From: Gammaproteobacteria bacterium
Lineage (GTDB): Bacteria > Pseudomonadota > Gammaproteobacteria > UBA5335 > SLRW01
Assembly: GCA_035638775.1 (NCBI GenBank)
Contig: DASQZJ010000023.1
Location: 10,827-74,826 of the forward strand
Length of the DNA: 64,000 bases
Direction: 5' to 3'
Made by a program: the position numbers and the translations under genes. A model generated the notes under the pieces. It worked only from the letters and a program-made list of their open reading frames with translations. It searched no databases and had not been told where the DNA came from. Shown piece by piece: positions 1 through 64,000 of the stretch. Position 1 is the stretch's first letter, and each line of letters opens with the position of its first letter.

Positions 1-767
1 TCGGTGGTGATCTCGCGGCGCCGGGGCACGAAGTCCACGGCGACTTCCTCCACCTCGTGCTCGCGGGTGTAGCGGTAGCTCTTGGTGGAGCCCTCGTGAT
101 CGTTGAAGGTCACGCAGGGGGAGATGACGTCCACCAGGGCGAGCCCCCGGTGACGGATGCCCGCCTCCAGGATCGGCACCAGCTGCGCCTTGTCCCCGGA
201 GAAGCCGCGCGCGACGAAGGTCGCGCCCAGCGACAGCGCCAGCAGCACCGGGTCGATGGCACGCTCGTGATTGACCTCGCCGCTCTTGGCCACCGAGCCC
301 GGGTCGGCCGAGGCGGAGAACTGGCCCTTGGTGAGGCCGTATACGCCGTTGTTCTCCAGCACGTAGAGCATGTTCACGTTGCGCCGGATCACGTGGCCGA
401 GCTGGCCCAGCCCGATCGACAGCGAGTCGCCGTCGCCGCTGATGCCGATGTAGACCAGGTCCCGGTTGGCGGCGTTGGCGCCGGTGGCGATGGACGGCAT
501 GCGCCCGTGCACCGCGTTGAAGCCGTGCGCCTGGCTGACGAAGTAGGTCGGGGTCTTGGCGGAGCAGCCGATGCCGCTCAGCTTGGCGACCCGGTGGGGC
601 GGGATCGACAGCTTCCAGAAGGTCTCGATCACGGCGGCAGTAACGGAGTCGTGGCCGCAGCCGGCGCACAGCGTCGACATGCTGCCCTCGTAGTCGCGCC
701 GCGTCAGGCCGATCTCGTTGGCCTGCAGCGAGGGATGCTGCACGCGGGGCTTGCGGATGTAGGTCAT
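1..767 (-). CDS. korB: 2-oxoglutarate/2-oxoacid:ferredoxin (acceptor) oxidoreductase beta subunit, TPP-binding. The 3' end is cut by the window edge.
   Basis: Not in the ORF track because it runs off the edge. My manual minus-strand translation from ATG 767-765 gives MTYIRKPRVQHPSLQANEIGLTRRDYEGSMSTLCAGCGHDSV...GISGDGDSLSIGLGQ...YVLENNGVYGLTKGQFSA. The GDG...NN thiamine-diphosphate motif and Cys-rich N-terminus are typical of KorB/OorB. ATGA overlap with the korA stop. Confidence 0.85.
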   Translation of the reverse strand, partial: MTYIRKPRVQHPSLQANEIGLTRRDYEGSMSTLCAGCGHDSVTAAVIETFWKLSIPPHRVAKLSGIGCSAKTPTYFVSQAHGFNAVHGRMPSIATGANAANRDLVYIGISGDGDSLSIGLGQLGHVIRRNVNMLYVLENNGVYGLTKGQFSASADPGSVAKSGEVNHERAIDPVLLALSLGATFVARGFSGDKAQLVPILEAGIRHRGLALVDVISPCVTFNDHEGSTKSYRYTREHEVEEVAVDFVPRRREITT

Positions 768-2695
768 CGGCGGTGTTCTCCTTCCTCCCGGGGGCCCGAG
801 GCGGCGTGGGCGCCGGAGAGCGCACCACCGGCCCGCCGTGGCCCCGATCCCGTGTCCGTGCCCGCCAGGTGCGCCAGCACGTCGTCGGCCACCTGCCCGG
901 CGCCGAGCGGCACGCCGCCGTAGTGGCGGATGGAGACCAGGCGGTCCTTCGGCACGCGCGTTTCGGCGACGAGCAGGTGCCGGAGCTGGGCGTCGCGGTT
1001 CTGCTCCACCACGAACACCGTATCGTGCTCCAGCAGGAACGCTTCCACCTCGTCGCTGAACGGGAACGCCCGCAGCCGCAGGTAATTCGCCTGTACCCCG
1101 TCCCGCGCCAGGCCGTGGCGGGCCTCGCGGCAGGCCGCGTCGCAGCCGCCGACCGAGACCAGGGCCAGGCGCGCGCCCGTGGTACGCTCGATGACCGGCC
1201 GCGGCAGATGGGCCGCCGCGCCGCGATGCTTGCGGTCCAGCCGGTCGACCACCTCGGTGTAGGGCCCGGCGTCCTCCGTGTAGCGGGCGTCGCTGTCGTG
1301 CCCCGAGCCCCGGGTGAAGAAGGCGCCGCGGGGATGCGTGCCGGGCAGCGTCCGCCAGGGGATGCCGTCGCCGTCCACGTCGGCGTAGCGCCGGAACGCC
1401 GCGCCGGCCTCCAGCTCTTCGGCACGCAGCACCTTGCCCCGGTCGGGACGGTAGCTCTCGTCCCATGCCGGCCGCGGAACCACCCAGTCGTTCATGCCGA
1501 TGTCGAGGTCGGAGACCACGAACACCGGCGTCTGGAAGCGGTCGGCCAGGTCGAACGCGGCGACCGCCAGCTCGAAGCACTCGGCGGGGTCGGCCGGGAA
1601 CAGGGCGAGGTGCCGGGTGTCGCCATGGGAGGCGTAGGCGACGGTCAGCAGGTCCCCCTGCTGGGTGCGGGTCGGCATGCCCGTGGAGGGACCGGTGCGC
1701 TGGATGTCGAACAGCACCAGCGGGATCTCGGTGTAGTACGCGAGCCCGATGAACTCCGACATCAGCGAGATCCCCGGGCCGCTGGTGGCGCTGAAAGCCC
1801 GGGCTCCCATCCAGCTCGCGCCGAGCGCCATGCCGGCGGCCGCGAGCTCGTCCTCCGCCTGGATCACCGCGGCGCGGAGGCTGCCGGTGTCGGGGTCCCG
1901 GCGATAGCGCCGGGCATAGCGCTCGAACGCCTGCACCAGGGACGTCGACGGGGTGATGGGATACCAGGAGGCCACCGTGGCTCCGGCATAGAGGCAGCCC
2001 AGGGCCGCGGCCGTGTTGCCGTCGATCAGGATCGCGTCCCGATTGGCGTCCATCGCGCGCAGCCGCGTCGGGAGCGGGCAGTCGAAGTGCTCGCGGGCGT
2101 AGTCCCAGCCGAGGTCGAAGGCCTTGTAGTTGGCCTCGAGCAGCTCCTTCTTCTTCGCCCCCAGGCCTTCCTCGAGCACGGTCCGCACGACCTCACGGTC
2201 GATGTCCAGCAGCGCGGCGACGGCTCCCACGTAGCCCATGTTCTTCATCAGGATCAGGGTGCGCGATCCCCGGAAGTACTCGGCCCCCATGCGCGCCAGC
2301 GGAATCCCCAGGAACGTGACGTCCTCGCGGCGCAGCTCGGAGGCGAGCGGCCGCGAGTCGTCGTAGAGCACCCGGCCCCCGGCCCGGATCCCGGCGATGT
2401 CCCGGCCGTAGGTCGCGGGATTCATCGCGACCACGAGGTCGTAATCCGGGCTGCGTGCGGTCCAGCCGTCGCCGTTGGCGCGGATCTCGTACCAGGTCGG
2501 AAGGCCCTGGATGTTCGAGGGGAAGACGTTCTTCCCGGTGACCGGGATGCCCATGCGGAATATGGACTGCATGAGCAGGCGGTTGGCACTGGCAGAGCCC
2601 GTGCCGTTGGCCGTGGCGATCCGGATCGCGACGTCGTTGATGCGGGCCCCGGGCGCACCGGCAGTCGGCGACGCGGTCCCCTGTTCGGTAGGCAT
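764..2695 (-). CDS. korA: 2-oxoglutarate/2-oxoacid:ferredoxin (acceptor) oxidoreductase alpha subunit
   Basis: ORF 764..4084(-) trimmed to the internal ATG at 2695 (MPTEQGT...), with GGAGA upstream and 2 nt after the stop of the preceding gene. Sequence ...ILIDGNTAAALGCLYAGATVASWYPITPSTSL...GPSTGMPTRTQQGDL... matches the KorA/PorA pyrimidine-binding and domain III pattern. Confidence 0.85.
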   Translation of the reverse strand: MPTEQGTASPTAGAPGARINDVAIRIATANGTGSASANRLLMQSIFRMGIPVTGKNVFPSNIQGLPTWYEIRANGDGWTARSPDYDLVVAMNPATYGRDIAGIRAGGRVLYDDSRPLASELRREDVTFLGIPLARMGAEYFRGSRTLILMKNMGYVGAVAALLDIDREVVRTVLEEGLGAKKKELLEANYKAFDLGWDYAREHFDCPLPTRLRAMDANRDAILIDGNTAAALGCLYAGATVASWYPITPSTSLVQAFERYARRYRRDPDTGSLRAAVIQAEDELAAAGMALGASWMGARAFSATSGPGISLMSEFIGLAYYTEIPLVLFDIQRTGPSTGMPTRTQQGDLLTVAYASHGDTRHLALFPADPAECFELAVAAFDLADRFQTPVFVVSDLDIGMNDWVVPRPAWDESYRPDRGKVLRAEELEAGAAFRRYADVDGDGIPWRTLPGTHPRGAFFTRGSGHDSDARYTEDAGPYTEVVDRLDRKHRGAAAHLPRPVIERTTGARLALVSVGGCDAACREARHGLARDGVQANYLRLRAFPFSDEVEAFLLEHDTVFVVEQNRDAQLRHLLVAETRVPKDRLVSIRHYGGVPLGAGQVADDVLAHLAGTDTGSGPRRAGGALSGAHAASGPREEGEHRR

Positions 2696-2697
2696 GT

Positions 2698-4524
2698 TCA
2701 CGTGGTCTCCACTCGCATCCAGCGGACGGGGTGTTCCTCCCCGGCGGCGAGCCCGGCGTAGGAGAGCTGCAGCTCCGACCGGCGCATGTCCCAGGCGGCG
2801 GTCGGACAGCGCTCGGCGCACAGGCCACAGTGGATGCACAGGTCCTCGTCCTTGATCATGCGGCGCCCCGTCTGCGGCAGGGTCTCGGATACGTAGAGCG
2901 GCTCGTCCGGGTTCAATGGCGGCGCCGCCAGCCGCGCCCTGACCTGGTCCTCCGGGCCGTCTGCCGTGATGGTCAGGCACGAGAGCGGGCACACGTCCAC
3001 GCAGGCGTCGCACTCGATGCACAGCTTCGGCGTGAAGTCCGTCTGGACATCGCAGTTCAGGCAGCGCTCGGCCTCGCGCAGGGTCTGCTCGAGATCGAAT
3101 CCCAGCTCCGCCTCGACGTCCAGCCGGGCCCGGCTGCGATCGAAGTCCGCGTGGCGCATGCGTGCGCGGGCGGCCTCGTCGTAGTCGTTGGAGTAGGCCC
3201 ACTCGTGCAGGCCCATCTTCTCGCTCAGCAGGTTCATGCCCTGGGCCGGGCGCTGTTCGAGCGGCTGACCCTGGCAATGCGCGTGGATCGAGATGGCGGC
3301 CTGGTGGCCATGCTCGACCGCCCAGATGATGTTCTCGGGACCCCAGGCGGCGTCGCCGCCCGCGAACACGCCGGGGCGGGTGGTCTGGAAGGTGGTCCCG
3401 TCGACCACCGGCATGTCGCGGCGGTCGAACTCGATCCCCAGGTCGCGCTCGATCCAGGGGAACGCGGTGTCCTGGCCGATCGCCAGGATCACCTCGTCGC
3501 AGGGAATCGTGACGAGGTCGTGGACCGTCCTGTGCAGGCGGCCGTCGGAGCCCTCGCTCCAGCTCACGCGCTCGAACTCCATTCCCACGAGGCGCCCGTT
3601 CTCCACCAGGTAACGGGCCGGGGAGTGGTTCTCGACGATCTGCACGCCCTCGGCCTCGGCATCCTCCAGCTCCCACGGGGAGGCCTTGAACTGGCTGCGG
3701 TCCTTGCGCGCCATGATGCGGACCTCGGAGGCGCCCAGCCGCATCGCCGTGCGGCAGCAGTCCATCGCGGTGTTGCCGACGCCGATCACCAGCACCCGCT
3801 CGCCAACCGCGGCGACGTGACCGAAGCGCACCGATTCCAGCCACTCGATGCCGACATGGATGCGGTCGGTCTCGTGGCGCCCCTCCAGCTCCAGCTCCTT
3901 GCCCCGCGGGGCGCCCGAGCCGATGAACACGGCGTCGTAGGGCCCGTCCATCCCGCCGGCCAGCAGGGAGCGGAGGCTGTCCACGGGGGTCCCGGTCCTG
4001 AGGTCGACGCCCATGTCGGTGATCTGGCGGACCTCGTCCCAGAGCACCTCCGCCGGCAGCCGGAATTCCGGGATGTTGGTCCACATCAGCCCGCCCGGCC
4101 GGTCGAGCTTCTCGAACATGGTGACCTCGTAGCCCAGCGGCAGCAGGTCATTGGCCACGGTGAGCGATGCGGGTCCGGCCCCGATGCAGGCGATACGCCG
4201 CCCATTGCGGGACTCCGGGACGGCCGGGAGCAGGTCGTCGATCTCGCCCCGGTGGTCGGCGGCCACCCGCTTGAGGCGGCAGATCGCCACCGGCTCGCCG
4301 TCGATCCGGGTGCGGCGGCAGGCGGGCTCGCAGGGCCGGTCACAGGTGCGCCCGAGGATGCCCGGAAACACGTTCGATTTCCGGTTCAGCATGTAGGCGT
4401 CGGTGTAGCGGCCGGCCGCGATCAGCCGGATGTACTGGGGCACGTTGGTGTGAGCCGGGCAGGCCCACTGGCAATCCACCACGCGATGGAAATGCTGCGG
4501 ATCCGAGACGTCGGTCGGCTTCAT
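2698..4524 (-). CDS. GltD-like NAD(P)H-dependent FAD oxidoreductase fused to a C-terminal 2x[4Fe-4S] ferredoxin domain. Putative third (KorC-like) subunit of the oxoglutarate oxidoreductase.
   Basis: 608-aa ORF. N-terminal Cys cluster (CPAHTNVPQY..CDRPCEPAC), two Rossmann motifs (IACIGAGPASL, VLVIGVGNTAMD), a C-terminal CIECDACVDVCP ... CIHCGLCAERCP. AGGAG RBS. First gene of the tight korA-korB operon. Confidence 0.8.
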   Translation of the reverse strand: MKPTDVSDPQHFHRVVDCQWACPAHTNVPQYIRLIAAGRYTDAYMLNRKSNVFPGILGRTCDRPCEPACRRTRIDGEPVAICRLKRVAADHRGEIDDLLPAVPESRNGRRIACIGAGPASLTVANDLLPLGYEVTMFEKLDRPGGLMWTNIPEFRLPAEVLWDEVRQITDMGVDLRTGTPVDSLRSLLAGGMDGPYDAVFIGSGAPRGKELELEGRHETDRIHVGIEWLESVRFGHVAAVGERVLVIGVGNTAMDCCRTAMRLGASEVRIMARKDRSQFKASPWELEDAEAEGVQIVENHSPARYLVENGRLVGMEFERVSWSEGSDGRLHRTVHDLVTIPCDEVILAIGQDTAFPWIERDLGIEFDRRDMPVVDGTTFQTTRPGVFAGGDAAWGPENIIWAVEHGHQAAISIHAHCQGQPLEQRPAQGMNLLSEKMGLHEWAYSNDYDEAARARMRHADFDRSRARLDVEAELGFDLEQTLREAERCLNCDVQTDFTPKLCIECDACVDVCPLSCLTITADGPEDQVRARLAAPPLNPDEPLYVSETLPQTGRRMIKDEDLCIHCGLCAERCPTAAWDMRRSELQLSYAGLAAGEEHPVRWMRVETT

Positions 4525-4961
4525 GGTGCTCCTGCTGTGCCAGGAAACGTGTCGCGGCCATCGCGCCGGCGACGGCCTGCGGGCGGCGTCACGCTGCCGC
4601 CTCGCGGCGAAACGCGCCCGGGCCCGTACGGGCCTGGAGGCCGCGACCGGAGCCGGGGCAGGGCAGGAAGCCAGTCATGATCGAGGCAGTGCGTTCACTC
4701 GGAAGGCTGGTCATGGTGCCCGGAACCGGGTGCCCGGAAAGGGCCGGGTCCGCGGCCGGTCAAATTTCGCGCTTACTTTTGTAGCCTAACTAATACTGTC
4801 CCGCAACCGCCATCCGGGGGGTGGCGGGCGGCCCGGCGCCCCGCGCCCGTCGCGCGACGGGTTCCGGTGGCTGCCGTTCCGGCCGGTTCCGCGTGTCGCT
4901 TGGCAGTGGCGCCGTGTCGCCGTACATTGCCGGTACACCCGCGGCCGAGAGGGAAACGGAA

Positions 4962-6017
4962 ATGCCCGACAGCATCCAGTTCATCCGCCACGTGCAGAAA
5001 TCCTCCCTCCACAACCCGCTCCTGGAGGGCAGGCTCGACACGCAGGAGATCGAGATCCGGCGCGACCCGCTCACCGGCGCGCAGAGCGTGTTCAATGCCC
5101 GCCTCGAGGACAAGGTCGCGATGTTCTTCGGCGAGAGCGACCAGGCCCTGATCGAGAAGCTGGCGAAGGAGAGCGAGGCGCGCTGCTTCCTGTGCGGCGA
5201 CCGGTGGACGGAGATGACCCCCACCTACCCGGAAGGGGAGCTGCCCGAAGGCCGCATCCAGGTCGGCGAGGCGGTGCTGTTCCCCAACCTGTTCCCGGCC
5301 GCCCAGGTGCACGCGGTGATCCGCGTCGGCGACCGCCACTACGTGCCGCTGGCGGAGTTCGAGGCCGCACCCGTGGTCGAGGCCCTGCAGGCCTCGCTGC
5401 AGTTCGCCCGCGCGATCGGCGAGCGCGACCGCAGCGTGGAGTACCTGACGGTCAACGCCAACTACCTCGGCCCCGCCGGGGCGAGCATCGCCCACCCGCA
5501 TTTCCAGGTGATGGGCGGCGACCTGCCGTTCAGCTACATGGAGACCGCGTTCTCCGCCGCGCGCCGTCACTTCGAGGCGAACGGCAGCTGCTACTGGACC
5601 GACCTGGTCGAACTGGAGAAGCGTACCGGTGAACGCTACATCGGGGCCACCGGCCCGGTGGAATGGATCGCCTCGTTCTCCCCGCGCGGCACCAACGAGA
5701 TCATCGGCGTGCTGCCGCAGCGGACAAGCTTCCTGGAGATGGACGACGCCGACGCCGCCGGGCTCGGCCAGGGACTGGTGGACGTGCTGCACGCCTATGC
5801 CGACATGGGCGTGTCGACGTTCAACTTCGCCGTCTACTCGGGGCCCCTGCACGAGCGGGACGACGCCATCCGGTGCTTCGTGCGGGTGATCTCGCGCCAG
5901 AACCTGTACGAGAACTACCGCACGGACGACTTCTTCCTGCAGAAGCTGCTGCGCAACGAGCTGATCCTGACCACCCCGGAGGCACTCGCGGAGCGGGTGC
6001 GGGCCCGCATGCAGTAG
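4962..6017 (+). CDS. Galactose-1-phosphate uridylyltransferase (GalT)/HIT-superfamily nucleotidyltransferase-like protein
   Basis: ORF 4821..6017 trimmed to ATG 4962 (MPDSIQF). CxxC (CFLCGDRW) plus HPHFQV His-x-His-x-Gln active-site motif as in GalT-family enzymes. Divergent from the kor operon. Confidence 0.7.
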   Translation: MPDSIQFIRHVQKSSLHNPLLEGRLDTQEIEIRRDPLTGAQSVFNARLEDKVAMFFGESDQALIEKLAKESEARCFLCGDRWTEMTPTYPEGELPEGRIQVGEAVLFPNLFPAAQVHAVIRVGDRHYVPLAEFEAAPVVEALQASLQFARAIGERDRSVEYLTVNANYLGPAGASIAHPHFQVMGGDLPFSYMETAFSAARRHFEANGSCYWTDLVELEKRTGERYIGATGPVEWIASFSPRGTNEIIGVLPQRTSFLEMDDADAAGLGQGLVDVLHAYADMGVSTFNFAVYSGPLHERDDAIRCFVRVISRQNLYENYRTDDFFLQKLLRNELILTTPEALAERVRARMQ

Positions 6018-6405
6018 CGCCATCCGCCCGCGACGAACGCGGGCAGCGCGTGTGTTTCCGCCAGCGATTCCGGGCGCTCGCTCGACGCAGCTCCACTGCG
6101 CCTTCACTCCCGCGCCTGGCCGGCGAAGCGCACGACGGCTCTGAGGCATGGCAATAGCTTCCGGAAGATTGGTAATCAGTCTCCTTCACGACGCCCGGCG
6201 GTGATCCAGGTCACCGGCGGCCGTTTCCGGCTGCCCGAGAATCACCCGTCGAGGGGGCACCCGTGCATCCGCACCGCGGCCGCGGGCCGGGCGGTCCCGA
6301 TTCGCATCCGTCCGCGCCGCGCGGACCGTGGCCCGATCACGACATGCCGGAAGAACGCCCGCTCCGGGTCCCATGGGCCCGGAGCGTTTTGCGAGGAAAG
6401 CGATC

Positions 6406-6579
6406 ATGGAAGAGACCGTCGCCAACCCCCCCGGGCGCGCCGACCTGCTGCGGTACGCACGGGACGCGAGCATCGGCGAGCTGGAGCAGTCCGGGGTCGT
6501 CGAGCGCAGCGCGAACGGCAAGCGCCTGCGCGTGGTCGATCCCGAAGCCCTCGCGCGACTGGCCGCGTCACCGGCCTGA
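6406..6579 (+). CDS. Hypothetical small protein (57 aa)
   Basis: ATG at 6406 preceded by GAGGAAAG. High third-position GC. No recognisable family, only a weak resemblance to a winged-helix C-terminus. Confidence 0.3.
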   Translation: MEETVANPPGRADLLRYARDASIGELEQSGVVERSANGKRLRVVDPEALARLAASPA

Positions 6580-6917
6580 GCCGGGCGCCAGCCCGGACCG
6601 GCCGTGGTACCCCGGCAGGGAGGCGACGGCAGCACGGAAATCTACTTCCTCGATCGCCCGTTGCAGCGGCAGGAGGTCTCCGAGCTCAGGGAGATCCTGC
6701 GGCAGCGCCACCGCTCCGGCGACGGCCGGCCCGCCCTGAAGCAGCGCCGGCGGCCGGCGTCCGAAGGCCGCGGCCCCCGCCAGGCAGGGCACGCGGCAGC
6801 CGGGAAGTGCCAGGGGGCCCCCGGCTGCGCCGGTACCGGATGTTGACGCCGATCATTGCCGGGGCGTTCGCACGGCGCATGATGGGCACCGGAGATCGGT
6901 CGACCGGGAGCGCGGTC

Positions 6918-7394
6918 ATGCGAAGGAAAGTCTCGTACCTGTTGGTCGGGGGCGTGGTGGCGTTGCTGGCATTGGCCTCGCTGGCGGTCGTGAGCAGCCC
7001 CGAGCCACGGCCGGCCCCGGAATACGGCGGAATGATGGGGCATCACATGATGTCGGGCATGATGATGGGCCCGGGCATGATGCAGGGCGGGGGGACCGCC
7101 GGCGGCAGCCCGGAGGAAGCCCGCGGCGCCGCCGGGCGGCTGACCGGCTACGTGCAGCAGCAGGGCCTGGCGTGCATGGGTTGCCACGCGGTGAGCGGGC
7201 GGCTGGCCGCTCCATCCTTCAGTGAAATCGCCGGGCGTTACGCCGGCCAGTCGCAGGCGCGCGCCACGCTGGCGCAGGCCATCGAGCACGGCGTGGCCGG
7301 CAGGTGGCCCGGCTATGGGCCGATGCCGCCCGGGCTCGCCTCGTCGAAGCAGGCCGGCGAGCTCTCCGGCATGATCCTGGACCTTGGGCAGTAG
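6918..7394 (+). CDS. Membrane-anchored or secreted class I c-type cytochrome with a Met/His-rich linker
   Basis: ORF 6201..7394 trimmed to ATG 6918 (MRRKVSYLLVGGVVALLALASLAVV signal/anchor). Single CMGCH heme-binding motif, distal GPMPP Met-ligand region, linker MMGHHMMSGMMMGPGMMQGG. Confidence 0.75.
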   Translation: MRRKVSYLLVGGVVALLALASLAVVSSPEPRPAPEYGGMMGHHMMSGMMMGPGMMQGGGTAGGSPEEARGAAGRLTGYVQQQGLACMGCHAVSGRLAAPSFSEIAGRYAGQSQARATLAQAIEHGVAGRWPGYGPMPPGLASSKQAGELSGMILDLGQ

Positions 7395-7478
7395 CGGCTC
7401 CGTTCTCCGGGGCCGCACGCCCGGTTCGCGTGGTCACCTCCGGTCGACGCCTTCCGCGATCGCGGCCCTTCGGGAAAA

Positions 7479-7506
7479 GGACGGCCGGCCCGATGGCCGG
7501 CCGTCC
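7479..7506 (-). terminator. Rho-independent terminator-like hairpin between convergent genes
   Basis: Perfect 12-bp stem GGACGGCCGGCC-cgat-GGCCGGCCGTCC. On the minus strand it is followed by TTTTC. It lies 30 nt downstream of the stop of CDS 7536..7844. Confidence 0.5.
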
Positions 7507-7535
7507 CCGGCAACCGCCTGGGCGGGTGCGCCCGG

Positions 7536-7844
7536 TCAGTAGCCGGAATCGTCCCCCGAGGAATCATCCCCCGGGGCGTCGTCCATGGTGCCGCCGTTGT
7601 CGTCCTGCATCGGCTGGTCTTCCCCGGACTGATCCTGCTGCATCTGCTGCGTGCCGTTGTCGTCCGGCTGCATCGGCTGGTCGGCAGTGCCGTTGTCCTG
7701 CTGCATGCCGCCATCGTCGCCCTGGTCGTTCTGGGCGAGGGCGCCGCTGCCCCGGGTCTGCGCCGCGGCCGGCTGCTGCCAGCCGAACAGCAGGCCGGTC
7801 GAGACCAGCGCGACGGCGGCCAGGGTGGTGAATTTCATCGACAT
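7536..7844 (-). CDS. Secreted low-complexity Asp/Gln/Met/Asn/Gly-rich repeat protein (102 aa)
   Basis: ORF 7536..8018 trimmed to ATG 7844 (MSMKFTTLAAVALVSTGLLFGWQQPAAA signal peptide) with a perfect AAGGAGGA RBS. The mature part has a reiterated DNG(T)..DQPMQ motif, and the DNA shows imperfect tandem repeats (GCCGTTGTCGTCC..TGCATCGGCTGGTC). Confidence 0.65.
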   Translation of the reverse strand: MSMKFTTLAAVALVSTGLLFGWQQPAAAQTRGSGALAQNDQGDDGGMQQDNGTADQPMQPDDNGTQQMQQDQSGEDQPMQDDNGGTMDDAPGDDSSGDDSGY

Positions 7845-8068
7845 CGGATCATCCTCCTTGATGGTGATACGCGACAATCGCGGCGGGTACCCGTTTCGCG
7901 GGCCATGCCGGCGGGATGCCGCGGTGTCTGCTCCTTCCGGGTTCCGGTACCAGCCGGTCAGGCCGGGGGATATATATAGACCAGGGCGGGACCATGTGCA
8001 CACCCGCCGGCACGGCAAGTGCCTCCCCTCCGGCGGGGCGGCTGGCGTCCGCCCGCTCCGCCGGGCGG

Positions 8069-8869
8069 TCAGTCGTCTTCGGCGAGAAAGGAGAGCAGCA
8101 GCGCGAGCGTCTCCTGCGGTCTCTCGATCCAGAACAGGTGCCCGGCCGGGTCGAGGGTTTCCAGGCGGGCGCTGGGCAGCGCCCGCGCCAGCTGCCGCGA
8201 GTTCTCCGGGCTGACCACCCGGTCCTGCAGGCCCGTGATCACGAGCGTCGACGCCGCGATGTCCGCGAGGCGGCGGGAGGTGTCATGGGCCTCCAGGGCC
8301 CGGCGTCGGCGCGCCAGGGCCCGGACATCCAGGGGACGCTCGCGCCGGGCGGCGATCAGCCGTTGCAGAACTTCCGGATGGGCCGGCACGAAGCCCGGCG
8401 AAAACCCGGCTTCCGCGAAGCGCCGCGCCCGCTCCTCTGCGGTGAGCTCCGACGCTTCGTAGGCGCTCTCGCGGCTTTCGCTCTCCACCGTCACCGCGCG
8501 AGGGCCGCCGGCGGTGGTGCACCCGAGCACCAGCCGCCGCAGCCGTTGCGGGTGGCGAAGGGCGAACTCCTGCGCGACCATGCCGCCCATCGAGACGCCG
8601 AACACGTGGGCGCGGTCGATCTCGAGCGCGTCCATCAGGCGTGCCGTGTCGTCCGCATACCGCGCGGTGCTGTAGCGTTGTGCCGGTTTGTCGGTCCAGC
8701 CGCTGCCACGCTGATCGAATGCGAGCACCCGGTGACGCTCCGCGAGGCCCGGAACCAGACCGGCGAAGTTGCTGAGGTCCCCCTGCAAGCCGTGCAGCAG
8801 CACCACGGGCGTGCCTTGCCCCGTGATCGCGAAGCAGGTCCGGACCCGGTCGATCGTCTCCCAGGGCAT
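8069..8869 (-). CDS. Alpha/beta-fold hydrolase
   Basis: 266-aa ORF. HG oxyanion motif (VVLLHGL), nucleophile elbow GVSMGG, C-terminal GH. GAGGAG RBS. Confidence 0.85.
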   Translation of the reverse strand: MPWETIDRVRTCFAITGQGTPVVLLHGLQGDLSNFAGLVPGLAERHRVLAFDQRGSGWTDKPAQRYSTARYADDTARLMDALEIDRAHVFGVSMGGMVAQEFALRHPQRLRRLVLGCTTAGGPRAVTVESESRESAYEASELTAEERARRFAEAGFSPGFVPAHPEVLQRLIAARRERPLDVRALARRRRALEAHDTSRRLADIAASTLVITGLQDRVVSPENSRQLARALPSARLETLDPAGHLFWIERPQETLALLLSFLAEDD

Positions 8870-8915
8870 ACGCGGGTCTCCTCGTTGTCCGTATCGGCTG
8901 GCACCGGCGGGTCGG

Positions 8916-11279
8916 ATGCGGGCCCGGCAGGATCCGTTGCCACCCTGTGGTTACAGAACGTATATTGAAAATTCGACCGGGAATCGGCGCAATTCCCGCC
9001 TCCTTGAGACACAGGCTGCCACGCAGCGGCCCGGGATCCCGGATCCGGCATTGGAACGATATCCCTACTATGCCGCGCTGGGCGACATCGGAAGCCTGGT
9101 GGCCCGCGCGCCCGAGCTGACCGAGCTGCTGCAACAGGCATGCGGCCTGGTGGTCGATCATACGGGCTCGACCCTGACCTGCGTGGTCCTGGCGGAGGAA
9201 CCCGGCGGAGACAACCCGCGCATTGCCGCCTGGGCGGGACCGGCCAGGGATTACCTGGCCGGGTTGCCGGTCTGCGCGCGGAACGGCGCCTCGGGCGGAG
9301 ACGACATCGTCGGTCGCGTGTACCGGCATGGGGGTCCGCTGGCGTTCGACGACACCCGCGGGGTCCCGTCGTTCGGGCATCTCTCCGAGGCCCTGTCCGA
9401 CAGTGACGTTCCCGCCGCCGCCGGCATTCCCATATCCATCGGTGAACGCTGTCGCGGCGTGCTGGTGGCGGCCGCGGCCCACGCCGGGCATTACCGGGAC
9501 GACCTGGTCGGCCTGCTCCAGCGGGTGGCCGAGGTGCTGGCGGTCGGCATCGACCGGGCCGAGGCGCGTGAGCACAGCATCCGGTTCCAGGCCCTCTACC
9601 AGGCGCTGTCGGACGTCAACGAGCTGACCGGTCTCCCGAACCGGGCCATGTTCATGGACCGGCTCGCGGTGGCGATATCGCGTGCCGCCCGCGGGGACGA
9701 GGAGGTCGCCGTGGCGCTGATCGACCTGGACAACTTCAAGGAGATCAACGACCGGCTCGGACACGGTACCGGCGACGAGGTCATCCGCCAGCTCGCTGCC
9801 GCGGTCGTCTCGACCCTGAGAAAGAGCGACACCCTCGCCCGACTGGGCGGAGACGAGCTCGTCGCCCTTCTTCCCCTGGAGGGCCGCGGAGACGGTATCG
9901 AAAACATCATGCAGCGGGTCTTCGCAGCGGTCGCGCGCCCGTTCCCCGCGGGATCGGAGAGGCTTTCCGTGCGCATGAGCGCAGGGGTCGCGGTCTACCC
10001 GCGGGACGGGCTCGCCGCAGAGGACCTCCTGCGCCGCGCGGATCTCGCCATGTATCGCGTCAAGAGGCAGGGCGGCAATGCATGGGGCGTGTTCGAGCCG
10101 GCTCTCGAGGCACGGCTGGTCGAGCGCCACCGGGTCCGGGATCGGTTCGCCCGCGCGCTGGAGCGGGGGGCGATCGCCTTCCACTACCAGCCGATCGTCG
10201 ATCTGCGAAGCGGCGTGGTTACGGGGGCGGAGGTCCTGGTCCGGTGGAACGACCCCGGGCGGGCAACGCCGGGCCCGGGCGACTGGTCCGGCGCCGTCGA
10301 GAGCGATCCGCGCCTGGCGGCAGAGCTCGGGCGGCGCGCACTGCACGTCGCCGCGGGGCAGCTGGGGCACTGGCATGCCGACGGGAGACAGCTCTCGCTG
10401 TCGGTCGACGTCGACGTCCGCTACCTCCTGTCCGAGCGCTTCCTGGAAGATCTCCGCACGGCGCTTGCGGAAGCACCCCGGCTGGCCTCCCGGCTGGTGC
10501 TGGAGGTCGCGGAGGCCGGCCTGGAAGATAACCATCGCCGGGTCGCGGATGTGCTCGCGAGCGCGCGCGGGCTCGGCGTGCGGGTGGCACTGGACGGTTT
10601 CGGCACCGCCCGGGCATCCCTGGCGTATCTGCTCGAGTTGCCGGTCGACGGGCTCAAGATCGATCGCGGTTGCGTCGTTCGCATGCTCACGGACGTCCGC
10701 GCTTTCGGAGTCGTGGCGACCGCGGGCCAGGGCGCCTGGACCCTGGGCATGACCACGGTCGCGGAAGGCGTGGAGACCGAAAGACACGGATTCCGGCTGA
10801 TGCAGATGGGCTGCGACTGCGCGCAGGGTTCCGCCGTCGCACCGCCGATGGATGCGGCGGCGTTCGGGGAGTGGCTCGCGGCGTGGAAACCACCGGCCTC
10901 GTGGAGCAGCCGCGGCGGGTCCCGGATGTCCCCGGAGCATACCCAGCTGCTGGCCAGCCTGATCCTGCATCGCACGCGATTCGGCTCGATTCTCGATGCC
11001 ATGGCGCGGGAGAATCCTCGAGGGACCCTGCCCGTGCCGGTGGGCTCACGTTGTCCCGTGGATCGTTGGGGGGACGCCAGGGCCGCGCGGCTGCTCGGCC
11101 GCCGGTTGAACGCGATCCATCGCCGGATGCACGAGATCGAGGACGAGTGCCTGCGGAGCCTGGCCGTGTCCGGGAGCATGCCATCGCGGCTCCGCGAACG
11201 GGCGGCAAGCACCGTGTCGGAGTACGAGCGCTCGGTGGACGCGCTGATCGACGCGGGAGCCGCAGAGGGCGGGAGCTGA
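8916..11279 (+). CDS. GAF-GGDEF-EAL cyclic-di-GMP signalling protein with an extra about 150-aa C-terminal tail
   Basis: ORF 8769..11279. The 5' end overlaps the divergent hydrolase, so it is trimmed to ATG 8916. An in-frame TTG at 9051 is an alternative start, so the start is uncertain. GGDEF region RKSD-x5-GGDEL (I-site present). EAL region EVLVRW...LDGFGT...KIDR...EGVETE. Confidence 0.85.
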   Translation: MRARQDPLPPCGYRTYIENSTGNRRNSRLLETQAATQRPGIPDPALERYPYYAALGDIGSLVARAPELTELLQQACGLVVDHTGSTLTCVVLAEEPGGDNPRIAAWAGPARDYLAGLPVCARNGASGGDDIVGRVYRHGGPLAFDDTRGVPSFGHLSEALSDSDVPAAAGIPISIGERCRGVLVAAAAHAGHYRDDLVGLLQRVAEVLAVGIDRAEAREHSIRFQALYQALSDVNELTGLPNRAMFMDRLAVAISRAARGDEEVAVALIDLDNFKEINDRLGHGTGDEVIRQLAAAVVSTLRKSDTLARLGGDELVALLPLEGRGDGIENIMQRVFAAVARPFPAGSERLSVRMSAGVAVYPRDGLAAEDLLRRADLAMYRVKRQGGNAWGVFEPALEARLVERHRVRDRFARALERGAIAFHYQPIVDLRSGVVTGAEVLVRWNDPGRATPGPGDWSGAVESDPRLAAELGRRALHVAAGQLGHWHADGRQLSLSVDVDVRYLLSERFLEDLRTALAEAPRLASRLVLEVAEAGLEDNHRRVADVLASARGLGVRVALDGFGTARASLAYLLELPVDGLKIDRGCVVRMLTDVRAFGVVATAGQGAWTLGMTTVAEGVETERHGFRLMQMGCDCAQGSAVAPPMDAAAFGEWLAAWKPPASWSSRGGSRMSPEHTQLLASLILHRTRFGSILDAMARENPRGTLPVPVGSRCPVDRWGDARAARLLGRRLNAIHRRMHEIEDECLRSLAVSGSMPSRLRERAASTVSEYERSVDALIDAGAAEGGS

Positions 11280-11327
11280 GACCCGCCTCCTCCGGCCCGT
11301 CGCCGGGACGGTCCGCGCCGGCCCGGC

Positions 11328-12575
11328 TCAGCGCGCTTCCGGCACCCGGCGGGTCTGCATGAACGCCTCGAACGTCTCCCCGCGCATCTGCGCGTACATC
11401 TCCAGGTTGCTCACGCCCACGGTACGGGCGAACTTCTCGATCGCGAAGAAGTTGGCGCCGGAGCGGATCAGCCCGATCCAGTCGCGCGATCGCACCAGCG
11501 ACTGCTCCTGATCGCTGAGCCCGGCGGCCGCCATCGCCGCTTCCTCGTCGTCGTGAAAGCGTCGCCGGCAGTCTTCCTTCCGGAGATTCCAGAGGAAGCG
11601 GTTGAGGGTCAACGCCTTGTGGCTCACGCCGATGTCGAACGGGTATGTGCCGTCGAGGCCCTCGATGCCCGCGAGCTGCGGGTTGCCGGCCGATCGCCGG
11701 ACGCCGGCTTGTTCCCCGGCGTTGCGCACCTGCTGCCCGTCCGCCTGTTCGTACAGGGTGACCGCCATGGCGGTGCTGGTCGCCAGGTAGTAGTTCCGGT
11801 GCAGCTCGCGCAACGGCCCCGGCAGGGCTCCCCGCATGGCGAGCCACATGATCTGCTCGACGCTCTCCGCCCCGCCGCGGCGCACGTAGTCCGCGTGGGT
11901 CATGTTCAGCAGGGCCTCGGGATCGTCGCGGAAGAGGTCGAGAAAACGCATGTCCCAGTCGGTGTCGTTGAAGCCCGCGCGCTCGCCGTGAACCTGGTGC
12001 GAAAGCCCGCCGGTGCCGACGACCACGACCCGGAGATCCTGCGGATACGACTCCACGGCCCGCCGGACCGCCTGGCCGAGGCGGAAGCAGCGGCGCGCCG
12101 TGGGGAGGGGATACTGCAGCACGTTGATGGCGATCGGGACGATGCTGCCGGGCCAGTCCGGCTCGTGTGGCCAGAGCAGCGGCAACGGGGAAGCACAGCC
12201 GTGGTCGACCGGGCGGCCCTGGAAAACGCTGAGGTCGATCTCGTCGTTGACCAGTGACTCGGCGATGTGCTTCTGCAGATCGACATCCCCCTTCAGCGGC
12301 GGGAGCGGCCGCTGTCCGGCGCCTTCATCGGCGATCTGAAAGCGTTCGCCGACTCCCAGCGCGAACGTCGGGTAGCAGTCGAAGAACAGGGTCGTGCAGT
12401 GGTCGTTGTAAAAGAAGACCAGCGCGTCGGGCTCCTGCTCCGCCAGCCACCCGGCGACCGCCTTGTAGCCTTCGAACAGCGGCTGCCATGCCCGTTCGTC
12501 CTGTCGCCCCTTGTCGTAGGCGACTCCAATGGTGGGCACGTGCGACGTGCCGATGCCACCGATGATCCTGGCCAT
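11328..12575 (-). CDS. galA: Gallate dioxygenase-type extradiol dioxygenase (fused LigB-like and LigA-like domains; GalA/DesB family)
   Basis: ORF 11328..12677 trimmed to ATG 12575 (MARIIGGIGTSHVP, GGAGGA RBS). 415 aa. The N-terminal class III extradiol (LigB) pattern ..FYNDHCT..VDHG..GGLSHQ.. and the C-terminal LigA-like segment ..LNRFLWNLRKEDCRRRF.. match the remembered about 420-aa GalA/DesB architecture. Confidence 0.8.
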   Translation of the reverse strand: MARIIGGIGTSHVPTIGVAYDKGRQDERAWQPLFEGYKAVAGWLAEQEPDALVFFYNDHCTTLFFDCYPTFALGVGERFQIADEGAGQRPLPPLKGDVDLQKHIAESLVNDEIDLSVFQGRPVDHGCASPLPLLWPHEPDWPGSIVPIAINVLQYPLPTARRCFRLGQAVRRAVESYPQDLRVVVVGTGGLSHQVHGERAGFNDTDWDMRFLDLFRDDPEALLNMTHADYVRRGGAESVEQIMWLAMRGALPGPLRELHRNYYLATSTAMAVTLYEQADGQQVRNAGEQAGVRRSAGNPQLAGIEGLDGTYPFDIGVSHKALTLNRFLWNLRKEDCRRRFHDDEEAAMAAAGLSDQEQSLVRSRDWIGLIRSGANFFAIEKFARTVGVSNLEMYAQMRGETFEAFMQTRRVPEAR

Positions 12576-13281
12576 GTCTTCCTCCGATGCCTGACGGCCG
12601 CCGCGTCCGCGGGACGTGCACCGCAGCCGGCGGCATGCCTGTTTCTCCGGCGCCCGGTTGTGCCGGGAGCGTCGCACATGCCCCGGCAGCCTATGGCTTA
12701 CAGCATAAACGCATCCCTCCGACGATCAAGTCCGGGTCCGCTTCGGGAGGCGTCGGACCAGCCGTCGAGCTTGCTGGAGTCGCGCTTCACGCGCCCCGGA
12801 AGAGACCGGCCGGGAGGGCCCTCGGGGGCTCGCGGAGGGCTGCGCCGCGATTTGCGGCTATCGCAAAATTGGAACTGCTATGGTGGTATTCAATATTCTT
12901 CGGCGAAGAGGGGGGTGTTAGCTTGCCATGACACGGGGGTCGCCGTCGGTGCTTGCCCGATCCCGGCATGGGCGGCTCGCCAGGACAGGGACAACTCCCG
13001 TGGCGTCGTCCCGGGCGTGCACATGCCGCGTCGGTGGCCGCACGTACGTGCATGGCGGCGCCTTGAGGAGCCTTCGAAAATGATCGCGACGGCCGGTGCC
13101 ATGTCGACGATGTCGAATGCACCAGCCCGGGCTGGCATGGTCGGCGCCCGCATCGTCCGCGGGGTCGGCCGGTCCTGCCCGGTGTCGCCAGGTGCCGTGG
13201 GTCGGGTGTGGCGACCGCCGCCGGCTCGCCACCAGGGACGAAGCCGTGGCAAGCGATCCGACCCATGCTGTGGAGGAAGAC

Positions 13282-14679
13282 ATGGCCGAAAAAAGCCTGC
13301 AAGACCTGCTGGACAGGTTCAACAACCCCGTCGAGTTCCTGCGTAGCTCCCAGACCGGCCCCTACGTGTATCCGGTGGTTCCGGCCGAGTTCACGAACTG
13401 GAGGGACGAGCAGCAGGCGTGGCAGAAGACCTGCGTGCTGTTCAACCAGTCCTACCACATGACCGACATGTACATAGAGGGGCCGGACGCGCTCAAGCTG
13501 CTCAAGCTCACCGGAATCAATTCGTTCGAGAACTTCGCGCCCAACAAGGCCAAGCAGTTCATTCCCTGCAACTACGATGGCTACGTGATCGGCGACGTGA
13601 TCCTGTTCAACTTCGGTGACAACCGTTTCAACATCGTCGGTCGTCCGCCGACGCACAACTGGCTTCGCTACCAGGCAGAGGTGGAGAAGCTCGACGTCGA
13701 GCTCGACCTCGATCCCCGCGCGGCCGAGCGGGAAGGGCGCGTGGTGCGCAAGGCCTATCGCTTCCAGGTGCAGGGACCCAACGCGATGAAGGTGATCGAG
13801 AAGGTCATCGGCAAGGCCGCGCCCGAGGTGAAGTTCTTCAACATGTGCCAGATGACCATCGCCGGCCGCACCGTGAACGCGCTGCGTCACGGGATGGCGG
13901 GCCAGCCGGGGTTCGAGCTGTTCGGTCCCTGGGAAGACGGCGAAGCGGTGAGGGAGGCCGTGGTGAAGGCAGGGGAGGAGTTCGGGCTGCGCCAGGTCGG
14001 CGCCCGTGCCTACTCCTCCAACACGCTCGAGTCGGGGTGGATTCCTTCACCCCTTGCGGCCGTGTACTCCGGCGAGAAGATGAAGCCCTACCGGCAGTGG
14101 CTGCCGGCCAATGGTTACGAGGCCGTCGCCTCTCTCGGCGGCAGCTTCGTCTCCGACAACATCGAGGACTACTATCTGACGCCCTGGGATCTCGGCTACG
14201 GGCCCGTGGTGAAGTTCGATCACGACTTCATCGGGCGCGAGGCCCTGGAAAAGAAGGCGAAGGAGCCGCACCGCACCAAGGTCACGCTCGCTCTCGAAAA
14301 CGAGGACGCCACCCGGGTGCTGAGCACGATGTTTCGTCGGAACAACCGTGCCAAGTACGTCGACTTCCCGTCCGCGGTCTACTCGAGCCACCCGTACGAC
14401 AGGGTGATGGTGGACGGCAGGACGGTGGGTGTCTCGACCTGGATCGGGTACAGCTCGAACGAGGGCAAGATGCTCACGCTCGCGATGCTCGACGCCGATT
14501 ACGCCGAGCCCGGCACCGAAGTCACCCTGCTCTGGGGCGAGGAGAACGGCGGAACCGCCAAGCCCACCGTGGAGCCGCACATGCAGGTGCCGATCCGGGC
14601 GATCGTCAGCCCGGTCCCCTATTCGGAGGTCGCGCGGCATTCCTACGCCGAGGGCTGGCGGACGCGGCAGCGCTGGTAA
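13282..14679 (+). CDS. ligM: Tetrahydrofolate-dependent aryl O-demethylase (vanillate/3-O-methylgallate or syringate O-demethylase; GcvT/aminomethyltransferase fold)
   Basis: ORF 13096..14679 trimmed to ATG 13282 (GGAGGAAGAC-ATG). 465 aa. Long collinear similarity to remembered Sphingobium LigM/DesA (..YVYPVVPAEFTNWRDEQ..NKAKQ..RHGMAGQPGFE..SNTLESGWIPSPL..SDNIEDYY..LWGEENGGTAKPTVEPH..VSPVPYS). Confidence 0.8.
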   Translation: MAEKSLQDLLDRFNNPVEFLRSSQTGPYVYPVVPAEFTNWRDEQQAWQKTCVLFNQSYHMTDMYIEGPDALKLLKLTGINSFENFAPNKAKQFIPCNYDGYVIGDVILFNFGDNRFNIVGRPPTHNWLRYQAEVEKLDVELDLDPRAAEREGRVVRKAYRFQVQGPNAMKVIEKVIGKAAPEVKFFNMCQMTIAGRTVNALRHGMAGQPGFELFGPWEDGEAVREAVVKAGEEFGLRQVGARAYSSNTLESGWIPSPLAAVYSGEKMKPYRQWLPANGYEAVASLGGSFVSDNIEDYYLTPWDLGYGPVVKFDHDFIGREALEKKAKEPHRTKVTLALENEDATRVLSTMFRRNNRAKYVDFPSAVYSSHPYDRVMVDGRTVGVSTWIGYSSNEGKMLTLAMLDADYAEPGTEVTLLWGEENGGTAKPTVEPHMQVPIRAIVSPVPYSEVARHSYAEGWRTRQRW

Positions 14680-14721
14680 CAGGATCCCCCGCCCGGCGAG
14701 GCGGAGTGTCGAGCACGAGAA

Positions 14722-14747
14722 CCGGCCCGGGCGCCTGCCCGGGCCGG
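14722..14747. terminator. GC-rich hairpin between convergent genes (possible bidirectional terminator)
   Basis: CCGGCCCGGGC-gcct-GCCCGGGCCGG, a perfect 11-bp stem. No clear U-tract. Confidence 0.4.
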
Positions 14748-14844
14748 GCGGGATCCGGGGCTCTCGCGGCCGGCAGGCGTCGGCTGGTGCTCCCGGACCC
14801 GGTGCCGCCTCCCGCCGCTTGCGATTTCCCGGGTGTGCCCGGTG

Positions 14845-15249
14845 TCAGGCGGTCAGTGAGATCGAGCCTTCGCGCCGCGAGAAGCGCCAGCCGTCCTCCG
14901 TCCGCACGAAACGGTCCCGGTATTCCCCGACGAGTTGTCGGCTCACCCTGCCGTCGGCGGCGTTGCCGGCGAACAGCAGGACGTAGCTGATGCCCGAGGC
15001 CGTCTGCGGGCCCTGTTCCGTGATCAGGAAGTTGGCGCAGAAATGCCGCGTCACCCGGTCGCGGGGTCGTCGCCGGAAGGAATCGAGGATGGCGGCGCGG
15101 CCGACGATCGGGTGCTCCGGATCGCTGGGGCGGATGAAGACGCCGTCTTCGACGAACAGGCCGGCGAGCCGGTCGTGTTCGCCGCTGTCGCCGTAGACGG
15201 CGAAGCGGCGCACGAGCCTTTCGCACTCGCGCGCGATGTCATCGCTCAT
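14845..15249 (-). CDS. SnoaL/NTF2-like fold protein (134 aa)
   Basis: ORF 14845..16416 trimmed to ATG 15249 (MSDDIARECERLVRRFAVY..., AAGGAGGG RBS). Pattern ..LFVEDGVF.. ..DGWRFSRRE.. is typical of the SnoaL_4 / ring-hydroxylating beta-subunit-like fold. ATGA overlap with the upstream hydrolase. Confidence 0.7.
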   Translation of the reverse strand: MSDDIARECERLVRRFAVYGDSGEHDRLAGLFVEDGVFIRPSDPEHPIVGRAAILDSFRRRPRDRVTRHFCANFLITEQGPQTASGISYVLLFAGNAADGRVSRQLVGEYRDRFVRTEDGWRFSRREGSISLTA

Positions 15250-15965
15250 GTTCCCTCCTTGCCGGCCTCTACCAGCCAGTCGCGCAGGGTGTCCGTCACG
15301 GCCTCCGGCCGCTCGGACGGGATCATGTGGCCGGCGTCCTCGATCACCGACAGCCTGCTCCCCGGCACCAGGGCGGCCATGTCGCGGTGGCGCTCCAGCG
15401 GACTCCAGCTGTCCTGGCGGCCGCAGGCGAAGAGCGTGGGGCAGCGCAGCCCCTGCAGCACGGGGGTGGCGTCGGGGCGTGTCAGCAGGGCATTCTGCTG
15501 CCGGGCAAAGATGTCCGGATCGGATCGGCAGACCATTGCGGTGAGCCGGTCGACCAGCTCGCGGTCGTCGCGGCGGTCGGGATGAAGCATCGGCGGAAGC
15601 CAGAACCGTGCGAGCTCTTCCATGCCCTTGTCCCGGGCCAGCGCGACCAGCTTGCCGCGGCTCCCGGCCTCGGAGTCGCGGGCCGGCTTGTAGCCGGTGT
15701 CCAGCAATCCGAGTCGACGGATCCGCTCCGGCGCCAGGCGGGTCATCTCCAGCGCGACCCGACCTCCCATGGAATGGCCGATGAGTGCGATGGGCCCGGA
15801 AACAGCGCCCAGGCAGTCGTTGGCCATGGCGGTGATGTTGTCCTGCCGCGTGAGGTCGGCAACCCGGACCTCCGCGAGGCGTGCCAGTTCGCGGGCCTGG
15901 TGTTGCCAGATTTCCCCGTCGCAGAGCAGACCGGGTACGAGCAGGATCGTCAGGCTGTCGTTCAC
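15246..15965 (-). CDS. Alpha/beta-fold hydrolase
   Basis: ORF 15246..16526 trimmed. There is no in-frame ATG near the fold start, so a GTG at 15965 (VNDSLTILLVPGLLCD) or 15989 is likely. Nucleophile elbow GHSMGG, C-terminal DAGHM. Confidence 0.75.
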   Translation of the reverse strand: MNDSLTILLVPGLLCDGEIWQHQARELARLAEVRVADLTRQDNITAMANDCLGAVSGPIALIGHSMGGRVALEMTRLAPERIRRLGLLDTGYKPARDSEAGSRGKLVALARDKGMEELARFWLPPMLHPDRRDDRELVDRLTAMVCRSDPDIFARQQNALLTRPDATPVLQGLRCPTLFACGRQDSWSPLERHRDMAALVPGSRLSVIEDAGHMIPSERPEAVTDTLRDWLVEAGKEGT

Positions 15966-16564
15966 GGTTGCCCCATTCTGGAGGGTCACCAGTCTTGTGG
16001 AAGGTATTGTCGGGTCCCAGGGCCGTCGTATGCCCTGCGGGCGCGGCACCGGAGGCGTCGGCCGCCATGGTCCGGGTCTCTTCTTCGGGCCGTGCGGTCG
16101 CGAAACCGGATGCGTGATCGCCGGGAACCCGGGTAGGAGTGCTCCGTCCGGGTCTTCCGCTCCCATTCGACGTAATTGCGCGGCGTGCGTGGCGGAATAA
16201 CCGCGGTCGACCGGCCGGTTCGCGCCGTTCACCGCCAACCGGCAGCCCGTGTGCCAGCGGGCGATCCACCCCCGGATTCCCGGTGCCGGGCACCTTCGGT
16301 CCGGGCATCGACGCGTACCGATGATGCCTGCGTTGCCCGCAGCCGCATGTCCCCGCGTCGACGGCGACTCTGCCCGGCGCGCGGCCGGTTCTCCCGGGGT
16401 TGGCGGGATATGCCATTCTACACGCCCGTGCGAGGCATTGCCCGGTCCCGTCGGCGGGAGCGCGTCACCCGCCCCGACGGGACCGGTCCTGCCCGGGGCG
16501 CCTGCGGGGCGCCGGAGGGGCCGCACCGGCTATGCTGACGGCGTGGCCCGAAGGAGAGGACGTC

Positions 16565-16933
16565 ATGCTGCACCGTTTCGAAGACCGTTCGCAGGCCCTG
16601 ATTTCGCCCCGGCGTTTCCTCCAGCGAATGCTTGGATACCTCGGGCTCGCGCTGGCGATCGACCTCCTGGTGATCACGCTGGGCGCACTGGGCTTCCACC
16701 ACTTCGAGCGCCTGACCTGGACCGGGGCGGTGCTCAACGCCGCGCTCATCATCACCGGCAACGGCCCCCTGGTACCGATGCATTCGGAGGCCGGCCGCCT
16801 GTTCGAGATCGCCTACGCCGTGTTCGGCGGCATCAGCTTCATCGCGGTCGTCTCCGTCGTGCTGGCACCGGTGTTCCACCGCGTCCTGCACGCATTCCAG
16901 CTCGGCGTGAGCGACCAGCCGCCGCCCGCCTGA
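16565..16933 (+). CDS. Small two-TM pore-loop (K+-channel-like) membrane protein with a non-canonical filter
   Basis: ORF 16400..16933 trimmed to ATG 16565 (AAGGAGAGG RBS). 122 aa: TM1 (GYLGLALAIDLLVITLGALGF), then a pore-helix-like TWTGAVLNAALIITGNGPLVP, then TM2 (GRLFEIAYAVFGGISFIAVVSVVLAPVF). Confidence 0.6.
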   Translation: MLHRFEDRSQALISPRRFLQRMLGYLGLALAIDLLVITLGALGFHHFERLTWTGAVLNAALIITGNGPLVPMHSEAGRLFEIAYAVFGGISFIAVVSVVLAPVFHRVLHAFQLGVSDQPPPA

Positions 16934-17038
16934 CGGGCTCCCGGGTGATCCGGATCAAGATCGAACGCCGCGAGCGGGCGAGAATGGGGAATGGCGGACG
17001 CCGGCCGCGCCGGCGTCCGGAACCGCGGGGATCCTGCG

Positions 17039-17854
17039 TTGTGTGAGCTCTTCGCCATGAGCAGCCGGATGCCGGCGGGGGTGCGCTTCTCGTTCCGCGA
17101 GTTCGCCTCTCACGGCGGATCGACCGGGCCTCACGCCGACGGCTGGGGGATCGCCTGGTACGAGGACCGGGACGTGCGCGTGATGCGCGAGCCGGTACCG
17201 GCCGCGCGCAGTGCCTGCGTTCGTTTCGTCGAGGCCAACGACCTGCAGGGCACGCTGGTGCTGTCGCACATCCGGCGGGCCACCCGCGGGCGCGTGTGCC
17301 TGGCCAACACGCAGCCGTTCGCCCGCGAAGTGGCCGGATACATGCACGTGTTCGCGCACAACGGCGACCTGCCGGAGCTGGACCATGCCCTCGTCGCCCG
17401 GCCCGGCGCCGCGTTCCACCCGGTCGGGCAAACCGATTCGGAATACGCCTTCTGCACCCTGCTCGACACGCTGCAGGCCGCCTGGCAGCGGTGTGCCGGA
17501 CCGCCTCCGCTCGCCCAGCGCCTCGAGGCGATCGCGGGTTTCGCCGAAAGCCTCAGGCGCCTGGGGCCGGCGAACTTCCTCTACGCCGACGGCGACGCGC
17601 TGTTCGCGCACGGCCACCGGCGGCGGCACGACGACGGAATACGCCCGCCGGGGCTCTGGATGCTGCGCCGCCGGGGTCGGCAGCCGGGCCAGTACCGGCC
17701 CGACGGCGTCGCCATCAGCTCGGCGACCGGGGACCAGGATGTCGTCCTGCTGGCGAGCGTACCGCTGAGCGACGAGGGCTGGTCACCGGTGCCCGAGGGC
17801 GAGCTGCTGGCGCTCCGCCGCGGCGGTGTCGTGGGCCGCCTGCCGCCGGGCTAG
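17039..17854 (+). CDS. Class II (Ntn) glutamine amidotransferase, YafJ-like
   Basis: The ORF 16991..17854 reading frame contains LCELFAMSS... This family starts M-C-E-L with Cys as the nucleophile, so I place the start at the TTG (17039) directly before the Cys codon. Also HADGWGIAWY and SHIRRAT motifs. Confidence 0.8.
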   Translation: MCELFAMSSRMPAGVRFSFREFASHGGSTGPHADGWGIAWYEDRDVRVMREPVPAARSACVRFVEANDLQGTLVLSHIRRATRGRVCLANTQPFAREVAGYMHVFAHNGDLPELDHALVARPGAAFHPVGQTDSEYAFCTLLDTLQAAWQRCAGPPPLAQRLEAIAGFAESLRRLGPANFLYADGDALFAHGHRRRHDDGIRPPGLWMLRRRGRQPGQYRPDGVAISSATGDQDVVLLASVPLSDEGWSPVPEGELLALRRGGVVGRLPPG

Positions 17855-19410
17855 TAGAACTCGTACTCCAGCCGCGCCACGACGGTGTCACTGGCAGCGG
17901 CGTGGCTGGCGCCGAACAGGGCCACCACGCTGTAGCGCAGGCTGGAGGTTCCGCCGGTCAGCACCCGGCCGGTCAGGCCCGGTCCGACCTGGTTGCGCGG
18001 CCGGCCGTAGTTGCCGATCCTGCCCACCGGCTCGCCATAGGCCTCGAGCACCGGCGACAGCCTGCGGTGCCAGCGGTATTCCGCCCGCGCGCGGTAGCTC
18101 AGCTCCACGCCGGGCTGGGCGTTGGTCCCGTACTGGCGCCCGGCCAGCAGGTTGACCGTCGCGGTCAGGCGCCCGAAGTCCTTCTCGAAGCTCGGCCCCA
18201 GCTTGACCTCGTAGGGGTCGTGCCCGAAGCGCGGGATCTCGTTCTCGTTGACGATGCCGACGTCGGCCCAGTACCTGCCCTGGGGCGTCAGCTGGAAGCG
18301 GTTCTCCCACTCGAATTCCTCCAGCTTCAGGCTCTCGCCGTACTCCTGCTCGGCGGTCGCGTACACCTCGGTGGCCCAGCGGTTGGTAAAGGTATGGCCG
18401 ACAGCGATCTTGGCGCCCTTCCGCGCGCCGCTCCCGGGGCCCGCTCCGCCGCTGCTCCAGGCGCGCGCCTCCAGCTCGCTCTCGCCCTTGGTAACGGCAG
18501 GCGAGTAGACCTTGTAGTCGCCCGCGCGGGCCCGGGGCGCCAGTACCAGCAGCGGCGCCCCGGCCAGGAACACCAGCGCCGCCGCGCCCGCGCGTCCGGG
18601 GCGGAGACGCAGCCGCCCGCTCCTGATCAGCATCGCCCCGCCGATTACGGCGAAGCTGCCCAGCCAGGCGATCACCTGGGTCAGCGAGGGTGTCGGCGTG
18701 TACCCGACCAGCGCGCCCAGGCTGCGCCCCAGGATGCCCTGGCCGCTCAGCAGCCAGGACGTGTTCCAGACGTTGGGCACCAGGGGCGGCAGGTAGCCGG
18801 CCTGGACCAGGAACTCGATCCCGCGCGCGAGCATGCCGGCCGCGATGAACAGGATCACGACGCCGCTGACCTGGAACAGGCGCTTGAGCGGAATGCGGGA
18901 AAGACCGGCGAACAATACCAGGCCCACGGAGGCCCCGCAGGCCAGCCCGATGAGGCTGCCGCCGAGCAGCTGCATCCCGCCCGCGCCGCTGGCCGCGATC
19001 CCGAACAGGAACAGGGCCACCTCGGAGCCCTCGCGCATGACCGCGAGCGCGGTCACCGCGACCAGCACCGTGACCGGCTCGTTGCCTGCCGCGACATCGC
19101 CGCCCAGCGACTTGAGCCGCGCGGACATCTCGCGGCCGTGCTCGGCCATCCACACGTTGTGCCAGGCCAGCATCAGGCCCGCGGCGCCGAGGACGCCGGC
19201 CTCGAACAGCTCCTGGCCGGTGCCGTGGGCCAGGCGTGAGAGCACGTCGATGCCGGCGGCGACCGCCGCCGCGCCGGCGACGCCCAGGGCGACCCCCGCG
19301 GTCACGTAGCGTCCGCGGCGCGGCAGGCCCTTGACCGCGGCCGCCACGACGCCGATGACCAGGGCCGCCTCGAGCACTTCGCGGAAAACGATGACCAGCG
19401 CGCCGATCAC
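17851..19410 (-). CDS. FTR1/EfeU-family iron permease (N-terminal about 260 aa). It continues in-frame into a signal-peptide-like segment and a beta-rich, OMP-like C-terminal domain (about 230 aa).
   Basis: 519-aa ORF with a GTG start in a GTGA overlap with the cupredoxin stop. Two REXXE motifs (FREVLEAAL, MREGSEVAL) in a multi-TM region. From the internal ATG 18633: MLIRSGRLRLRPGRAGAAALVFLAGAPLLVLAPRARA|GDYKVYSP..., an alternating-polarity beta pattern ending ..ARLEYEFY. Confidence 0.75.
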   Translation of the reverse strand: MIGALVIVFREVLEAALVIGVVAAAVKGLPRRGRYVTAGVALGVAGAAAVAAGIDVLSRLAHGTGQELFEAGVLGAAGLMLAWHNVWMAEHGREMSARLKSLGGDVAAGNEPVTVLVAVTALAVMREGSEVALFLFGIAASGAGGMQLLGGSLIGLACGASVGLVLFAGLSRIPLKRLFQVSGVVILFIAAGMLARGIEFLVQAGYLPPLVPNVWNTSWLLSGQGILGRSLGALVGYTPTPSLTQVIAWLGSFAVIGGAMLIRSGRLRLRPGRAGAAALVFLAGAPLLVLAPRARAGDYKVYSPAVTKGESELEARAWSSGGAGPGSGARKGAKIAVGHTFTNRWATEVYATAEQEYGESLKLEEFEWENRFQLTPQGRYWADVGIVNENEIPRFGHDPYEVKLGPSFEKDFGRLTATVNLLAGRQYGTNAQPGVELSYRARAEYRWHRRLSPVLEAYGEPVGRIGNYGRPRNQVGPGLTGRVLTGGTSSLRYSVVALFGASHAAASDTVVARLEYEFY

Positions 19411-19751
19411 TTCTCACCTCCGCGGGCGGCGACGACGTGCCCGGTGGTGCCCTGGTTGAAGTCGTCGAAGATCTTGTACTTGCCCGGGGAGAGCGGCCCG
19501 ACCCACACGGTCACCGTGGTGCCGGACGGGACCACCTTCTCGCGGTTGAGGTCGAAGCTCTCGAACTCCGAGGGCAGCTTGCGCTTGTTGGTCACCAGAA
19601 GTTTCACCCGCTTGCCGGCGGGTACGGTGGTGGTGGCCGGATCGAAGCTGTTGGCCTTGATGGCGATGTGGAACGTGGGGGTCCCCGCCGCGAGCGCGGC
19701 ACCCGGCGCAAGCATGAGGGCGAGGACAAGTGTAGCGGCGCGCAGACGCAT
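19407..19751 (-). CDS. Periplasmic cupredoxin-fold protein (Cys-less), partner of the FTR1 permease
   Basis: 114-aa ORF. Signal peptide MRLRAATLVLALMLAPGAALA. ..FDPATTTVPAGKRVKLLVTN..SEFESFDLNREKVVPSGTTVTVWVGPLSPGKYKIFDD.. matches the Cupredoxin_1-like pattern seen next to FTR1 genes. AGGAG RBS. Confidence 0.75.
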   Translation of the reverse strand: MRLRAATLVLALMLAPGAALAAGTPTFHIAIKANSFDPATTTVPAGKRVKLLVTNKRKLPSEFESFDLNREKVVPSGTTVTVWVGPLSPGKYKIFDDFNQGTTGHVVAARGGEK

Positions 19752-19793
19752 GCGACGGACTCCTGTGATCGTGAGGCCGCGGGGGCACGGTAC

Positions 19794-19822
19794 GAATAAG
19801 AATGATAACGATTCTTATTTAT
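19794..19822. promoter_or_regulatory. Fur-box-like palindromic operator in the divergent cupredoxin-FTR1 / pldA intergenic region
   Basis: AATAAGAAT-gataacg-ATTCTTATT is a perfect 9-bp inverted repeat. The core AAGAATGATAACGATTCTT matches 13/19 of the Fur consensus GATAATGATAATCATTATC. It is the only AT-rich island in this GC-rich spacer and lies about 45 nt upstream of the cupredoxin ATG. Confidence 0.55.
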
Positions 19823-19947
19823 CTTGCAAGCATTCCCTGACGACTGAATCCCGTATACCCTCTGCTCCGGGGAGCGGTGGAGGGCCCGTTTCGATGGGTC
19901 CCGTTCCGCGGTACCGCGGTGGGTGCGCGCCCGGCACGGAGCGTTAC

Positions 19948-20811
19948 ATGAAGCACAAGGGAGCGTGGCTGATCGCGGCGCTGGTGTCCGTCGGTCCTGC
20001 CGCACACGCCGCCGGCGGTGACCCGGCCGGCCCGGCCAGCGCCGAAACCGCGCCCGCGCGGGCCCGAAGCGCTCTCGACCTGGCGGCCTACCGGCCGACC
20101 TACGTGCTGCCGCTGACGTATGTGACCGGGCTCAACCGGGCGCCGTTCGGTTCCCAGGGAAAGACCTTCCGCAACCAGGAAATGCAGTTCCAGCTGAGCC
20201 TGCGGTTCCCCGTCTGGAGCCACCCGCTCGGGCACCGCAATGCCAACCTGGTGTTCGGCTACACCCAGCGGGCTTTCTGGCAGGCCTACGATCGCGCCGA
20301 CTCGTCCCCGTTCCGCGAGACCGACCACGAGCCCGAGCTGATGGTGGAGGTGCACACCGATTACCGCTGGCTGGGCTTTCGCACGCGCATCATCCGGGCG
20401 GGGCTGGATCACCAGTCCAACGGCCAGGCGAACCCGCTCTCGCGCAGCTGGAACCGCGTTTTCGCCGAGGTCGTCGCGCAGCGCGGCGACTTCGCCTTCA
20501 GCTTCCGGCCCTGGTACCGGATCCCCGCCCCGGCGGGCAGCGACGACAACCCGGACATCACCCACTACATGGGCTACGCGCAGTTCCGGGTGGGATTCCG
20601 CCACGGCCGGGACGAGTACACGCTGATGTTCCGGGACAACTTCAACCCGCGCGACAACCGGGGCGCCATCCGCCTCGGCTGGAGCTTCCCGCTCAACGAG
20701 CGGCTGCGCGGCTACGTCCAGTTCTTCAACGGTTACGGCGAGAGCCTGATCGACTACAACGTGCGGGTAATGCGCATCGGCGCGGGGGTGATGCTCACGA
20801 ACTGGCTATGA
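19948..20811 (+). CDS. pldA: Outer-membrane phospholipase A (OMPLA)
   Basis: ORF 19444..20811 trimmed to ATG 19948 (MKHKGAWLIAALVSVGPAAHA signal peptide). YRPTYVLPLTY, catalytic LDHQSNG (His-x-Ser) followed by SRSWNR (Asn). C-terminal beta-barrel pattern. Confidence 0.85.
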   Translation: MKHKGAWLIAALVSVGPAAHAAGGDPAGPASAETAPARARSALDLAAYRPTYVLPLTYVTGLNRAPFGSQGKTFRNQEMQFQLSLRFPVWSHPLGHRNANLVFGYTQRAFWQAYDRADSSPFRETDHEPELMVEVHTDYRWLGFRTRIIRAGLDHQSNGQANPLSRSWNRVFAEVVAQRGDFAFSFRPWYRIPAPAGSDDNPDITHYMGYAQFRVGFRHGRDEYTLMFRDNFNPRDNRGAIRLGWSFPLNERLRGYVQFFNGYGESLIDYNVRVMRIGAGVMLTNWL

Positions 20812-22617
20812 CCGGCTCGCGCCGCCGGCCAGCGAGGCCGGGACCGGTACCGGGAAGTCCAGCAGCTGCTGGGCCTTGCCCTTGGCCAGGGGGTCCAGCC
20901 GCAGGCTGGCGAACTGGCCGCCGCCGAGAGCGTCGTGCAGGTGGAAGTTGACGGCATCGAGGCCGGGCGCGTCGAAGCGCTCCACGCGGGCCCCTGCCGG
21001 GTCCTCGAATTCGTGCACGAACCAGTCCCGCACGACCTCGGTCGTCAGCGCCGCCCGGATCCAGGGCAGGTACTCGGGCCGGCGCGCGATCACGCCGACG
21101 TTGAAGGCGTCGCCCTTGTCCCCGGAGCGTGCCCAGGCCAGCTCGATCAGGGGACGCTCGACCATATCGCCCTCGGCCCGGGGCTCCGGCGGCGGAGCGG
21201 GTCGCTCGACCGCGGCCGGATCGAAAACCCGCGCCGGAGGCGGCACGGCGACGTGCTCGTCGCCGCCGTCCAGGTGCACCGTCACGCCGATGCGCTCCCG
21301 GGGCATGGTGGTGGAGAACACCCGCATCACTGGCACGGCCTGTGCCCGGGCCCCGAACCAGCCCGTGGTCCCGACCGCCAGCGAAGTGGTGGGCGAGTCC
21401 CATTCCCGCTGCAGGTAGCGGAATGCCGCCGGATCCTCGTGCTCGACGCCCAGCTTGCACACGACCTCCCGGGTATCGCGGGCACGGGCGTTGGCACCGT
21501 AGGTCGCCTCTGCGCCGATGGCCTCGATGCGGTGGGCGCGGAACGGCCCCAGGCCGCGCTCGACGAGCATCCCGTTGACCCGGTCGAGGATCGCGCGCGC
21601 CTGGCGCTCGGCCTTGCGCGCCGCGTCGCGGCCGACGATCGGCATGAACGCGAAACAGCGATGGCCGTCCTGGTGGGTGATGGTGATCTTGTAGCGCCCG
21701 GTCGGCGGGTAGCCGACGACGCCGGTGACCCGCACGCGGTCGGCGCCGTCCTGCGCCAGGCGCACCCGCGAGAAGTCGCAGACCACGTCCGGGAGCATGT
21801 AGATCTGGGGGTCGTCGATCTCGTAGAAGATCTGCTCGGCGACCGTGGCGCACGTCACGAGGCCTCCGGTGCCCGCGGGCTTGGTGACGGTGAACGTGCC
21901 GTCCGCCTCGCACTCCACGATCGGGTAGCCCATGTGGGTCCAGTCGGGCACCTCCTCCCAGTCGGTGAACAGGCCGCCGGTCGCCTGCGCGCCGCACTCG
22001 ATGATGTGGCCGGCCAGCGAGCCTGCCGCCAGGCGGTCGTGGTCCTCCGGCGTCCACCCGAATTCGTGCACCAGCGGACCCAGCGCCAGGGCGGAGTCCA
22101 CGACGCGACCCGTCACGACCACGTCCGCGCCCATCGCCAGGGCCCGCGCGACGGGCGTCGCCCCGAGGTAGGCGTTCGCCGTGGCGACGTTGTCCGGGTC
22201 CGGGAACGGGGCGCCGGAGTAGAGCTCCGTCGTGCCGTCGGCCGCCAGCTCCGGCAGCAGGGCATGGACGTCGTCACCCTCGATCCAGGCGATGCGGAAC
22301 GCCAGTCCGGCCTCGTCCGCCCAGCGCTGCATCCGCTCGACGCAGGCGCGCGGGTTGACCCCGCCGGCATTGGTGACGATGCGCGTGCCGCTGTCGCGGA
22401 TCAGCTGGAGGTTGTCCTTCCACACCCAGTCGGTGAAGTCGCGGGCGTAGCCGAGATCCGGCCGCGCGGCGTGCAGCCGGCCCAGGACGGACATGGTCGC
22501 CTCGGCCAGGTAGTCGAGCATCAGGTAGTCGACGCCGGCCTGCATCAGCTGCGTCGGCGCCATGGACGAGTCGCCGTAGAAGGCGCAGGCGCCGCCGATC
22601 GTCACGGTTCGGGTCAT
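20806..22617 (-). CDS. AtuA-like (DUF1446, acyclic terpene utilisation family) protein
   Basis: 603-aa ORF. MTRTVTIGGACAFYGDS...DYLMLDYLAE...NAGG.NP...GAD.VVTGRV.D.AL..GP..HEFGW...GHIIECGAQATGG is the pattern I associate with AtuA/DUF1446. No other atu genes are nearby. Confidence 0.8.
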   Translation of the reverse strand: MTRTVTIGGACAFYGDSSMAPTQLMQAGVDYLMLDYLAEATMSVLGRLHAARPDLGYARDFTDWVWKDNLQLIRDSGTRIVTNAGGVNPRACVERMQRWADEAGLAFRIAWIEGDDVHALLPELAADGTTELYSGAPFPDPDNVATANAYLGATPVARALAMGADVVVTGRVVDSALALGPLVHEFGWTPEDHDRLAAGSLAGHIIECGAQATGGLFTDWEEVPDWTHMGYPIVECEADGTFTVTKPAGTGGLVTCATVAEQIFYEIDDPQIYMLPDVVCDFSRVRLAQDGADRVRVTGVVGYPPTGRYKITITHQDGHRCFAFMPIVGRDAARKAERQARAILDRVNGMLVERGLGPFRAHRIEAIGAEATYGANARARDTREVVCKLGVEHEDPAAFRYLQREWDSPTTSLAVGTTGWFGARAQAVPVMRVFSTTMPRERIGVTVHLDGGDEHVAVPPPARVFDPAAVERPAPPPEPRAEGDMVERPLIELAWARSGDKGDAFNVGVIARRPEYLPWIRAALTTEVVRDWFVHEFEDPAGARVERFDAPGLDAVNFHLHDALGGGQFASLRLDPLAKGKAQQLLDFPVPVPASLAGGASRS

Positions 22618-22750
22618 CGGGGACTCCGGTGCGGTCGATTCCGGGATGCGGGCGGCCGGGCACGGAGCGGCCCGCCGTCACGCGTGCATGGCGCCAGTAT
22701 ACGGAAGGCGGCCGCCGGTGGGCATCGGCGGCCGCGGTTCGCGGGTCCGG

Positions 22751-24070
22751 TCACATGGAGGCGTCGGGCTCGTGCGTGGGCGCCTTCGGCTGCCCGGCCG
22801 TGGACTCGCCCGCGGCCTTGAGCCGGCGGATCAGCTTCTGCTGCTTGGCGTAGGCGTCGGGCAGGTTGCCGTAGCGCAGCGAGGCATTGCAATCCTTCAG
22901 CGCCGCACGCAGCTTGCCGAGGTGCATTTCGGCGTAGCAGCGGTTGTTGTAGGCGATGGCCATGTTGTTGTCGGATTCGTGCTTCGCGTCATAGAGATAA
23001 TGATATCGGCGCAGCTCGGAGAGCATGTGGTGCAGGTCGTGGGTACGGCCGTAGACGACCGACATGTCGATTACGTAGTTGTTGTGCCCGGTGTCGTCGG
23101 CGACCAGCCGGGTGTCGCTGTGCATCGCCTGCGCGGCAAGCTGCAGGATGGCCGACGAGTAGCGCTGGCCGCCCTGGTAGCCGATCATGCCGCCGATCAG
23201 CCCTTCCACCCTGGAGCTGAAGTCGGCCTTGTCGACCTTGTCGTAGCTGTTGAGCAGCCGGTACACGTGCCGGTCCAGCCCGGCGGTCACCAGCTGCTGC
23301 ATGGTCTGGCGCACGCAGCGGGCCCCGATCTTCTGCTTCGGCTGGTAGCAGTGGACGGTCGCGGTGTTCAGCAGGGCGTCGTAAAGGTCGAGATAGAGCA
23401 TCTTGAGCGGCGAATCGCCGTGCGCCTGCAGGATTTCGAGCACCAGGCCGGCCGTGTACGGATTGTCCCCGCCCAGGTGCATGGCCTTGCCGAGGTCCTG
23501 CAGCGCCTGCTGCATGTCGTCCGAGAACGCCTGCATGTGCGCCGGCTCCACCACGTTCGCGAACCGGTTGCCCCGGACCCGCCAGCCGGTCCGGAAGTAG
23601 TAGACCGCACGCACCAGGTACGGCATCGGGGCGTTCGCGTCCTGCCGCACCCAGCGGTCGAGCTGTTCGCGGAAGTGCGCGTTGCCGGGCAGGGGAATGT
23701 CCTCGATGAATGCCGCGAAGGGCGCGTAGTACCAGCCGTTCATGCTGGTCTGCTTCAGCGAGCGTTCGAGCGCCCGGTTCGCACGGCCGAACCGGCCGTG
23801 TTCGATCGCGGAGGTCACCTTCATCGCGTCCGCGAACAGCGGCCGGACGTGGTGACGGTATCGGGGCAGCTTCGCTGCCTGCCGGTCGAGCGCGGCCAGC
23901 CGGGACGCTTGCGGGCCATTCGCCTGGTGCCTTGCCGGCGTGCGCGCCGCCGGAAGCCGGTCGAAGCGCAAAGCCGCGGTTGCGCCCGCGGCCAGGATGA
24001 TGCCCGCCAGGACGATCGAGACGACAAAGCCGGGTCGCACCGGCTTCCGGCTACGGGTGTCCTGCACCAT
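22751..24070 (-). CDS. Membrane-anchored hypothetical protein, DUF4034-like with a TPR-like C-terminus
   Basis: ORF 22751..24139 trimmed to ATG 24070 (GGGAGGGAG RBS). One N-terminal TM (GFVVSIVLAGIILAAGATAAL). ..WVRQDANAPMPYLVRAVYYFRTGWRVRGNRF.. resembles the DUF4034 signature (from memory). GC is noticeably lower than in neighbouring genes. Confidence 0.6.
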   Translation of the reverse strand: MVQDTRSRKPVRPGFVVSIVLAGIILAAGATAALRFDRLPAARTPARHQANGPQASRLAALDRQAAKLPRYRHHVRPLFADAMKVTSAIEHGRFGRANRALERSLKQTSMNGWYYAPFAAFIEDIPLPGNAHFREQLDRWVRQDANAPMPYLVRAVYYFRTGWRVRGNRFANVVEPAHMQAFSDDMQQALQDLGKAMHLGGDNPYTAGLVLEILQAHGDSPLKMLYLDLYDALLNTATVHCYQPKQKIGARCVRQTMQQLVTAGLDRHVYRLLNSYDKVDKADFSSRVEGLIGGMIGYQGGQRYSSAILQLAAQAMHSDTRLVADDTGHNNYVIDMSVVYGRTHDLHHMLSELRRYHYLYDAKHESDNNMAIAYNNRCYAEMHLGKLRAALKDCNASLRYGNLPDAYAKQQKLIRRLKAAGESTAGQPKAPTHEPDASM

Positions 24071-24265
24071 GCTGCTCCCTCCCCGGCGCCCGTTCGGTGA
24101 CGGGTTCGTCTTTTTCCCGGCACCTTCCAGGCTCTTCACCGATACCTTTAGCCCGCTCGCACGCCGGCCTCAAGGTTTGCTTTCATGGATCGGGCCGGTT
24201 CCGGACGGGTGGCGGCATTCGGGTGACGAGTGGCAGCAGGATCAAGGGGTTGCGCAGTGCCGGGG

Positions 24266-24988
24266 TCAGGTCCGATCGGGGCGCAGCTCGGCGAGTGCCG
24301 GCATGGCCTCGAGGTCCGCGTCGGACAGCGCGTTCCAGTCGATGCCCGGGGGTGACGGAGGGGGATCGGCCACCTCGATCAGCTCCTGCGGGGTCGCGAT
24401 CAAGTGTAGCGGCAGGTCGTGGGCGTCGGCGGGGAAACCGTCCAGGACCTGGATCGGATGAACCGTCGTGACCACGGGCACGGGCGGATGGCCCAGGTCC
24501 CGCAGCAGGGCATACTCGAGGTCGCCGTAGCCGTGGCCCTTGCCGCAGCGCCGGCCGTCGCGGGTCACCGCCACGCTGCCTGTGACGATCAGGTCCACCC
24601 GTGGCAGGTCGCGGACCGCGATCGACTCCGCCCAGCGCTCTGCGCCGGCGAGACCGGCTGCTTCGGCGCAGGCGGAAGCCGGGATGCGGGCCGGGTCCAG
24701 CAGGCGGAATCCGCCACGCAGGCGCGGCGTCGGCAGCAGGATCTCGACGCCGGCCTCGAGCAGCAACTGCCGCAGCGGGCGTTGCGGCGAGTCGGGATTG
24801 CACTTCACGCGCCTCGCGCGCCGCAGCCGGGGGTCGTCCATCAGGCGCCGCGCGGCCTCGGCGGCGCCCCGGAAATTCGGGATCCGGCCGTGGATCGGGA
24901 ACGGAAACGCGGCCGCGCGCTGCTCCCGCAGCGTGCTCCAGACATGCTCGCGGGCGGCGGCCTTGTCGGGGAACTCGGCAGTCATCAT
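24266..24988 (-). CDS. 5-formyltetrahydrofolate cyclo-ligase-like (COG0212 paralog) protein
   Basis: ORF 24266..25210 trimmed to ATG 24988 (MMTAEFPD). ..RIPNFRGA.. ..DLIVTGSVAVTRDGRRCGKGHGYGDLEY.. matches the 5-FCL family core. Confidence 0.7.
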   Translation of the reverse strand: MMTAEFPDKAAAREHVWSTLREQRAAAFPFPIHGRIPNFRGAAEAARRLMDDPRLRRARRVKCNPDSPQRPLRQLLLEAGVEILLPTPRLRGGFRLLDPARIPASACAEAAGLAGAERWAESIAVRDLPRVDLIVTGSVAVTRDGRRCGKGHGYGDLEYALLRDLGHPPVPVVTTVHPIQVLDGFPADAHDLPLHLIATPQELIEVADPPPSPPGIDWNALSDADLEAMPALAELRPDRT

Positions 24989-25058
24989 GACCCATGCTAC
25001 CCGTCGGTGCCCCGGCAGGTCAGACTGTGCGCGAGGCGGGCAACCCGCGGAGGGAGGC

Positions 25059-25775
25059 ATGACGCTGTGCTGCGGAATCGACGGCTGCCCGGGCGGCTGG
25101 ATCGCCGTCTGCGAGCACGCCGCCACGGGACGGTGGGAGCATCGCCTGCTGGCGCCGGGCGGTATCGCGGCGCTCCGGGCCGCGCGGCCCGACGTGATCG
25201 TGATCGACATCCCCGTCGGCCTGCCGGAGGCGGGGTCGCGCGAGTGCGACCGCGCGGCACGCCGCTATCTCGGCCCCGCGCGCCGAGCCAGCGTGTTCCC
25301 CGCCCCGATCCGGCGCGCGCTCGGTGCGCGTGACTGGGGGGAGGCGTGCCGCATGCGCGAGGCCGTCGAGGGCAAGCGCTACCCGCGGCAGGTGTTCGGC
25401 ATCCTGGCCAAGGTGCGGGAGATCGACGATCTCCTGCACCGCGCTCCCGGCCTCGGCGGACTTCTGCGTGAGGGCCATCCCGAGGTCACCCTGGCGGCAA
25501 TGAACGGCGGGAACGCGATGCGTCACCCGAAGAAATCCGCCGCGGGGCGGGCCGAGCGACTGGCGGTGATCCGCGAATCTCTCGGCGACGGTGCGGTGGA
25601 ACTGTATCAACACGCCGCCGCGCACTACCCGCGGGCGCGGGTCGGCCGCGACGACCTGATCGACGCCCTGGCGCTGGTCTGGACCGCGCGGCGGATCGCG
25701 TCGGGGCGGCACCTGCGACTGCCACGGGAGGCGCGGTCCGACGCACTGGGTCTGCCCATGCACATTCACTACTGA
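25059..25775 (+). CDS. DUF429-family protein
   Basis: ORF 24540..25775 trimmed to ATG 25059 (GGAGGGAGGC-ATG). MTLCCGIDGCPGGWIAV...VIVIDIPVGLP...R.CD..AR..LG...SVF..P..R.. ..GHPEV.. ..DDLIDALA is the typical DUF429 layout. Confidence 0.7.
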   Translation: MTLCCGIDGCPGGWIAVCEHAATGRWEHRLLAPGGIAALRAARPDVIVIDIPVGLPEAGSRECDRAARRYLGPARRASVFPAPIRRALGARDWGEACRMREAVEGKRYPRQVFGILAKVREIDDLLHRAPGLGGLLREGHPEVTLAAMNGGNAMRHPKKSAAGRAERLAVIRESLGDGAVELYQHAAAHYPRARVGRDDLIDALALVWTARRIASGRHLRLPREARSDALGLPMHIHY

Positions 25776-26533
25776 TCGCGATCGTGAATCCCGGGCCGGC
25801 CGCCCCGGCCCGGGAGTCGCAGCGGCAGCAGCATCGGGACCCGTCGCCGGTACTCGAGGTAGCGTGCGCCGAGGTGCCGGACCAGGTCGCGCTCCTCCAG
25901 CTGCAGCGCCAGCAGGATGTAGGCGGCGGACGCCGCCGCGAACAGCAGGTGGCCGACGGTCATGTGCGGCGTGGCCCAGAACACGACCACGAAACCGAGC
26001 ATCAGCGGATGGCGCACCAGGCGGTACAGCAGCCGTGCCCGGAACGGCACCGGCGGGGGCGTGGTGTCGCGGAGCGAATGCCAGACCTGGCGCAGGCCGA
26101 ACAGGTCGGTGTGGCTGATCATGAAGGTGGCGCCGAGCACGATTACCCAGCCGGACGCATACAGGATCCAGAGCACCGTGCGGCCCGCCGTTCCCGCGAC
26201 TTCCCAGACGGGCTGCGGCAGGCCCTGCCACTGCCACATCAGCAGGGCCAGCACCAGGCTCGCAAGGAGCACGTAGGTGGAGCGCTCGGCTGCCGGCGGA
26301 ACGATCCGCGTCCAGCGGCGCTTGAACCACCCGCGCGCCATCACGCTGTGCTGCAGGCCGAACAGGCCCAGCAGCGCCAGGTCGACGATCACCGCCAGTC
26401 CGGTCCCCAGGGACGAGGGCGCGTCGATGCCGACCGGGACCTCGAGCCCCGCGATGAACCCCACGGCGTACAGCGACACCGCGAGGAAGAGCGTGTACAC
26501 GGCGAGCCCGTAGACGAAGATGATGCCCCTCAA
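25769..26533 (-). CDS. Polytopic membrane SAM-dependent methyltransferase of the ICMT/PEMT superfamily (MddA-like candidate)
   Basis: 254-aa ORF with a TTG start at 26533 (GGAGGGGGG RBS). Several TM helices. C-terminal ..LYRLVRHPLMLGFVVVFWATPHMTVGHLLFAAASAAYILLALQLEERDL..YLEYRRRVPMLLP is the conserved ICMT/PEMT SAM-binding region. Confidence 0.7.
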   Translation of the reverse strand: MRGIIFVYGLAVYTLFLAVSLYAVGFIAGLEVPVGIDAPSSLGTGLAVIVDLALLGLFGLQHSVMARGWFKRRWTRIVPPAAERSTYVLLASLVLALLMWQWQGLPQPVWEVAGTAGRTVLWILYASGWVIVLGATFMISHTDLFGLRQVWHSLRDTTPPPVPFRARLLYRLVRHPLMLGFVVVFWATPHMTVGHLLFAAASAAYILLALQLEERDLVRHLGARYLEYRRRVPMLLPLRLPGRGGRPGIHDRDQ

Positions 26534-26915
26534 CAGAGTTCCCCCCTCCGGTTCGCGGCGCGGCGTTCCGCGCCCGGTGCCCGGATGTTGACGAGGACAG
26601 TACCGTAACCGTGCCGACCGGATGTCTCAACGGCGAGGTGATCATCGCTGCCCGGGTCATCCCCGGGCGCTTCACCCCGCGGACCGGGACCCGTCCCGGG
26701 CACCGGCTGAGCGTGCGCCGGACAGGCGCCCCCGGCACGGCGCCCGGTGTTGCAGCGGGGGCGGGGGCGTTGCAGCGGCGCAACAGCTCGCCGGGACCGG
26801 GCGCGATTTCGGGGGGCCGCTACGGGCCCCGGCCGGACGGTACGATTCTTGCTCGGCTGCTGGTGGGGGCGTGGCCGGGCCGCGCCCGGCGGCAAAACCA
26901 CGAGGGAGACATCCG

Positions 26916-27308
26916 ATGGCCGAGCAGACCACCTACGGCTACCTGATCGACATGGTCGAATACCGCTACTTCCGGGCGGTCGACGAGAAGAACATGGACG
27001 AGGTGCTGGACTGCTTCAACGACGACGCGGTCTTCACCATCCAGACGTCGCAGACTGTCCACAACGGCCGGGAGGGTATCCGCACGATGTTCGAGAACCT
27101 GTTCTCGAACTTCGAGATGACCACCCACAAGCACTTCCACCACGTCGCCGATCCCGAGAACGACCGCATTGCCTCGCAGTTCGTGGTCGACTTCGTCGAT
27201 CCGGAAGGCAAGCGGTTCTCCTACACCAACTGCAACTTCTGGTACCTGGAGAACGGGAAGTTCCAGCGCGTATCCGTCTACATGAGCGACGAGAACGTCC
27301 TGGTCTGA
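26916..27308 (+). CDS. SnoaL/NTF2-like fold protein (130 aa)
   Basis: ORF 26622..27308 trimmed to ATG 26916 (GAGGGAGAC RBS). ..YFRAVDEKNMDEVLDCFNDDAVF.. ..NCNFWYLENGKFQRVSVYMS.. is the NTF2-like pattern. Confidence 0.7.
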   Translation: MAEQTTYGYLIDMVEYRYFRAVDEKNMDEVLDCFNDDAVFTIQTSQTVHNGREGIRTMFENLFSNFEMTTHKHFHHVADPENDRIASQFVVDFVDPEGKRFSYTNCNFWYLENGKFQRVSVYMSDENVLV

Positions 27309-27362
27309 AGCCGGCGGGCGCGGTCCCGGCGGGTCGCGCGGACCGGGCGGAGGGCGAGTGCG

Positions 27363-28775
27363 ATGGCGGGCAGGACCCTGTATGACAAGCTCTGGGACGC
27401 CCACGTGGTGGACGTTGCCCCGGACGGTACCACGCTGCTTTACATCGACCGGCACTTCCTGCACGAGGTCAGCTCGCCGCAGGCCTTCGAGGCGATCGCC
27501 CTGGCAGGGCGGACGGCCGCGCACCCGGAGGCTTCCATCGCCGTCGCCGACCATAACGTCCCGACACGGGATCGCGGCCACGTGGCCGATCCGATCTCGC
27601 GGCGCCAGATCGAGGCCCTGGACGAGAATTGCCGGCGCTGGGGCATCCTGGAGTTCGGGCTGGCCGACCGGCGACAGGGGATCGTGCACGTCGTGGGGCC
27701 CGAGCAGGGCCTGACCCTGCCCGGCATGACCATCGTCTGCGGCGACTCGCACACTTCCACCCACGGCGCCCTGGGGACGCTGGCTTTCGGCATCGGCACC
27801 TCCGAGATCGAGCATGTCCTGGCGACCCAGTGCCTGCGCACGCACCGCAGCCGTCGCCTGCTGGTGCAATTCGAGGGCAGCCCGCGTCGCGGCGTGTATC
27901 CCAAGGACCTGGTCCTGGCCATGATCGGGTACATCGGTACCGCCGGTGCGACCGGTCACGCTATCGAGTACGCCGGCCCCGCGATCGAGGGGATGAGCCC
28001 GGAAGGGCGCATGACGGTCTGCAACATGAGTATCGAGGCGGGCGCCCGCTGCGGCCTGGTGGGGGTCGATCAGCACACGATCGACTACCTGCGCGGGCGG
28101 CCGTTCACGCCCAAGGGTGAGCTGTGGGACCGGGCGGTGCGCCAATGGCGGGACCTGCGGAGCGACCCGGACGCCGCGTTCGATCGCCGGGTGAGCCTCG
28201 ATGCCGCGGCGATCCGGCCGCAGGTGACCTGGGGAACCAGCCCGGGCATGGTGGCGTCCGTGGACCAACGGATCCCGGACCCGGAGGACGAGCCCGACCC
28301 GGTCCGGCGGCAGGGCATGTACCAGGCGCTGACCTACATGGACCTGCGGCCCGGGCAGGCGCTGGCCGATATCCCCCTGGACCGGATCTTCATCGGCTCG
28401 TGCACCAATGCACGCATCGAGGATCTGCGCGCCGCCGCGGCGGTGGTGCAAGGCCGGCGTCTGGCGGCGGGCATCCGCCAGGCCCTGGTGGTCCCGGGCA
28501 GCGGCCTGGTGCGGCGCCAGGCCGAGTCGGAAGGGCTCGACGGCGTATTCCGCGAGGCCGGGTTCGAGTGGCGCGAGCCGGGCTGCTCGATGTGCCTCGG
28601 AATGAACGAGGACCGGCTCGACCCGGGCGAGCGCTGCGCGTCCACCTCCAACCGGAACTTCGAGGGACGCCAGGGCCCGGGCGGACGCACGCACCTTGCC
28701 AGCCCCGCCATGGTGGCCGCGGCCGCAATCCACGGGCATTTCGTCGACATCTCGAGCGCGGGGCCGACGGCATGA
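27363..28775 (+). CDS. leuC: 3-isopropylmalate dehydratase large subunit-type aconitase-family dehydratase. No small-subunit gene is adjacent.
   Basis: 470-aa ORF collinear with remembered E. coli LeuC ([95 protein letters not shown]). Confidence 0.85.
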
Positions 28776-29188
28776 GCGCGTCCACCCTGGACCGGGTGCA
28801 TCACATTTCCTTCGTGGTGCGTGACCTGGACCGTGGCGTCGCGCAGCTGCGGCGGCTGCTGGATGTTCCGGAGCCCGAGCGCGGACCGGTTCCCGGGCGC
28901 GGCGCCGAGGTCGCGGTGTTCCGCCTGCGCAACCTGAACATCGAGCTGGTGGCACCGGTGACCCCCGACAGCGGCCTGTGGCGTCGCCTGGAGGCGCATG
29001 GCGAGGGCTTCTTTCACCTGGCCTTCGGCGTCGACGACGTGGACGCGGCCTGCCGCGACCTCGCGCGGCGCGGCCTGCGCATGCAGGGCCGGCCCTACGT
29101 CGCCTTCCGTGACTGGCGCATCGCCTACATCGACCCGGAAGACGCCGGCTGGCTGTCGCTGCACGTGATCGACGCCGACGCGGACTGA
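28772..29188 (+). CDS. VOC-superfamily (glyoxalase / methylmalonyl-CoA epimerase-like) protein
   Basis: ORF 28124..29188 trimmed to ATG 28772, in ATGA overlap with the leuC-like stop. 138 aa. ..[12 protein letters not shown].. ..IELVAP.. ..[17 protein letters not shown].. are the paired beta-alpha-beta-beta-beta motif residues. Confidence 0.75.
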
Positions 29189-29246
29189 AGCGTCCCGGGG
29201 CCGGGCGGATGACCGGCCCCGGGACGGCTTGCGCGTGGCCGGGGAA

Positions 29247-31331
29247 TCACCCCGCGGCAGGCTCCCATTGCTCCAGCGCGCCCGCCTCGATGTAGCGCGT
29301 GGACGGATCGAACAGCTCCCGGCCCGCCAGCATGCCCTCGTAGATCGCGTGCTCGATCTGCCGCGGCGCATGGCAGTCCCCGATGCGGTGCACGCTGATC
29401 CCGCGGTCCTTGAGCGCGAAGTACAGGTTGGCCTCGGCGCGGTGGCCGGTCGCCAGGACGACGCTGTCGAACTCGCCCAGGCTGTGCTCCCGTCCGGAAA
29501 ACAGGTTGTAGGCGATCACCTCCCGACCGCGGATCTCCTTCGCCCAGTGGTTGACGGTGTACTCGAGCCCGGCTTCGAACAGCCGCTGGAATACGATGGG
29601 CTGGTCCAGCGTCTGAACGATGTTCGGTGCGAGGCCGTTGAAGCGGGTCAGGACGTGGACCCGGCAGCCGGCCTGCTGCAGTTTCTCCGCCGTTCCCAGG
29701 ACATAGCGGGTGCCGTCGTCATCGAGGATCAGGCTTCGGCCGCCGGCGCGGTCGGGGTCCTCCAGCACCTCGGGCACGGTAAGCACATGCTCGCCCCGTA
29801 CGCCGGGCAGTTCCGCCACCATCGGGTTCACGGCGCTGAAGCCGGTGCGCAGGGGACTGGAGCCGGTGGCGACGATCACGCCGTCCGGCTGCAGTGCCAG
29901 GACGCTGTCGGCGTCCGCTTCCTCGCCCAGCCGGATGTTCACCCCGTGGCGCCGCATCTGGACCTCCAGGTCGCGGGCGATCCAGGCGAAGCTGCCGCGC
30001 GCGGGCTGCTGCACGACGCTGTTGACCTGGCCCCCGAGTCGCTGCTCGCGCTCGAGCAGGGTCACGCGGTGGCCGCGGGCCGCCAGGGTTTCCGCCGCCT
30101 TCATGCCGGCCGGTCCGCCACCGACCACGACCCAGTGGCCGGGGTTCGCCGCCGGCTCGAGCGTGTCCGGGCCAAACCGCTCCTCGCGGCCGGTCGCCGG
30201 ATTCAGGATGCAGGTGATGGGCCGGGCCTGGAACAGCCGCCCGATGCAGCCCTGGTTGCAGCGGATGCAGTGGTAGACCTCGTCCTCGCGGCCCTCGCGC
30301 ACCTTGTTCGCGTAGGCCGGGTCGGCGATCTGTTCACGCGTCATGGCGATCATGTCGGCCATGCCGCGGGCGAGGGCGTCCTCGGCCATCGCCGGATCCT
30401 TGATCCCGCCCACGGCGAACACGGGCACGTCGACGGCGCCGCGGATCTTCGACACCCGCTCCAGCAGCCACCCCTCCGGGACGTCGTTGGTGGGGATGCC
30501 GTAGCCGATGTTGTGGTAGGTGGCGGCGGTGGTGTTGACGTAGTCGATCAGGCCGGTTTCGGCGACCGTGGTCGCGATCCGTACCGCGGTGTCGACCTCG
30601 TAGCCGCCGGGCGCCATCTCCACCAGCGGCATGCGGATGCCAACGACGAAGTCGCGGCCCACGCGTTCGCGCACGCGCCGGATCACCTCCAGCGGGTAGC
30701 GCATGCGATTCTCGAAGCTGCCGCCGTACTCGTCCGTACGCTTGTTGAACAGCTCGGAGATGAACTGGTGCAGCAGGTAGCTGTGCGCCAGGTGCACCTC
30801 CACGCCGTCGAAGCCGGCCTCGCGGGAGTATGCGGCGCACAGGGCCCAGTATTCGGCGATCTCGTCCATGTCCTCGGGCTCCATCGGCTTGGGCGTCTCG
30901 CCGAAAGCCGGGGACTTGACGTCGGCGGAGGACCACAGCACGCGGAAATCGTCCATCGCGCTGCTGCTGCCGTTGACGCCGAAGTGGTTCTGCTGGGCGA
31001 TGATGCGTGCGCCGTGCTCGTGCACGGCGTCCGTCATGGCACGCTCCCGCTCGACGATCTCCCGACGATAGCCCCAGGAGAAGCCGCGCGAGCCCGTGTT
31101 GGACGTGGGATGGATCAGCCGGTTCCCGGTGATGATCAGGCCGATGCCGCCGCGCGCCCGCTCGCGCTGGTAGAAGACGTCCCGGCGGTTGGTCAGTCCG
31201 TCACGCATGTGAAAGACCTTCGCGTGCGCGGTCTGCATGATCCGGTTGCGGACGGTGATGTTGCCGATCTTCAGGCTCGAGTAAAGCCGCGGGTATCTCT
31301 GCTCCCCGGGCTGTTTCTGTCGTTCGTTCAT
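29247..31331 (-). CDS. Old-Yellow-Enzyme (FMN, 4Fe-4S) plus FAD/NAD(P)-binding two-domain reductase, 2,4-dienoyl-CoA reductase (FadH)-like, paralog 1
   Basis: ORF 29247..31562 trimmed to ATG 31331 (MNERQK, GAGGAGA RBS). ..GFDGVEVHLAHSYLLHQF.. .. CIRCNQGCIGR .. VVVGGGPAGMKAAE ... Preceded by its own -24/-12 promoter. Confidence 0.85.
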   Translation of the reverse strand: MNERQKQPGEQRYPRLYSSLKIGNITVRNRIMQTAHAKVFHMRDGLTNRRDVFYQRERARGGIGLIITGNRLIHPTSNTGSRGFSWGYRREIVERERAMTDAVHEHGARIIAQQNHFGVNGSSSAMDDFRVLWSSADVKSPAFGETPKPMEPEDMDEIAEYWALCAAYSREAGFDGVEVHLAHSYLLHQFISELFNKRTDEYGGSFENRMRYPLEVIRRVRERVGRDFVVGIRMPLVEMAPGGYEVDTAVRIATTVAETGLIDYVNTTAATYHNIGYGIPTNDVPEGWLLERVSKIRGAVDVPVFAVGGIKDPAMAEDALARGMADMIAMTREQIADPAYANKVREGREDEVYHCIRCNQGCIGRLFQARPITCILNPATGREERFGPDTLEPAANPGHWVVVGGGPAGMKAAETLAARGHRVTLLEREQRLGGQVNSVVQQPARGSFAWIARDLEVQMRRHGVNIRLGEEADADSVLALQPDGVIVATGSSPLRTGFSAVNPMVAELPGVRGEHVLTVPEVLEDPDRAGGRSLILDDDGTRYVLGTAEKLQQAGCRVHVLTRFNGLAPNIVQTLDQPIVFQRLFEAGLEYTVNHWAKEIRGREVIAYNLFSGREHSLGEFDSVVLATGHRAEANLYFALKDRGISVHRIGDCHAPRQIEHAIYEGMLAGRELFDPSTRYIEAGALEQWEPAAG

Positions 31332-31391
31332 TGCGTGTCTCCTCGCGCTTCTCCGGCGCCGCGTTCCGGTCTCTCCCGGCACTACCGGAAA

Positions 31392-31407
31392 GCAACATCC
31401 GTACCAG
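31392..31407 (-). promoter_or_regulatory. Sigma-54 (-24/-12) promoter for the FadH-like gene
   Basis: The minus strand reads CTGGTACGGATGTTGCTT. This is one mismatch from TGGCAC-N5-TTGC with correct spacing. The -12 element lies 61 nt upstream of ATG 31331. Confidence 0.6.
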
Positions 31408-31662
31408 CGGCCTCCGCCGCGCGGCGTGCCCGGTCGGGGCGTCCCTGCTGATGCAGGGAAGAAACGGCTGTTGCGCTGCCGGGGCGACCCGAGGGCAACG
31501 ATGCCCCGCCGGGCGACGGGCTGACGCGATGGTCCGGAACTTGCTTGTGCCCCGATGTCCACCCGGCGATCGCGCTGCCGCGACGGATGCGGGGATCGAG
31601 GGGTGAACGGGAGCTCGCAGCTCGCCGGGCCGGTGCCGTCGTTCGCGGTGGACGGAAGGACG

Positions 31663-31686
31663 GGGGGCGGGCCCGTGCCCGCCCCC
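31663..31686 (-). terminator. GC-rich hairpin downstream of the activator gene (putative terminator or insulator)
   Basis: GGGGGCGGGC-ccgt-GCCCGCCCCC, a perfect 10-bp stem 27 nt after the stop at 31713. No U-tract. Confidence 0.35.
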
Positions 31687-31712
31687 TTACCGACCGGCGT
31701 GTCGGAGGCGCG

Positions 31713-33722
31713 TCAGGAGTCGCCGGGCCGCGTCCCTTCGAAGGCCGGCGCGCCGTGCTGGCCCCGGTGCCGGCGCAGCTTGCGCCACAGCGTGGTCCGG
31801 CTCAGCTTGAGGCGGCGGGCGGCCTCGCTGATGTTGCCGTTGCACTGGGCCACCATGTCGACGATGCGGCTGTACTCGTTCTGCTCCACGAAGGCCTTGA
31901 GCGAATCCGGATGGTCCGCCTCGCGCCCCGGCTCCGCCGGCGTGGCGAAGAATTCCGGCACCATGGCGCGCAACTGGGCCTCGGTGTCGCGGAGCATCTC
32001 GTCGCCGTGCGCGTACATGACGGCGAGCCGCTCGATGACGTTCTCCATCTCGCGCACGTTGCCCGGCCAGCCGTACCGGCGCAGGAACGGCGCGATGCGC
32101 TCGATCAGCGGCCCGGCGTCCCGGGTCGAGCCCAGTCCCGCCAGGGTGACCGCGAGATGGCGGCGGGCCAGGTCGAGCACGTCCTCGCCCCGCTCGCTCA
32201 GCGCGGGGAGATGGATGCGCAGGATGTTGAGCCGGTAGTACAGGTCCGAGCGCAGTGCGCCCGACTCCATGGACTCCCTCAGGTCCCGGTTGGTGGCGGC
32301 GATCACGCGGACATCGATGGGAATGGGGTCTCCCCGGCCCAGCGGCACCACCTCCTTCTCCTGCAGAACCCGCAGCAGCCGGGTCTGCAGCGCGACGGGC
32401 ATCTCCGCGATCTCGTCCAGGAAGATGGTACCGGTGTGCGCCAGCTCGAACAGGCCGGACTGCCCGCCCCTGCGCGAGCCGGTGAAGGCGCCTTCCTCGT
32501 AGCCGAAAAGCTCGCTCTCCAGCAGGCTGTCGGGAATCGCTGCACAGTTGACGGCGACGAAAGGCGCGTCCCGGCGACTGCTCGCGTTGTGAATGCCCTG
32601 GGCGAAGATCTCCTTGCCGGTCCCGGTCTCCCCGGTGATCAGGACCGTGGCATTGGTGTCCGCATACCGGGCGCACAGCGCCGTGACCTGGCGCATCGCG
32701 GGTGAGGCGCCGATGATGTCGTCGAGGCTGTAGCGCGCGCTGAGGTTGCGCCGGCGGTTGCGGGACCGGATGTTGCGATCGACCCGCTCGATCATGCTGG
32801 TGTCCTGGACCGTGAGCACGGCGCCGCAGACCAGATCGTTGTCCTTGATCGGGATGCGGTTGGTCACCAGCGTGCGGCTGCCGAAGCGCTCGATCTTCTC
32901 CAGTGACGCCTGTCCCTGCCGGATCGTCCCGGCGAGCCCGAGGCTGGGCGCCAGCTCGCTCAGGCGGCGGCCCTCGAGGGCATCGGTGGACAGCCCCGTG
33001 AGGCTCTCCATGGCCGGATTCACGAGCTGCACCCGCTCCTCGTCGTCGACCGCGAGCACGCCCTCGCTGAGATGGCGCAGGATGATGTTGACGCGCTCCG
33101 CACGCCGCTCCTCCGCGGCACGGATGTGGGCGATGTCGATGGCATCGTCGATTGCCTGGCGCACGGAATTGGGCGAGTAGGCGAGAATGCCGATCAGGCC
33201 CTGCCGCTCCGCCAGCTCGGTCACCAGGCTCGAGCCGACGATCACCTTGTAGCCGCGTGAGGCGAGCTCCCGGAAGGCCTCCCGGGCATCGTCGATGGTG
33301 GTGTACGAACGCTGCTCGATGTCCAGGTTGAGCAGCTGCTTGATCTCGTCCAGCTCGCTGTTGGTCTGGCGGAAGGTGACCACCGCGATCTGGTCGGACA
33401 GGCGCCGTGCCTTGATCAGCGCACGCATCAGGTCGACGCCGGTTACCGGGACCCGGACCACCGGCACGGTGAACGTGTCCTTCAGGTAGGTGCCGTTGGC
33501 GCCGGCGCTCAGGAAGACGTCGACCTCGCCGCGCTCGACCAGCTCCCGGGCGATGTCGACCGCGTCGTCGAACACCTTGTCCAGTACCGTGATCTGCGCG
33601 CGCCCGGCATAGTCCGGCATCAGGCTGTGCACCAGCCTGCTCAGCCCCTTGTAGCTGATCGCCGTGATCCGGGGCGGCCGGGTGACCGGCTCCCGTGCGG
33701 CCAGCATCCCCGCCTGGCTCAT
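31713..33722 (-). CDS. PrpR-family sigma-54-dependent transcriptional activator (PrpR_N sensor, PAS, AAA+, Fis-type HTH)
   Basis: ORF 31713..33872 trimmed to ATG 33722 (MSQAGML). The N-terminus is PrpR_N-like (..AISYKGLSRLV..VFLSAGANGTYL..VVRVPVTGVDLMRAL..). Walker A GETGTGKE. ESELFGYEEGAFTGSRRGG (GAFTGS as in E. coli PrpR). C-terminal ..NISEAARRLKLSRTTLWRKL. Confidence 0.85.
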   Translation of the reverse strand: MSQAGMLAAREPVTRPPRITAISYKGLSRLVHSLMPDYAGRAQITVLDKVFDDAVDIARELVERGEVDVFLSAGANGTYLKDTFTVPVVRVPVTGVDLMRALIKARRLSDQIAVVTFRQTNSELDEIKQLLNLDIEQRSYTTIDDAREAFRELASRGYKVIVGSSLVTELAERQGLIGILAYSPNSVRQAIDDAIDIAHIRAAEERRAERVNIILRHLSEGVLAVDDEERVQLVNPAMESLTGLSTDALEGRRLSELAPSLGLAGTIRQGQASLEKIERFGSRTLVTNRIPIKDNDLVCGAVLTVQDTSMIERVDRNIRSRNRRRNLSARYSLDDIIGASPAMRQVTALCARYADTNATVLITGETGTGKEIFAQGIHNASSRRDAPFVAVNCAAIPDSLLESELFGYEEGAFTGSRRGGQSGLFELAHTGTIFLDEIAEMPVALQTRLLRVLQEKEVVPLGRGDPIPIDVRVIAATNRDLRESMESGALRSDLYYRLNILRIHLPALSERGEDVLDLARRHLAVTLAGLGSTRDAGPLIERIAPFLRRYGWPGNVREMENVIERLAVMYAHGDEMLRDTEAQLRAMVPEFFATPAEPGREADHPDSLKAFVEQNEYSRIVDMVAQCNGNISEAARRLKLSRTTLWRKLRRHRGQHGAPAFEGTRPGDS

Positions 33723-34093
33723 GATCGTCGCTTCCCCCTGCGATGCGCCCGGGGCACCCGATCGGATCCGGTGCGTGACCGGCTCCGTCGTCGGGCGGTC
33801 GCCGCCGGCTCGAACCTGGCCCGGACGGCTCGCGTCCCCGGGGGTTTCCTTCTTGTGTCGTGCAAGGCCCATGCCTGCCAGCTCCCTGTTGGGCTAAACC
33901 CTTGTGCGTACGGGGCGTGAGCGGCGGGAGCCCCGATGGAACCGGCATGGACGGGTATCGTTATTCTGTAACAGGTATGTAGCACATGAGAAACAGCACG
34001 GCCAGTGCCGCCATGCCGACCGGCCCTCCCGGCGGCTCTCCGCCCGGGCAAAACACGCGCCCGATAAAGGACTTAATCGGTGATGTGCGATCT

Positions 34094-34109
34094 TGGCACG
34101 GGGGTTGCT
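34094..34109 (+). promoter_or_regulatory. Canonical sigma-54 (-24/-12) promoter
   Basis: TTGGCACGGGGGTTGCTT is an exact TGGCACG-N4-TTGCT. It is divergent from the activator gene and lies about 335 nt upstream of the DUF1329 ATG. Confidence 0.7.
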
Positions 34110-34441
34110 TCTCCTCCCGCGGGAAACGGCGGACGCCCGATACGGCCAGTGCGAGAACGGTCACCGTGATCGGCACCTGGCGCAATGAGCGACACCGGCG
34201 GGACAGCGGCGCCGCTGCACGAGGGATCCCGCCGGACAACAACGGCAAGGCAGCGAGGGCCCGTCAGCACGTCCGGATTCCCGACTCGAGCGGCTTGCCG
34301 GGTTCCGGTCCGACCGGGCGCGCGGCGGGAAGGTCCGGTCGGGAACAGGACCACGGGCGTGCGGGCTGGCGGCTGCGGCGGCGGGCGGGAGCCGGATGGC
34401 CGAGGCAGCCCGCCGGCGCACCGTAACCGAGGAGGACTGAA

Positions 34442-35722
34442 ATGTTCGCTTTGAAGAAGATCTGCATGTACGCGGCGCTGGGGGTGGGCGTGGCATCACT
34501 GATGTCCGTGGCCTCGGCCAGGGAGCTTGCGGCCGGCACGGTGATCAACGCGTCGAACTTCGACCAGCTCAAGAACGACACCTTCGAGCAACACACCATC
34601 GCCAGCATGGTCCCGAGTCGGCTCGAGTGGCTGATCAAGAAGCACGGCCTGACGATCCGCCTGGCGCATTCCAAGCCGATCCACATGGATCCGGGATACA
34701 TCAAGCGTACGAAGGAGCACGCCGGCGAGGCGAAGATCAACCCGAAGACTCACGAGATGGAGAACTGGAGCGGCAGCGGCGCGCCCTTCCCGTACGACGA
34801 CATCTCGGCGAAGGACCCGCTCGCGGGCTGGAAGCTGATCTGGGACTTCTACGTCGAGCAGGTGGACGGCGACTACACGCATTTCCCGCGGTTTGCCTAC
34901 CTGCTGATCGACGGCAACAAGGGCATCGAGCGCACGCAGGTGTGGAGCTGGTACCGGGTCAAGATGGTCGGGCTGATCAGCGAGGACCACAAGCCGGTCC
35001 AGGGCGACGGCTCGATCCTGAACAAGACCCAGATCAGTGCCGTCTACCCGCAGGACATCCGCGGGCTGGGCACGCTGACCATCCGCTACATGGCGGACAA
35101 GGTGGACAACACCTGGGCGTACCTGCCGGCGGTCCGGCGCGTGCGGCGCCTGTCCGGCGGCGCCTGGATGGACCCGATCGGCGGCACCGACCAGTTGCAG
35201 GACGACATCAACATCTGGAACGCGCGCCCCAACTGGTACCCGCACATCAAGGTGCTGCGCAAGCAGTGGATGCTGGTGACCGCTCACTCCAAGTGGTCGT
35301 GGAACGAGAAGGGCGGTACCGACGCGCAGAAGTACCCCGAGGTCGATCTGCAGCACAAGCCGTACTGGAATCCCAAGACCGGCTGGGAGCCGCGCCAGGT
35401 CTACGTGGTCGAGGCCGATGCGCCGGACATCCACCCGTACTCCAAGAAGATCATGTACGTGGACGCCAAGTTCCCCTGGATCTGGCAGGGCGAGGCCTAC
35501 GACAAGAAGGGCAAGTTCTGGAAGTACATGTTCTGGCTGGCAATGGAGCACACCTGCCGCGGCAACGGCACCAAGGTGATCTGGCCGGCCCAGGGCGAGG
35601 TGCTGGACTACCAGCGCATGCACGGGACGGTGTTCGTCTCCAACAACAACTGGACCTGCAACCCGAAGGGGCTCAAGCCGAGCGACGTCTCGCTGGGCAG
35701 CCTGATGGCGGCCGGCAGGTAA
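34442..35722 (+). CDS. DUF1329-family periplasmic/outer-membrane-associated protein (LolA-like fold family)
   Basis: 426-aa ORF with a GAGGAGG RBS and signal peptide MFALKKICMYAALGVGVASLMSVASA. ..GAPFP.. ..WYRVK.. ..NTWAYLPAVRRVRRLS..DP..GTD...DD.. ..Y.K..MYVD is the DUF1329 pattern as I recall it. Confidence 0.85.
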   Translation: MFALKKICMYAALGVGVASLMSVASARELAAGTVINASNFDQLKNDTFEQHTIASMVPSRLEWLIKKHGLTIRLAHSKPIHMDPGYIKRTKEHAGEAKINPKTHEMENWSGSGAPFPYDDISAKDPLAGWKLIWDFYVEQVDGDYTHFPRFAYLLIDGNKGIERTQVWSWYRVKMVGLISEDHKPVQGDGSILNKTQISAVYPQDIRGLGTLTIRYMADKVDNTWAYLPAVRRVRRLSGGAWMDPIGGTDQLQDDINIWNARPNWYPHIKVLRKQWMLVTAHSKWSWNEKGGTDAQKYPEVDLQHKPYWNPKTGWEPRQVYVVEADAPDIHPYSKKIMYVDAKFPWIWQGEAYDKKGKFWKYMFWLAMEHTCRGNGTKVIWPAQGEVLDYQRMHGTVFVSNNNWTCNPKGLKPSDVSLGSLMAAGR

Positions 35723-35730
35723 CGGCCGCG

Positions 35731-35758
35731 CTCCCGGCCGGCTCCGGCCGGCCGGGAG
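35731..35758 (+). terminator. Intra-operon GC-rich hairpin after the DUF1329 gene (possible attenuator or partial terminator)
   Basis: CTCCCGGCCGG-ctccgg-CCGGCCGGGAG, a perfect 11-bp stem 9 nt after the stop. No U-tract. Confidence 0.4.
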
Positions 35759-35798
35759 CCCCGACCGTGGGCAAGACAAGACGACCGGAGGGACGACC

Positions 35799-36440
35799 AT
35801 GGATCTGACGCCCGGCGGTAGCGCCCTGCTGATCATCGACATGCAGAACGGCTTCCTGCATCCGCAGGGGTCCTGCGCGAGCATCGGGCTGCCCTGCGAC
35901 GCGCTGCGTGCGGCCGTGCCAGGCTGCCGGCAGCTGCTGGAGGCGGCCCGGCGCGAGCGCATGCCGGTGATCTTTACGCGTTACATGTACCGGCCCGACT
36001 ACAGCGACGGCGGGGTGGTGATCCGGGAGTTCTTCCCGGACCTGGCGACCTCGGGGGCGCTGCGTGCCGGCAGCTGGGATGCCGAGGTGGTCGACGAGCT
36101 CGCGCCCCGCGAGGGCGAGCTGGTGGTGGACAAGAACCGTCCCAGCGCGTTCTACGGCACACCGCTGGAGAGCTACCTGAACGGCCTGCATGCCGACAGC
36201 CTGATCGTGTGCGGCGTGACCACCAACGTGTGCGTCGAGACCACGGTGCGGGACGCGATGCAGCGGGACCTGAAGGTCTGGGTGGTGGGCGAGGCGACCG
36301 CGGAGTTCGACCGTGACCGGCACGAGGCGGCGCTCCACTCGATGGGCTGGATGTTCGGCCAGGTCGTGCGGCTCGATGCCGTGCTGAAGGAAATCCCGCG
36401 CCTGGCCGGGGAGCGCGAGCCGGCCGCGGCGGGCTCCTGA
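35799..36440 (+). CDS. Isochorismatase-family cysteine hydrolase
   Basis: 213-aa ORF. ..ALLIIDMQNGF.. ..K.R.SAFYGT.L...L.. ..LIVCGVTTNVCVETTVRDA.. carries the Asp-Lys-Cys triad pattern. Confidence 0.85.
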   Translation: MDLTPGGSALLIIDMQNGFLHPQGSCASIGLPCDALRAAVPGCRQLLEAARRERMPVIFTRYMYRPDYSDGGVVIREFFPDLATSGALRAGSWDAEVVDELAPREGELVVDKNRPSAFYGTPLESYLNGLHADSLIVCGVTTNVCVETTVRDAMQRDLKVWVVGEATAEFDRDRHEAALHSMGWMFGQVVRLDAVLKEIPRLAGEREPAAAGS

Positions 36441-36494
36441 AGGCGGCATCCGGCGATAGTGACACGCGGCCCGGGCGGCCGGCGGAGGTGAGCG

Positions 36495-37544
36495 ATGGCG
36501 GGGCATTTCGTGATCGACGGTGTGGTGCATCCCTACAACTTCAGCCGGGAGAACCTCCAGGGCCGGTTCGGCGAGTTGTTCAACGACACCATGTACAGCT
36601 ACTACCCGTACGTGAACCCGCCGGAGATCGCGTTCAGCCGCGAGCAGTGGGAGCGGGAGTGGCAGCCGGAGGAGTTCATCGAGACGATCCTGCTCGAGAG
36701 CCCCACCGACATGATCTGCGTCCATTCGCTGCCGATTTACGACGCCTACAGGGACGGCCTGGCGGCCGCCGACAAGTGCGCGCGGCTCAAGCGCGACTAT
36801 CCCGACCGCGTCCTGTGGTACGGCGGCGTCAATCTGTGCTGGCCGGAGCGGGCGCAGGAAGACCTGCAGCAGCAGATCGAGCAGGGCTGCGACGGCATCA
36901 AGCTGTACCCGGCCCGCTACGAGGAGGGGCGGACCCGGTTCTGGCGGCTCAATGACGAGGACCTCGCCTTCCCGCTGCTGGAAGAGGTGCGCCGGCACGG
37001 GATCCGGAACGTCGCGATCCACAAGGCGCTGCCGCTGGGGCCGGTGAGCACCGAGTCGATGCGCATCGACGACATCTCCGACGCGGCCAACGTGTTCCCG
37101 GAGATCAACTTCCAGATCGTCCACGCCGGCTTCATGTTCGTGGACGAGACCAAGTTCCTGATCGCCAACCATCCCAACGTGTACGCCACCATGGAGGCGT
37201 CGACCCTGTTCTGCATCATCAACCCGGCCGGGCTGCAGCAGATCCTGACCGAGTTCCTGCTCTACGGCGGGCCCGAGAAGATCATCTACTCCTCGGCGGC
37301 GGTCAACCCGCATCCGAGGATCGTCCTGGAGGCGTTCGAGAGCTTCCGGATGCCGCCGGATTCGCCGATCCAGCTGGACGAGGCGTTCCGCGAGGCATTT
37401 CTCGGCGGCAACCTGGCGCGGCTGCACGGCATCGACGTCGCCGAGCGCCGCAGGCGGCTGGCGGACGACCGCTTCGCCCGGCACGTCGCGGAGCACGGCT
37501 ACCGCCGTCCCTGGACCGCGGTGCACGGGGAGGCGGCGGCATGA
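36495..37544 (+). CDS. Amidohydrolase_2 (ACMSD/LigI/LigJ/LigW-type TIM-barrel) family protein, member A
   Basis: 349-aa ORF. N-terminal VIDGVVHPYNF takes the place of the usual ID-H-H motif. ..GIKLYP.. ..NVAIHKALP.. ..QIVHAGF.. ..YSSAAV.. follow the strand-end residues of the fold. Confidence 0.8.
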   Translation: MAGHFVIDGVVHPYNFSRENLQGRFGELFNDTMYSYYPYVNPPEIAFSREQWEREWQPEEFIETILLESPTDMICVHSLPIYDAYRDGLAAADKCARLKRDYPDRVLWYGGVNLCWPERAQEDLQQQIEQGCDGIKLYPARYEEGRTRFWRLNDEDLAFPLLEEVRRHGIRNVAIHKALPLGPVSTESMRIDDISDAANVFPEINFQIVHAGFMFVDETKFLIANHPNVYATMEASTLFCIINPAGLQQILTEFLLYGGPEKIIYSSAAVNPHPRIVLEAFESFRMPPDSPIQLDEAFREAFLGGNLARLHGIDVAERRRRLADDRFARHVAEHGYRRPWTAVHGEAAA

Positions 37545-37945
37545 GTACCGCGGACCGCGAGCTGGCGCAGGCGGTCCTGGAGGCTCTGGACGGGGTGCGG
37601 GACGCCTGCATGGTGGCCGCCGGACTGGATCTGAGCGTACGTGAGCTCGGGCTGGTGCGGGACGTCGAGTGCAGCGACGACGGCCAGGTTCGCATCCGCA
37701 TCACCTTCACCGAGCCGGGATGCCCGTTCACTCACCACATGCTCCACCACATCCACGAGGCGGTGGAGCGCGTTCCCGGCATCGCCGGCGTGCGGGTGCA
37801 GCCGGTGTGGGATCCGCCCTGGACCGAGGACTGGATGAGCGAGACGGCGCGCCGCCAGTTCCGGGCCGCGCGCCGGCGCATGGCCGGCGGCGCTACGCCA
37901 CTCCACCCGATGCGCCGCCGGCATTCCGCCGCCGGCAACGACTGA
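37541..37945 (+). CDS. DUF59 / MIP18-family (PaaD-like, Fe-S assembly-related) protein
   Basis: 134-aa ORF in ATGA overlap with the upstream gene. ..V.EALDGVRD....AGLDLSVRELGLVRDVE..DGQVRIRITFTEPGCP... is the classic DUF59 core. Confidence 0.75.
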   Translation: MSTADRELAQAVLEALDGVRDACMVAAGLDLSVRELGLVRDVECSDDGQVRIRITFTEPGCPFTHHMLHHIHEAVERVPGIAGVRVQPVWDPPWTEDWMSETARRQFRAARRRMAGGATPLHPMRRRHSAAGND

Positions 37946-37955
37946 GGAGGTGCCC

Positions 37956-38720
37956 ATGGCTGCCGCGAAAGGATCGGCGAAGCGTACGCGCGTCGAGGCG
38001 CGCAGCATGATGCCGTTGCACAGCCCCCCGTTCGGACCGCCGCCGTACCCGATGCTGGAGTGCCGGATGCTGATGGTGGAGCTGCGCGCGGACCCGGCCG
38101 AGATCCGGCGCATCACGCCGGAGCCGCTGGAGCCGGCGGACCGGGACCGGCTGTTTGCGTTCGTCGCGGACAACAGCCAGCTGTCCCACTCGCTGCGCTA
38201 CCACGAGGCCGCGATCCTGCAGCGCGTCCGTTACGGCGACCGGGAGGGCGTCACCACGCCCTACATCTGGACCTCGACCGACACGGCGATGCTGGCCGGG
38301 CGCGAGCTCTACGGCATGCCCAAGCTGATGTGCGACGACGGTGCCCTCGAGGTCGACGCCAACGAGGTGTACGGGCGCCTGGAAAAATACGGGCGGACCA
38401 TGATGGAGCTGTCCATCGTGATCGATCGCGCGGGCCGGATCGGCGATCTGCCGTTCGGCTCGGACTGGGTCTTCGTCCGTCACATCCCGACGCCCGATCC
38501 GCGCCGCCCGGCGCTGCGACAGCTGGTGTGGATCGGGCTCACGGACTTCGCGCTGCAGGAGTGCTGGCTCGGTCGCGGCTGGGCCGGGCTGGGTCATCCG
38601 GGCTCGTCGGGGCTGCACCGGCTGGGTGCCGCGGCGGCCGGCAGCGCCTGGTACGGACGCTTCTCCTGGATGCTCGGCGACGCCGAGATCCTGGAGGAGA
38701 CCGAGATCCCCGCGCGCTGA
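37956..38720 (+). CDS. Acetoacetate decarboxylase (ADC)-family protein
   Basis: ORF 37950..38720 (GTG). I prefer ATG 37956, 5 nt after GAGGAGG. ..MPLHSPPFGPPPYPM..C.ML.VELRADPAEIRRITPEPLEP.. ..YHEAAILQRVRY.. ..GRELYGMPK is the ADC-like beta-cone family pattern. Confidence 0.75.
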   Translation: MAAAKGSAKRTRVEARSMMPLHSPPFGPPPYPMLECRMLMVELRADPAEIRRITPEPLEPADRDRLFAFVADNSQLSHSLRYHEAAILQRVRYGDREGVTTPYIWTSTDTAMLAGRELYGMPKLMCDDGALEVDANEVYGRLEKYGRTMMELSIVIDRAGRIGDLPFGSDWVFVRHIPTPDPRRPALRQLVWIGLTDFALQECWLGRGWAGLGHPGSSGLHRLGAAAAGSAWYGRFSWMLGDAEILEETEIPAR

Positions 38721-38748
38721 ACGCGGCGGGCCGATACGGGAGGGAGAG

Positions 38749-39630
38749 GTGGCTTCATCACGGCGCGGCGAAGAGCGGCCCTGGAAGATCGACATCGTCT
38801 GCAACCCGTTCACGGAGCAGGAGATCCGTCTCGGTCAGACGGGGTTCGACCGGGACTTCATGGAGCAGGTCCGGATGCCGGAGGACATGCGAGCCGGCGT
38901 GTCGCTGGAGCGCTACATCGCGAAGATGGATCGCGCCGGCATCGAGCGTTCCCTGCTCATCGCCGTGCGGGCGGGCGACATCCGCATGCAGGGCTCGGCG
39001 GAGATTCCCTATGCCCAGGTGGCGCAATATTGCCGCGCGTTCCCCGACCGCTTCTCCGGCCTGGCCGGGGTGGACCCGTTCCGCGGAATGCGGGGCGTGG
39101 CGGAGCTGGAGGAGGCGGTGCGCGGGCACGGCTTCGTCGGCGCGCACCTGTACCCCCACTGGTTCGAGCTGCCCCCGGACCACGCCAAGTACTACCCGTA
39201 CTACGCCAAGTGCTGCGAGCTGGGCATCCCGATCATGATGCAGGTCGGGCAGAACCTGGTCTACAACCGCGCCCGGGCGCTGCCCAGCGTGGGCCGTCCG
39301 ATCTGCCTCGACCGGGTGGCGATCGATTTCCCGGAGCTGCGCCTGATCGGCATCCACATCGGCGTGCCCTGGACGGACGAGATGATCGCCATGGCCTGGA
39401 AGCACGAGAACGTCTTCATCGGGGCCGACGCCTACGCGCCCCGGTATTGGCCGCCGCAGCTCGTGCACTACCTCGACAGCTACGGCCGCGACAAGGTGAT
39501 GTTCGGCACCGACTGGCCCGTGATCGATCCCGAGCGGGCCATGCGCGAGATCGATGAGCTGGGGCTGCGCCCCGAGAGCCGGCGCAGCTTCATGCGGGAC
39601 AACGCCGTCCGGGTCTTCGGGCTGGCGTAG
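38749..39630 (+). CDS. Amidohydrolase_2 family protein, member B
   Basis: ORF 38626..39630 trimmed to an in-frame GTG at 38749 after GGGAGGGA. ..KIDIVCNPF.. replaces the ID-H-H motif. ..GAHLYPHW.. ..IMMQVG.. ..IGIHIGVPW.. ..VMFGTDWP.. are typical of the fold. Confidence 0.8.
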   Translation: MASSRRGEERPWKIDIVCNPFTEQEIRLGQTGFDRDFMEQVRMPEDMRAGVSLERYIAKMDRAGIERSLLIAVRAGDIRMQGSAEIPYAQVAQYCRAFPDRFSGLAGVDPFRGMRGVAELEEAVRGHGFVGAHLYPHWFELPPDHAKYYPYYAKCCELGIPIMMQVGQNLVYNRARALPSVGRPICLDRVAIDFPELRLIGIHIGVPWTDEMIAMAWKHENVFIGADAYAPRYWPPQLVHYLDSYGRDKVMFGTDWPVIDPERAMREIDELGLRPESRRSFMRDNAVRVFGLA

Positions 39631-39776
39631 TCCCCGGTTTCACCCGCCGGCAGGAGCCGACCGGATATGTCGATGTATACGTCAACTGCCTCTGGCGAAC
39701 GTGTCCCGTCCTCTCCCGGGACCGGGCGGCGCCTGCCGCCCACCGCTTCTGACGTATCCGGTATCCCGGGAACCCG

Positions 39777-39792
39777 GGGTGCGGGTCTTGTA
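39777..39792 (+). promoter_or_regulatory. Weak sigma-54-like element sharing the CTTGTAA -12 variant
   Basis: GGGTGCGGGTCTTGTAA. The GG and spacing are conserved, the -24 is degenerate, and the -12 is TTGT. It lies only about 25 nt before ATG 39816. Speculative. Confidence 0.25.
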
Positions 39793-39815
39793 ATCGAAGC
39801 CGGCGGAGCGCACCG

Positions 39816-41384
39816 ATGACCCGCCGGCGCGAATCCGGCCCCGCCCCGTCGCGGCCGCCCACCTACCGCCCCCTCACCATCTCCGGGGGCATCCGCGCCG
39901 CGGCCGGGCGTACGCCGGACAAGCCGGCACTCGGCATGGACGGCCGCTCGCTGTGCTACCGCGACCTGGTCGAACGTATCGACCGCGTGTCCAATGCGGC
40001 GCGGGCCGGGCTGGGCCTGGCCCGCGGGGAACGCGTGGCGCTGCTGGCGCCCAACTGCCCCGAGCTGGTGGAGCTGGTGTGCGGACTGTCCGCGGTCGGG
40101 ATCGCGGCGGTGATGGTCAATCCGCGGCTCACCGCGGCCGAGATCGCCTACATCTGCGCCGACTCGGGCGCACGCGCGATGCTGGTGCATCCCGAGCTCG
40201 AGGACCTGGCCCGGTCGGCCGACCTGCCCGGGATCGAGCAGATCATCGTGCTCGGGCCCGGCTACGAGGACTGGCTCGGCAGGGCCGCCGCCACCCCGCC
40301 CGGGGCCGCCGTGGAGGAGTGGGACGTGTTCGCCATGCACTACACGGCGGGCACCACGGGGGAGCCCAAGGGCGTGCTGCTGCCCCACCGCTCGCGCGCC
40401 CTCACCTTCTTCGGCATGGCCGCGGAGTACGGCTGCTACGGTCCCGCCGACCGCGCGCTGGCGATCGCGCCGATGTTCCACGGCGCGGGCTTCGCCTTCG
40501 CCGTGGCCCCCGTGTTCTTCGGCGGCTACTGCGAGATCCTCCCGCGCTTCGACCCGGAGCGCGCCCTGGGATTGATGGCCGACTGCGCCGTCACCAACAC
40601 CTTCATGGTGCCGACCCATTTCCAGGCACTGTTCGCGCTGGGCGCACAGGTGCTGCAGCGCCAGCGCACGCCGGCCCTGCGGACCATCGTCTCGAACGCG
40701 GCACCGCTGGCCCAGGCGATGAAGGAGCGCATCGTGGCGTACTTCGGCGAGGGGATCCTGCACGAGACCTACGGCTCCACCGAGGCCGGCATCGTGTGCA
40801 ACCTGCGACCGGAGGACCAGCTGCGCAAGCAGCAGTGCGTGGGCCTGCCGTTCCCCTGCACCGAGGTGCGCCTGCTGGGCGACGACGGCCGGGAGGTGGC
40901 GCCGGGCGAGGTGGGCGAGCTGCACAGCCTCTCGCCGTACCTGTTCAACGGCTACTGGGGCCGGCCGGAGGCGACCGCGCAAGCGCTGCGCGAGGGCTGG
41001 CTGACGGTCGGAGACCTGGCCCGGCGGGACGAGGAAGGCTACCTGTACATCGTCGACCGCAAGAAGGACATGATCATCTCCGGCGGGGTGAACGTCTACC
41101 CGCGGGAGATCGAGGAGCACCTGCTGCGCCATCCGGGGGTCGCGGAAGCGGCGGTCATCGGCGTACCCGACGAGTACTGGGGCGAGGCGGTGCGGGCCTG
41201 CGTGGTGCGCCGGCCCGGTGCGGACGTGACCGCCGGGCAGCTCATGGCGCACTGCGAGGGGCACCTCGCACGCTACAAGCTGCCGCGGGTGATCGCGTTC
41301 GTGGACGAACTGCCCCGCAACGCCGCCGGAAAGGTGCTCAAGCGGCAGCTGCGGGACACCTTCGAAAGGGGCACGGGAGCATGA
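39816..41384 (+). CDS. AMP-dependent acyl-CoA synthetase/ligase
   Basis: 522-aa ORF. AMP-binding motifs YTAGTTGEPKGV, ..ETYGSTE.., ..GDLARRDEEGYLYIVDRKKDMIISGGVNVYPREIE.., ..GK..K. Confidence 0.9.
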   Translation: MTRRRESGPAPSRPPTYRPLTISGGIRAAAGRTPDKPALGMDGRSLCYRDLVERIDRVSNAARAGLGLARGERVALLAPNCPELVELVCGLSAVGIAAVMVNPRLTAAEIAYICADSGARAMLVHPELEDLARSADLPGIEQIIVLGPGYEDWLGRAAATPPGAAVEEWDVFAMHYTAGTTGEPKGVLLPHRSRALTFFGMAAEYGCYGPADRALAIAPMFHGAGFAFAVAPVFFGGYCEILPRFDPERALGLMADCAVTNTFMVPTHFQALFALGAQVLQRQRTPALRTIVSNAAPLAQAMKERIVAYFGEGILHETYGSTEAGIVCNLRPEDQLRKQQCVGLPFPCTEVRLLGDDGREVAPGEVGELHSLSPYLFNGYWGRPEATAQALREGWLTVGDLARRDEEGYLYIVDRKKDMIISGGVNVYPREIEEHLLRHPGVAEAAVIGVPDEYWGEAVRACVVRRPGADVTAGQLMAHCEGHLARYKLPRVIAFVDELPRNAAGKVLKRQLRDTFERGTGA

Positions 41385-42328
41385 CCATGCGCATTGCCGC
41401 GGCACACGTGGCGCCGGTGCTGCTGGACCGGCAGGCCTGCATCGGCAAGGCCTGTGACTGGATCGAGCGCGCGGGCCGGGAGGGCGTCGGTCTGCTGGTT
41501 TTTCCGGAGGTGTTCGTGCCCGGCTTCCCGTACTGGATCAACTGTTACCCGCCGCTGGCACAGGGGGAGCTGAACCTGCGCTACATGCGCGCATCGGTGG
41601 CGGTTCCGGGACCGGAGATCGATGCCGTCCGCGACGCCGCGCGCGCCGCCGGCGTGACCGTGGTGCTGGGCGTGAGCGAGCGCGACGGCGGCACCTGCTA
41701 CAACACCCAGGTGTTCGTCGCCGCCGACGGCACCCTGCTGGGCAAGCATCGCAAGCTGCAGCCGACCTACGCCGAGCGCTACATCTGGGGCCAGGGAGAC
41801 GGCTCCACGCTGCGCGTGTGGGACACGCCCGCCGGGCGCGTCGGCGGGCTGGCCTGCTGGGAGCACACCATGAACCTGGCGCGGCAGGCGCTGATCGACC
41901 AGGGGCTGCAGATCCATGCCGGCTCCTGGCCGGCGCTCGGCACCCTGGCCGGCTTCGACGCCATGTTCGACGACCAGGTCGAGGCCATGAGCCGCGCCCA
42001 TGCGATCACGGGCCAGTGTTTCGTGGTGGTGGCCCAGGATACCGTTACCCGGCAGATGCTGGACGTCATGAGCGACGCCCTGGGGCCGCAGGAATTGCTG
42101 GCCCCCGGGGGCGGCTGGTCGGCGGTGATCCATCCCTGGGGTACGTACCTCGCCGGTCCTCATCGCGGCGGCGACGAAGCGCTGGTCCTGGCGGACGTCG
42201 ATCCGGGCGACATCGACGTGGTCAAGGGCTTCGTCGACACCGCCGGTCACTATGCGCGGCCGGAGGTGCTGCGCCTGGTGCTCGACGACCGTGCCCGCAC
42301 CCCGCTGCAACGGTGCGGGCGCGACTGA
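41381..42328 (+). CDS. Nitrilase-superfamily C-N hydrolase (branch-1 nitrilase-like)
   Basis: ORF 39953..42328 trimmed to ATG 41381, in ATGA overlap with the ligase stop. Glu-Lys-Cys triad contexts LLVFPEVFVPGFPYW, GKHRKLQPT, GGLACWEH. Confidence 0.85.
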   Translation: MTMRIAAAHVAPVLLDRQACIGKACDWIERAGREGVGLLVFPEVFVPGFPYWINCYPPLAQGELNLRYMRASVAVPGPEIDAVRDAARAAGVTVVLGVSERDGGTCYNTQVFVAADGTLLGKHRKLQPTYAERYIWGQGDGSTLRVWDTPAGRVGGLACWEHTMNLARQALIDQGLQIHAGSWPALGTLAGFDAMFDDQVEAMSRAHAITGQCFVVVAQDTVTRQMLDVMSDALGPQELLAPGGGWSAVIHPWGTYLAGPHRGGDEALVLADVDPGDIDVVKGFVDTAGHYARPEVLRLVLDDRARTPLQRCGRD

Positions 42329-42441
42329 CGTCGCGCCGATGCATCGCCGCGTTCCGCGGCTGGAACGCCGCGAGCGAGGTCGCCTCGCCGACTCCCCGCC
42401 GAGAGCCGCCGGCTCCGGGTTCCCGCGGCCCCGCGTGCGCG

Positions 42442-42457
42442 TGGCACGGTTCTTGTA
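42442..42457 (+). promoter_or_regulatory. Sigma-54-type promoter with a variant -12 (TTGT)
   Basis: CGTGGCACGGTTCTTGTAAC has a perfect -24 TGGCACG with correct spacing to TTGT. It is nearly identical to the element at 45130 and lies about 170 nt upstream of ATG 42627. Confidence 0.45.
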
Positions 42458-42626
42458 ACGGGATCCGCACGGGCAGGGTGCCCGGCCGACCGGCGAGTCG
42501 TCCGTGGGACCCCGGTGGAACGCGCCGGTTCGGACTCCGCGGCACCCCGCCCTCCATGGTTCTGCCGGGCGCCGGGACGGGCGGGGATCCCGCCGCCCGG
42601 GGACGGCCGGAAGCGAGGGAGAAACG

Positions 42627-44234
42627 ATGTCCGCGACGACGCAAACGGCGGGTTCGGAACTGCAGGCCAGGCTCGCCGCCGTGCTCGGCAGGGAGCAGGT
42701 GCTGACCGACCCGGCTTCCCGGGATTACTTCTCCCGGGACCTGAGCTACCTGCCGTGGGAGCGCGCGGCGCTGGTGGTGAGTCCGGCGACCACGGAAGAG
42801 CTGGCCGAGGCAGTGCGCCTGGCCACCGCGGCCGGCCACGCGGTGATTCCCCGGGGCGGCGGGATGTCGTATACGCGCGGCTACACGCCGGACAGCAGCC
42901 GCTCGGTGATCGTGGACATGCGCCGCATGGACCGCGTGGTCGAGATCAATACCGAGGACATGTACGTCACGGTCGAGTGCGGCTGCACCTGGAAGAAGCT
43001 GTACGAGGCGCTGCGCGAGAAGGACGTGCGTACGCCGTACTACGGGCCGCTGTCGGGGATGTTCGCGACCGTGGGCGGGGCGCTGTCCCAGAACAGCCTG
43101 TTCCTGGGCTCGGGCGACAACAACACCGCCGCCGAGAGCCTGCTCGGGCTGGAAGTGATCCTCGGTGACGGCACGCTGCTCCGGACCGGTTCCTGGGCGC
43201 ACCGTCACAGCAACCCCTTCTACCGGCACTTCGGGCCGGACGTCAGCGGCATCTTCACCGCCGATACGGGCGCGTTCGGCTTCAAGGCGCGCGCGACGCT
43301 GCGCCTGATCCGCCGGCCGGCCGCGACCTTCACCATGTCGTTCGCGTTCCGGACGCTGCGCGACCTCCTGGGGACACAGACCGAGATGGCGCGCCTGCGC
43401 ATCGCGGCCGAGTGCTACGGCTTCGATCCGTACTACAACGCCGCGTTCGAGAAGAGCGGCTTCAGCTTCAAACAGGGGGTGGCGACGCTGCGCGGCGTGG
43501 CCCGCTCGGGCCGGACGCTGGCGGCAGGTCTCGGGAATGCCCTGCGCGTCGCGCGCGCCGGCCGTACGGTCCTGCGGGGCGTGCCGTACTCCCTGCACAT
43601 GACCTTCGAGGGCCACACGCCGACGATCGCCGCGGAGAAGCTGCTGATGGCGCGCGAGATCTGCCGGCACCACCACGGCACCGAGATCGACAACAGTCTG
43701 CCCACGGTGTTCAACGCGACACCGTTCGACGGCGTCGGCTCGGTGATCCTGGGCGCGGACGGCGAGATCTGGCTTCCGGTGCACGGATTCATGCCTTTGT
43801 CGCGGGTGCAGGCCGTGGGTGCGGCCATCGAGCAGTTCTTCGCCGACAACCGGGAGCTGATGGAAAGCCACCGCATCCGCACCTCGTACCTGACCTGCTT
43901 CGCCGGCACCGAGTTCGTCATCGAGCCGAGCTTCTACTGGTACGACGAGGTGCAGCAGTTCCGGCTGGACAAGCTGGAGCCGGACAAGCGGCGGCAGTGG
44001 CAGGGCCGTTCGCCGGAGCCCGAGGCCCGGGCCGTCGCCCTGGACCTGCGCGACCGGTTGCGCCAGCTGATGGACGAGCACGGCTGCTGCCACCTCCAGA
44101 TCGGACGCTACTACCCCTATCGCGAGATGATGAACAACGAGGCCCTGTGGTCCCTGCTCGGCATGCTGAAGGAGGACCTGGACCCGAGGGGACTGGTCAA
44201 CCCCGGGTCGCTGGGGCTGGAGGAGGACGCATGA
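42627..44234 (+). CDS. FAD-binding (FAD_binding_4 / GlcD-like, vanillyl-alcohol-oxidase fold) oxidoreductase
   Basis: ORF 42504..44234 trimmed to ATG 42627 (GAGGGAGAAACG-ATG). ..VVSPATTEELAEAVRLA..AGHAVIPRGGGMSY.. is the PCMH-type FAD-binding pattern. C-terminal ..DP.GLVNPG. Confidence 0.8.
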   Translation: MSATTQTAGSELQARLAAVLGREQVLTDPASRDYFSRDLSYLPWERAALVVSPATTEELAEAVRLATAAGHAVIPRGGGMSYTRGYTPDSSRSVIVDMRRMDRVVEINTEDMYVTVECGCTWKKLYEALREKDVRTPYYGPLSGMFATVGGALSQNSLFLGSGDNNTAAESLLGLEVILGDGTLLRTGSWAHRHSNPFYRHFGPDVSGIFTADTGAFGFKARATLRLIRRPAATFTMSFAFRTLRDLLGTQTEMARLRIAAECYGFDPYYNAAFEKSGFSFKQGVATLRGVARSGRTLAAGLGNALRVARAGRTVLRGVPYSLHMTFEGHTPTIAAEKLLMAREICRHHHGTEIDNSLPTVFNATPFDGVGSVILGADGEIWLPVHGFMPLSRVQAVGAAIEQFFADNRELMESHRIRTSYLTCFAGTEFVIEPSFYWYDEVQQFRLDKLEPDKRRQWQGRSPEPEARAVALDLRDRLRQLMDEHGCCHLQIGRYYPYREMMNNEALWSLLGMLKEDLDPRGLVNPGSLGLEEDA

Positions 44235-45028
44235 GCATCCGGAAGGGATATGTCGACACCCGGGACGGGCAGATCCACTATCGCGTCAGCGCCGCGGCCG
44301 GGCCGGCGCTCGTGTTCCTGCACCAGACCGCCAGCTCGTCCGCGATGTGGGAGCAGATCATGCAGCGCCTGGAAGGACGCTGCCACATGGTCGCCCTCGA
44401 CACGCCGGGCTTCGGCGGGTCTTACGACCCCGGCGTGGTGGCCCCGGACATCGGCTACTACCGCGATGCGTTCCTGGAGGCCCTGGCGGGGCTGGGGCTG
44501 GAGGAGTTCCACCTGTGCGGTCATCACACCGGTGCCTGCGTGGCCGTGGACATCGCGGCCCGCCATCCCCGCCGGGTGCTGAGCCTGGCGATCTTCGGCC
44601 CGGTCCAGCTCACCGCCGCGGAGCGGGAGGAGTTCCGCAAGCACTTCTCGGAGCCGATCGCGCCGCGCGCCGACGGCGGACACCTGCAGCAAACCTGGGA
44701 CTACCTCGCCGGGCTGGGCGCCGACCGCTCCCTCGATCTGCACCACCGCGAGCTGCTCGACACGGTGCGCGCCTGGCGCGGACGGGCGGCGGCCTACGCG
44801 GCGGTGTGGGACCAGGACTTCCCGTCGCTGTACGCCCGGGTGCAGTGCCCGACCCTGATCATGGCGGCCCGCGACGACGTGCTGTGGCCCTACTTCGAGC
44901 GGGCCCGGCGGGACCGGCCCGAGGTGCGGTCCGTGGTCCTGGAGGGCGCGAACTTCGAACCGGATCTCGACCCGGATGCCTCGAGCGCCGCGTTGAACGA
45001 GCTGGTCGTCTCCGCGGGCCCGCACTGA
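44231..45028 (+). CDS. Alpha/beta-fold protein with an atypical nucleophile elbow (G-H-H-T-G)
   Basis: ORF 43412..45028 trimmed to ATG 44231, in ATGA overlap with the upstream stop. ..PALVFLHQT.. ..FHLCGHHTGACVAVDIAARHP.. The fold pattern is intact, but the Ser/Asp nucleophile position is His. Confidence 0.8.
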   Translation: MSIRKGYVDTRDGQIHYRVSAAAGPALVFLHQTASSSAMWEQIMQRLEGRCHMVALDTPGFGGSYDPGVVAPDIGYYRDAFLEALAGLGLEEFHLCGHHTGACVAVDIAARHPRRVLSLAIFGPVQLTAAEREEFRKHFSEPIAPRADGGHLQQTWDYLAGLGADRSLDLHHRELLDTVRAWRGRAAAYAAVWDQDFPSLYARVQCPTLIMAARDDVLWPYFERARRDRPEVRSVVLEGANFEPDLDPDASSAALNELVVSAGPH

Positions 45029-45129
45029 CTTCGCGGAATGTTGCACCGCTGCAACGCACTGGTCGCAGGTGCGCGTCGCTCCGGCGGCCGGCCGCCTGCC
45101 CGGGCCGCGTCCGGCGGGGGCGCCGCTCG

Positions 45130-45145
45130 TGGCACGGAACTTGTA
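45130..45145 (+). promoter_or_regulatory. Sigma-54-type promoter with a variant -12 (TTGT)
   Basis: CGTGGCACGGAACTTGTAAG has a perfect -24 and correct spacing. It lies 45 nt upstream of ATG 45190. A palindrome GTTGCA-ccgc-TGCAAC (45040-45055) sits 75-90 bp upstream, a typical enhancer distance. Confidence 0.5.
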
Positions 45146-45189
45146 AGACGACGGGGGCCGGCCGGGCGAGAAGGGGAGGAGGTACGGCG

Positions 45190-45546
45190 ATGTCGAGGAA
45201 GGCCAAGGGCAAGCGCCCGATCTATTTCGAGAACCCCGAGAGCGACCGCCTGCTCGCGATCACGATGGCCGTGGCCGGCGAGCTCGCGGTGCTGCGGGAG
45301 CGGCTGGATACCGTCGAGCGCCTCGCCGAGGACCGGGGCCTGCTGCTGCGATCCGAGATCGAAAGCTACCGCGCCGACGAGGCCGTCGAGGACGAGCGCG
45401 AAGCCTGGCGTGCCGAGTACCTGGAGCGGGTCCTGCGGATCGTCCATCACGAGCTCGAATCCGAGCAGCAGGGCGAGACGCGCAGGAAATACGAGCGCGA
45501 GGTCCGCGACCATCTGCGGCAGGGAGCCGCCGAGATCGGTTCCTGA
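45190..45546 (+). CDS. Hypothetical helical, charged protein (118 aa)
   Basis: ORF 44347..45546 trimmed to ATG 45190 (GGGGAGGAGG RBS). MSRKAKGKRPIYFENPESDRLLAITMAVAGELAVLRERLDTVERLAE.. No family recognised. High GC3 is consistent with coding. Confidence 0.6.
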   Translation: MSRKAKGKRPIYFENPESDRLLAITMAVAGELAVLRERLDTVERLAEDRGLLLRSEIESYRADEAVEDEREAWRAEYLERVLRIVHHELESEQQGETRRKYEREVRDHLRQGAAEIGS

Positions 45547-45591
45547 AGACCGCAACTGCCGGCCCGCGAGCGAACCGGAGGAGGAGACGCG

Positions 45592-46749
45592 ATGAACGGT
45601 CAGACCCGACATGCAATGCTGCCGCAGGCGAGCCACGACGAGCTGGCGCGCCAGGCTTTCGTCCAGAGCTTCAAGATCCACCTGGCGAACGAGGTTTCGC
45701 CGGGCAACCGGGTGGTCTACGAGAAGCGCGTGCTCCCCGCCTTCGAGGAGCGCAACAAGCGCTCCTTCCGCGACCGCCACGAGGTGCGCAAGGCCATGAA
45801 CCGCGACGCCTATCATCAGCTGTGGTCGGCGCTGCAGCGCACCAGCCAGGAAATGATGTGGGATGCCGTCAGCACCAGCGTGGACCGCCAGGCCGAGCAG
45901 CTGGCCGCGAGGGCGCGGCAGTGCGACGGCGCCCCGGCGGGCAGCCTGCGGCTCGACCCCGACCTGCCCCTGCCGCGCTATCACGCCGCCGTCGACATCC
46001 ACTGCCAGCCGGGCGGCTATCACACGGAGCTGCGTGCGGACGACGTCGCCGCCGGCGCCATCTACGACCGGGCCGTCTACATCTACACCATGGGCCGGGC
46101 GGGCGCGCTCAACGACGACATGGGCAATTCCGTGGTGCTGCGGCTGCAGCGCGATTACCCGGACTTCCGCCCGCGCCGGATCCTGGACATGGGCTGCACC
46201 GTGGGGCACAGCACGCTGCCGTACGTGGATGCCTGGCCCGGGGCCGAGGTGCACGGCATCGACGTGGCGGCGCCGGTGCTGCGCTATGCCCACGGGCGGG
46301 CCGAGTCGCTCGGCAGGCGGGTGCACTTCTCGCAGCAGAATGCCGAGCACACCGACTTCGAGGACGAGAGCTTCGATCTCGTGGTCTCGCACATCCTGTT
46401 CCACGAGACGTCCGCCCGGGCACTGAAGAACATCGTCCGCGAGTGCCACCGGCTGCTCCGGCCCGGGGGCCTGATGGCCCACCTGGAGGTCCCGCCCTAT
46501 GCGGGCATGGATCTGTACGACCAGCACATGCTCGACTGGGATACCTACAACAACAACGAGCCCTTCTGGGGCGCGTCGCACGAGATCAGCTACGAGAAGC
46601 CCGGCACGGAGGCGGGCTTCGCCGCGGAGAACCTGGTCCAGACACTCACGCCCAGCGCGCTCGTGGATGCCCGCAAGCGTACCGGGGTCTTCCAGGGCGG
46701 GGACTTCGCGGGCGCCGGCCAGTGGTTCCTTTACCTGGGCCGCAAGTAG
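45592..46749 (+). CDS. Class I SAM-dependent methyltransferase with an about 190-aa N-terminal extension
   Basis: 385-aa ORF with a GGAGGAGGAG RBS. Motif I ILDMGCTVGHS, post-I HGIDV, motif II/III ..FDLVVSHILFHE.. ..LRPGGL. Confidence 0.8.
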   Translation: MNGQTRHAMLPQASHDELARQAFVQSFKIHLANEVSPGNRVVYEKRVLPAFEERNKRSFRDRHEVRKAMNRDAYHQLWSALQRTSQEMMWDAVSTSVDRQAEQLAARARQCDGAPAGSLRLDPDLPLPRYHAAVDIHCQPGGYHTELRADDVAAGAIYDRAVYIYTMGRAGALNDDMGNSVVLRLQRDYPDFRPRRILDMGCTVGHSTLPYVDAWPGAEVHGIDVAAPVLRYAHGRAESLGRRVHFSQQNAEHTDFEDESFDLVVSHILFHETSARALKNIVRECHRLLRPGGLMAHLEVPPYAGMDLYDQHMLDWDTYNNNEPFWGASHEISYEKPGTEAGFAAENLVQTLTPSALVDARKRTGVFQGGDFAGAGQWFLYLGRK

Positions 46750-46793
46750 CCGCGGCCCGAGCGAGCGGCGCCGGCGGCGCCGGGAGGTGCGAG

Positions 46794-47204
46794 ATGACGA
46801 GCGCGGCCCGCCTGGAAGGGGATATCGGCGATCCCGACTGGAAGAAGCGCCGGGTCCTGGAGCTGCTCGACGGGGCGCTGGTCCCGGGAGACAGGGAGCG
46901 TCTGCAGGAGCTGGTTTCCCCGGAGGTGAAGATCGTGTTCCCGGGCTTCGAGGCCCGCGGGCACGCCGGCGTCGACGAGCTGCTGGCGATGATCGACACG
47001 CTCTTCGACGGCTGTCCGACCAAGTCGTACGACCTCTGGATCTGCGAGGCCGACGCCGTGAACGTGCACGGGGTCCTCTACGGGCGCATGAAGGACGGCC
47101 GCTCGATGGACGGGACCCGGTACACGGACACGTTCCGGTTCGGGCCCGACGGGCGCGTCACGCACTGGCTGGTGTTCAACGACCTGGCGCTGCTGCCGGC
47201 GTAG
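46794..47204 (+). CDS. SnoaL/NTF2-like fold protein (136 aa)
   Basis: ORF 45822..47204 trimmed to ATG 46794 (GGGAGG RBS). ..LVSPEVKIVFPG.. ..DTFRFGPDGRVTHWLVFNDLA is the NTF2-like C-terminal pattern. Confidence 0.7.
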   Translation: MTSAARLEGDIGDPDWKKRRVLELLDGALVPGDRERLQELVSPEVKIVFPGFEARGHAGVDELLAMIDTLFDGCPTKSYDLWICEADAVNVHGVLYGRMKDGRSMDGTRYTDTFRFGPDGRVTHWLVFNDLALLPA

Positions 47205-47254
47205 TGCCCGCCTGACGATCCGGCCCGCCCGCCGCCCGCACAGGAGCTGCAGCC

Positions 47255-49315
47255 ATGACCGAAACCACCCGTTCCCGCGCGGCCGACGTGCGCGCCGACC
47301 AGCTCCGGCTGATCTTCCAGCCGCTCAGCATCGGCAGCACCGAGGTCAGGAACCGCATCATGATGACCGCCCAGAGCACGCTCTACGGCGACGACAACAT
47401 CCTGGGAAACCGCCACATCGAGTACTACCGCGAGCGCGCCCGGGGCGGCTGCGCGCTGTTCATCTGCGAGCAGCAGGGGGCGCACCCGTATGCCAAGGGC
47501 TCCTTCCACAACGGCTGTTCGGCCTGGGACCCCGAGTCGGTGCCGAAGTACGCCCGCCTCGCCGAGGCGGTGCACGAGCACGGCGCGCGCCAGTTCGTGC
47601 AGCTCTACGCCCCGGGCGTGCACGACAAGGGCACCACCATCATCGACCAGTGGCATCCCCTGTGGGGCGCGTCGCGCACCATGTCGGTGGTGCACCGCGA
47701 GGTGCCGATGGTGATGGAGCAGGAGCATATCGACGACCTGGTGCGCGGTTTCGGCAAGTCCGCGCTCAACGCGAAGGTGGCCGGGATCGACGGGGTCGAG
47801 CTGCACGCCGCGCACAGCTACATGTTCGGCCAGTTCCTGAGCCCCGCGTACAACAAGCGCACCGACGCCTACGGCGGCTCGGTACGTAACCGCTGCCGCA
47901 TTGTCATCGAGGCCGGCGAGGAGGTTCGCCGGCGGGTCGGGACCGACTTCACGGTCGGGGTGCGGCTGTCGTTCGACGAGTTCATGGGCGAGGCGGGCAT
48001 CACGCCCGGGATGTCCGAGGAGATGCTTGACATCCTCGCCGACACGGGCCTGTTCGACTTCTTCAACATCTCGGGGGGCGGCTATCACACGCTGCACCTG
48101 GCGGTGGCGCCGATGTCGGTGGACTACGGTTTCATGCTGCCGTTCGGCAAGCGGGCGAAGGCCGTGGTCGGCGACCGGGCGAAGATCTTCATCGTGGGCC
48201 GGATCGTGGACCTGAAGATGGCCGAGGACGCGATCCGCGACGGCGCCGCCGACATGGTGGCGATGACCCGCGCGCAGATGGCCGAGCCGCAGATGATCCG
48301 CAAGACCCTGGAGGGCCGGCAGCAGGAGATCATCGGCTGCATGGGCGCCAACGAGTGCGTAGCCCGCACCTTCGAGAACCGGCCCTCGGTCTGCCTGGTC
48401 AACCCCACGGTCGGTCGGGAGGCCCGCTGGGGGACCGGCAAGCTGCGCCCGGTGGCTCCGGCCGACGCGCGGCACGTGGTGGTGGTCGGCGGCGGTCCCG
48501 GCGGCATGCACACGGCCCAGGTCGCCGCGCGCCGCGGCCACCGGGTGACCCTGCTCGAGCGCGACGCCGAGCCCGGCGGCAACCTGCGCCTGCTCATGGC
48601 GATGCCCACCCGGCAGGAATGGGGCATCGCCATCGACAACCTGCAGCGCGCCATGGCCGCCGCCGGCGTGACGGTGCGCACGGGTGTCGAGGCCGATCCC
48701 GACGTGATCGCGGCGGAGCAGCCCGAGATCGTCGTGGTGGCCACCGGATCACGCTACGTCACCACCGGCTACAGCCAGTACCGCCCCGAGCGGCCGGCGT
48801 TGCCGGGGCACGAGCAGGACAACGTGATCGACGTCGAGACCGCCGTGCAGCGCGCGCTGAAGGACCCGGCGGCGCTCGGGCGCAAGGTGCTTATCCTGGA
48901 CCAGACCGGGGATTACCTGCCGGTCGGCCTGGCCGAGATCCTGTCGCAGACCGGGAACCGCGAGGTCGAGCTGATCTCCCCCAACGAGGTGATCGGCGAG
49001 GACATCATGCGGCGGCTGGAGTATCCCCACGTGATCCCGCGCCTGACCGCCGCCGGCGTGCGCCTGTCACCGTCCTGCTTCGTCGAGCGGATCGAGGGCG
49101 ACAGCGTGGAGATCTATCCGGTATGGGGCGGACCTTCCCGCACGGAGCGGGAGGTCGACACGGTCGTCGTGGCGATCGAGCGGGTGCCCGCGGACGCGCT
49201 CTACTTCGCCTGCCGCGAGCGCTTCCCCCTGGTCCACCGCGTGGGCGACTGCGTGGCGCCGCGTCGGCCCGCCGCCGTGACCTACGAGGCCGAGGAACTG
49301 GGCCGCCGGCTCTGA
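47255..49315 (+). CDS. OYE (FMN, 4Fe-4S) plus FAD/NAD(P)-binding reductase, FadH-like, paralog 2
   Basis: 686-aa ORF. ..GIDGVELHAAHSYMFGQFLSP..NKRTD.YGGS.. ..CMGANECVAR.. ..VVVGGGPGGMHTA.. It has the same architecture as CDS 29247..31331. Confidence 0.85.
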   Translation: MTETTRSRAADVRADQLRLIFQPLSIGSTEVRNRIMMTAQSTLYGDDNILGNRHIEYYRERARGGCALFICEQQGAHPYAKGSFHNGCSAWDPESVPKYARLAEAVHEHGARQFVQLYAPGVHDKGTTIIDQWHPLWGASRTMSVVHREVPMVMEQEHIDDLVRGFGKSALNAKVAGIDGVELHAAHSYMFGQFLSPAYNKRTDAYGGSVRNRCRIVIEAGEEVRRRVGTDFTVGVRLSFDEFMGEAGITPGMSEEMLDILADTGLFDFFNISGGGYHTLHLAVAPMSVDYGFMLPFGKRAKAVVGDRAKIFIVGRIVDLKMAEDAIRDGAADMVAMTRAQMAEPQMIRKTLEGRQQEIIGCMGANECVARTFENRPSVCLVNPTVGREARWGTGKLRPVAPADARHVVVVGGGPGGMHTAQVAARRGHRVTLLERDAEPGGNLRLLMAMPTRQEWGIAIDNLQRAMAAAGVTVRTGVEADPDVIAAEQPEIVVVATGSRYVTTGYSQYRPERPALPGHEQDNVIDVETAVQRALKDPAALGRKVLILDQTGDYLPVGLAEILSQTGNREVELISPNEVIGEDIMRRLEYPHVIPRLTAAGVRLSPSCFVERIEGDSVEIYPVWGGPSRTEREVDTVVVAIERVPADALYFACRERFPLVHRVGDCVAPRRPAAVTYEAEELGRRL

Positions 49316-49326
49316 GGAGAACCATC

Positions 49327-50082
49327 ATGGGGATGCTGGACGGACGCGTGGCGCTGGTCACCGGCGCGGCGAGCGGGATCGGTCGGGGCGTGGCGCTGGC
49401 GTTCGCCGCCGAGGGTGCCGCGGTGGCGGTCAACCATCCGGGCGGCGACCAGGCGCACGCGGCCGCGGAGGTCGCCGACCGGGCGCGGGCGGGGGGCGCC
49501 CGGGCCATGGCGGCGGCGGCGGACGTTTCGGACGAGCAGGCGGTGGCGGACATGGTCGCGGCAGTGGAGCGCGAGATCGGCCCCGTGGACATCCTGGTCA
49601 ACTGCGCGGGCATCGCCGCCAGTGCGCCGGTGGAGGAAATGCCTGCGGCGACCTGGGACCGGGTGATCGCGGTGCACCTGCGCGGCACGTTCCTGTGCAC
49701 CCGGGCGGTGCTGCCCGGGATGTACGCGCGCAACCGGGGCCGCATCATCAATACCGCCTCGCAGCTCGCCTACAAGGGTGCGCCGGGATTTTCCGCCTAT
49801 ACCGCGGCGAAAGGCGGGATCCTGTCGTTCTCCCGCTCCCTGGCGCTGGAGATCGGTCCCCGCGAGATCAACGTCAACGTGGTCGCGCCGGGCGCCACCA
49901 TGACCCCGATGCTCGAGGACGTGCCGCGGGAGGTCCTCGAGGCGATCCGCCAGACCATTCCACGTGGCCGGCTGGCCGAGGTCGACGACATCGTTCCCAC
50001 CTACGTGTTCCTGGCCAGCGACCGGGCCCGCCACTACGTGGGGCAATGCCTCAGCCCCAACGGCGGAGACGTCTTCCTCTGA
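49327..50082 (+). CDS. Short-chain dehydrogenase/reductase (FabG-like)
   Basis: ORF 48355..50082 trimmed to ATG 49327 (GAGGAGAACC RBS). TGAASGIG, NCAG, S..YKGAPGFSAYTAAK catalytic Ser-Tyr-Lys. Confidence 0.9.
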   Translation: MGMLDGRVALVTGAASGIGRGVALAFAAEGAAVAVNHPGGDQAHAAAEVADRARAGGARAMAAAADVSDEQAVADMVAAVEREIGPVDILVNCAGIAASAPVEEMPAATWDRVIAVHLRGTFLCTRAVLPGMYARNRGRIINTASQLAYKGAPGFSAYTAAKGGILSFSRSLALEIGPREINVNVVAPGATMTPMLEDVPREVLEAIRQTIPRGRLAEVDDIVPTYVFLASDRARHYVGQCLSPNGGDVFL

Positions 50083-50106
50083 GCCCGGCCGGGTCCGTCG
50101 GCCAAG

Positions 50107-50136
50107 GCGCCCCCTTCCCCGGGGGCGCTTCTGTTT
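50107..50136 (+). terminator. Rho-independent terminator after the SDR gene
   Basis: GCGCCCCC-ttcccc-GGGGGCGC followed by TTCTGTTT, 25 nt after stop 50082. Confidence 0.55.
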
Positions 50137-50311
50137 GGGTCTTCGGACCGGCTGTTCCGCATCTGTAACGCGGGTGTGTCAGCGGGGTAACAACCGCCGG
50201 CAGCCCCGGCTCGGACGGGGCTGTGCGGCGGGCCGCGTGTCCGCTGCCGGAGGCGCTAACGGCAGGAAAAACAGGCAAAAGCATCCGCATTCGGTGCCTT
50301 GGCCCGGGAGT

Positions 50312-50327
50312 TGGCACAGCGCTTGCT
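50312..50327 (+). promoter_or_regulatory. Canonical sigma-54 (-24/-12) promoter
   Basis: TTGGCACAGCGCTTGCTT is an exact TGGCAC-N5-TTGCT, about 110 nt upstream of ATG 50436. An A-rich tract (GGAAAAACAGGCAAAAGC) lies just upstream and may be a bending site. Confidence 0.7.
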
Positions 50328-50435
50328 TCACAGGGAGTCGAGCGATCGCACCGCACGGCGGCGCGCCAGGGAAGACTGGCACCGGCAGGAATACCGATTC
50401 ACAGACCGCAACGAGAAACGAAGGCCGCGACGGCG

Positions 50436-51635
50436 ATGAAAGCGCTGGAAGGAATCAAGGTCATCGACCTCACCCACATGCTCTCCGGCCCCTACGGCAC
50501 GATGCTGCTGGCCGACCTCGGCGCGACCACGATCAAGGTCGAGCCGCCCGGCCGCGGCGAGGGGACCCGCAAGCTGCTGGCCGACAACCCCCGCTACTCG
50601 GTAAAGGGCATGGGGGCCTACTTCTTCACGCTCAACCGCAACAAGCGCAGCGTCTGCATCGACCTCAAGTCGGAGCAGGGCAAGGCCGTCTTCCTGGACC
50701 TGGTGCGCGCCTGCGACGTGGTGTTCGACAACTTCAGCGCCGGCGTTCCGGCCCGCCTGGGGATCGATCACGAGGCGCTCGCCGCCGTGAACCCGCGGAT
50801 CATCACCTGCAGCGTCACCGGCTTCGGCGAGACCGGCCCCGACAACCTCCGGCCAGCCTTCGACCAGGTGATCCAGGGCATGGGCGGGGGCATGTCGATC
50901 ACCGGCTATCCGGACGGCGGCCCGCTGCGCGCCGGCATCCCCATCGGCGACCTCGCGGGCGGCATGTTCGGCGCCATGGGCGTGCTTTCCGCGCTGGTGG
51001 CGCGCGAGAAGACCGGCAAGGGCCAGCACCTGGACGTGTCGATGCTGGACTGCCAGATCTCCCTGCTGAACTACATGGCGACGATGTTCTTCCTCTCGGG
51101 CGAAAACCCTCACCCGCTGGGTAACGGGCACTTTGTCCATGTGCCGTACAACACCTTCGCCACCAGCGACGGCTGGATCATCATCGCGGTGATCTTCGAC
51201 AGCTTCTGGCTGAACCTGCTGAAGGTCATCGACGTGCCCGAGCTCCGGATCGAGAAGTACCACACCCAGCCGGGCCGCTTCGAGGATCGGGAGTTCATCA
51301 ACGCCCGCCTCGGCGAGGTTCTGCGCACCAACACCACCGAGCACTGGCTGCGCGAGCTGCGCGCCGAGCGCATCCCCTGCGCCCCGGTGAACAACTTCGA
51401 GCAGGCCCTCAACGACAGCCAGGTCCGCTACCGGAACATGGTGGTGAAGGTCCGGCACCCGGAGAACGGCGAAGTCGAGATGCCCGGCAACCCGATCAAG
51501 ATGTCGGAGACCTGCGAGGACAGCTACGCCCCGCCCCCGCTGCTGGGACAGGACACGGACGAGGTCCTGCGCGAGCTGCTGGGCATGGATGCCGAGCGCC
51601 TCCGCGCGCTGCGCGAGGCGGGAGTCATAGGTTGA
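50436..51635 (+). CDS. Family III CoA-transferase (CaiB/BaiF/Frc family)
   Basis: ORF 50223..51635 trimmed to ATG 50436. MKALEGIKVIDLTHMLSGPYGTMLLADLGA..IKVE.P..G.. ..NRNKRS..IDLK.. ..DV...NF.. is the hallmark N-terminus. Confidence 0.9.
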   Translation: MKALEGIKVIDLTHMLSGPYGTMLLADLGATTIKVEPPGRGEGTRKLLADNPRYSVKGMGAYFFTLNRNKRSVCIDLKSEQGKAVFLDLVRACDVVFDNFSAGVPARLGIDHEALAAVNPRIITCSVTGFGETGPDNLRPAFDQVIQGMGGGMSITGYPDGGPLRAGIPIGDLAGGMFGAMGVLSALVAREKTGKGQHLDVSMLDCQISLLNYMATMFFLSGENPHPLGNGHFVHVPYNTFATSDGWIIIAVIFDSFWLNLLKVIDVPELRIEKYHTQPGRFEDREFINARLGEVLRTNTTEHWLRELRAERIPCAPVNNFEQALNDSQVRYRNMVVKVRHPENGEVEMPGNPIKMSETCEDSYAPPPLLGQDTDEVLRELLGMDAERLRALREAGVIG

Positions 51636-51641
51636 ATCGTC

Positions 51642-52577
51642 ATGGCTGAACAGGAATTCGTCAGCGTCAACGAGGTCGGGCTGCGCGACGGGCTGCAGAA
51701 CCAGTCGGTGCAGGTCCCCATCGAGGGCAAGCTGCGCCTGGCACGGGCCCTTGCCGACGCCGGCTTGCGCAGCATGGAGGCGACCAGCTTCGTGTCGCCG
51801 CGGGCGGTGCCGCAGATGGCGGATGCCGCCGAGCTGTTCCCGGCGCTGCCGCGCCCCGATGAAATCGACTACTCCGCCCTGATCCCCAACAGGAAGGGCT
51901 ACGAGCGTGCCCTGGAGGCCGGTGTTCGCTCGGTCGCGGTGGTGCTGGCGGCGACCGACACCATGAACCGCAAGAACATCAACATGTCGCTCGCCGAGAC
52001 TCGCCGGGTCTGCGCCGACGTGGTCGCGCGCGCGAAGCGTGACGGCGTTCACAGCCGCGCCTACGTGGCTGTGGCATTTGAATGTCCCTACGAGGGACGC
52101 GTGTCCGCGCAGCGCACAACGGAGCTCACGGAAGAGATGTTCGGGGCCGGTGCCGACGAGGTCATCATCGCCGACACCATCGGGGCGGCGAACCCCTCCG
52201 CATCGTTCGACCGCTTCAGCGGGCTCGCGGAACGCTTCGACCCGGAGCGCCTGTGCGCCCACTTCCACGACACCCGCGCGCTGGCCCTGGCCAACGCCTG
52301 GGCCGCCCTGCACGCGGGGATCCGCCGTTTCGACAGCTCCATCGGCGGCCTGGGGGGCTGCCCGTTCGCGCCGGGTGCCGCGGGCAACGTGGCGACCGAG
52401 GACCTGGTGCTGATGCTCGGGATGTGCGGCTTCCGCACCGGCATCGATGTTCCCGGTCTGCGTCGCGCCGTCGAGGTCGCCTCGGAGCTGGTCGGCCGCG
52501 AGCTCGGTGGACGCATGACGGCGTGGCTGCGCTCGCAGGACCGCCGGGACGGCTCCGGCAAGGGAGATGCGGGGTAA
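51642..52577 (+). CDS. Hydroxymethylglutaryl-CoA lyase-like (HMGL/DRE-TIM) acyl-CoA lyase
   Basis: 311-aa ORF. ..VNEVGLRDGLQN.. ..E.TSFVSP..VPQMAD.. ..ADTIG.. ..HFHDTRA.ALAN..AAL..G...FDSS.GGLGGCPFAPGA.GN..TEDLV. Confidence 0.85.
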   Translation: MAEQEFVSVNEVGLRDGLQNQSVQVPIEGKLRLARALADAGLRSMEATSFVSPRAVPQMADAAELFPALPRPDEIDYSALIPNRKGYERALEAGVRSVAVVLAATDTMNRKNINMSLAETRRVCADVVARAKRDGVHSRAYVAVAFECPYEGRVSAQRTTELTEEMFGAGADEVIIADTIGAANPSASFDRFSGLAERFDPERLCAHFHDTRALALANAWAALHAGIRRFDSSIGGLGGCPFAPGAAGNVATEDLVLMLGMCGFRTGIDVPGLRRAVEVASELVGRELGGRMTAWLRSQDRRDGSGKGDAG

Positions 52578-53659
52578 TGGCATTGCGCTGGGAGGAAACG
52601 TCCATGCGCGGGGGCGGTCCGGCCGAAGGCGGGGTCGATCGGCATGCGGAGCGTCGCGGACTCGCGGCCCGGCTCCGGGCCGGCGTGCTCGGCCTGATCC
52701 CGTGGGCGGTGATCGCGCTGCTGCTGATCGCGGCGTTCACGGTGCGTCCGGGTGCCGTGGGCAAGGCCGTGCAGCCGCCGCCGATCTCGCGCCAGGACGA
52801 CTTCTACGGCATCGCCCATCCAGCACCGCAGGTGCTCTGGCTCGCCGGCAACCTCGGCAAGATCGTGCGCAGCGACGACGGCGGACGCTCCTGGACCGTC
52901 CAGGAGACCCCGACCCGGCGCAACCTCCAGGCCATCGCCGCCTGGAACGCGAACGACGCCGTCGCCGTGGGCGACGGGGCGACCGTGCTGGTGACCGACG
53001 ACGGCGGGCGGAGCTGGAAGCAGGTTGCGGCCCCGCACTCCAAGGTCGCGGACAAGTTCATCCGCGTACGGATCATGCCGGACGGCAGCGCCTGGATCGT
53101 GGGCGTCATGGGCGCGGTCCTCGAGTCCACCGACCACGGCCGCACCTGGACCCGCAAGGCACCGGTCGAGGACGTCGCGCGCAACGACATCGCCGGCGTC
53201 GGGGACAGTCGCTGGGTGGTGGGTGAGTTCGGCAGCATCCTGGTCTCGCGCGATGGCGGTGCCACCTGGTCGAAGGACACGGCGCCGGTGCAGAACACGC
53301 TGAACGGCGTTCGTTTCCGCGACGCCGAGCACGGCGTCGCGGTGGGCCTGCAGGGCACGATCCTGGTGACGGACGACGGCGGGCGCAGCTGGAAGCAGGT
53401 GACGGGGGTGACCGGTGAGCACCTGTTCGCGGTGGCCTGGGACGGCCACCGGTGGATGGCCGCGGGCGCCGACGGGGTGGTGCTCTCGGCGCCGCCGCCG
53501 GCCCGCGACTGGAAAGCCTCACGCGTCGCGCCGCGGGACTTCGCCTGGCATACCGACCTGGTTCCGGCCGCCGGCGGCGGCTGGTACCTGGTCGGCGCCG
53601 ACGTCGGCGCACTGGGCCAGGGCGGCTGGCGGGTGTTCAACGGAGGGAAGAGCTCGTGA
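52577..53659 (+). CDS. Membrane-anchored BNR/Ycf48-like beta-propeller protein
   Basis: ORF 52082..53659 trimmed. ATG 52577 overlaps the upstream TAA by 1 nt. An alternative ATG at 52604 has a GGAGGA RBS. One TM (GVLGLIPWAVIALLLIAAF), then reiterated S/T-D-D/H-G-G-R/A-S/T-W motifs (SDDGGRSW, TDDGGRSW x2, TDHGRTW, RDGGATW). Confidence 0.8.
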   Translation: MALRWEETSMRGGGPAEGGVDRHAERRGLAARLRAGVLGLIPWAVIALLLIAAFTVRPGAVGKAVQPPPISRQDDFYGIAHPAPQVLWLAGNLGKIVRSDDGGRSWTVQETPTRRNLQAIAAWNANDAVAVGDGATVLVTDDGGRSWKQVAAPHSKVADKFIRVRIMPDGSAWIVGVMGAVLESTDHGRTWTRKAPVEDVARNDIAGVGDSRWVVGEFGSILVSRDGGATWSKDTAPVQNTLNGVRFRDAEHGVAVGLQGTILVTDDGGRSWKQVTGVTGEHLFAVAWDGHRWMAAGADGVVLSAPPPARDWKASRVAPRDFAWHTDLVPAAGGGWYLVGADVGALGQGGWRVFNGGKSS

Positions 53660-56034
53660 CCCGGTTCATCCGCAGCTTCGCCGACTTCTGCATCCGCCGG
53701 CGGGTGCCCATCGTGGTGCTGCTCGGCACGCTCACCATCGTGTTCGGCGTGCTGGCGACGCGGATCCAGGTCAAGACCGTGTTCGAGGACATGCTTCCGC
53801 TGTCCCATCCCTGGATCAAGACCCACGAGAAGTACAAGGACACCTTCGGCAGCTCGAACATGGTCACCATCATGGTGACCGCCCGCCATGGCGACATCTT
53901 CCAGCGGCCGGTGCTCACCAGGATCCGGAAGATCACCCGGGAGCTCCGCCAGGTCGAGGCGGTCAACCAGTTCCAGATCATTTCGCTGGCCTCGAAAAAG
54001 CTCAAGACCGTCAAGGCGACCAGCTGGGGCATCGACACCGTGCCCCTGATGTGGCCGGACACCCCGAAGACGCAGAAGGGGATCGACAAGCTGCGCCAGG
54101 AGGTGCTGCGCAACCCGCTGGTCTACGGCTCCTACGTCTCGCCCGACCTGAAGTCGGCCCTGATCACGGTGGACTTCATCGACCGGCTGGTCGACTACCC
54201 GGAGATCTTCAGCCAGATCAACCACATCATCGACGGCGTGCGCGGCAACGACGTGCGCATCAACGTCATCGGCCAGCCGATGCTCTACGGCTGGGTGGGC
54301 AAGTACCTGCCGCAGACCATGATGATCACCCTGCTGACCATCGGCATGCTCAGCCTGACGCTGTTCATACTCGCGCGGACCTGGCGCGGCACGCTGCTGC
54401 CGCTGCTGGCCGGGCTGACCAGCGCCTGCTGGTCGCTGGGCATCGCCCACCTGCTGGGGATCAACTTCGATCCACTGGTCGTGGTGGTCGCGTTCCTGAT
54501 CACTGCGCGGTCGATCTCCCATTCCGTGCAGCTGATCACCCGCTACGAGGACCTGCGTACGGAGGAACGCGGCATCCGCCTGCGCGACGCCGCGCGGGTC
54601 AGCCTGGCCGAGCTGTTCCGGCCCGGCATGCTGGGGGTCATCGCCGACGCGGGCGCGATCCTGGTGGTGCTGCTGACGCCCATCCCGCTGCTGCAGAAGG
54701 TCTCGATCATCGGCGCCATCTGGGTATCCACCATCGCCGTGTCTGCCGTGATCATGACGCCGGTGCTGCTGTCGTTCCTGAAGCGGCCCGGGGGCGCGGT
54801 GCACCCGATCAACCTGGACGGGCCGATGCATCGCTTCCTTCAGCTGTGCGTGCGCATCGCGGTGACCCGGGCGCGCTACGTCGCGATCGCGGTGGCCGTG
54901 CTGCTGTTCGCGGGCTCCGGCCTGCTGGCGATGAACCTGCAGGTGGGCGATGCACGGGCCGGCTCGCCGATCCTCTGGCCCGGGCACCAGTACAACCGCA
55001 GCGCAACCGCGATCAACCACAAGTTCGCGGGCACCGATCGGCTGTTCGTGGTGTTCCACGGCAAGGAAAAGGACGCCATGAAGAAGCCCGACGTGCTGCG
55101 CACGATGCAGGGCTTCCAGCGCTACATGGAGGCGCAGCCGGAGGTGGGCGGAACGATGTCGCTGGTGGACGTGGTCAGCTCGATCAACCGCGTGCTGCAC
55201 GGCGGCAATCCGCGTTACCAGGAGCTTGGCGACAGCGCCACCCAGAACGGGCAGTTCCTGTACATGTTCGTGTCCGGCTCCGATCCCGGGGACCTGAACC
55301 GCTATGCCGATCCGGACTTCCGCAACGGCGCGGTCACGATGTTCTTCCACGACCACACGGGCGTGACGATCCGCACCGCCTTCCGGCGGATCCAGGAATT
55401 CATGCAGGGCCACCCCATGAAAGACGCCAGCTACCAGCTGGCCGGCGGCCTGGTGGGCGTGCTCGCCGCGGTCAACGACGTGCTGCTGAAGGGCCAGATC
55501 GAGGCGATCGCGCTCGGGCTGCTGGTCGTGGTGCTGTGCGCCACCGCGGTGTACCGATCCAGCGTGGCCGGGATGTTCTTCATGGTGCCGGTGCTGTTGT
55601 CCAACACCGTCACCTTCGCGTGCATGAGCCTCATGCACGTGGGCCTGAACATCAACACGGTCCCGGTGGTGGCTCTCGGCATCGGCCTGGGGGTCGATTA
55701 CTCGTTCTACATCATCGACGGGATCAAGGAAGAGCTGGCGCGCCACGGAAACGTCGTGGAGGCCCTGACCAGCTCCCTGCACAGCGCCGGACGCGGCGTG
55801 CTCATCACGGGCGCGACCCTGGTGGTGAGCGTGATCCTGTGGATGTTTTCCTCGCTTCGCTTCCAGGCGGAGATGGGGCTGCTGATCGCGCTGTGGCTGG
55901 CCGTCTCGGCCAGCAGCGCCCTGTTCCTCATGCCGGCGCTGGCCTACGTGTTCCGGCCCCGGTTCATTTTCGGCGACGAACGCGGCGGGGCGTGGCGCTC
56001 CGGGAGCGTTCGAGCAGTGGCGGAGTCCTCGTGA
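53656..56034 (+). CDS. RND-superfamily (MMPL/HpnN-like, 12-TM, two-periplasmic-loop) transporter
   Basis: ORF 53452..56034 trimmed to GTG 53656 (GGAGGGA RBS, GTGA overlap with the upstream stop). 792 aa. Two repeats of 1 TM + large loop + 5 TM. ..GINFDPLVVVVAFLITARSISHSVQL.. and ..GLNINTVPVVALGIGLGVDYSFY.. are the TM4/TM10-like segments. Confidence 0.85.
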   Translation: MTRFIRSFADFCIRRRVPIVVLLGTLTIVFGVLATRIQVKTVFEDMLPLSHPWIKTHEKYKDTFGSSNMVTIMVTARHGDIFQRPVLTRIRKITRELRQVEAVNQFQIISLASKKLKTVKATSWGIDTVPLMWPDTPKTQKGIDKLRQEVLRNPLVYGSYVSPDLKSALITVDFIDRLVDYPEIFSQINHIIDGVRGNDVRINVIGQPMLYGWVGKYLPQTMMITLLTIGMLSLTLFILARTWRGTLLPLLAGLTSACWSLGIAHLLGINFDPLVVVVAFLITARSISHSVQLITRYEDLRTEERGIRLRDAARVSLAELFRPGMLGVIADAGAILVVLLTPIPLLQKVSIIGAIWVSTIAVSAVIMTPVLLSFLKRPGGAVHPINLDGPMHRFLQLCVRIAVTRARYVAIAVAVLLFAGSGLLAMNLQVGDARAGSPILWPGHQYNRSATAINHKFAGTDRLFVVFHGKEKDAMKKPDVLRTMQGFQRYMEAQPEVGGTMSLVDVVSSINRVLHGGNPRYQELGDSATQNGQFLYMFVSGSDPGDLNRYADPDFRNGAVTMFFHDHTGVTIRTAFRRIQEFMQGHPMKDASYQLAGGLVGVLAAVNDVLLKGQIEAIALGLLVVVLCATAVYRSSVAGMFFMVPVLLSNTVTFACMSLMHVGLNINTVPVVALGIGLGVDYSFYIIDGIKEELARHGNVVEALTSSLHSAGRGVLITGATLVVSVILWMFSSLRFQAEMGLLIALWLAVSASSALFLMPALAYVFRPRFIFGDERGGAWRSGSVRAVAESS

Positions 56035-56122
56035 GGGGCTCATCGCAGGCCGGTTACGGTCGCCGCTCCCCGGCAGCGTACGCAAGGCCTGGCTCAATTA
56101 GAGAGGGGATGGAGGACGACAA

Positions 56123-57679
56123 ATGTTCACAAGAGCAAGGGCGATAGGGAAGCTTGCGGCCCTGGCGGTCGCGGCGCTCGGCCTGGTGCCGCTGGCCGCG
56201 TCCGCCGGGCAGCTGGAATGGCAGGGGAGCGACTGGAGCCTGACGGTGTCCGGTTATGCCCGCCAGTACCTTTCGATGAACCTGCAGAACCCGCCGGAGA
56301 CCAAGGCGAACGACCGCTACAATCTGTCCATGGTGCGCACCGTACTGGAGCCGTACTTCGACGGCCATGTCAGCGCCGTGCACTACCACCTGGTGGGCCG
56401 GATCGCGCGGGAGCCGACCACCACCTACCTGCAGCGGCTCGAGACACCGTCGGACCTCGTCAGCGGCGGCGCCGGAACGGGGGGCGCCAACGGCGGCAGC
56501 AACCTGGTGCACGACCAGTACGACGTCAACGACATCCGCGAGGCCTGGCTCGGCTTCCACGTCGGCCAGTGGACCGAGGTGCGGCTGGGCAAGCAGCAGA
56601 TCGTGTTCGGGCACACGGATTTCTTCCACGCCCTGGACATGGTCGAGGGCTACGACTTCACCTGGCGATCCTTCCTGGTGCCCGAGAACGAGGACGTGCG
56701 CAAGCCGCTCAACCTCGTGAACGTGATGGTCAATACCGCCCAGGGCGGCCAGTTCCAGCTGGTGGTGATCCCGGGCGATGCCAACCGCAAGCGGGATATC
56801 GGCAACACCTATGACCTGTTCGGCGGCCGCTGGGCCAACCAGCCGAACAAGGGCATCGATTTCCTGCAGGTGATGGACTACAACTACGACCACCCCGAGG
56901 GCAAGGCCAGCGACACCACCGGGGCCCTGCGCTGGAGCGGCATCGCGGGCGACATCAGCTACTCCGTCGACTACCTGCACGTGTACAACCCGGACCCGGT
57001 GGTGAACTCCGTCTTCGCACCCTGGAAGGCGGCCCCCAGGGGCCTGCTGGGCGACTTCATCTACCCGGTGGTCGACACGGTGGGCGGCAGCATGAGCGCC
57101 TACTCGTCGTGGGCCGACGCGGTGTTCAGCACCGAGGTCGCGTACACCCTGGACAAGCCCTACAACGTGGGCACCAACGGCGCTACCTGCGGCTCGCCGT
57201 TCCCGGGGTTCTGCGGCGTCAAGCAGAAGAACACGGTCAACTTCATGGTGCGCATGGACAAGAACGTGTCCTGGACGCACACGCTGTTGGGGGCCGCCCG
57301 CGGCTCGTTCATGTCCTTCCAGTTCTTCGACACGTGGATCCCGAACTTCAAGAAGTCGGATGACATCGTCGACCTGGCCGGGTACGCGGCGCCGAAGCAC
57401 GAGCACAACATGATCGCGACGGGCATCCTCGGGCTGAGCTACATGAACGCCCGGATCAATCCGCAGCTGGCGGGTGGCTACGACCTCACCAACGGCGGCG
57501 GCTTCCTCATCCCGAGCGTGCAGTTCGTCCGCGGTGACCACTGGCGCCTGAAAGTGGAGGCGGACCTGTTCTACCCGCACGGCAGCAACGAGTTCGGGGG
57601 CAACTCCTCGGACACGCACCTGTTCGGGTACTTCGCCAACAACGACCAGCTCGCGCTGCGGCTCAGCTACCTGTTCTGA
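56123..57679 (+). CDS. DUF1302-family outer-membrane beta-barrel protein
   Basis: 518-aa ORF with a GGAGGACGAC RBS. Signal peptide MFTRARAIGKLAALAVAALGLVPLAASA. ..VSGYARQY.. ..IREAWLGF....W..VRLGKQQIVFG.TDFF.. ..C-terminal ..LALRLSYLF (aromatic terminus). Confidence 0.85.
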   Translation: MFTRARAIGKLAALAVAALGLVPLAASAGQLEWQGSDWSLTVSGYARQYLSMNLQNPPETKANDRYNLSMVRTVLEPYFDGHVSAVHYHLVGRIAREPTTTYLQRLETPSDLVSGGAGTGGANGGSNLVHDQYDVNDIREAWLGFHVGQWTEVRLGKQQIVFGHTDFFHALDMVEGYDFTWRSFLVPENEDVRKPLNLVNVMVNTAQGGQFQLVVIPGDANRKRDIGNTYDLFGGRWANQPNKGIDFLQVMDYNYDHPEGKASDTTGALRWSGIAGDISYSVDYLHVYNPDPVVNSVFAPWKAAPRGLLGDFIYPVVDTVGGSMSAYSSWADAVFSTEVAYTLDKPYNVGTNGATCGSPFPGFCGVKQKNTVNFMVRMDKNVSWTHTLLGAARGSFMSFQFFDTWIPNFKKSDDIVDLAGYAAPKHEHNMIATGILGLSYMNARINPQLAGGYDLTNGGGFLIPSVQFVRGDHWRLKVEADLFYPHGSNEFGGNSSDTHLFGYFANNDQLALRLSYLF

Positions 57680-57697
57680 GCACGGCGCGTCGGTCAC

Positions 57698-57725
57698 GGC
57701 CCGGCCCGCGGACGCGGGCCGGGCC
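57698..57725 (+). terminator. GC-rich hairpin after the DUF1302 gene
   Basis: GGCCCGGCCCGCG-ga-CGCGGGCCGGGCC. The arms are perfect complements and the effective stem is about 11-12 bp. It lies 19 nt after stop 57679. No U-tract. Confidence 0.4.
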
Positions 57726-57749
57726 CCGGTTCGGGAGGACGGGAACGGC

Positions 57750-58364
57750 ATGGCTCGGCTCGATCGACTGAGCGTCGGCATGGGACGCCGGCCGGCGCTG
57801 CTGGTGGTGGACGTGTCCCGGGGATTCACCGATCCCGCGTGCCCGCTGGGCTCCGAGGCGGGCGAGGTGGTCGGCGCGATCGCGGCGCTGCTCGAGGCGT
57901 TCCGCGCCCGCGGGCTGCCGGTCTGGTACACGACGGTGATCTATACCTCGCCCTACCAGGCCGCCGTGTTCCGCCGCAAGCTGCCGGTGCTGGAGCTGCT
58001 GGCGCCGGACAGCCGATGGGTCGAGATCGATCCGCGCATCGCCCCCCGGGCGGACGAGCCGGTGCTGGTCAAGCATTTCCCGAGCGCCTTCTTCGGTACC
58101 GACCTCGCCCAGCAGCTTGCCGGGGCAGGGGTGGACACCCTGTACGTGACCGGGCTGACCACCAGCGGCTGCGTGCGGGCCTCGGCGCTGGATGCGCTGC
58201 AGCACAACCTGCGGCTGATCGTGCCGCGGGAGGCGACCGGGGACCGCGATGCGGCGGCCCACGAGGCGAATCTCTACGACCTGGAGAGCAAGTACGGCGA
58301 CGTGGTGTCGCTGGACGACGCCCTGCGGATGCTCGAGGCGTTTCCCCGCGACAGCGGCGGCTGA
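57750..58364 (+). CDS. Isochorismatase-family hydrolase (N-carbamoylsarcosine-amidase-like)
   Basis: 204-aa ORF. ..PALLVVDVSRGF.. ..VKHFPSAFFGTDL.. ..LYVTGLTTSGCVRASALDA.. carries the Asp-Lys-Cys triad. Confidence 0.85.
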   Translation: MARLDRLSVGMGRRPALLVVDVSRGFTDPACPLGSEAGEVVGAIAALLEAFRARGLPVWYTTVIYTSPYQAAVFRRKLPVLELLAPDSRWVEIDPRIAPRADEPVLVKHFPSAFFGTDLAQQLAGAGVDTLYVTGLTTSGCVRASALDALQHNLRLIVPREATGDRDAAAHEANLYDLESKYGDVVSLDDALRMLEAFPRDSGG

Positions 58365-58439
58365 ACACGACAGGAAACGGAAAGCGGCCGCCCGTCCACC
58401 GGCGGGCGCGAGGCAGGATCGAACAGGGGAGAAGCGACC

Positions 58440-60506
58440 ATGGCTTACCATCTCGGCGTCGATGTCGGCGGGACCTTCACCGACGTCCTGCTGATCGACG
58501 AGGACAGCAGGCGGACTTACACCGCGAAGGTGCCGTCCACGCCGTCCGATTCCTCCATCGGGGTGCTCAACGGCATCGGCAAGGTGTGCGAGCGCGCCGG
58601 GGTCGACCCGACGCGCATCGACTACGTGATGCACGGCACCACGGTGGCGACCAACGCCGTGCTCACCGGCAAGGGCGCCCGCGTCGGGCTGGTGACCACG
58701 CGGGGTTTCCGCCAGGTGCTGCAGATCGCGCGCTCCTTCGTGCCGGGCGGCCTGGGCGGCTGGGTGATCTACAACAAGAGCGACCCGCTCGCCCCGCTGG
58801 AGCTGACGGTCGAGGCCGACGAGCGCATGGGCGCCGACGGCAGCGTGGTCGAGGCGCTGGACGAGAAGACCCTGCGCGAGCGCCTGGAGCACTTGCGCGA
58901 ACGCGGCGTCGGCGCGCTGACCATCTCGTTCGTGAACTCCTTCGCCAACGGCGTGCACGAGCAGCGGGCGAAGGCGATCGCCCGGGAGGTGTTCCCCGAG
59001 GACGTGCCGGTGTCCGTCTCCTCCGAGGTGATACCGGAGATGCAGGAGTACGAGCGCACCCTGACCACGGTGGCGAACTCCTTCGTGCGCCCGGAGGTGT
59101 CGCGCTACATGCGCAACCTGCGGGAAGAGCTGAACCGCCGGATGAACGAGGTGCGGCTCTACATCCTGCGCTCCGACGGCGGCCTGGCGACCAGCGACGC
59201 TGCCGTGGACCTGCCGGTGAACCACCTGATGAGCGGCCCCGCCGGCGGCGTTTCCGGGGCCATCTGGATTTCCCGCCAGGCCGGCTTCCGCAACCTCATG
59301 ACCCTGGACATGGGCGGCACCTCCACCGACGTCTGCCTGGTCCAGGATGCGGCCGCCCAGACACGCCGCGAGACCACCGTGGGCGACCTCACCATCCGCG
59401 CCTCCTCGGTGGATGTGCGCACGGTGGGCGCCGGCGGCGGATCCATCGCGCATGTTCCGGAGCTGACCGGCGCCCTGCGCGTGGGACCGGAAAGCGCCGG
59501 CGCCGACCCGGGGCCGGCCGCCTATGCCATGGGCGGCGAGCAGCCAACCGTCACCGACGCCAACGTCGTGCTGGGCTACCTGCCCGGGTCCACCCGCCTG
59601 GGTGGAGAGATGAACATCGACCGGGGCCTGGCGGAGAAGGCGGTGCAGGCCGTCGCCGATGCCCTGGGCCTGCCGCTGCAGAAGGCGGCCGCCGGCATCA
59701 TCGACATCGTCAACGAGAACATGTTCGGCGCGCTGCGCCTGGTTTCGGTCGAGCAGGGCTACGATCCGCGGGACTTCGCGCTGGTCGCCTTCGGTGGTGC
59801 CGGGCCGATGCACGCAAACGCGCTCGGGCGGCTGATGGGCTCGTGGCCGGTGATCATCCCGCCGGGGCCGGGGGTGCTCTGCGCCTACGGCGATGCCACG
59901 ACACAGCTGCGGCAGGAAGCCTCGCAGACATTCATCCGCCGGTTCCGGGACACCGCCAGCGCGGAGGTCGGCGAGCTGCTGTCGACCCTCGCGGAGACCG
60001 CGTCCTGCCACCTGGACGAGGAGGGCGTCGACCGTGCCGACCAGACCGTGACCTGCCAGGTGGACCTGCGCTACCACGGCCAGGCGCTGATGCTCACCAT
60101 CGACGTGCCGCTGGAGGGCTTCGCCGGTGACGGTCTCGAGCGCGTCGGCCGGCGCTTCGACGAGCTGCACGAACAGCTCTACACCTTCGCCCTGGACGAG
60201 GACAAGGAGATCGTCAGCCTGCGGGCGATCGTGCAGGGCAAGGCGGTGGCGGTGGAGGCCCGGGAGATCGAGAGCGGCGGCGAGGACCCGTCCGCTGCGC
60301 GCCTCACCGAGGAGACCATCTTCGTCGACGACGGCGAGCACAGCGCGGCCATCTACGACCGCGCCCGGCTGCGGGCGGGCAACCGCATCGCGGGACCGGC
60401 GATCGTCACCGAGATGGATTCCACCACCCTGATCCTGCCGGACCACGTGGGCGAGATCGACCGGTTCGGCAACATTCTCATCCGGCCGGCGGCCGCGGCG
60501 AAGTAG
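58440..60506 (+). CDS. hyuA: Hydantoinase/oxoprolinase A-type subunit (ATP-dependent N-methylhydantoinase A / caprolactamase alpha / acetone-carboxylase beta family)
   Basis: 688-aa ORF. MAYHLGVDVGGTFTDVLLIDE.. ..HGTTVATNA.. ..DMGGTSTDV.. are the ASKHA-fold motifs of HyuA. Confidence 0.9.
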   Translation: MAYHLGVDVGGTFTDVLLIDEDSRRTYTAKVPSTPSDSSIGVLNGIGKVCERAGVDPTRIDYVMHGTTVATNAVLTGKGARVGLVTTRGFRQVLQIARSFVPGGLGGWVIYNKSDPLAPLELTVEADERMGADGSVVEALDEKTLRERLEHLRERGVGALTISFVNSFANGVHEQRAKAIAREVFPEDVPVSVSSEVIPEMQEYERTLTTVANSFVRPEVSRYMRNLREELNRRMNEVRLYILRSDGGLATSDAAVDLPVNHLMSGPAGGVSGAIWISRQAGFRNLMTLDMGGTSTDVCLVQDAAAQTRRETTVGDLTIRASSVDVRTVGAGGGSIAHVPELTGALRVGPESAGADPGPAAYAMGGEQPTVTDANVVLGYLPGSTRLGGEMNIDRGLAEKAVQAVADALGLPLQKAAAGIIDIVNENMFGALRLVSVEQGYDPRDFALVAFGGAGPMHANALGRLMGSWPVIIPPGPGVLCAYGDATTQLRQEASQTFIRRFRDTASAEVGELLSTLAETASCHLDEEGVDRADQTVTCQVDLRYHGQALMLTIDVPLEGFAGDGLERVGRRFDELHEQLYTFALDEDKEIVSLRAIVQGKAVAVEAREIESGGEDPSAARLTEETIFVDDGEHSAAIYDRARLRAGNRIAGPAIVTEMDSTTLILPDHVGEIDRFGNILIRPAAAAK

Positions 60507-60516
60507 GGAGCGTGTC

Positions 60517-62394
60517 ATGCCAGCGAAAATCATCCAGCGCAACGATCAGCCGTTCCGCCCGGTCGAGGTGGATTCGATCAGCCTCGACATCATCGAGAGC
60601 GCACTGAAGAACGCCCGCTTCGAGATGGACGCGGTGCTGTTCCGCACGGCCATGTCGCCGGGGATCCGGGAGCAGGGCGACACCTTCCCGATGATCGCCA
60701 ATCACGAGGGCAAGATGGTGGTGGGCCAGTTCGGCTCCTTCATCTACGGCTTCACCAGCAGCTACGAGGGCACCATCGAGGAGGGGGACATCATCCTCAC
60801 GTCCGACCCCTACGGGGTCGACGGCGCGATCAGCCACGCCAACGACTGGCTGGTGCTGATGCCCATGTTCCGCGAGGGGCGGCTGATCGGCTGGGCCTCG
60901 ATGTTCGGGCACATGACCGACGTTGGCGGCATGTCGCCCGGGAGCCTGCCCACCGGCGCCACGGAGAACTTCCAGGAAGGCGTGGTGATCCCGCCGGTCA
61001 AGATCTACCGCAAGGGCGAGCTGCAGGAGGACGTGCTCAGCCTGATCCTGCGCAACTGCCGCATCCCGCAGTGGAACAACAGCGACCTCAAGTCGCTGGT
61101 GGCGGCCTGCCACGTGGCCGAGCGGCGCTGCAACGAGATCTGCGACCGCTTCGGCGTGGACACCTTCATCGCCGCCATGCAGGAGTTGCTGGCACGCAAC
61201 TACCGGGCCATGGACCAGCTGATCCGGACCAACATCCCGGAGCACCGCCAGTCGTTCGAGGATTACGTCTGCGACGACGGCAACGGCTACGGTCCCTACA
61301 AGATCGCCTGCAGCATGTGGCGGGAGAAGGACCGGCTGATCTTCGACTTCGAGGGCACCGACCCGCAGTCGATGTACTCGATCAACTTCCTGCTCAACGA
61401 AGAAATGTTCAAGATGTTCGCGGGCGTGTTCCTGATCATGGTGTTCGACCCGCAGATCGTCTACAACGACGGCTTCTATGACCTGATGGAGGTGCGCATC
61501 CCGCGGGGGTCGCTGCTCAAGCCGGTCGCGCCGGCGGCGCTTTCCTGCCGCAACCACGCGCTGGGCCGCATCTTCGACGTGCTCGGCGGCCTGTTCGGCC
61601 AGGGCAACCCGGACTTCCTCAACGCCGCCGGCTTCTCCGACAGCCCGCACTTTTTCTTCTCCGGATACGACCGCAAGGGGGAGTGGTTCCAGGTCTACCA
61701 GATCGGTTTCGGCGGGATCCCCGGCCGGCCCATGGGGGACGGGCCCGACGGCCACTCCCTGTGGCCCTCGTTCCGCAACGTTCCCAACGAGTTCGTCGAG
61801 AGCCACTACCCGCTCCGGATCGAGGTGTTCGAGACCATCCCGGACTCGGGCGGTCCCGGGGTGCACCGCGGCGGCAACGGCCTGCGCCTGGGCTATCGCT
61901 TCCTCGAGCCGGGCACCGTGTCGGTGCACGACGATCGGTGGCTGACCTATCCGTGGGGCGTGCGCGGGGGGCTGCCCGGCGGTCGCAGCGAGAAGATCCT
62001 GGTGCGCAAGGACGGCAGCCGCGAGTACCTGCGCTCCAAGCAGGACAACATCCGGGTGGAGGAAGGCGACCTGCTGTACTTCAACACCTGGGGCGGCGGC
62101 GGCTGGGGCGATCCCCTGGAGCGGGACCCGGCGCGGGTGGCGCTGGACGTGGACCGCGGGCTGGTCACGCGCGAGGGCGCGAAGCGCTACGGCGTGGTGC
62201 TTCGGGACGACCTGAGCGTGGACGACGCCGCCACGGAGAAGCTGCGCGGGAAGATGGCCAGGCAGCGTGGCGAGGTCAAGCTGTTCGACTTCGGCGGCAC
62301 CGTCGACGAGCTGCGCGCGCGCTGCCTCGAGGAGACCCACATCGAGGCGCCGCAGGCACCGGAGCTGGGCCGGCGCGCCCGTGCCGGGACCTGA
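60517..62394 (+). CDS. hyuB: Hydantoinase B/oxoprolinase-type subunit
   Basis: 625-aa ORF. ..DSISLDIIESALKNARFEMDAVLFRTAMSPGIREQGD.. ..GGGGWGDPLERDPA.V..DV..G.V is the typical HyuB N- and C-terminus. Confidence 0.9.
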   Translation: MPAKIIQRNDQPFRPVEVDSISLDIIESALKNARFEMDAVLFRTAMSPGIREQGDTFPMIANHEGKMVVGQFGSFIYGFTSSYEGTIEEGDIILTSDPYGVDGAISHANDWLVLMPMFREGRLIGWASMFGHMTDVGGMSPGSLPTGATENFQEGVVIPPVKIYRKGELQEDVLSLILRNCRIPQWNNSDLKSLVAACHVAERRCNEICDRFGVDTFIAAMQELLARNYRAMDQLIRTNIPEHRQSFEDYVCDDGNGYGPYKIACSMWREKDRLIFDFEGTDPQSMYSINFLLNEEMFKMFAGVFLIMVFDPQIVYNDGFYDLMEVRIPRGSLLKPVAPAALSCRNHALGRIFDVLGGLFGQGNPDFLNAAGFSDSPHFFFSGYDRKGEWFQVYQIGFGGIPGRPMGDGPDGHSLWPSFRNVPNEFVESHYPLRIEVFETIPDSGGPGVHRGGNGLRLGYRFLEPGTVSVHDDRWLTYPWGVRGGLPGGRSEKILVRKDGSREYLRSKQDNIRVEEGDLLYFNTWGGGGWGDPLERDPARVALDVDRGLVTREGAKRYGVVLRDDLSVDDAATEKLRGKMARQRGEVKLFDFGGTVDELRARCLEETHIEAPQAPELGRRARAGT

Positions 62395-62425
62395 GTGGCA
62401 ACGTCCGTCGCCGGGAGGGCGCGTG

Positions 62426-62845
62426 ATGGAGACAGGTGAGTCGACGGGAGCCAGCCGGATCCATCTCCAGCCCGATCCCCTGGAAGCGTTTCGCATTGCC
62501 CAGGGCTACCGGGTGGGCGGTCTCGTGTTCACCTCTGGTCAGGCCGCCATCGCGCGGGACGGCAGCCTGGTCGGGGTCGGGGACTTCGACGCCCAGGCCG
62601 ACCAGGTCTTCGCGAATCTCGCGGCCGTCCTGGAGGCGGGCGGCTCGAGCCTCGAGCGCGTGATCAAGGTCACGATCCATCTGACGGACATGGCCAACTT
62701 CCCGAAGATCGTGGAGCTCAGGGGCCGATACTTCAGCCCGCCCTGGCCGGCCGACACCATCGTCGAGGTCCGGGCCCTTGCGCTTCCGGAGCTGATGATC
62801 GAGATCGAGGCGGTGGCACTGGCCGGGGGCGGGATGACCGGCTGA
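62426..62845 (+). CDS. ridA: RidA/YjgF/TdcF-family reactive-intermediate (enamine/imine) deaminase
   Basis: ORF 62267..62845 trimmed to ATG 62426 (GGGAGGG RBS). ..GGLVFTSGQ.. ..QADQVFANLAAVLEAGGSSLERVIKVTIHLTDM.. ..P.DT.VEV..L....IEIEAVA. Confidence 0.85.
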   Translation: METGESTGASRIHLQPDPLEAFRIAQGYRVGGLVFTSGQAAIARDGSLVGVGDFDAQADQVFANLAAVLEAGGSSLERVIKVTIHLTDMANFPKIVELRGRYFSPPWPADTIVEVRALALPELMIEIEAVALAGGGMTG

Positions 62846-62917
62846 CCACCCGGCGCAGCTCCGGTCAGCGCCGGGCGCAGGCCGGGCCCGGGCAGGAGGC
62901 CGGTGCGGGAGAGAGCC

Positions 62918-64000
62918 ATGAGCGACAGGGTCGTGCGTACGGTCTGTCCGCGGGACTGCCCCGACAAGTGCAGCCTTTGGGTCCACGTGGAAGGAAACCG
63001 GGTGAAGCAGGTGGTGGCCGACGCGGATCACCCGATCACCCGGGGCTTCCAGTGCAGCAAGTGCCGGAACTACGAGAGCTGGATCCACCACCCGGACCGC
63101 CTCCTCCATCCCCTCGCCCGCGACAGCAAGCGGGACCCGTTCCGGCAGGTTTCCTGGGACGACGCCCTGGAGCGGATCACCGGGCGCTTCCGGACAATCA
63201 TCACCGAGCGCGGCGGCTCCGGGATACTGCCCTACAGCTATCTCGGCAACATGGGCATCGTCTCCAACCGCTTCGCCGACCGGCTCTGGAACCGCATGAA
63301 CACGTCGCGGGTCGGGGCGGAGATCTGCGCCATGGCCGGGGCCGAGGCAATGATCCGCGTCGTCGGGAAGGTCCGCGGGACGGAACCGCATCACCTGTCC
63401 CGGACGCGCCTGTATGTCGCCTGGGGCAGGAATCCCAAGGAGACCAGCGTGCACGCCTGGGGACTGGTGCGCGACATCCATCCGCGGGTTGTGATCGACC
63501 CGTTCCGGTCCGAGACGGCGCTGGATTGCGACCTTCACCTCCAGCCCAGGCCCGGGACGGACAGCATGCTGGCCATGGGCCTGATGCGCCTGCTGATCGA
63601 GAACGACTGGGTGGACCACCGGTTCATCGCCGAACGCACGACCGGCTACGAGGCGCTGCGTGACAAGGTGCTGTCGGTAGGGATAGACGAGGTGGAGCGC
63701 GTCACCGGGGTGCCGCGCGAGCAGGTCCACGAGCTGGCCCGGCTCTACCACCAGCACCGTCCCGGTCTGATCAACATCGGCGTGGGCCTGCAGCGCAACA
63801 CCAACGGCGGCGAGATGGTGGCGGCGGTGTGCATGCTGGGGGCGCTCACCGGCCAGATCGGGGTGCCGGGCGGGGGCGTGCTCTACGCCAACTTCGACTG
63901 GCAGCTGGGCGACATCAGCTACGGGAATCTGCGCACCGAGGGTCCGCGGATGTACAACATGATCAAGCTGGGTCGCTGCCTCACCGAGAGTGACGACATC
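62918..64000 (+). CDS. Molybdopterin (bis-MGD) oxidoreductase, N-terminal part. The 3' end lies beyond the window.
   Basis: Not in the ORF track because it runs off the edge. My manual translation from ATG 62918 gives MSDRVVRTVCPRDCPDKCSLWVHVEGNRVKQVVADADHPITRGFQCSKCRNY..HPDRLLHPL.. The C-x2-C-x3-C...C 4Fe-4S motif and the following Molybdopterin domain pattern (..NPKETSVH..) are present. Open frame to position 64000. Confidence 0.8.
   Translation, partial: MSDRVVRTVCPRDCPDKCSLWVHVEGNRVKQVVADADHPITRGFQCSKCRNYESWIHHPDRLLHPLARDSKRDPFRQVSWDDALERITGRFRTIITERGGSGILPYSYLGNMGIVSNRFADRLWNRMNTSRVGAEICAMAGAEAMIRVVGKVRGTEPHHLSRTRLYVAWGRNPKETSVHAWGLVRDIHPRVVIDPFRSETALDCDLHLQPRPGTDSMLAMGLMRLLIENDWVDHRFIAERTTGYEALRDKVLSVGIDEVERVTGVPREQVHELARLYHQHRPGLINIGVGLQRNTNGGEMVAAVCMLGALTGQIGVPGGGVLYANFDWQLGDISYGNLRTEGPRMYNMIKLGRCLTESDDI

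Follow-up and report, generated by a model that had tools for sequence, protein, structure and literature searches.

A divergent PF04909 barrel (AH1) and a small DUF59 protein encoded beside it form a conserved gene pair, and their sequences point to an undescribed two-protein metalloenzyme. The pair lies in a cassette of four genes at positions 36495-39630 of the window (the whole 64,000-nucleotide stretch of gammaproteobacterial DNA that was analyzed), the other two encoding an acetoacetate decarboxylase (ADC)-like protein and a second PF04909 barrel (AH2). The initial annotation treated the four genes as a single system, but the cassette is more than one evolutionary unit: AH1 plus DUF59 is its sole everywhere-conserved part, whereas AH2 travels with an acyl-CoA synthetase (ACS) and the ADC gene is present in only some of the operons. 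Full-text literature searches turned up no characterized system of this composition, as had been claimed, and no description of the AH1-DUF59 pairing.

Translational coupling of the four genes, all on the forward strand, was confirmed, and they are as tightly packed as first described. AH1 (36495..37544, a divergent PF04909 (β/α)8 barrel; Pfam, 66 bits) has a GGAGG 8 nt 5' of its ATG, and its TGA overlaps the ATG of the DUF59 gene (37541..37945; PF01883, 45 bits) in an ATGA at 37541-37544. A 10-nt gap, exactly GGAGGTGCCC, precedes the ATG of the ADC-like gene (37956..38720; PF06314, 121 bits), and a 28-nt gap that includes GGGAGGGAGAG precedes the GTG of AH2 (38749..39630; a BB4693-like PF04909 barrel, 147 bits). 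GC3 is about 0.9 in all four ORFs, as for real genes, in a genome of 70% GC. Four further gammaproteobacterial genomes (L005, L006, L007 and L008) share the exact order AH1-DUF59-ADC-AH2.

Related loci numbered 82, of which the 79 non-redundant ones contain 83 AH1 genes in five or more phyla; carriers include Alpha- and Gammaproteobacteria, Actinomycetota, Dehalococcoidia/Chloroflexales, Acidobacteriota and Kofleriaceae. A DUF59 gene lay on the same strand within 300 bp of 81 of the 83 AH1 genes, and the two without such a neighbor were at contig ends. Both gene orders occurred, with DUF59 first in 43 pairs and AH1 first in 38, and the two genes usually overlap; stop/start overlaps were found in the window and in the annotated loci L001, L003, L004 and L084. 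Three loci (L011, L024 and L032) each contain two distinct AH1-DUF59 pairs within one operon, i.e., the pair duplicates as a unit. No AH1-DUF59 gene fusion was found among the 150 best family representatives. Distance matrices for the two proteins were correlated with r = 0.86, compared with no more than 0.09 across 200 permutations, a correlation that owes part of its size to shared phylogeny and operon co-transfer. From the pairing, we infer that AH1 and its DUF59 partner interact, physically or functionally.

Both barrels were originally described as non-canonical PF04909 proteins lacking the strand-1 His-x-His, and this was borne out. Profile-profile alignment placed their first strands, VIDGVVHPYN in AH1 and KIDIVCNPF (IDIVCN) in AH2, in register, with V10/H12 of AH1 and V17/N19 of AH2 at the canonical positions. 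An H-x-H within the first 45 residues was present in only 2/83 AH1 and 0/30 AH2 family members. However, although the motif as such is lost in both, AH1 retains its second histidine, H12, which is invariant across the family. The two proteins are distant paralogues (22% identity, E = 2e-8; hhalign probability 97%).

In sequences down to 37% identity, the invariant residues of AH1 are H12, H77, H176, K177, H210, E234 and H273; the strand-8 Asp is absent. In the secondary structure of an AlphaFold model (pLDDT 91), H77 and H176 belong to strands 2 and 5, respectively; H12, H210 and E234 follow strands 1, 6 and 7; and H273 is part of the post-strand-8 loop. This predicted placement, taken from secondary structure rather than coordinates, would put the invariant His/Glu ring on the barrel's catalytic face, i.e., the C-terminal ends of the strands. 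The metal independence that had been proposed is therefore unlikely for AH1, given this five-His/one-Glu ring and an obligate partner whose family serves in metal-cofactor assembly; AH1 is probably metal-dependent. Characterized DUF59 proteins serve Fe-S or iron proteins; a role for AH1 as a classical Fe-S client is a poor fit, because conserved cysteines are missing from it, and this counts against DUF59-assisted assembly of AH1.

Tat (twin-arginine) signals are present on at least 15 orthologues of AH1 but absent from the DUF59 partners and AH2 proteins of the same loci. They include the AH1 proteins of type B loci, which are about 38-40% identical to AH1 of the window and in which the DUF59 gene precedes AH1. 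A Tat signal on AH1 and none on DUF59 would mean that cofactor loading and folding precede export.

The DUF59 partner has two invariant cysteines, C23 in a D-A/P-C motif and C61 in G-C-P, kept in 77/79 and 79/79 partners, respectively. C23 occupies the position of the Glu in the canonical D-x-E/D-P-E, so that D-P-C replaces D-P-E, whereas just a single Cys is strictly conserved in SufT-type DUF59 proteins (PMC4982691). Such an invariant cysteine pair, with one member newly acquired, is suggestive of chemistry involving metal or redox steps. In database searches, the nearest relative other than the partners themselves was a genuine PaaD (P0140), encoded in a paaA-paaD-paaB-paaC cluster, and PaaD was also an NCBIfam match, although with a score of 54.6 against the PaaD cut-off of 108. 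Like the partner, PaaD is a small stand-alone DUF59 protein encoded within a metalloenzyme operon (PaaABC(D)E). Phenylacetyl-CoA epoxidase, the enzyme of that operon, depends on PaaD in vivo but not in vitro, as an enzyme would on its assembly factor, and iron insertion by PaaD has been suggested (PMC4498308). The partner differs from PaaD in its D-P-C, with the resulting two invariant cysteines, in a longer loop behind that motif, and in lacking the C-terminal zinc ribbon; its client would be a PF04909 TIM barrel, whereas that of PaaD is a ferritin-like di-iron oxygenase.

The cassette forms the center of a putative catabolic operon. Divergent from it, on the reverse strand, is a gene for a PrpR-type sigma-54 activator (31713..33872; PrpR_N, PAS, Sigma54_activat and HTH_8 by Pfam), with an orthologue placed likewise in L005 and L004. 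An exact sigma-54 -24/-12 consensus on the forward strand, TGGCACGGGGGTTGCT (34094..34109), occupies the intergenic region between the activator gene and the first gene of the operon, which encodes a DUF1329/LolA-like lipoprotein (34442..35722, forward strand, as are all further genes; Pfam). Then comes an isochorismatase-family cysteine hydrolase of the amidase type (35799..36440; Pfam/NCBIfam), whose best NCBIfam matches, BiuH and RutB, were both under cut-off, and which co-occurs with AH1 in 25 loci. Downstream of the cassette are the ACS (AMP-binding; 39816..41384; Pfam) and a nitrilase-superfamily C-N hydrolase (41381..42328; Nit6803-like, below cut-off), the latter also adjoining AH1-DUF59 in Euzebya. 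A sigma-54-like site at 42442-42457 precedes a FAD_binding_4 oxidase (FADox; 42624..44234; Pfam), which is followed by an alpha/beta hydrolase (ABH; 44231..45028) conserved with the AH2 module. FADox is also found downstream of type B AH1.

We give about even chances to the following reading, based on these sequences and the AH1 model: AH1 depends on metal for its activity and is either assembled by DUF59 or in complex with it, as part of a sigma-54/PrpR-controlled operon degrading a nitrogen-containing acid. The His-rich ring would take the place of the usual His-x-His/Asp metal site, making AH1 a mono- or dinuclear metal enzyme, most likely a hydrolase, hydratase or decarboxylase. By analogy with PaaD, DUF59 would load the metal center in the cytoplasm, as a dedicated chaperone or small subunit. 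AH2 would work with ACS, FADox and ABH, perhaps as a lactonase or hydrolase that needs no metal and supplies the acid that the ligase activates, and the ADC-fold protein would be an optional Schiff-base decarboxylase or aldolase. Because the operon encodes two cysteine-type C-N hydrolases, an amide-, nitrile- or carbamoyl-bearing organic acid is suggested as substrate. The roles proposed for AH2 and the ADC-fold protein, and the substrate class, derive solely from family membership and gene neighborhood. The decarboxylation, hydration or retro-aldol chemistry envisaged in the initial annotation is plausible.

We consider it unlikely that AH1 is instead an oxygen-activating relative of the amidohydrolase-related dinuclear oxygenases (AROs; AibH2, PtmU3, SfbO) with a His-rich di-iron or Mn/Fe site, for which the two-Cys DUF59 protein, as a stoichiometric partner replacing the Rieske ferredoxin used by many AROs, would supply either iron or, through a bridging Fe-S cluster, electrons. 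The AROs (AibH1H2, PtmU3, SfbO and DitZ) share the PF04909 family and fold with AH1 and AH2, are routinely mis-annotated as "amidohydrolase", and show that this fold can hold non-canonical metal sites and can require a second PF04909 subunit (PMC7782822, PMC13154177). Dinuclear oxygenases are thus known among PF04909 barrels (PMC7782822, PMC10811679, PMC13154177), AibH1H2 was among the AH1 Foldseek matches (8ful, rank 20), and AH1 has His/Glu at four ARO ligand positions, i.e., strand 1, strand 5, strand 7 and the post-strand-8 loop (x-P-H) (ligands from PMC7782822). In addition, PaaD, the closest characterized relative of the DUF59 partner, serves a di-iron oxygenase (PMC4498308), and a flavoprotein oxidase gene often directly follows AH1. 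However, strand 1 of AH1 reads V-x-H instead of D-x-H and its C-terminal loop V-N-P-H-P-R instead of D-x-P-H-x-D/E (the pattern D.PH.[DE] matched 0/83 AH1 sequences), so that three carboxylate ligands are missing; AH2 lacks both motifs too. In place of a Rieske ferredoxin, AH1 is paired with a DUF59 protein, a kind of partner absent from the ARO papers, and no conserved Rieske or reductase gene was found nearby. A reductant-dependent monooxygenase is also unlikely in the periplasm, where some AH1 proteins are predicted to reside, and Foldseek scores of AH1 to AROs were no better than to decarboxylases.

It is improbable that both barrels are metal-independent like LigI, with DUF59 a structural or regulatory subunit with no part in cofactor assembly. 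Metal-free PF04909 enzymes do exist (PMC10811679), and His-x-His is absent from both proteins; AH2 is moreover missing the strand-5 His, its NCBIfam matches include a weak one to a metal-independent fuconolactonase, and it may itself be metal-independent. Against this stand, for AH1, the five invariant His and the Glu at what the model predicts to be superfamily metal-binding positions, the metal or redox chemistry suggested by the partner's cysteines, and the Tat export of orthologues, typical of cofactor-containing proteins. LigI, LigW, LigJ, LigY, ACMSD and gamma-resorcylate decarboxylase, all among our sequence or Foldseek matches, resemble AH1 and AH2 in fold, family and occurrence in catabolic operons. 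Such non-redox ring-fission enzymes have a strand-1 His/Glu-x-His, a strand-5 His and a strand-8 Asp, or keep these residues without metal, whereas strand 1 reads V-x-H in AH1, which also lacks the strand-8 Asp, and V-x-N in AH2, whose strand 8 reads GTDWPVID. We know of none that requires a DUF59 partner.

Slightly more improbable still is an AH1/AH2 heteromer, also raised in the initial annotation, with catalysis by one subunit and a structural role for the other. There is precedent in AibH1 and AibH2, two 28%-identical PF04909 proteins that form an obligate α2α'2 heterotetramer (PMC7782822), and AH1 and AH2, themselves paralogues, share one operon in 29/79 loci, often directly flanking the DUF59 gene. 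However, an obligate heteromer is unlikely: no AH2 lies within 10 kb of AH1 in about 50/79 loci, including all those of Actinomycetota, Chloroflexota and Acidobacteriota. AH2 begins directly at strand 1 and never carries a Tat signal, unlike type B AH1, and is 65-80% identical where AH1 is just 38-59% identical. It has more than 6,500 relatives versus 249 for AH1, a size difference of at least 25-fold between the families, and AH2, highly conserved and paired with ACS, belongs to a much larger AH2-ACS-ABH-FADox module, mostly without AH1, as in L085 and L086. Finally, incidental operon compaction with AH1 and DUF59 functionally unlinked, which might be entertained because overlapping stop/start codons are frequent in high-GC operons and ADC and AH2 shift position between genomes, is effectively refuted for this pair by adjacency in 81/81 testable cases across phyla and in both orders, surviving even duplication, although it is still partly true for ADC.

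The closest solved structure for both barrels is BB4693 of Bordetella bronchiseptica (PDB 3irs/3k4w), an uncharacterized PF04909 barrel. AH2 matched it over residues 50-290 (E = 1.6e-21), whereas AH1, with its own set of invariant His residues, is far more divergent (family profile E = 3e-4; Foldseek target TM-score 0.75). The ADC-like protein keeps the Schiff-base Lys expected of its fold (GRELYGMPK) and the upstream Glu (YHEA), as in the acetoacetate decarboxylase family (ADC, MppR and Sbi00515-type aldolase-dehydratases). However, it falls under the true-ADC score (55 bits against 150 bits), has Leu at the second lysine of the K-K pair, and is encoded in only about eight loci, at varying positions. 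The 185-nt spacer between AH2 and ACS (39631..39815, forward strand) matched no Rfam family; it is predicted to be structured (MFE -96 kcal/mol, z = -3.7) and is 87% identical in L005.

The four open reading frames described in the initial annotation are present and tightly packed, and the families assigned to them were borne out by Pfam. The window has a GC content of ~70%, and a GC3 filter applied to it yields a single clear series of plus-strand genes, running from 34.4 to 49.3 kb. AH1 (36495-37544, +), the first of two barrels matching Pfam Amidohydro_2 (66 bits), has GGAGG 8 nt ahead of its ATG, and its stop codon overlaps in an ATGA with the start (37541, +) of a DUF59 gene (FeS_assembly_P/DUF59, 45 bits). 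A 10-nt spacer, GGAGGTGCCC, separates the latter from the ATG at 37956 (+) of an ADC-like gene (Pfam ADC, 121 bits), and the second barrel, AH2 (Amidohydro_2, 147 bits), starts with a GTG at 38749 (+), the preceding 28 nt including GGGAGGGAGAG. The first strands of the barrels read VIDGVVHPYN (AH1) and KIDIVCNPF (AH2), just as had been noted. The original observation is thus correct and worth flagging; its interpretation, in which the four genes formed one system, has to be re-centred from the set of four onto the AH1-DUF59 pair. We mapped all window proteins onto 82 loci (79 non-redundant) encoding AH1 relatives, taken from one genome per species. Among these, the exact order AH1-DUF59-ADC-AH2 recurs in only four gammaproteobacterial genomes, i.e., a related MAG (L005, with an AH1 89% identical), Salinisphaera sp. 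PC39, a Lysobacterales MAG and a Salinisphaeraceae MAG, and neither ADC nor AH2 is constant. Because AH2 modules occur without AH1 or DUF59 (loci L085 and L086), the cassette straddles two modules.

The notable feature is an obligate AH1-DUF59 pair. Using an HMM of the partner proteins, we found a same-strand DUF59 gene within 300 bp of 81 of the 83 AH1 genes, the other two lying in loci truncated at contig ends. The carriers of these 81 pairs are Alpha- and Gammaproteobacteria, Actinomycetota, Dehalococcoidia/Chloroflexales, Acidobacteriota and a Kofleriaceae MAG; the order of the genes may be DUF59-first (n = 43) or AH1-first (n = 38), and the two genes overlap in all annotated examples. Three operons (L011, L024 and L032) carry two different pairs, one of type A, which is cytoplasmic and has AH1 before DUF59, and one of type B, in which DUF59 precedes an AH1 that is ~38-40% identical to that of the window; the pair therefore duplicates as a unit. 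Pairwise distance matrices for AH1 and DUF59 are correlated with r = 0.86 (maximum of 0.09 over 200 permutations), a value of which shared ancestry explains part. No description of the pairing was found in the full-text literature searched.

Gene fusions were sought as evidence for a complex, and none among the best 150 family representatives was genuine. One candidate (P0236) is a frameshift artefact in which AH1 reads through into the adjacent DUF59 gene, another (P0220) is a chimera joining RTX-like repeats to the C-terminal half of AH1, and the other long members owe their length to Tat signals or read-through tails. As a separate observation, a gene for an FGE-sulfatase-like protein (SUMF1/EgtB/PvdO family) lies directly upstream of DUF59-AH1 in 11 loci, mostly from Actinomycetota MAGs, at ~1 kb ahead of the AH1 match; the three genes make up a conserved unit (L063-L067, L071, L075, L076 and L078-L080).

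The PF04909 family has recently been shown to hide whole enzyme classes under the label "amidohydrolase". AH1 matches it with 66 bits (cut-off 26.4), although the match spans residues 88-310 only, and an AlphaFold2 model (pLDDT 91.4, pTM 0.92) is a (beta/alpha)8 barrel with eight strand-helix units. In a Foldseek search with this model every top match was a PF04909 structure; these include the decarboxylases, LigW, ACMSD, LigY and BB4693, the last with a target TM-score of 0.75, while the AibH1H2 hydroxylase appeared at rank 20. A search of the PDB with the single sequence gave chance matches only, and the one structure reached by the family profile was BB4693 (3irs; E = 3e-4), itself an uncharacterised barrel. 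The family is small: among 1.84 billion cluster representatives there were 736 matches at E <= 1e-3, 298 at E <= 1e-10 and 92 at E <= 1e-30.

The initial annotation had stated that both barrels lack the canonical N-terminal His-x-His. Profile-profile alignment placed the AH1 and AH2 families in register (probability 97%, E = 3e-11), with the canonical positions occupied by V10/H12 in AH1 and V17/N19 in AH2. Neither has an intact His-x-His, so that the claim stood to this extent, but AH1 retains the second His, H12, which is invariant. AH1 departs from the canonical PF04909 ligand set (strand-1 His/Glu-x-His, strand-5 His, strand-8 Asp) in having V10-x-H12 on strand 1 and A268 at the strand-8 Asp position, where it aligns with D255 of AH2, although the strand-5 H176 and the strand-6 H210 are present. 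In an alignment reaching 37% identity, H12, H77, H176, K177, H210, E234 and H273 are invariant, as are E68, D72, K136, D193, E218 and D325. In the model, H12 follows strand 1, H77 and H176 lie at the ends of strands 2 and 5, H210 and E234 follow strands 6 and 7, and H273 is in the loop after strand 8; these are the barrel positions at which metal sites of the amidohydrolase superfamily are built. AH1 has thus dispensed with the strand-8 Asp and with the first of the two His-x-His histidines, while five His and one Glu, retained or acquired, form a ring. This conserved ligand set differs both from the hydrolase/decarboxylase type and from the oxygenase type, i.e., that of the amidohydrolase-related dinuclear oxygenases (AROs).

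DUF59 is a very widespread domain, yet the role of PaaD is listed as "unknown", and for SufT/CIA2 the description goes no further than "involved in" Fe-S maturation. The partner of AH1 is a clear member (PF01883, 45.4 versus 23.5 bits; match to TM0487 at E = 7e-15), and two cysteines are common to the partner proteins. C61 is the canonical DUF59 Cys, within a T-x-x-x-C-P motif, and is kept in 79 of 79. C23 lies in a D-[PA]-C motif in 77 of 79; the canonical acidic D-P-E motif is not found, the D-P-C of the AH1 partners aligning with D-x-E or D-P-E in TM0487, generic DUF59 proteins and PaaD. Since SufT homologues have a single strictly conserved Cys (PMC4982691), the second Cys is a signature of the AH1-partner clade. 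Two known identities were considered and rejected: PaaD (TIGR02159, 54.6 versus 108 bits; NF041868, 55.2 versus 180 bits), there being no PaaA/B/C genes among the window proteins scanned, and SufT (TIGR02945, 76.5 versus 143.4 bits), there being no suf genes nearby. The closest relative outside the clade is a real PaaD, encoded within a paaA-paaD-paaB-paaC cluster. PaaD is indispensable in vivo, and dispensable in vitro, for the di-iron oxygenase PaaABCE, and a role in iron insertion has been proposed (PMC4498308).

The best mechanism, to which we would give an even chance, is that AH1 is metal-dependent and that the two-cysteine DUF59 protein would either build its metal centre or share in it. 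Canonical twin-arginine signals are present on at least 15 AH1 orthologues, making up the type B group, in Alpha- and Gammaproteobacteria, and are absent from the DUF59 partners, AH2 and the FAD oxidase of the same loci; among the operons with two pairs, the type B AH1 of L032 has the signal and none was detected in L011 or L024. Tat export of AH1 would fit loading of its cofactor in the cytoplasm. A more specific proposal, offered tentatively and on balance unlikely, is that AH1-DUF59 is a new family of two-component metalloenzymes, in which a His-rich PF04909 barrel, related to the AROs but outside them, would need a stoichiometric two-Cys DUF59 subunit to supply metal, ligands or electrons, e.g., via a Cys-ligated Fe-S or Fe centre at the interface. 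If true, this would be the first defined non-Fe-S-client partner for the DUF59 fold, and the amidohydrolase superfamily would prove to include new chemistry. A DUF59 clade with AH1 as its single, obligate and easily expressed client would also be a simple system for learning the role of the fold.

The main rival, which we consider improbable, is that AH1 is an ARO-like, O2-dependent enzyme. The His and Glu positions of the AROs are kept in AH1 but the three Asp are missing, equivalence being judged from the published motif and the strand positions in our model. The defining marks of AROs are D-x-H on strand 1 and, towards the C-terminus, a D-x-P-H-x-D/E loop (PMC13154177). The strand-1 motif is absent, AH1 having I-D-G-V-x-H (with V-x-H in register) and AH2 having D-I-V, and a regular expression for the loop matched 0 of 83 AH1 and 0 of 30 AH2 sequences, where V-N-P-H-P-R and D-W-P-V-I-D, respectively, are found. 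Because both defining motifs are missing, neither AH1 nor AH2 is an ARO. Moreover, Tat export makes a reductant-dependent monooxygenase less likely for the exported members. A small Rieske ferredoxin encoded nearby is typical of many AROs, although not of all; there was no match to PF00355 among the 29 window proteins scanned, nor any conserved ferredoxin-like cluster in the 82 loci. The ARO papers make no mention of DUF59.

The loss of canonical ligands had led the initial annotation to suggest that the barrels might be independent of metal. A metal-free AH1 is less likely still, because the five His and one Glu that were kept or gained are invariant and lie at metal-site positions of the superfamily; judged from the sequences and the model, this ring argues for a non-canonical metal site instead. 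About as improbable is a heteromer of AH1 and AH2, also raised by the initial annotation, for which the precedent is AibH1H2, an obligate alpha2-alpha'2 assembly of two PF04909 paralogues, one subunit of which carries the di-metal site (PMC7782822): an obligate complex is hard to reconcile with type B AH1 having a Tat signal that AH2 lacks, and the constant co-occurrence expected from AibH1H2 fails, AH1 and AH2 being encoded together in the window and at 29 of the 79 loci, and AH2 occurring mostly without AH1.

AH2 itself is a BB4693-like member of PF04909 (146.8 bits) with V17-x-N19 on strand 1, no strand-5 His, H203 on strand 6 and, in 28 of 30 orthologues, D255 on strand 8; its NCBIfam match to L-fucono-1,5-lactonase is weak (16.5 versus 400 bits). 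In the 29 of 79 loci that encode it, it always adjoins an acyl-CoA synthetase (ACS) gene, and its identity is 65-80% across classes in which that of AH1 reaches just 38-59%. More than 6,500 members (clusters) make up its family, the best 120 all being at least 73% identical to the window AH2. On large genomes it forms highly conserved modules with ACS, an alpha/beta hydrolase of ~540 aa and a FAD_binding_4 oxidase, without AH1 or DUF59 and with or without an isochorismatase gene (L085, 8001-13741; L086, 8001-16376). This is apparently a common uncharacterised pathway of soil and marine bacteria, which deserves its own annotation. The AH2-ACS spacer in the window (39631-39815, 185 nt) has an unusually stable fold (-96 kcal/mol, z = -3.7) and a counterpart of 87% identity in the related MAG L005; it holds GGGTGCGGGTCTTGTA, which resembles the variant sigma-54 motif; an Rfam scan of the window, spacer included, gave no matches.

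The ADC-like protein has the ADC fold (121 bits) and the Schiff-base Lys motif (E-x-W/Y-G-x-P-K), its GRELYGMPK aligning with GRELWGFPKK of Chromobacterium ADC; of the 9 orthologues in related loci, 7 share this motif with the window protein. It was rejected as a true acetoacetate decarboxylase (NF002614, 55.3 versus 150 bits), the second Lys of the K-K pair being Leu or Met. ADC is present in ~8 loci, at three different positions; an optional ADC would suit a step that can also run spontaneously, e.g., decarboxylation of a beta-keto acid. The window also encodes an isochorismatase-family protein with the cysteine-hydrolase motif and a nitrilase-like protein with the CWEH cysteine, and genes of both kinds accompany AH1-DUF59 in the actinobacterium Euzebya as well, which suggests that the substrate of the operon may contain C-N bonds. 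The neighbourhoods differ between lineages, with PrpR and DUF1329/DUF1302 in the window, the FGE-sulfatase-like gene in Actinomycetota, and IclR, a TonB-dependent receptor, GGT, dienelactone hydrolase and an aromatic-type monooxygenase in marine Alpha- and Gammaproteobacteria; therefore, only a broad class of substrate can be proposed. Marine Rhodospirillaceae MAGs share a long operon (L034, L036, L038, L039, L041, L042, L044, L047 and L049) that encodes cupin/DUF4437, PAS_5 and glyoxalase-fold proteins, gamma-glutamyltranspeptidase, IclR, a TonB-dependent receptor, isochorismatase, AH2 and ACS, followed by DUF59, AH1, FAD oxidase, dienelactone hydrolase, aldehyde dehydrogenase and a FAD_binding_3 monooxygenase, with a Tat signal detected on AH1 in L034, L041 and L049. 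From its gene content, it looks like an operon for uptake and catabolism of an aromatic, amide-bearing compound.

In the window, a gene for a PrpR-type sigma-54 activator diverges from the operon, and between the two lies an exact sigma-54 consensus, TGGCAC-N5-TTGCT (34094-34109, +); a second is at 50312-50327 (+). Three sites have one mismatch: two on the plus strand with the variant TGGCACGGNNCTTGTA, at 42442-42457 ahead of the FAD oxidase gene and at 45130-45145 ahead of a small ORF, and one on the minus strand (31391-31406) ahead of a gene for an old yellow enzyme (OYE)-type flavoenzyme. All five sites (two exact and three one-mismatch -24/-12 elements) lie just upstream of transcription units around the activator gene, and together they look like one regulon of five or more transcription units.

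Two paralogous FadH/OYE-type flavoenzymes (Oxidored_FMN plus Pyr_redox_2) bracket the cluster (29247-31310, -; 47216-49315, +). Inside it, 45190-47204 encodes a 118-aa ORF without a Pfam family, a 385-aa SAM methyltransferase with a long N-terminal extension and a SnoaL-like protein, a set that travels with the cluster in Salinisphaera, a Lysobacterales MAG and sphingomonad MAGs (L004/L007, L006, L030 and L031). Upstream, 17851-28775 encodes an FTR1 iron permease, AtuA (acyclic terpene utilisation family), a 5-formyltetrahydrofolate cyclo-ligase family protein and an aconitase-family protein, and two ORFs without a Pfam match (22751-24169, -; 25769-26626, -) have a strong coding signal. Downstream are a family III CoA-transferase and an HMGL-like lyase (50169-52577), an MMPL/RND-like transporter with DUF1302 (53419-57679), which are the usual companions of DUF1329, and the A and B subunits of a hydantoinase/oxoprolinase (58365-62394).
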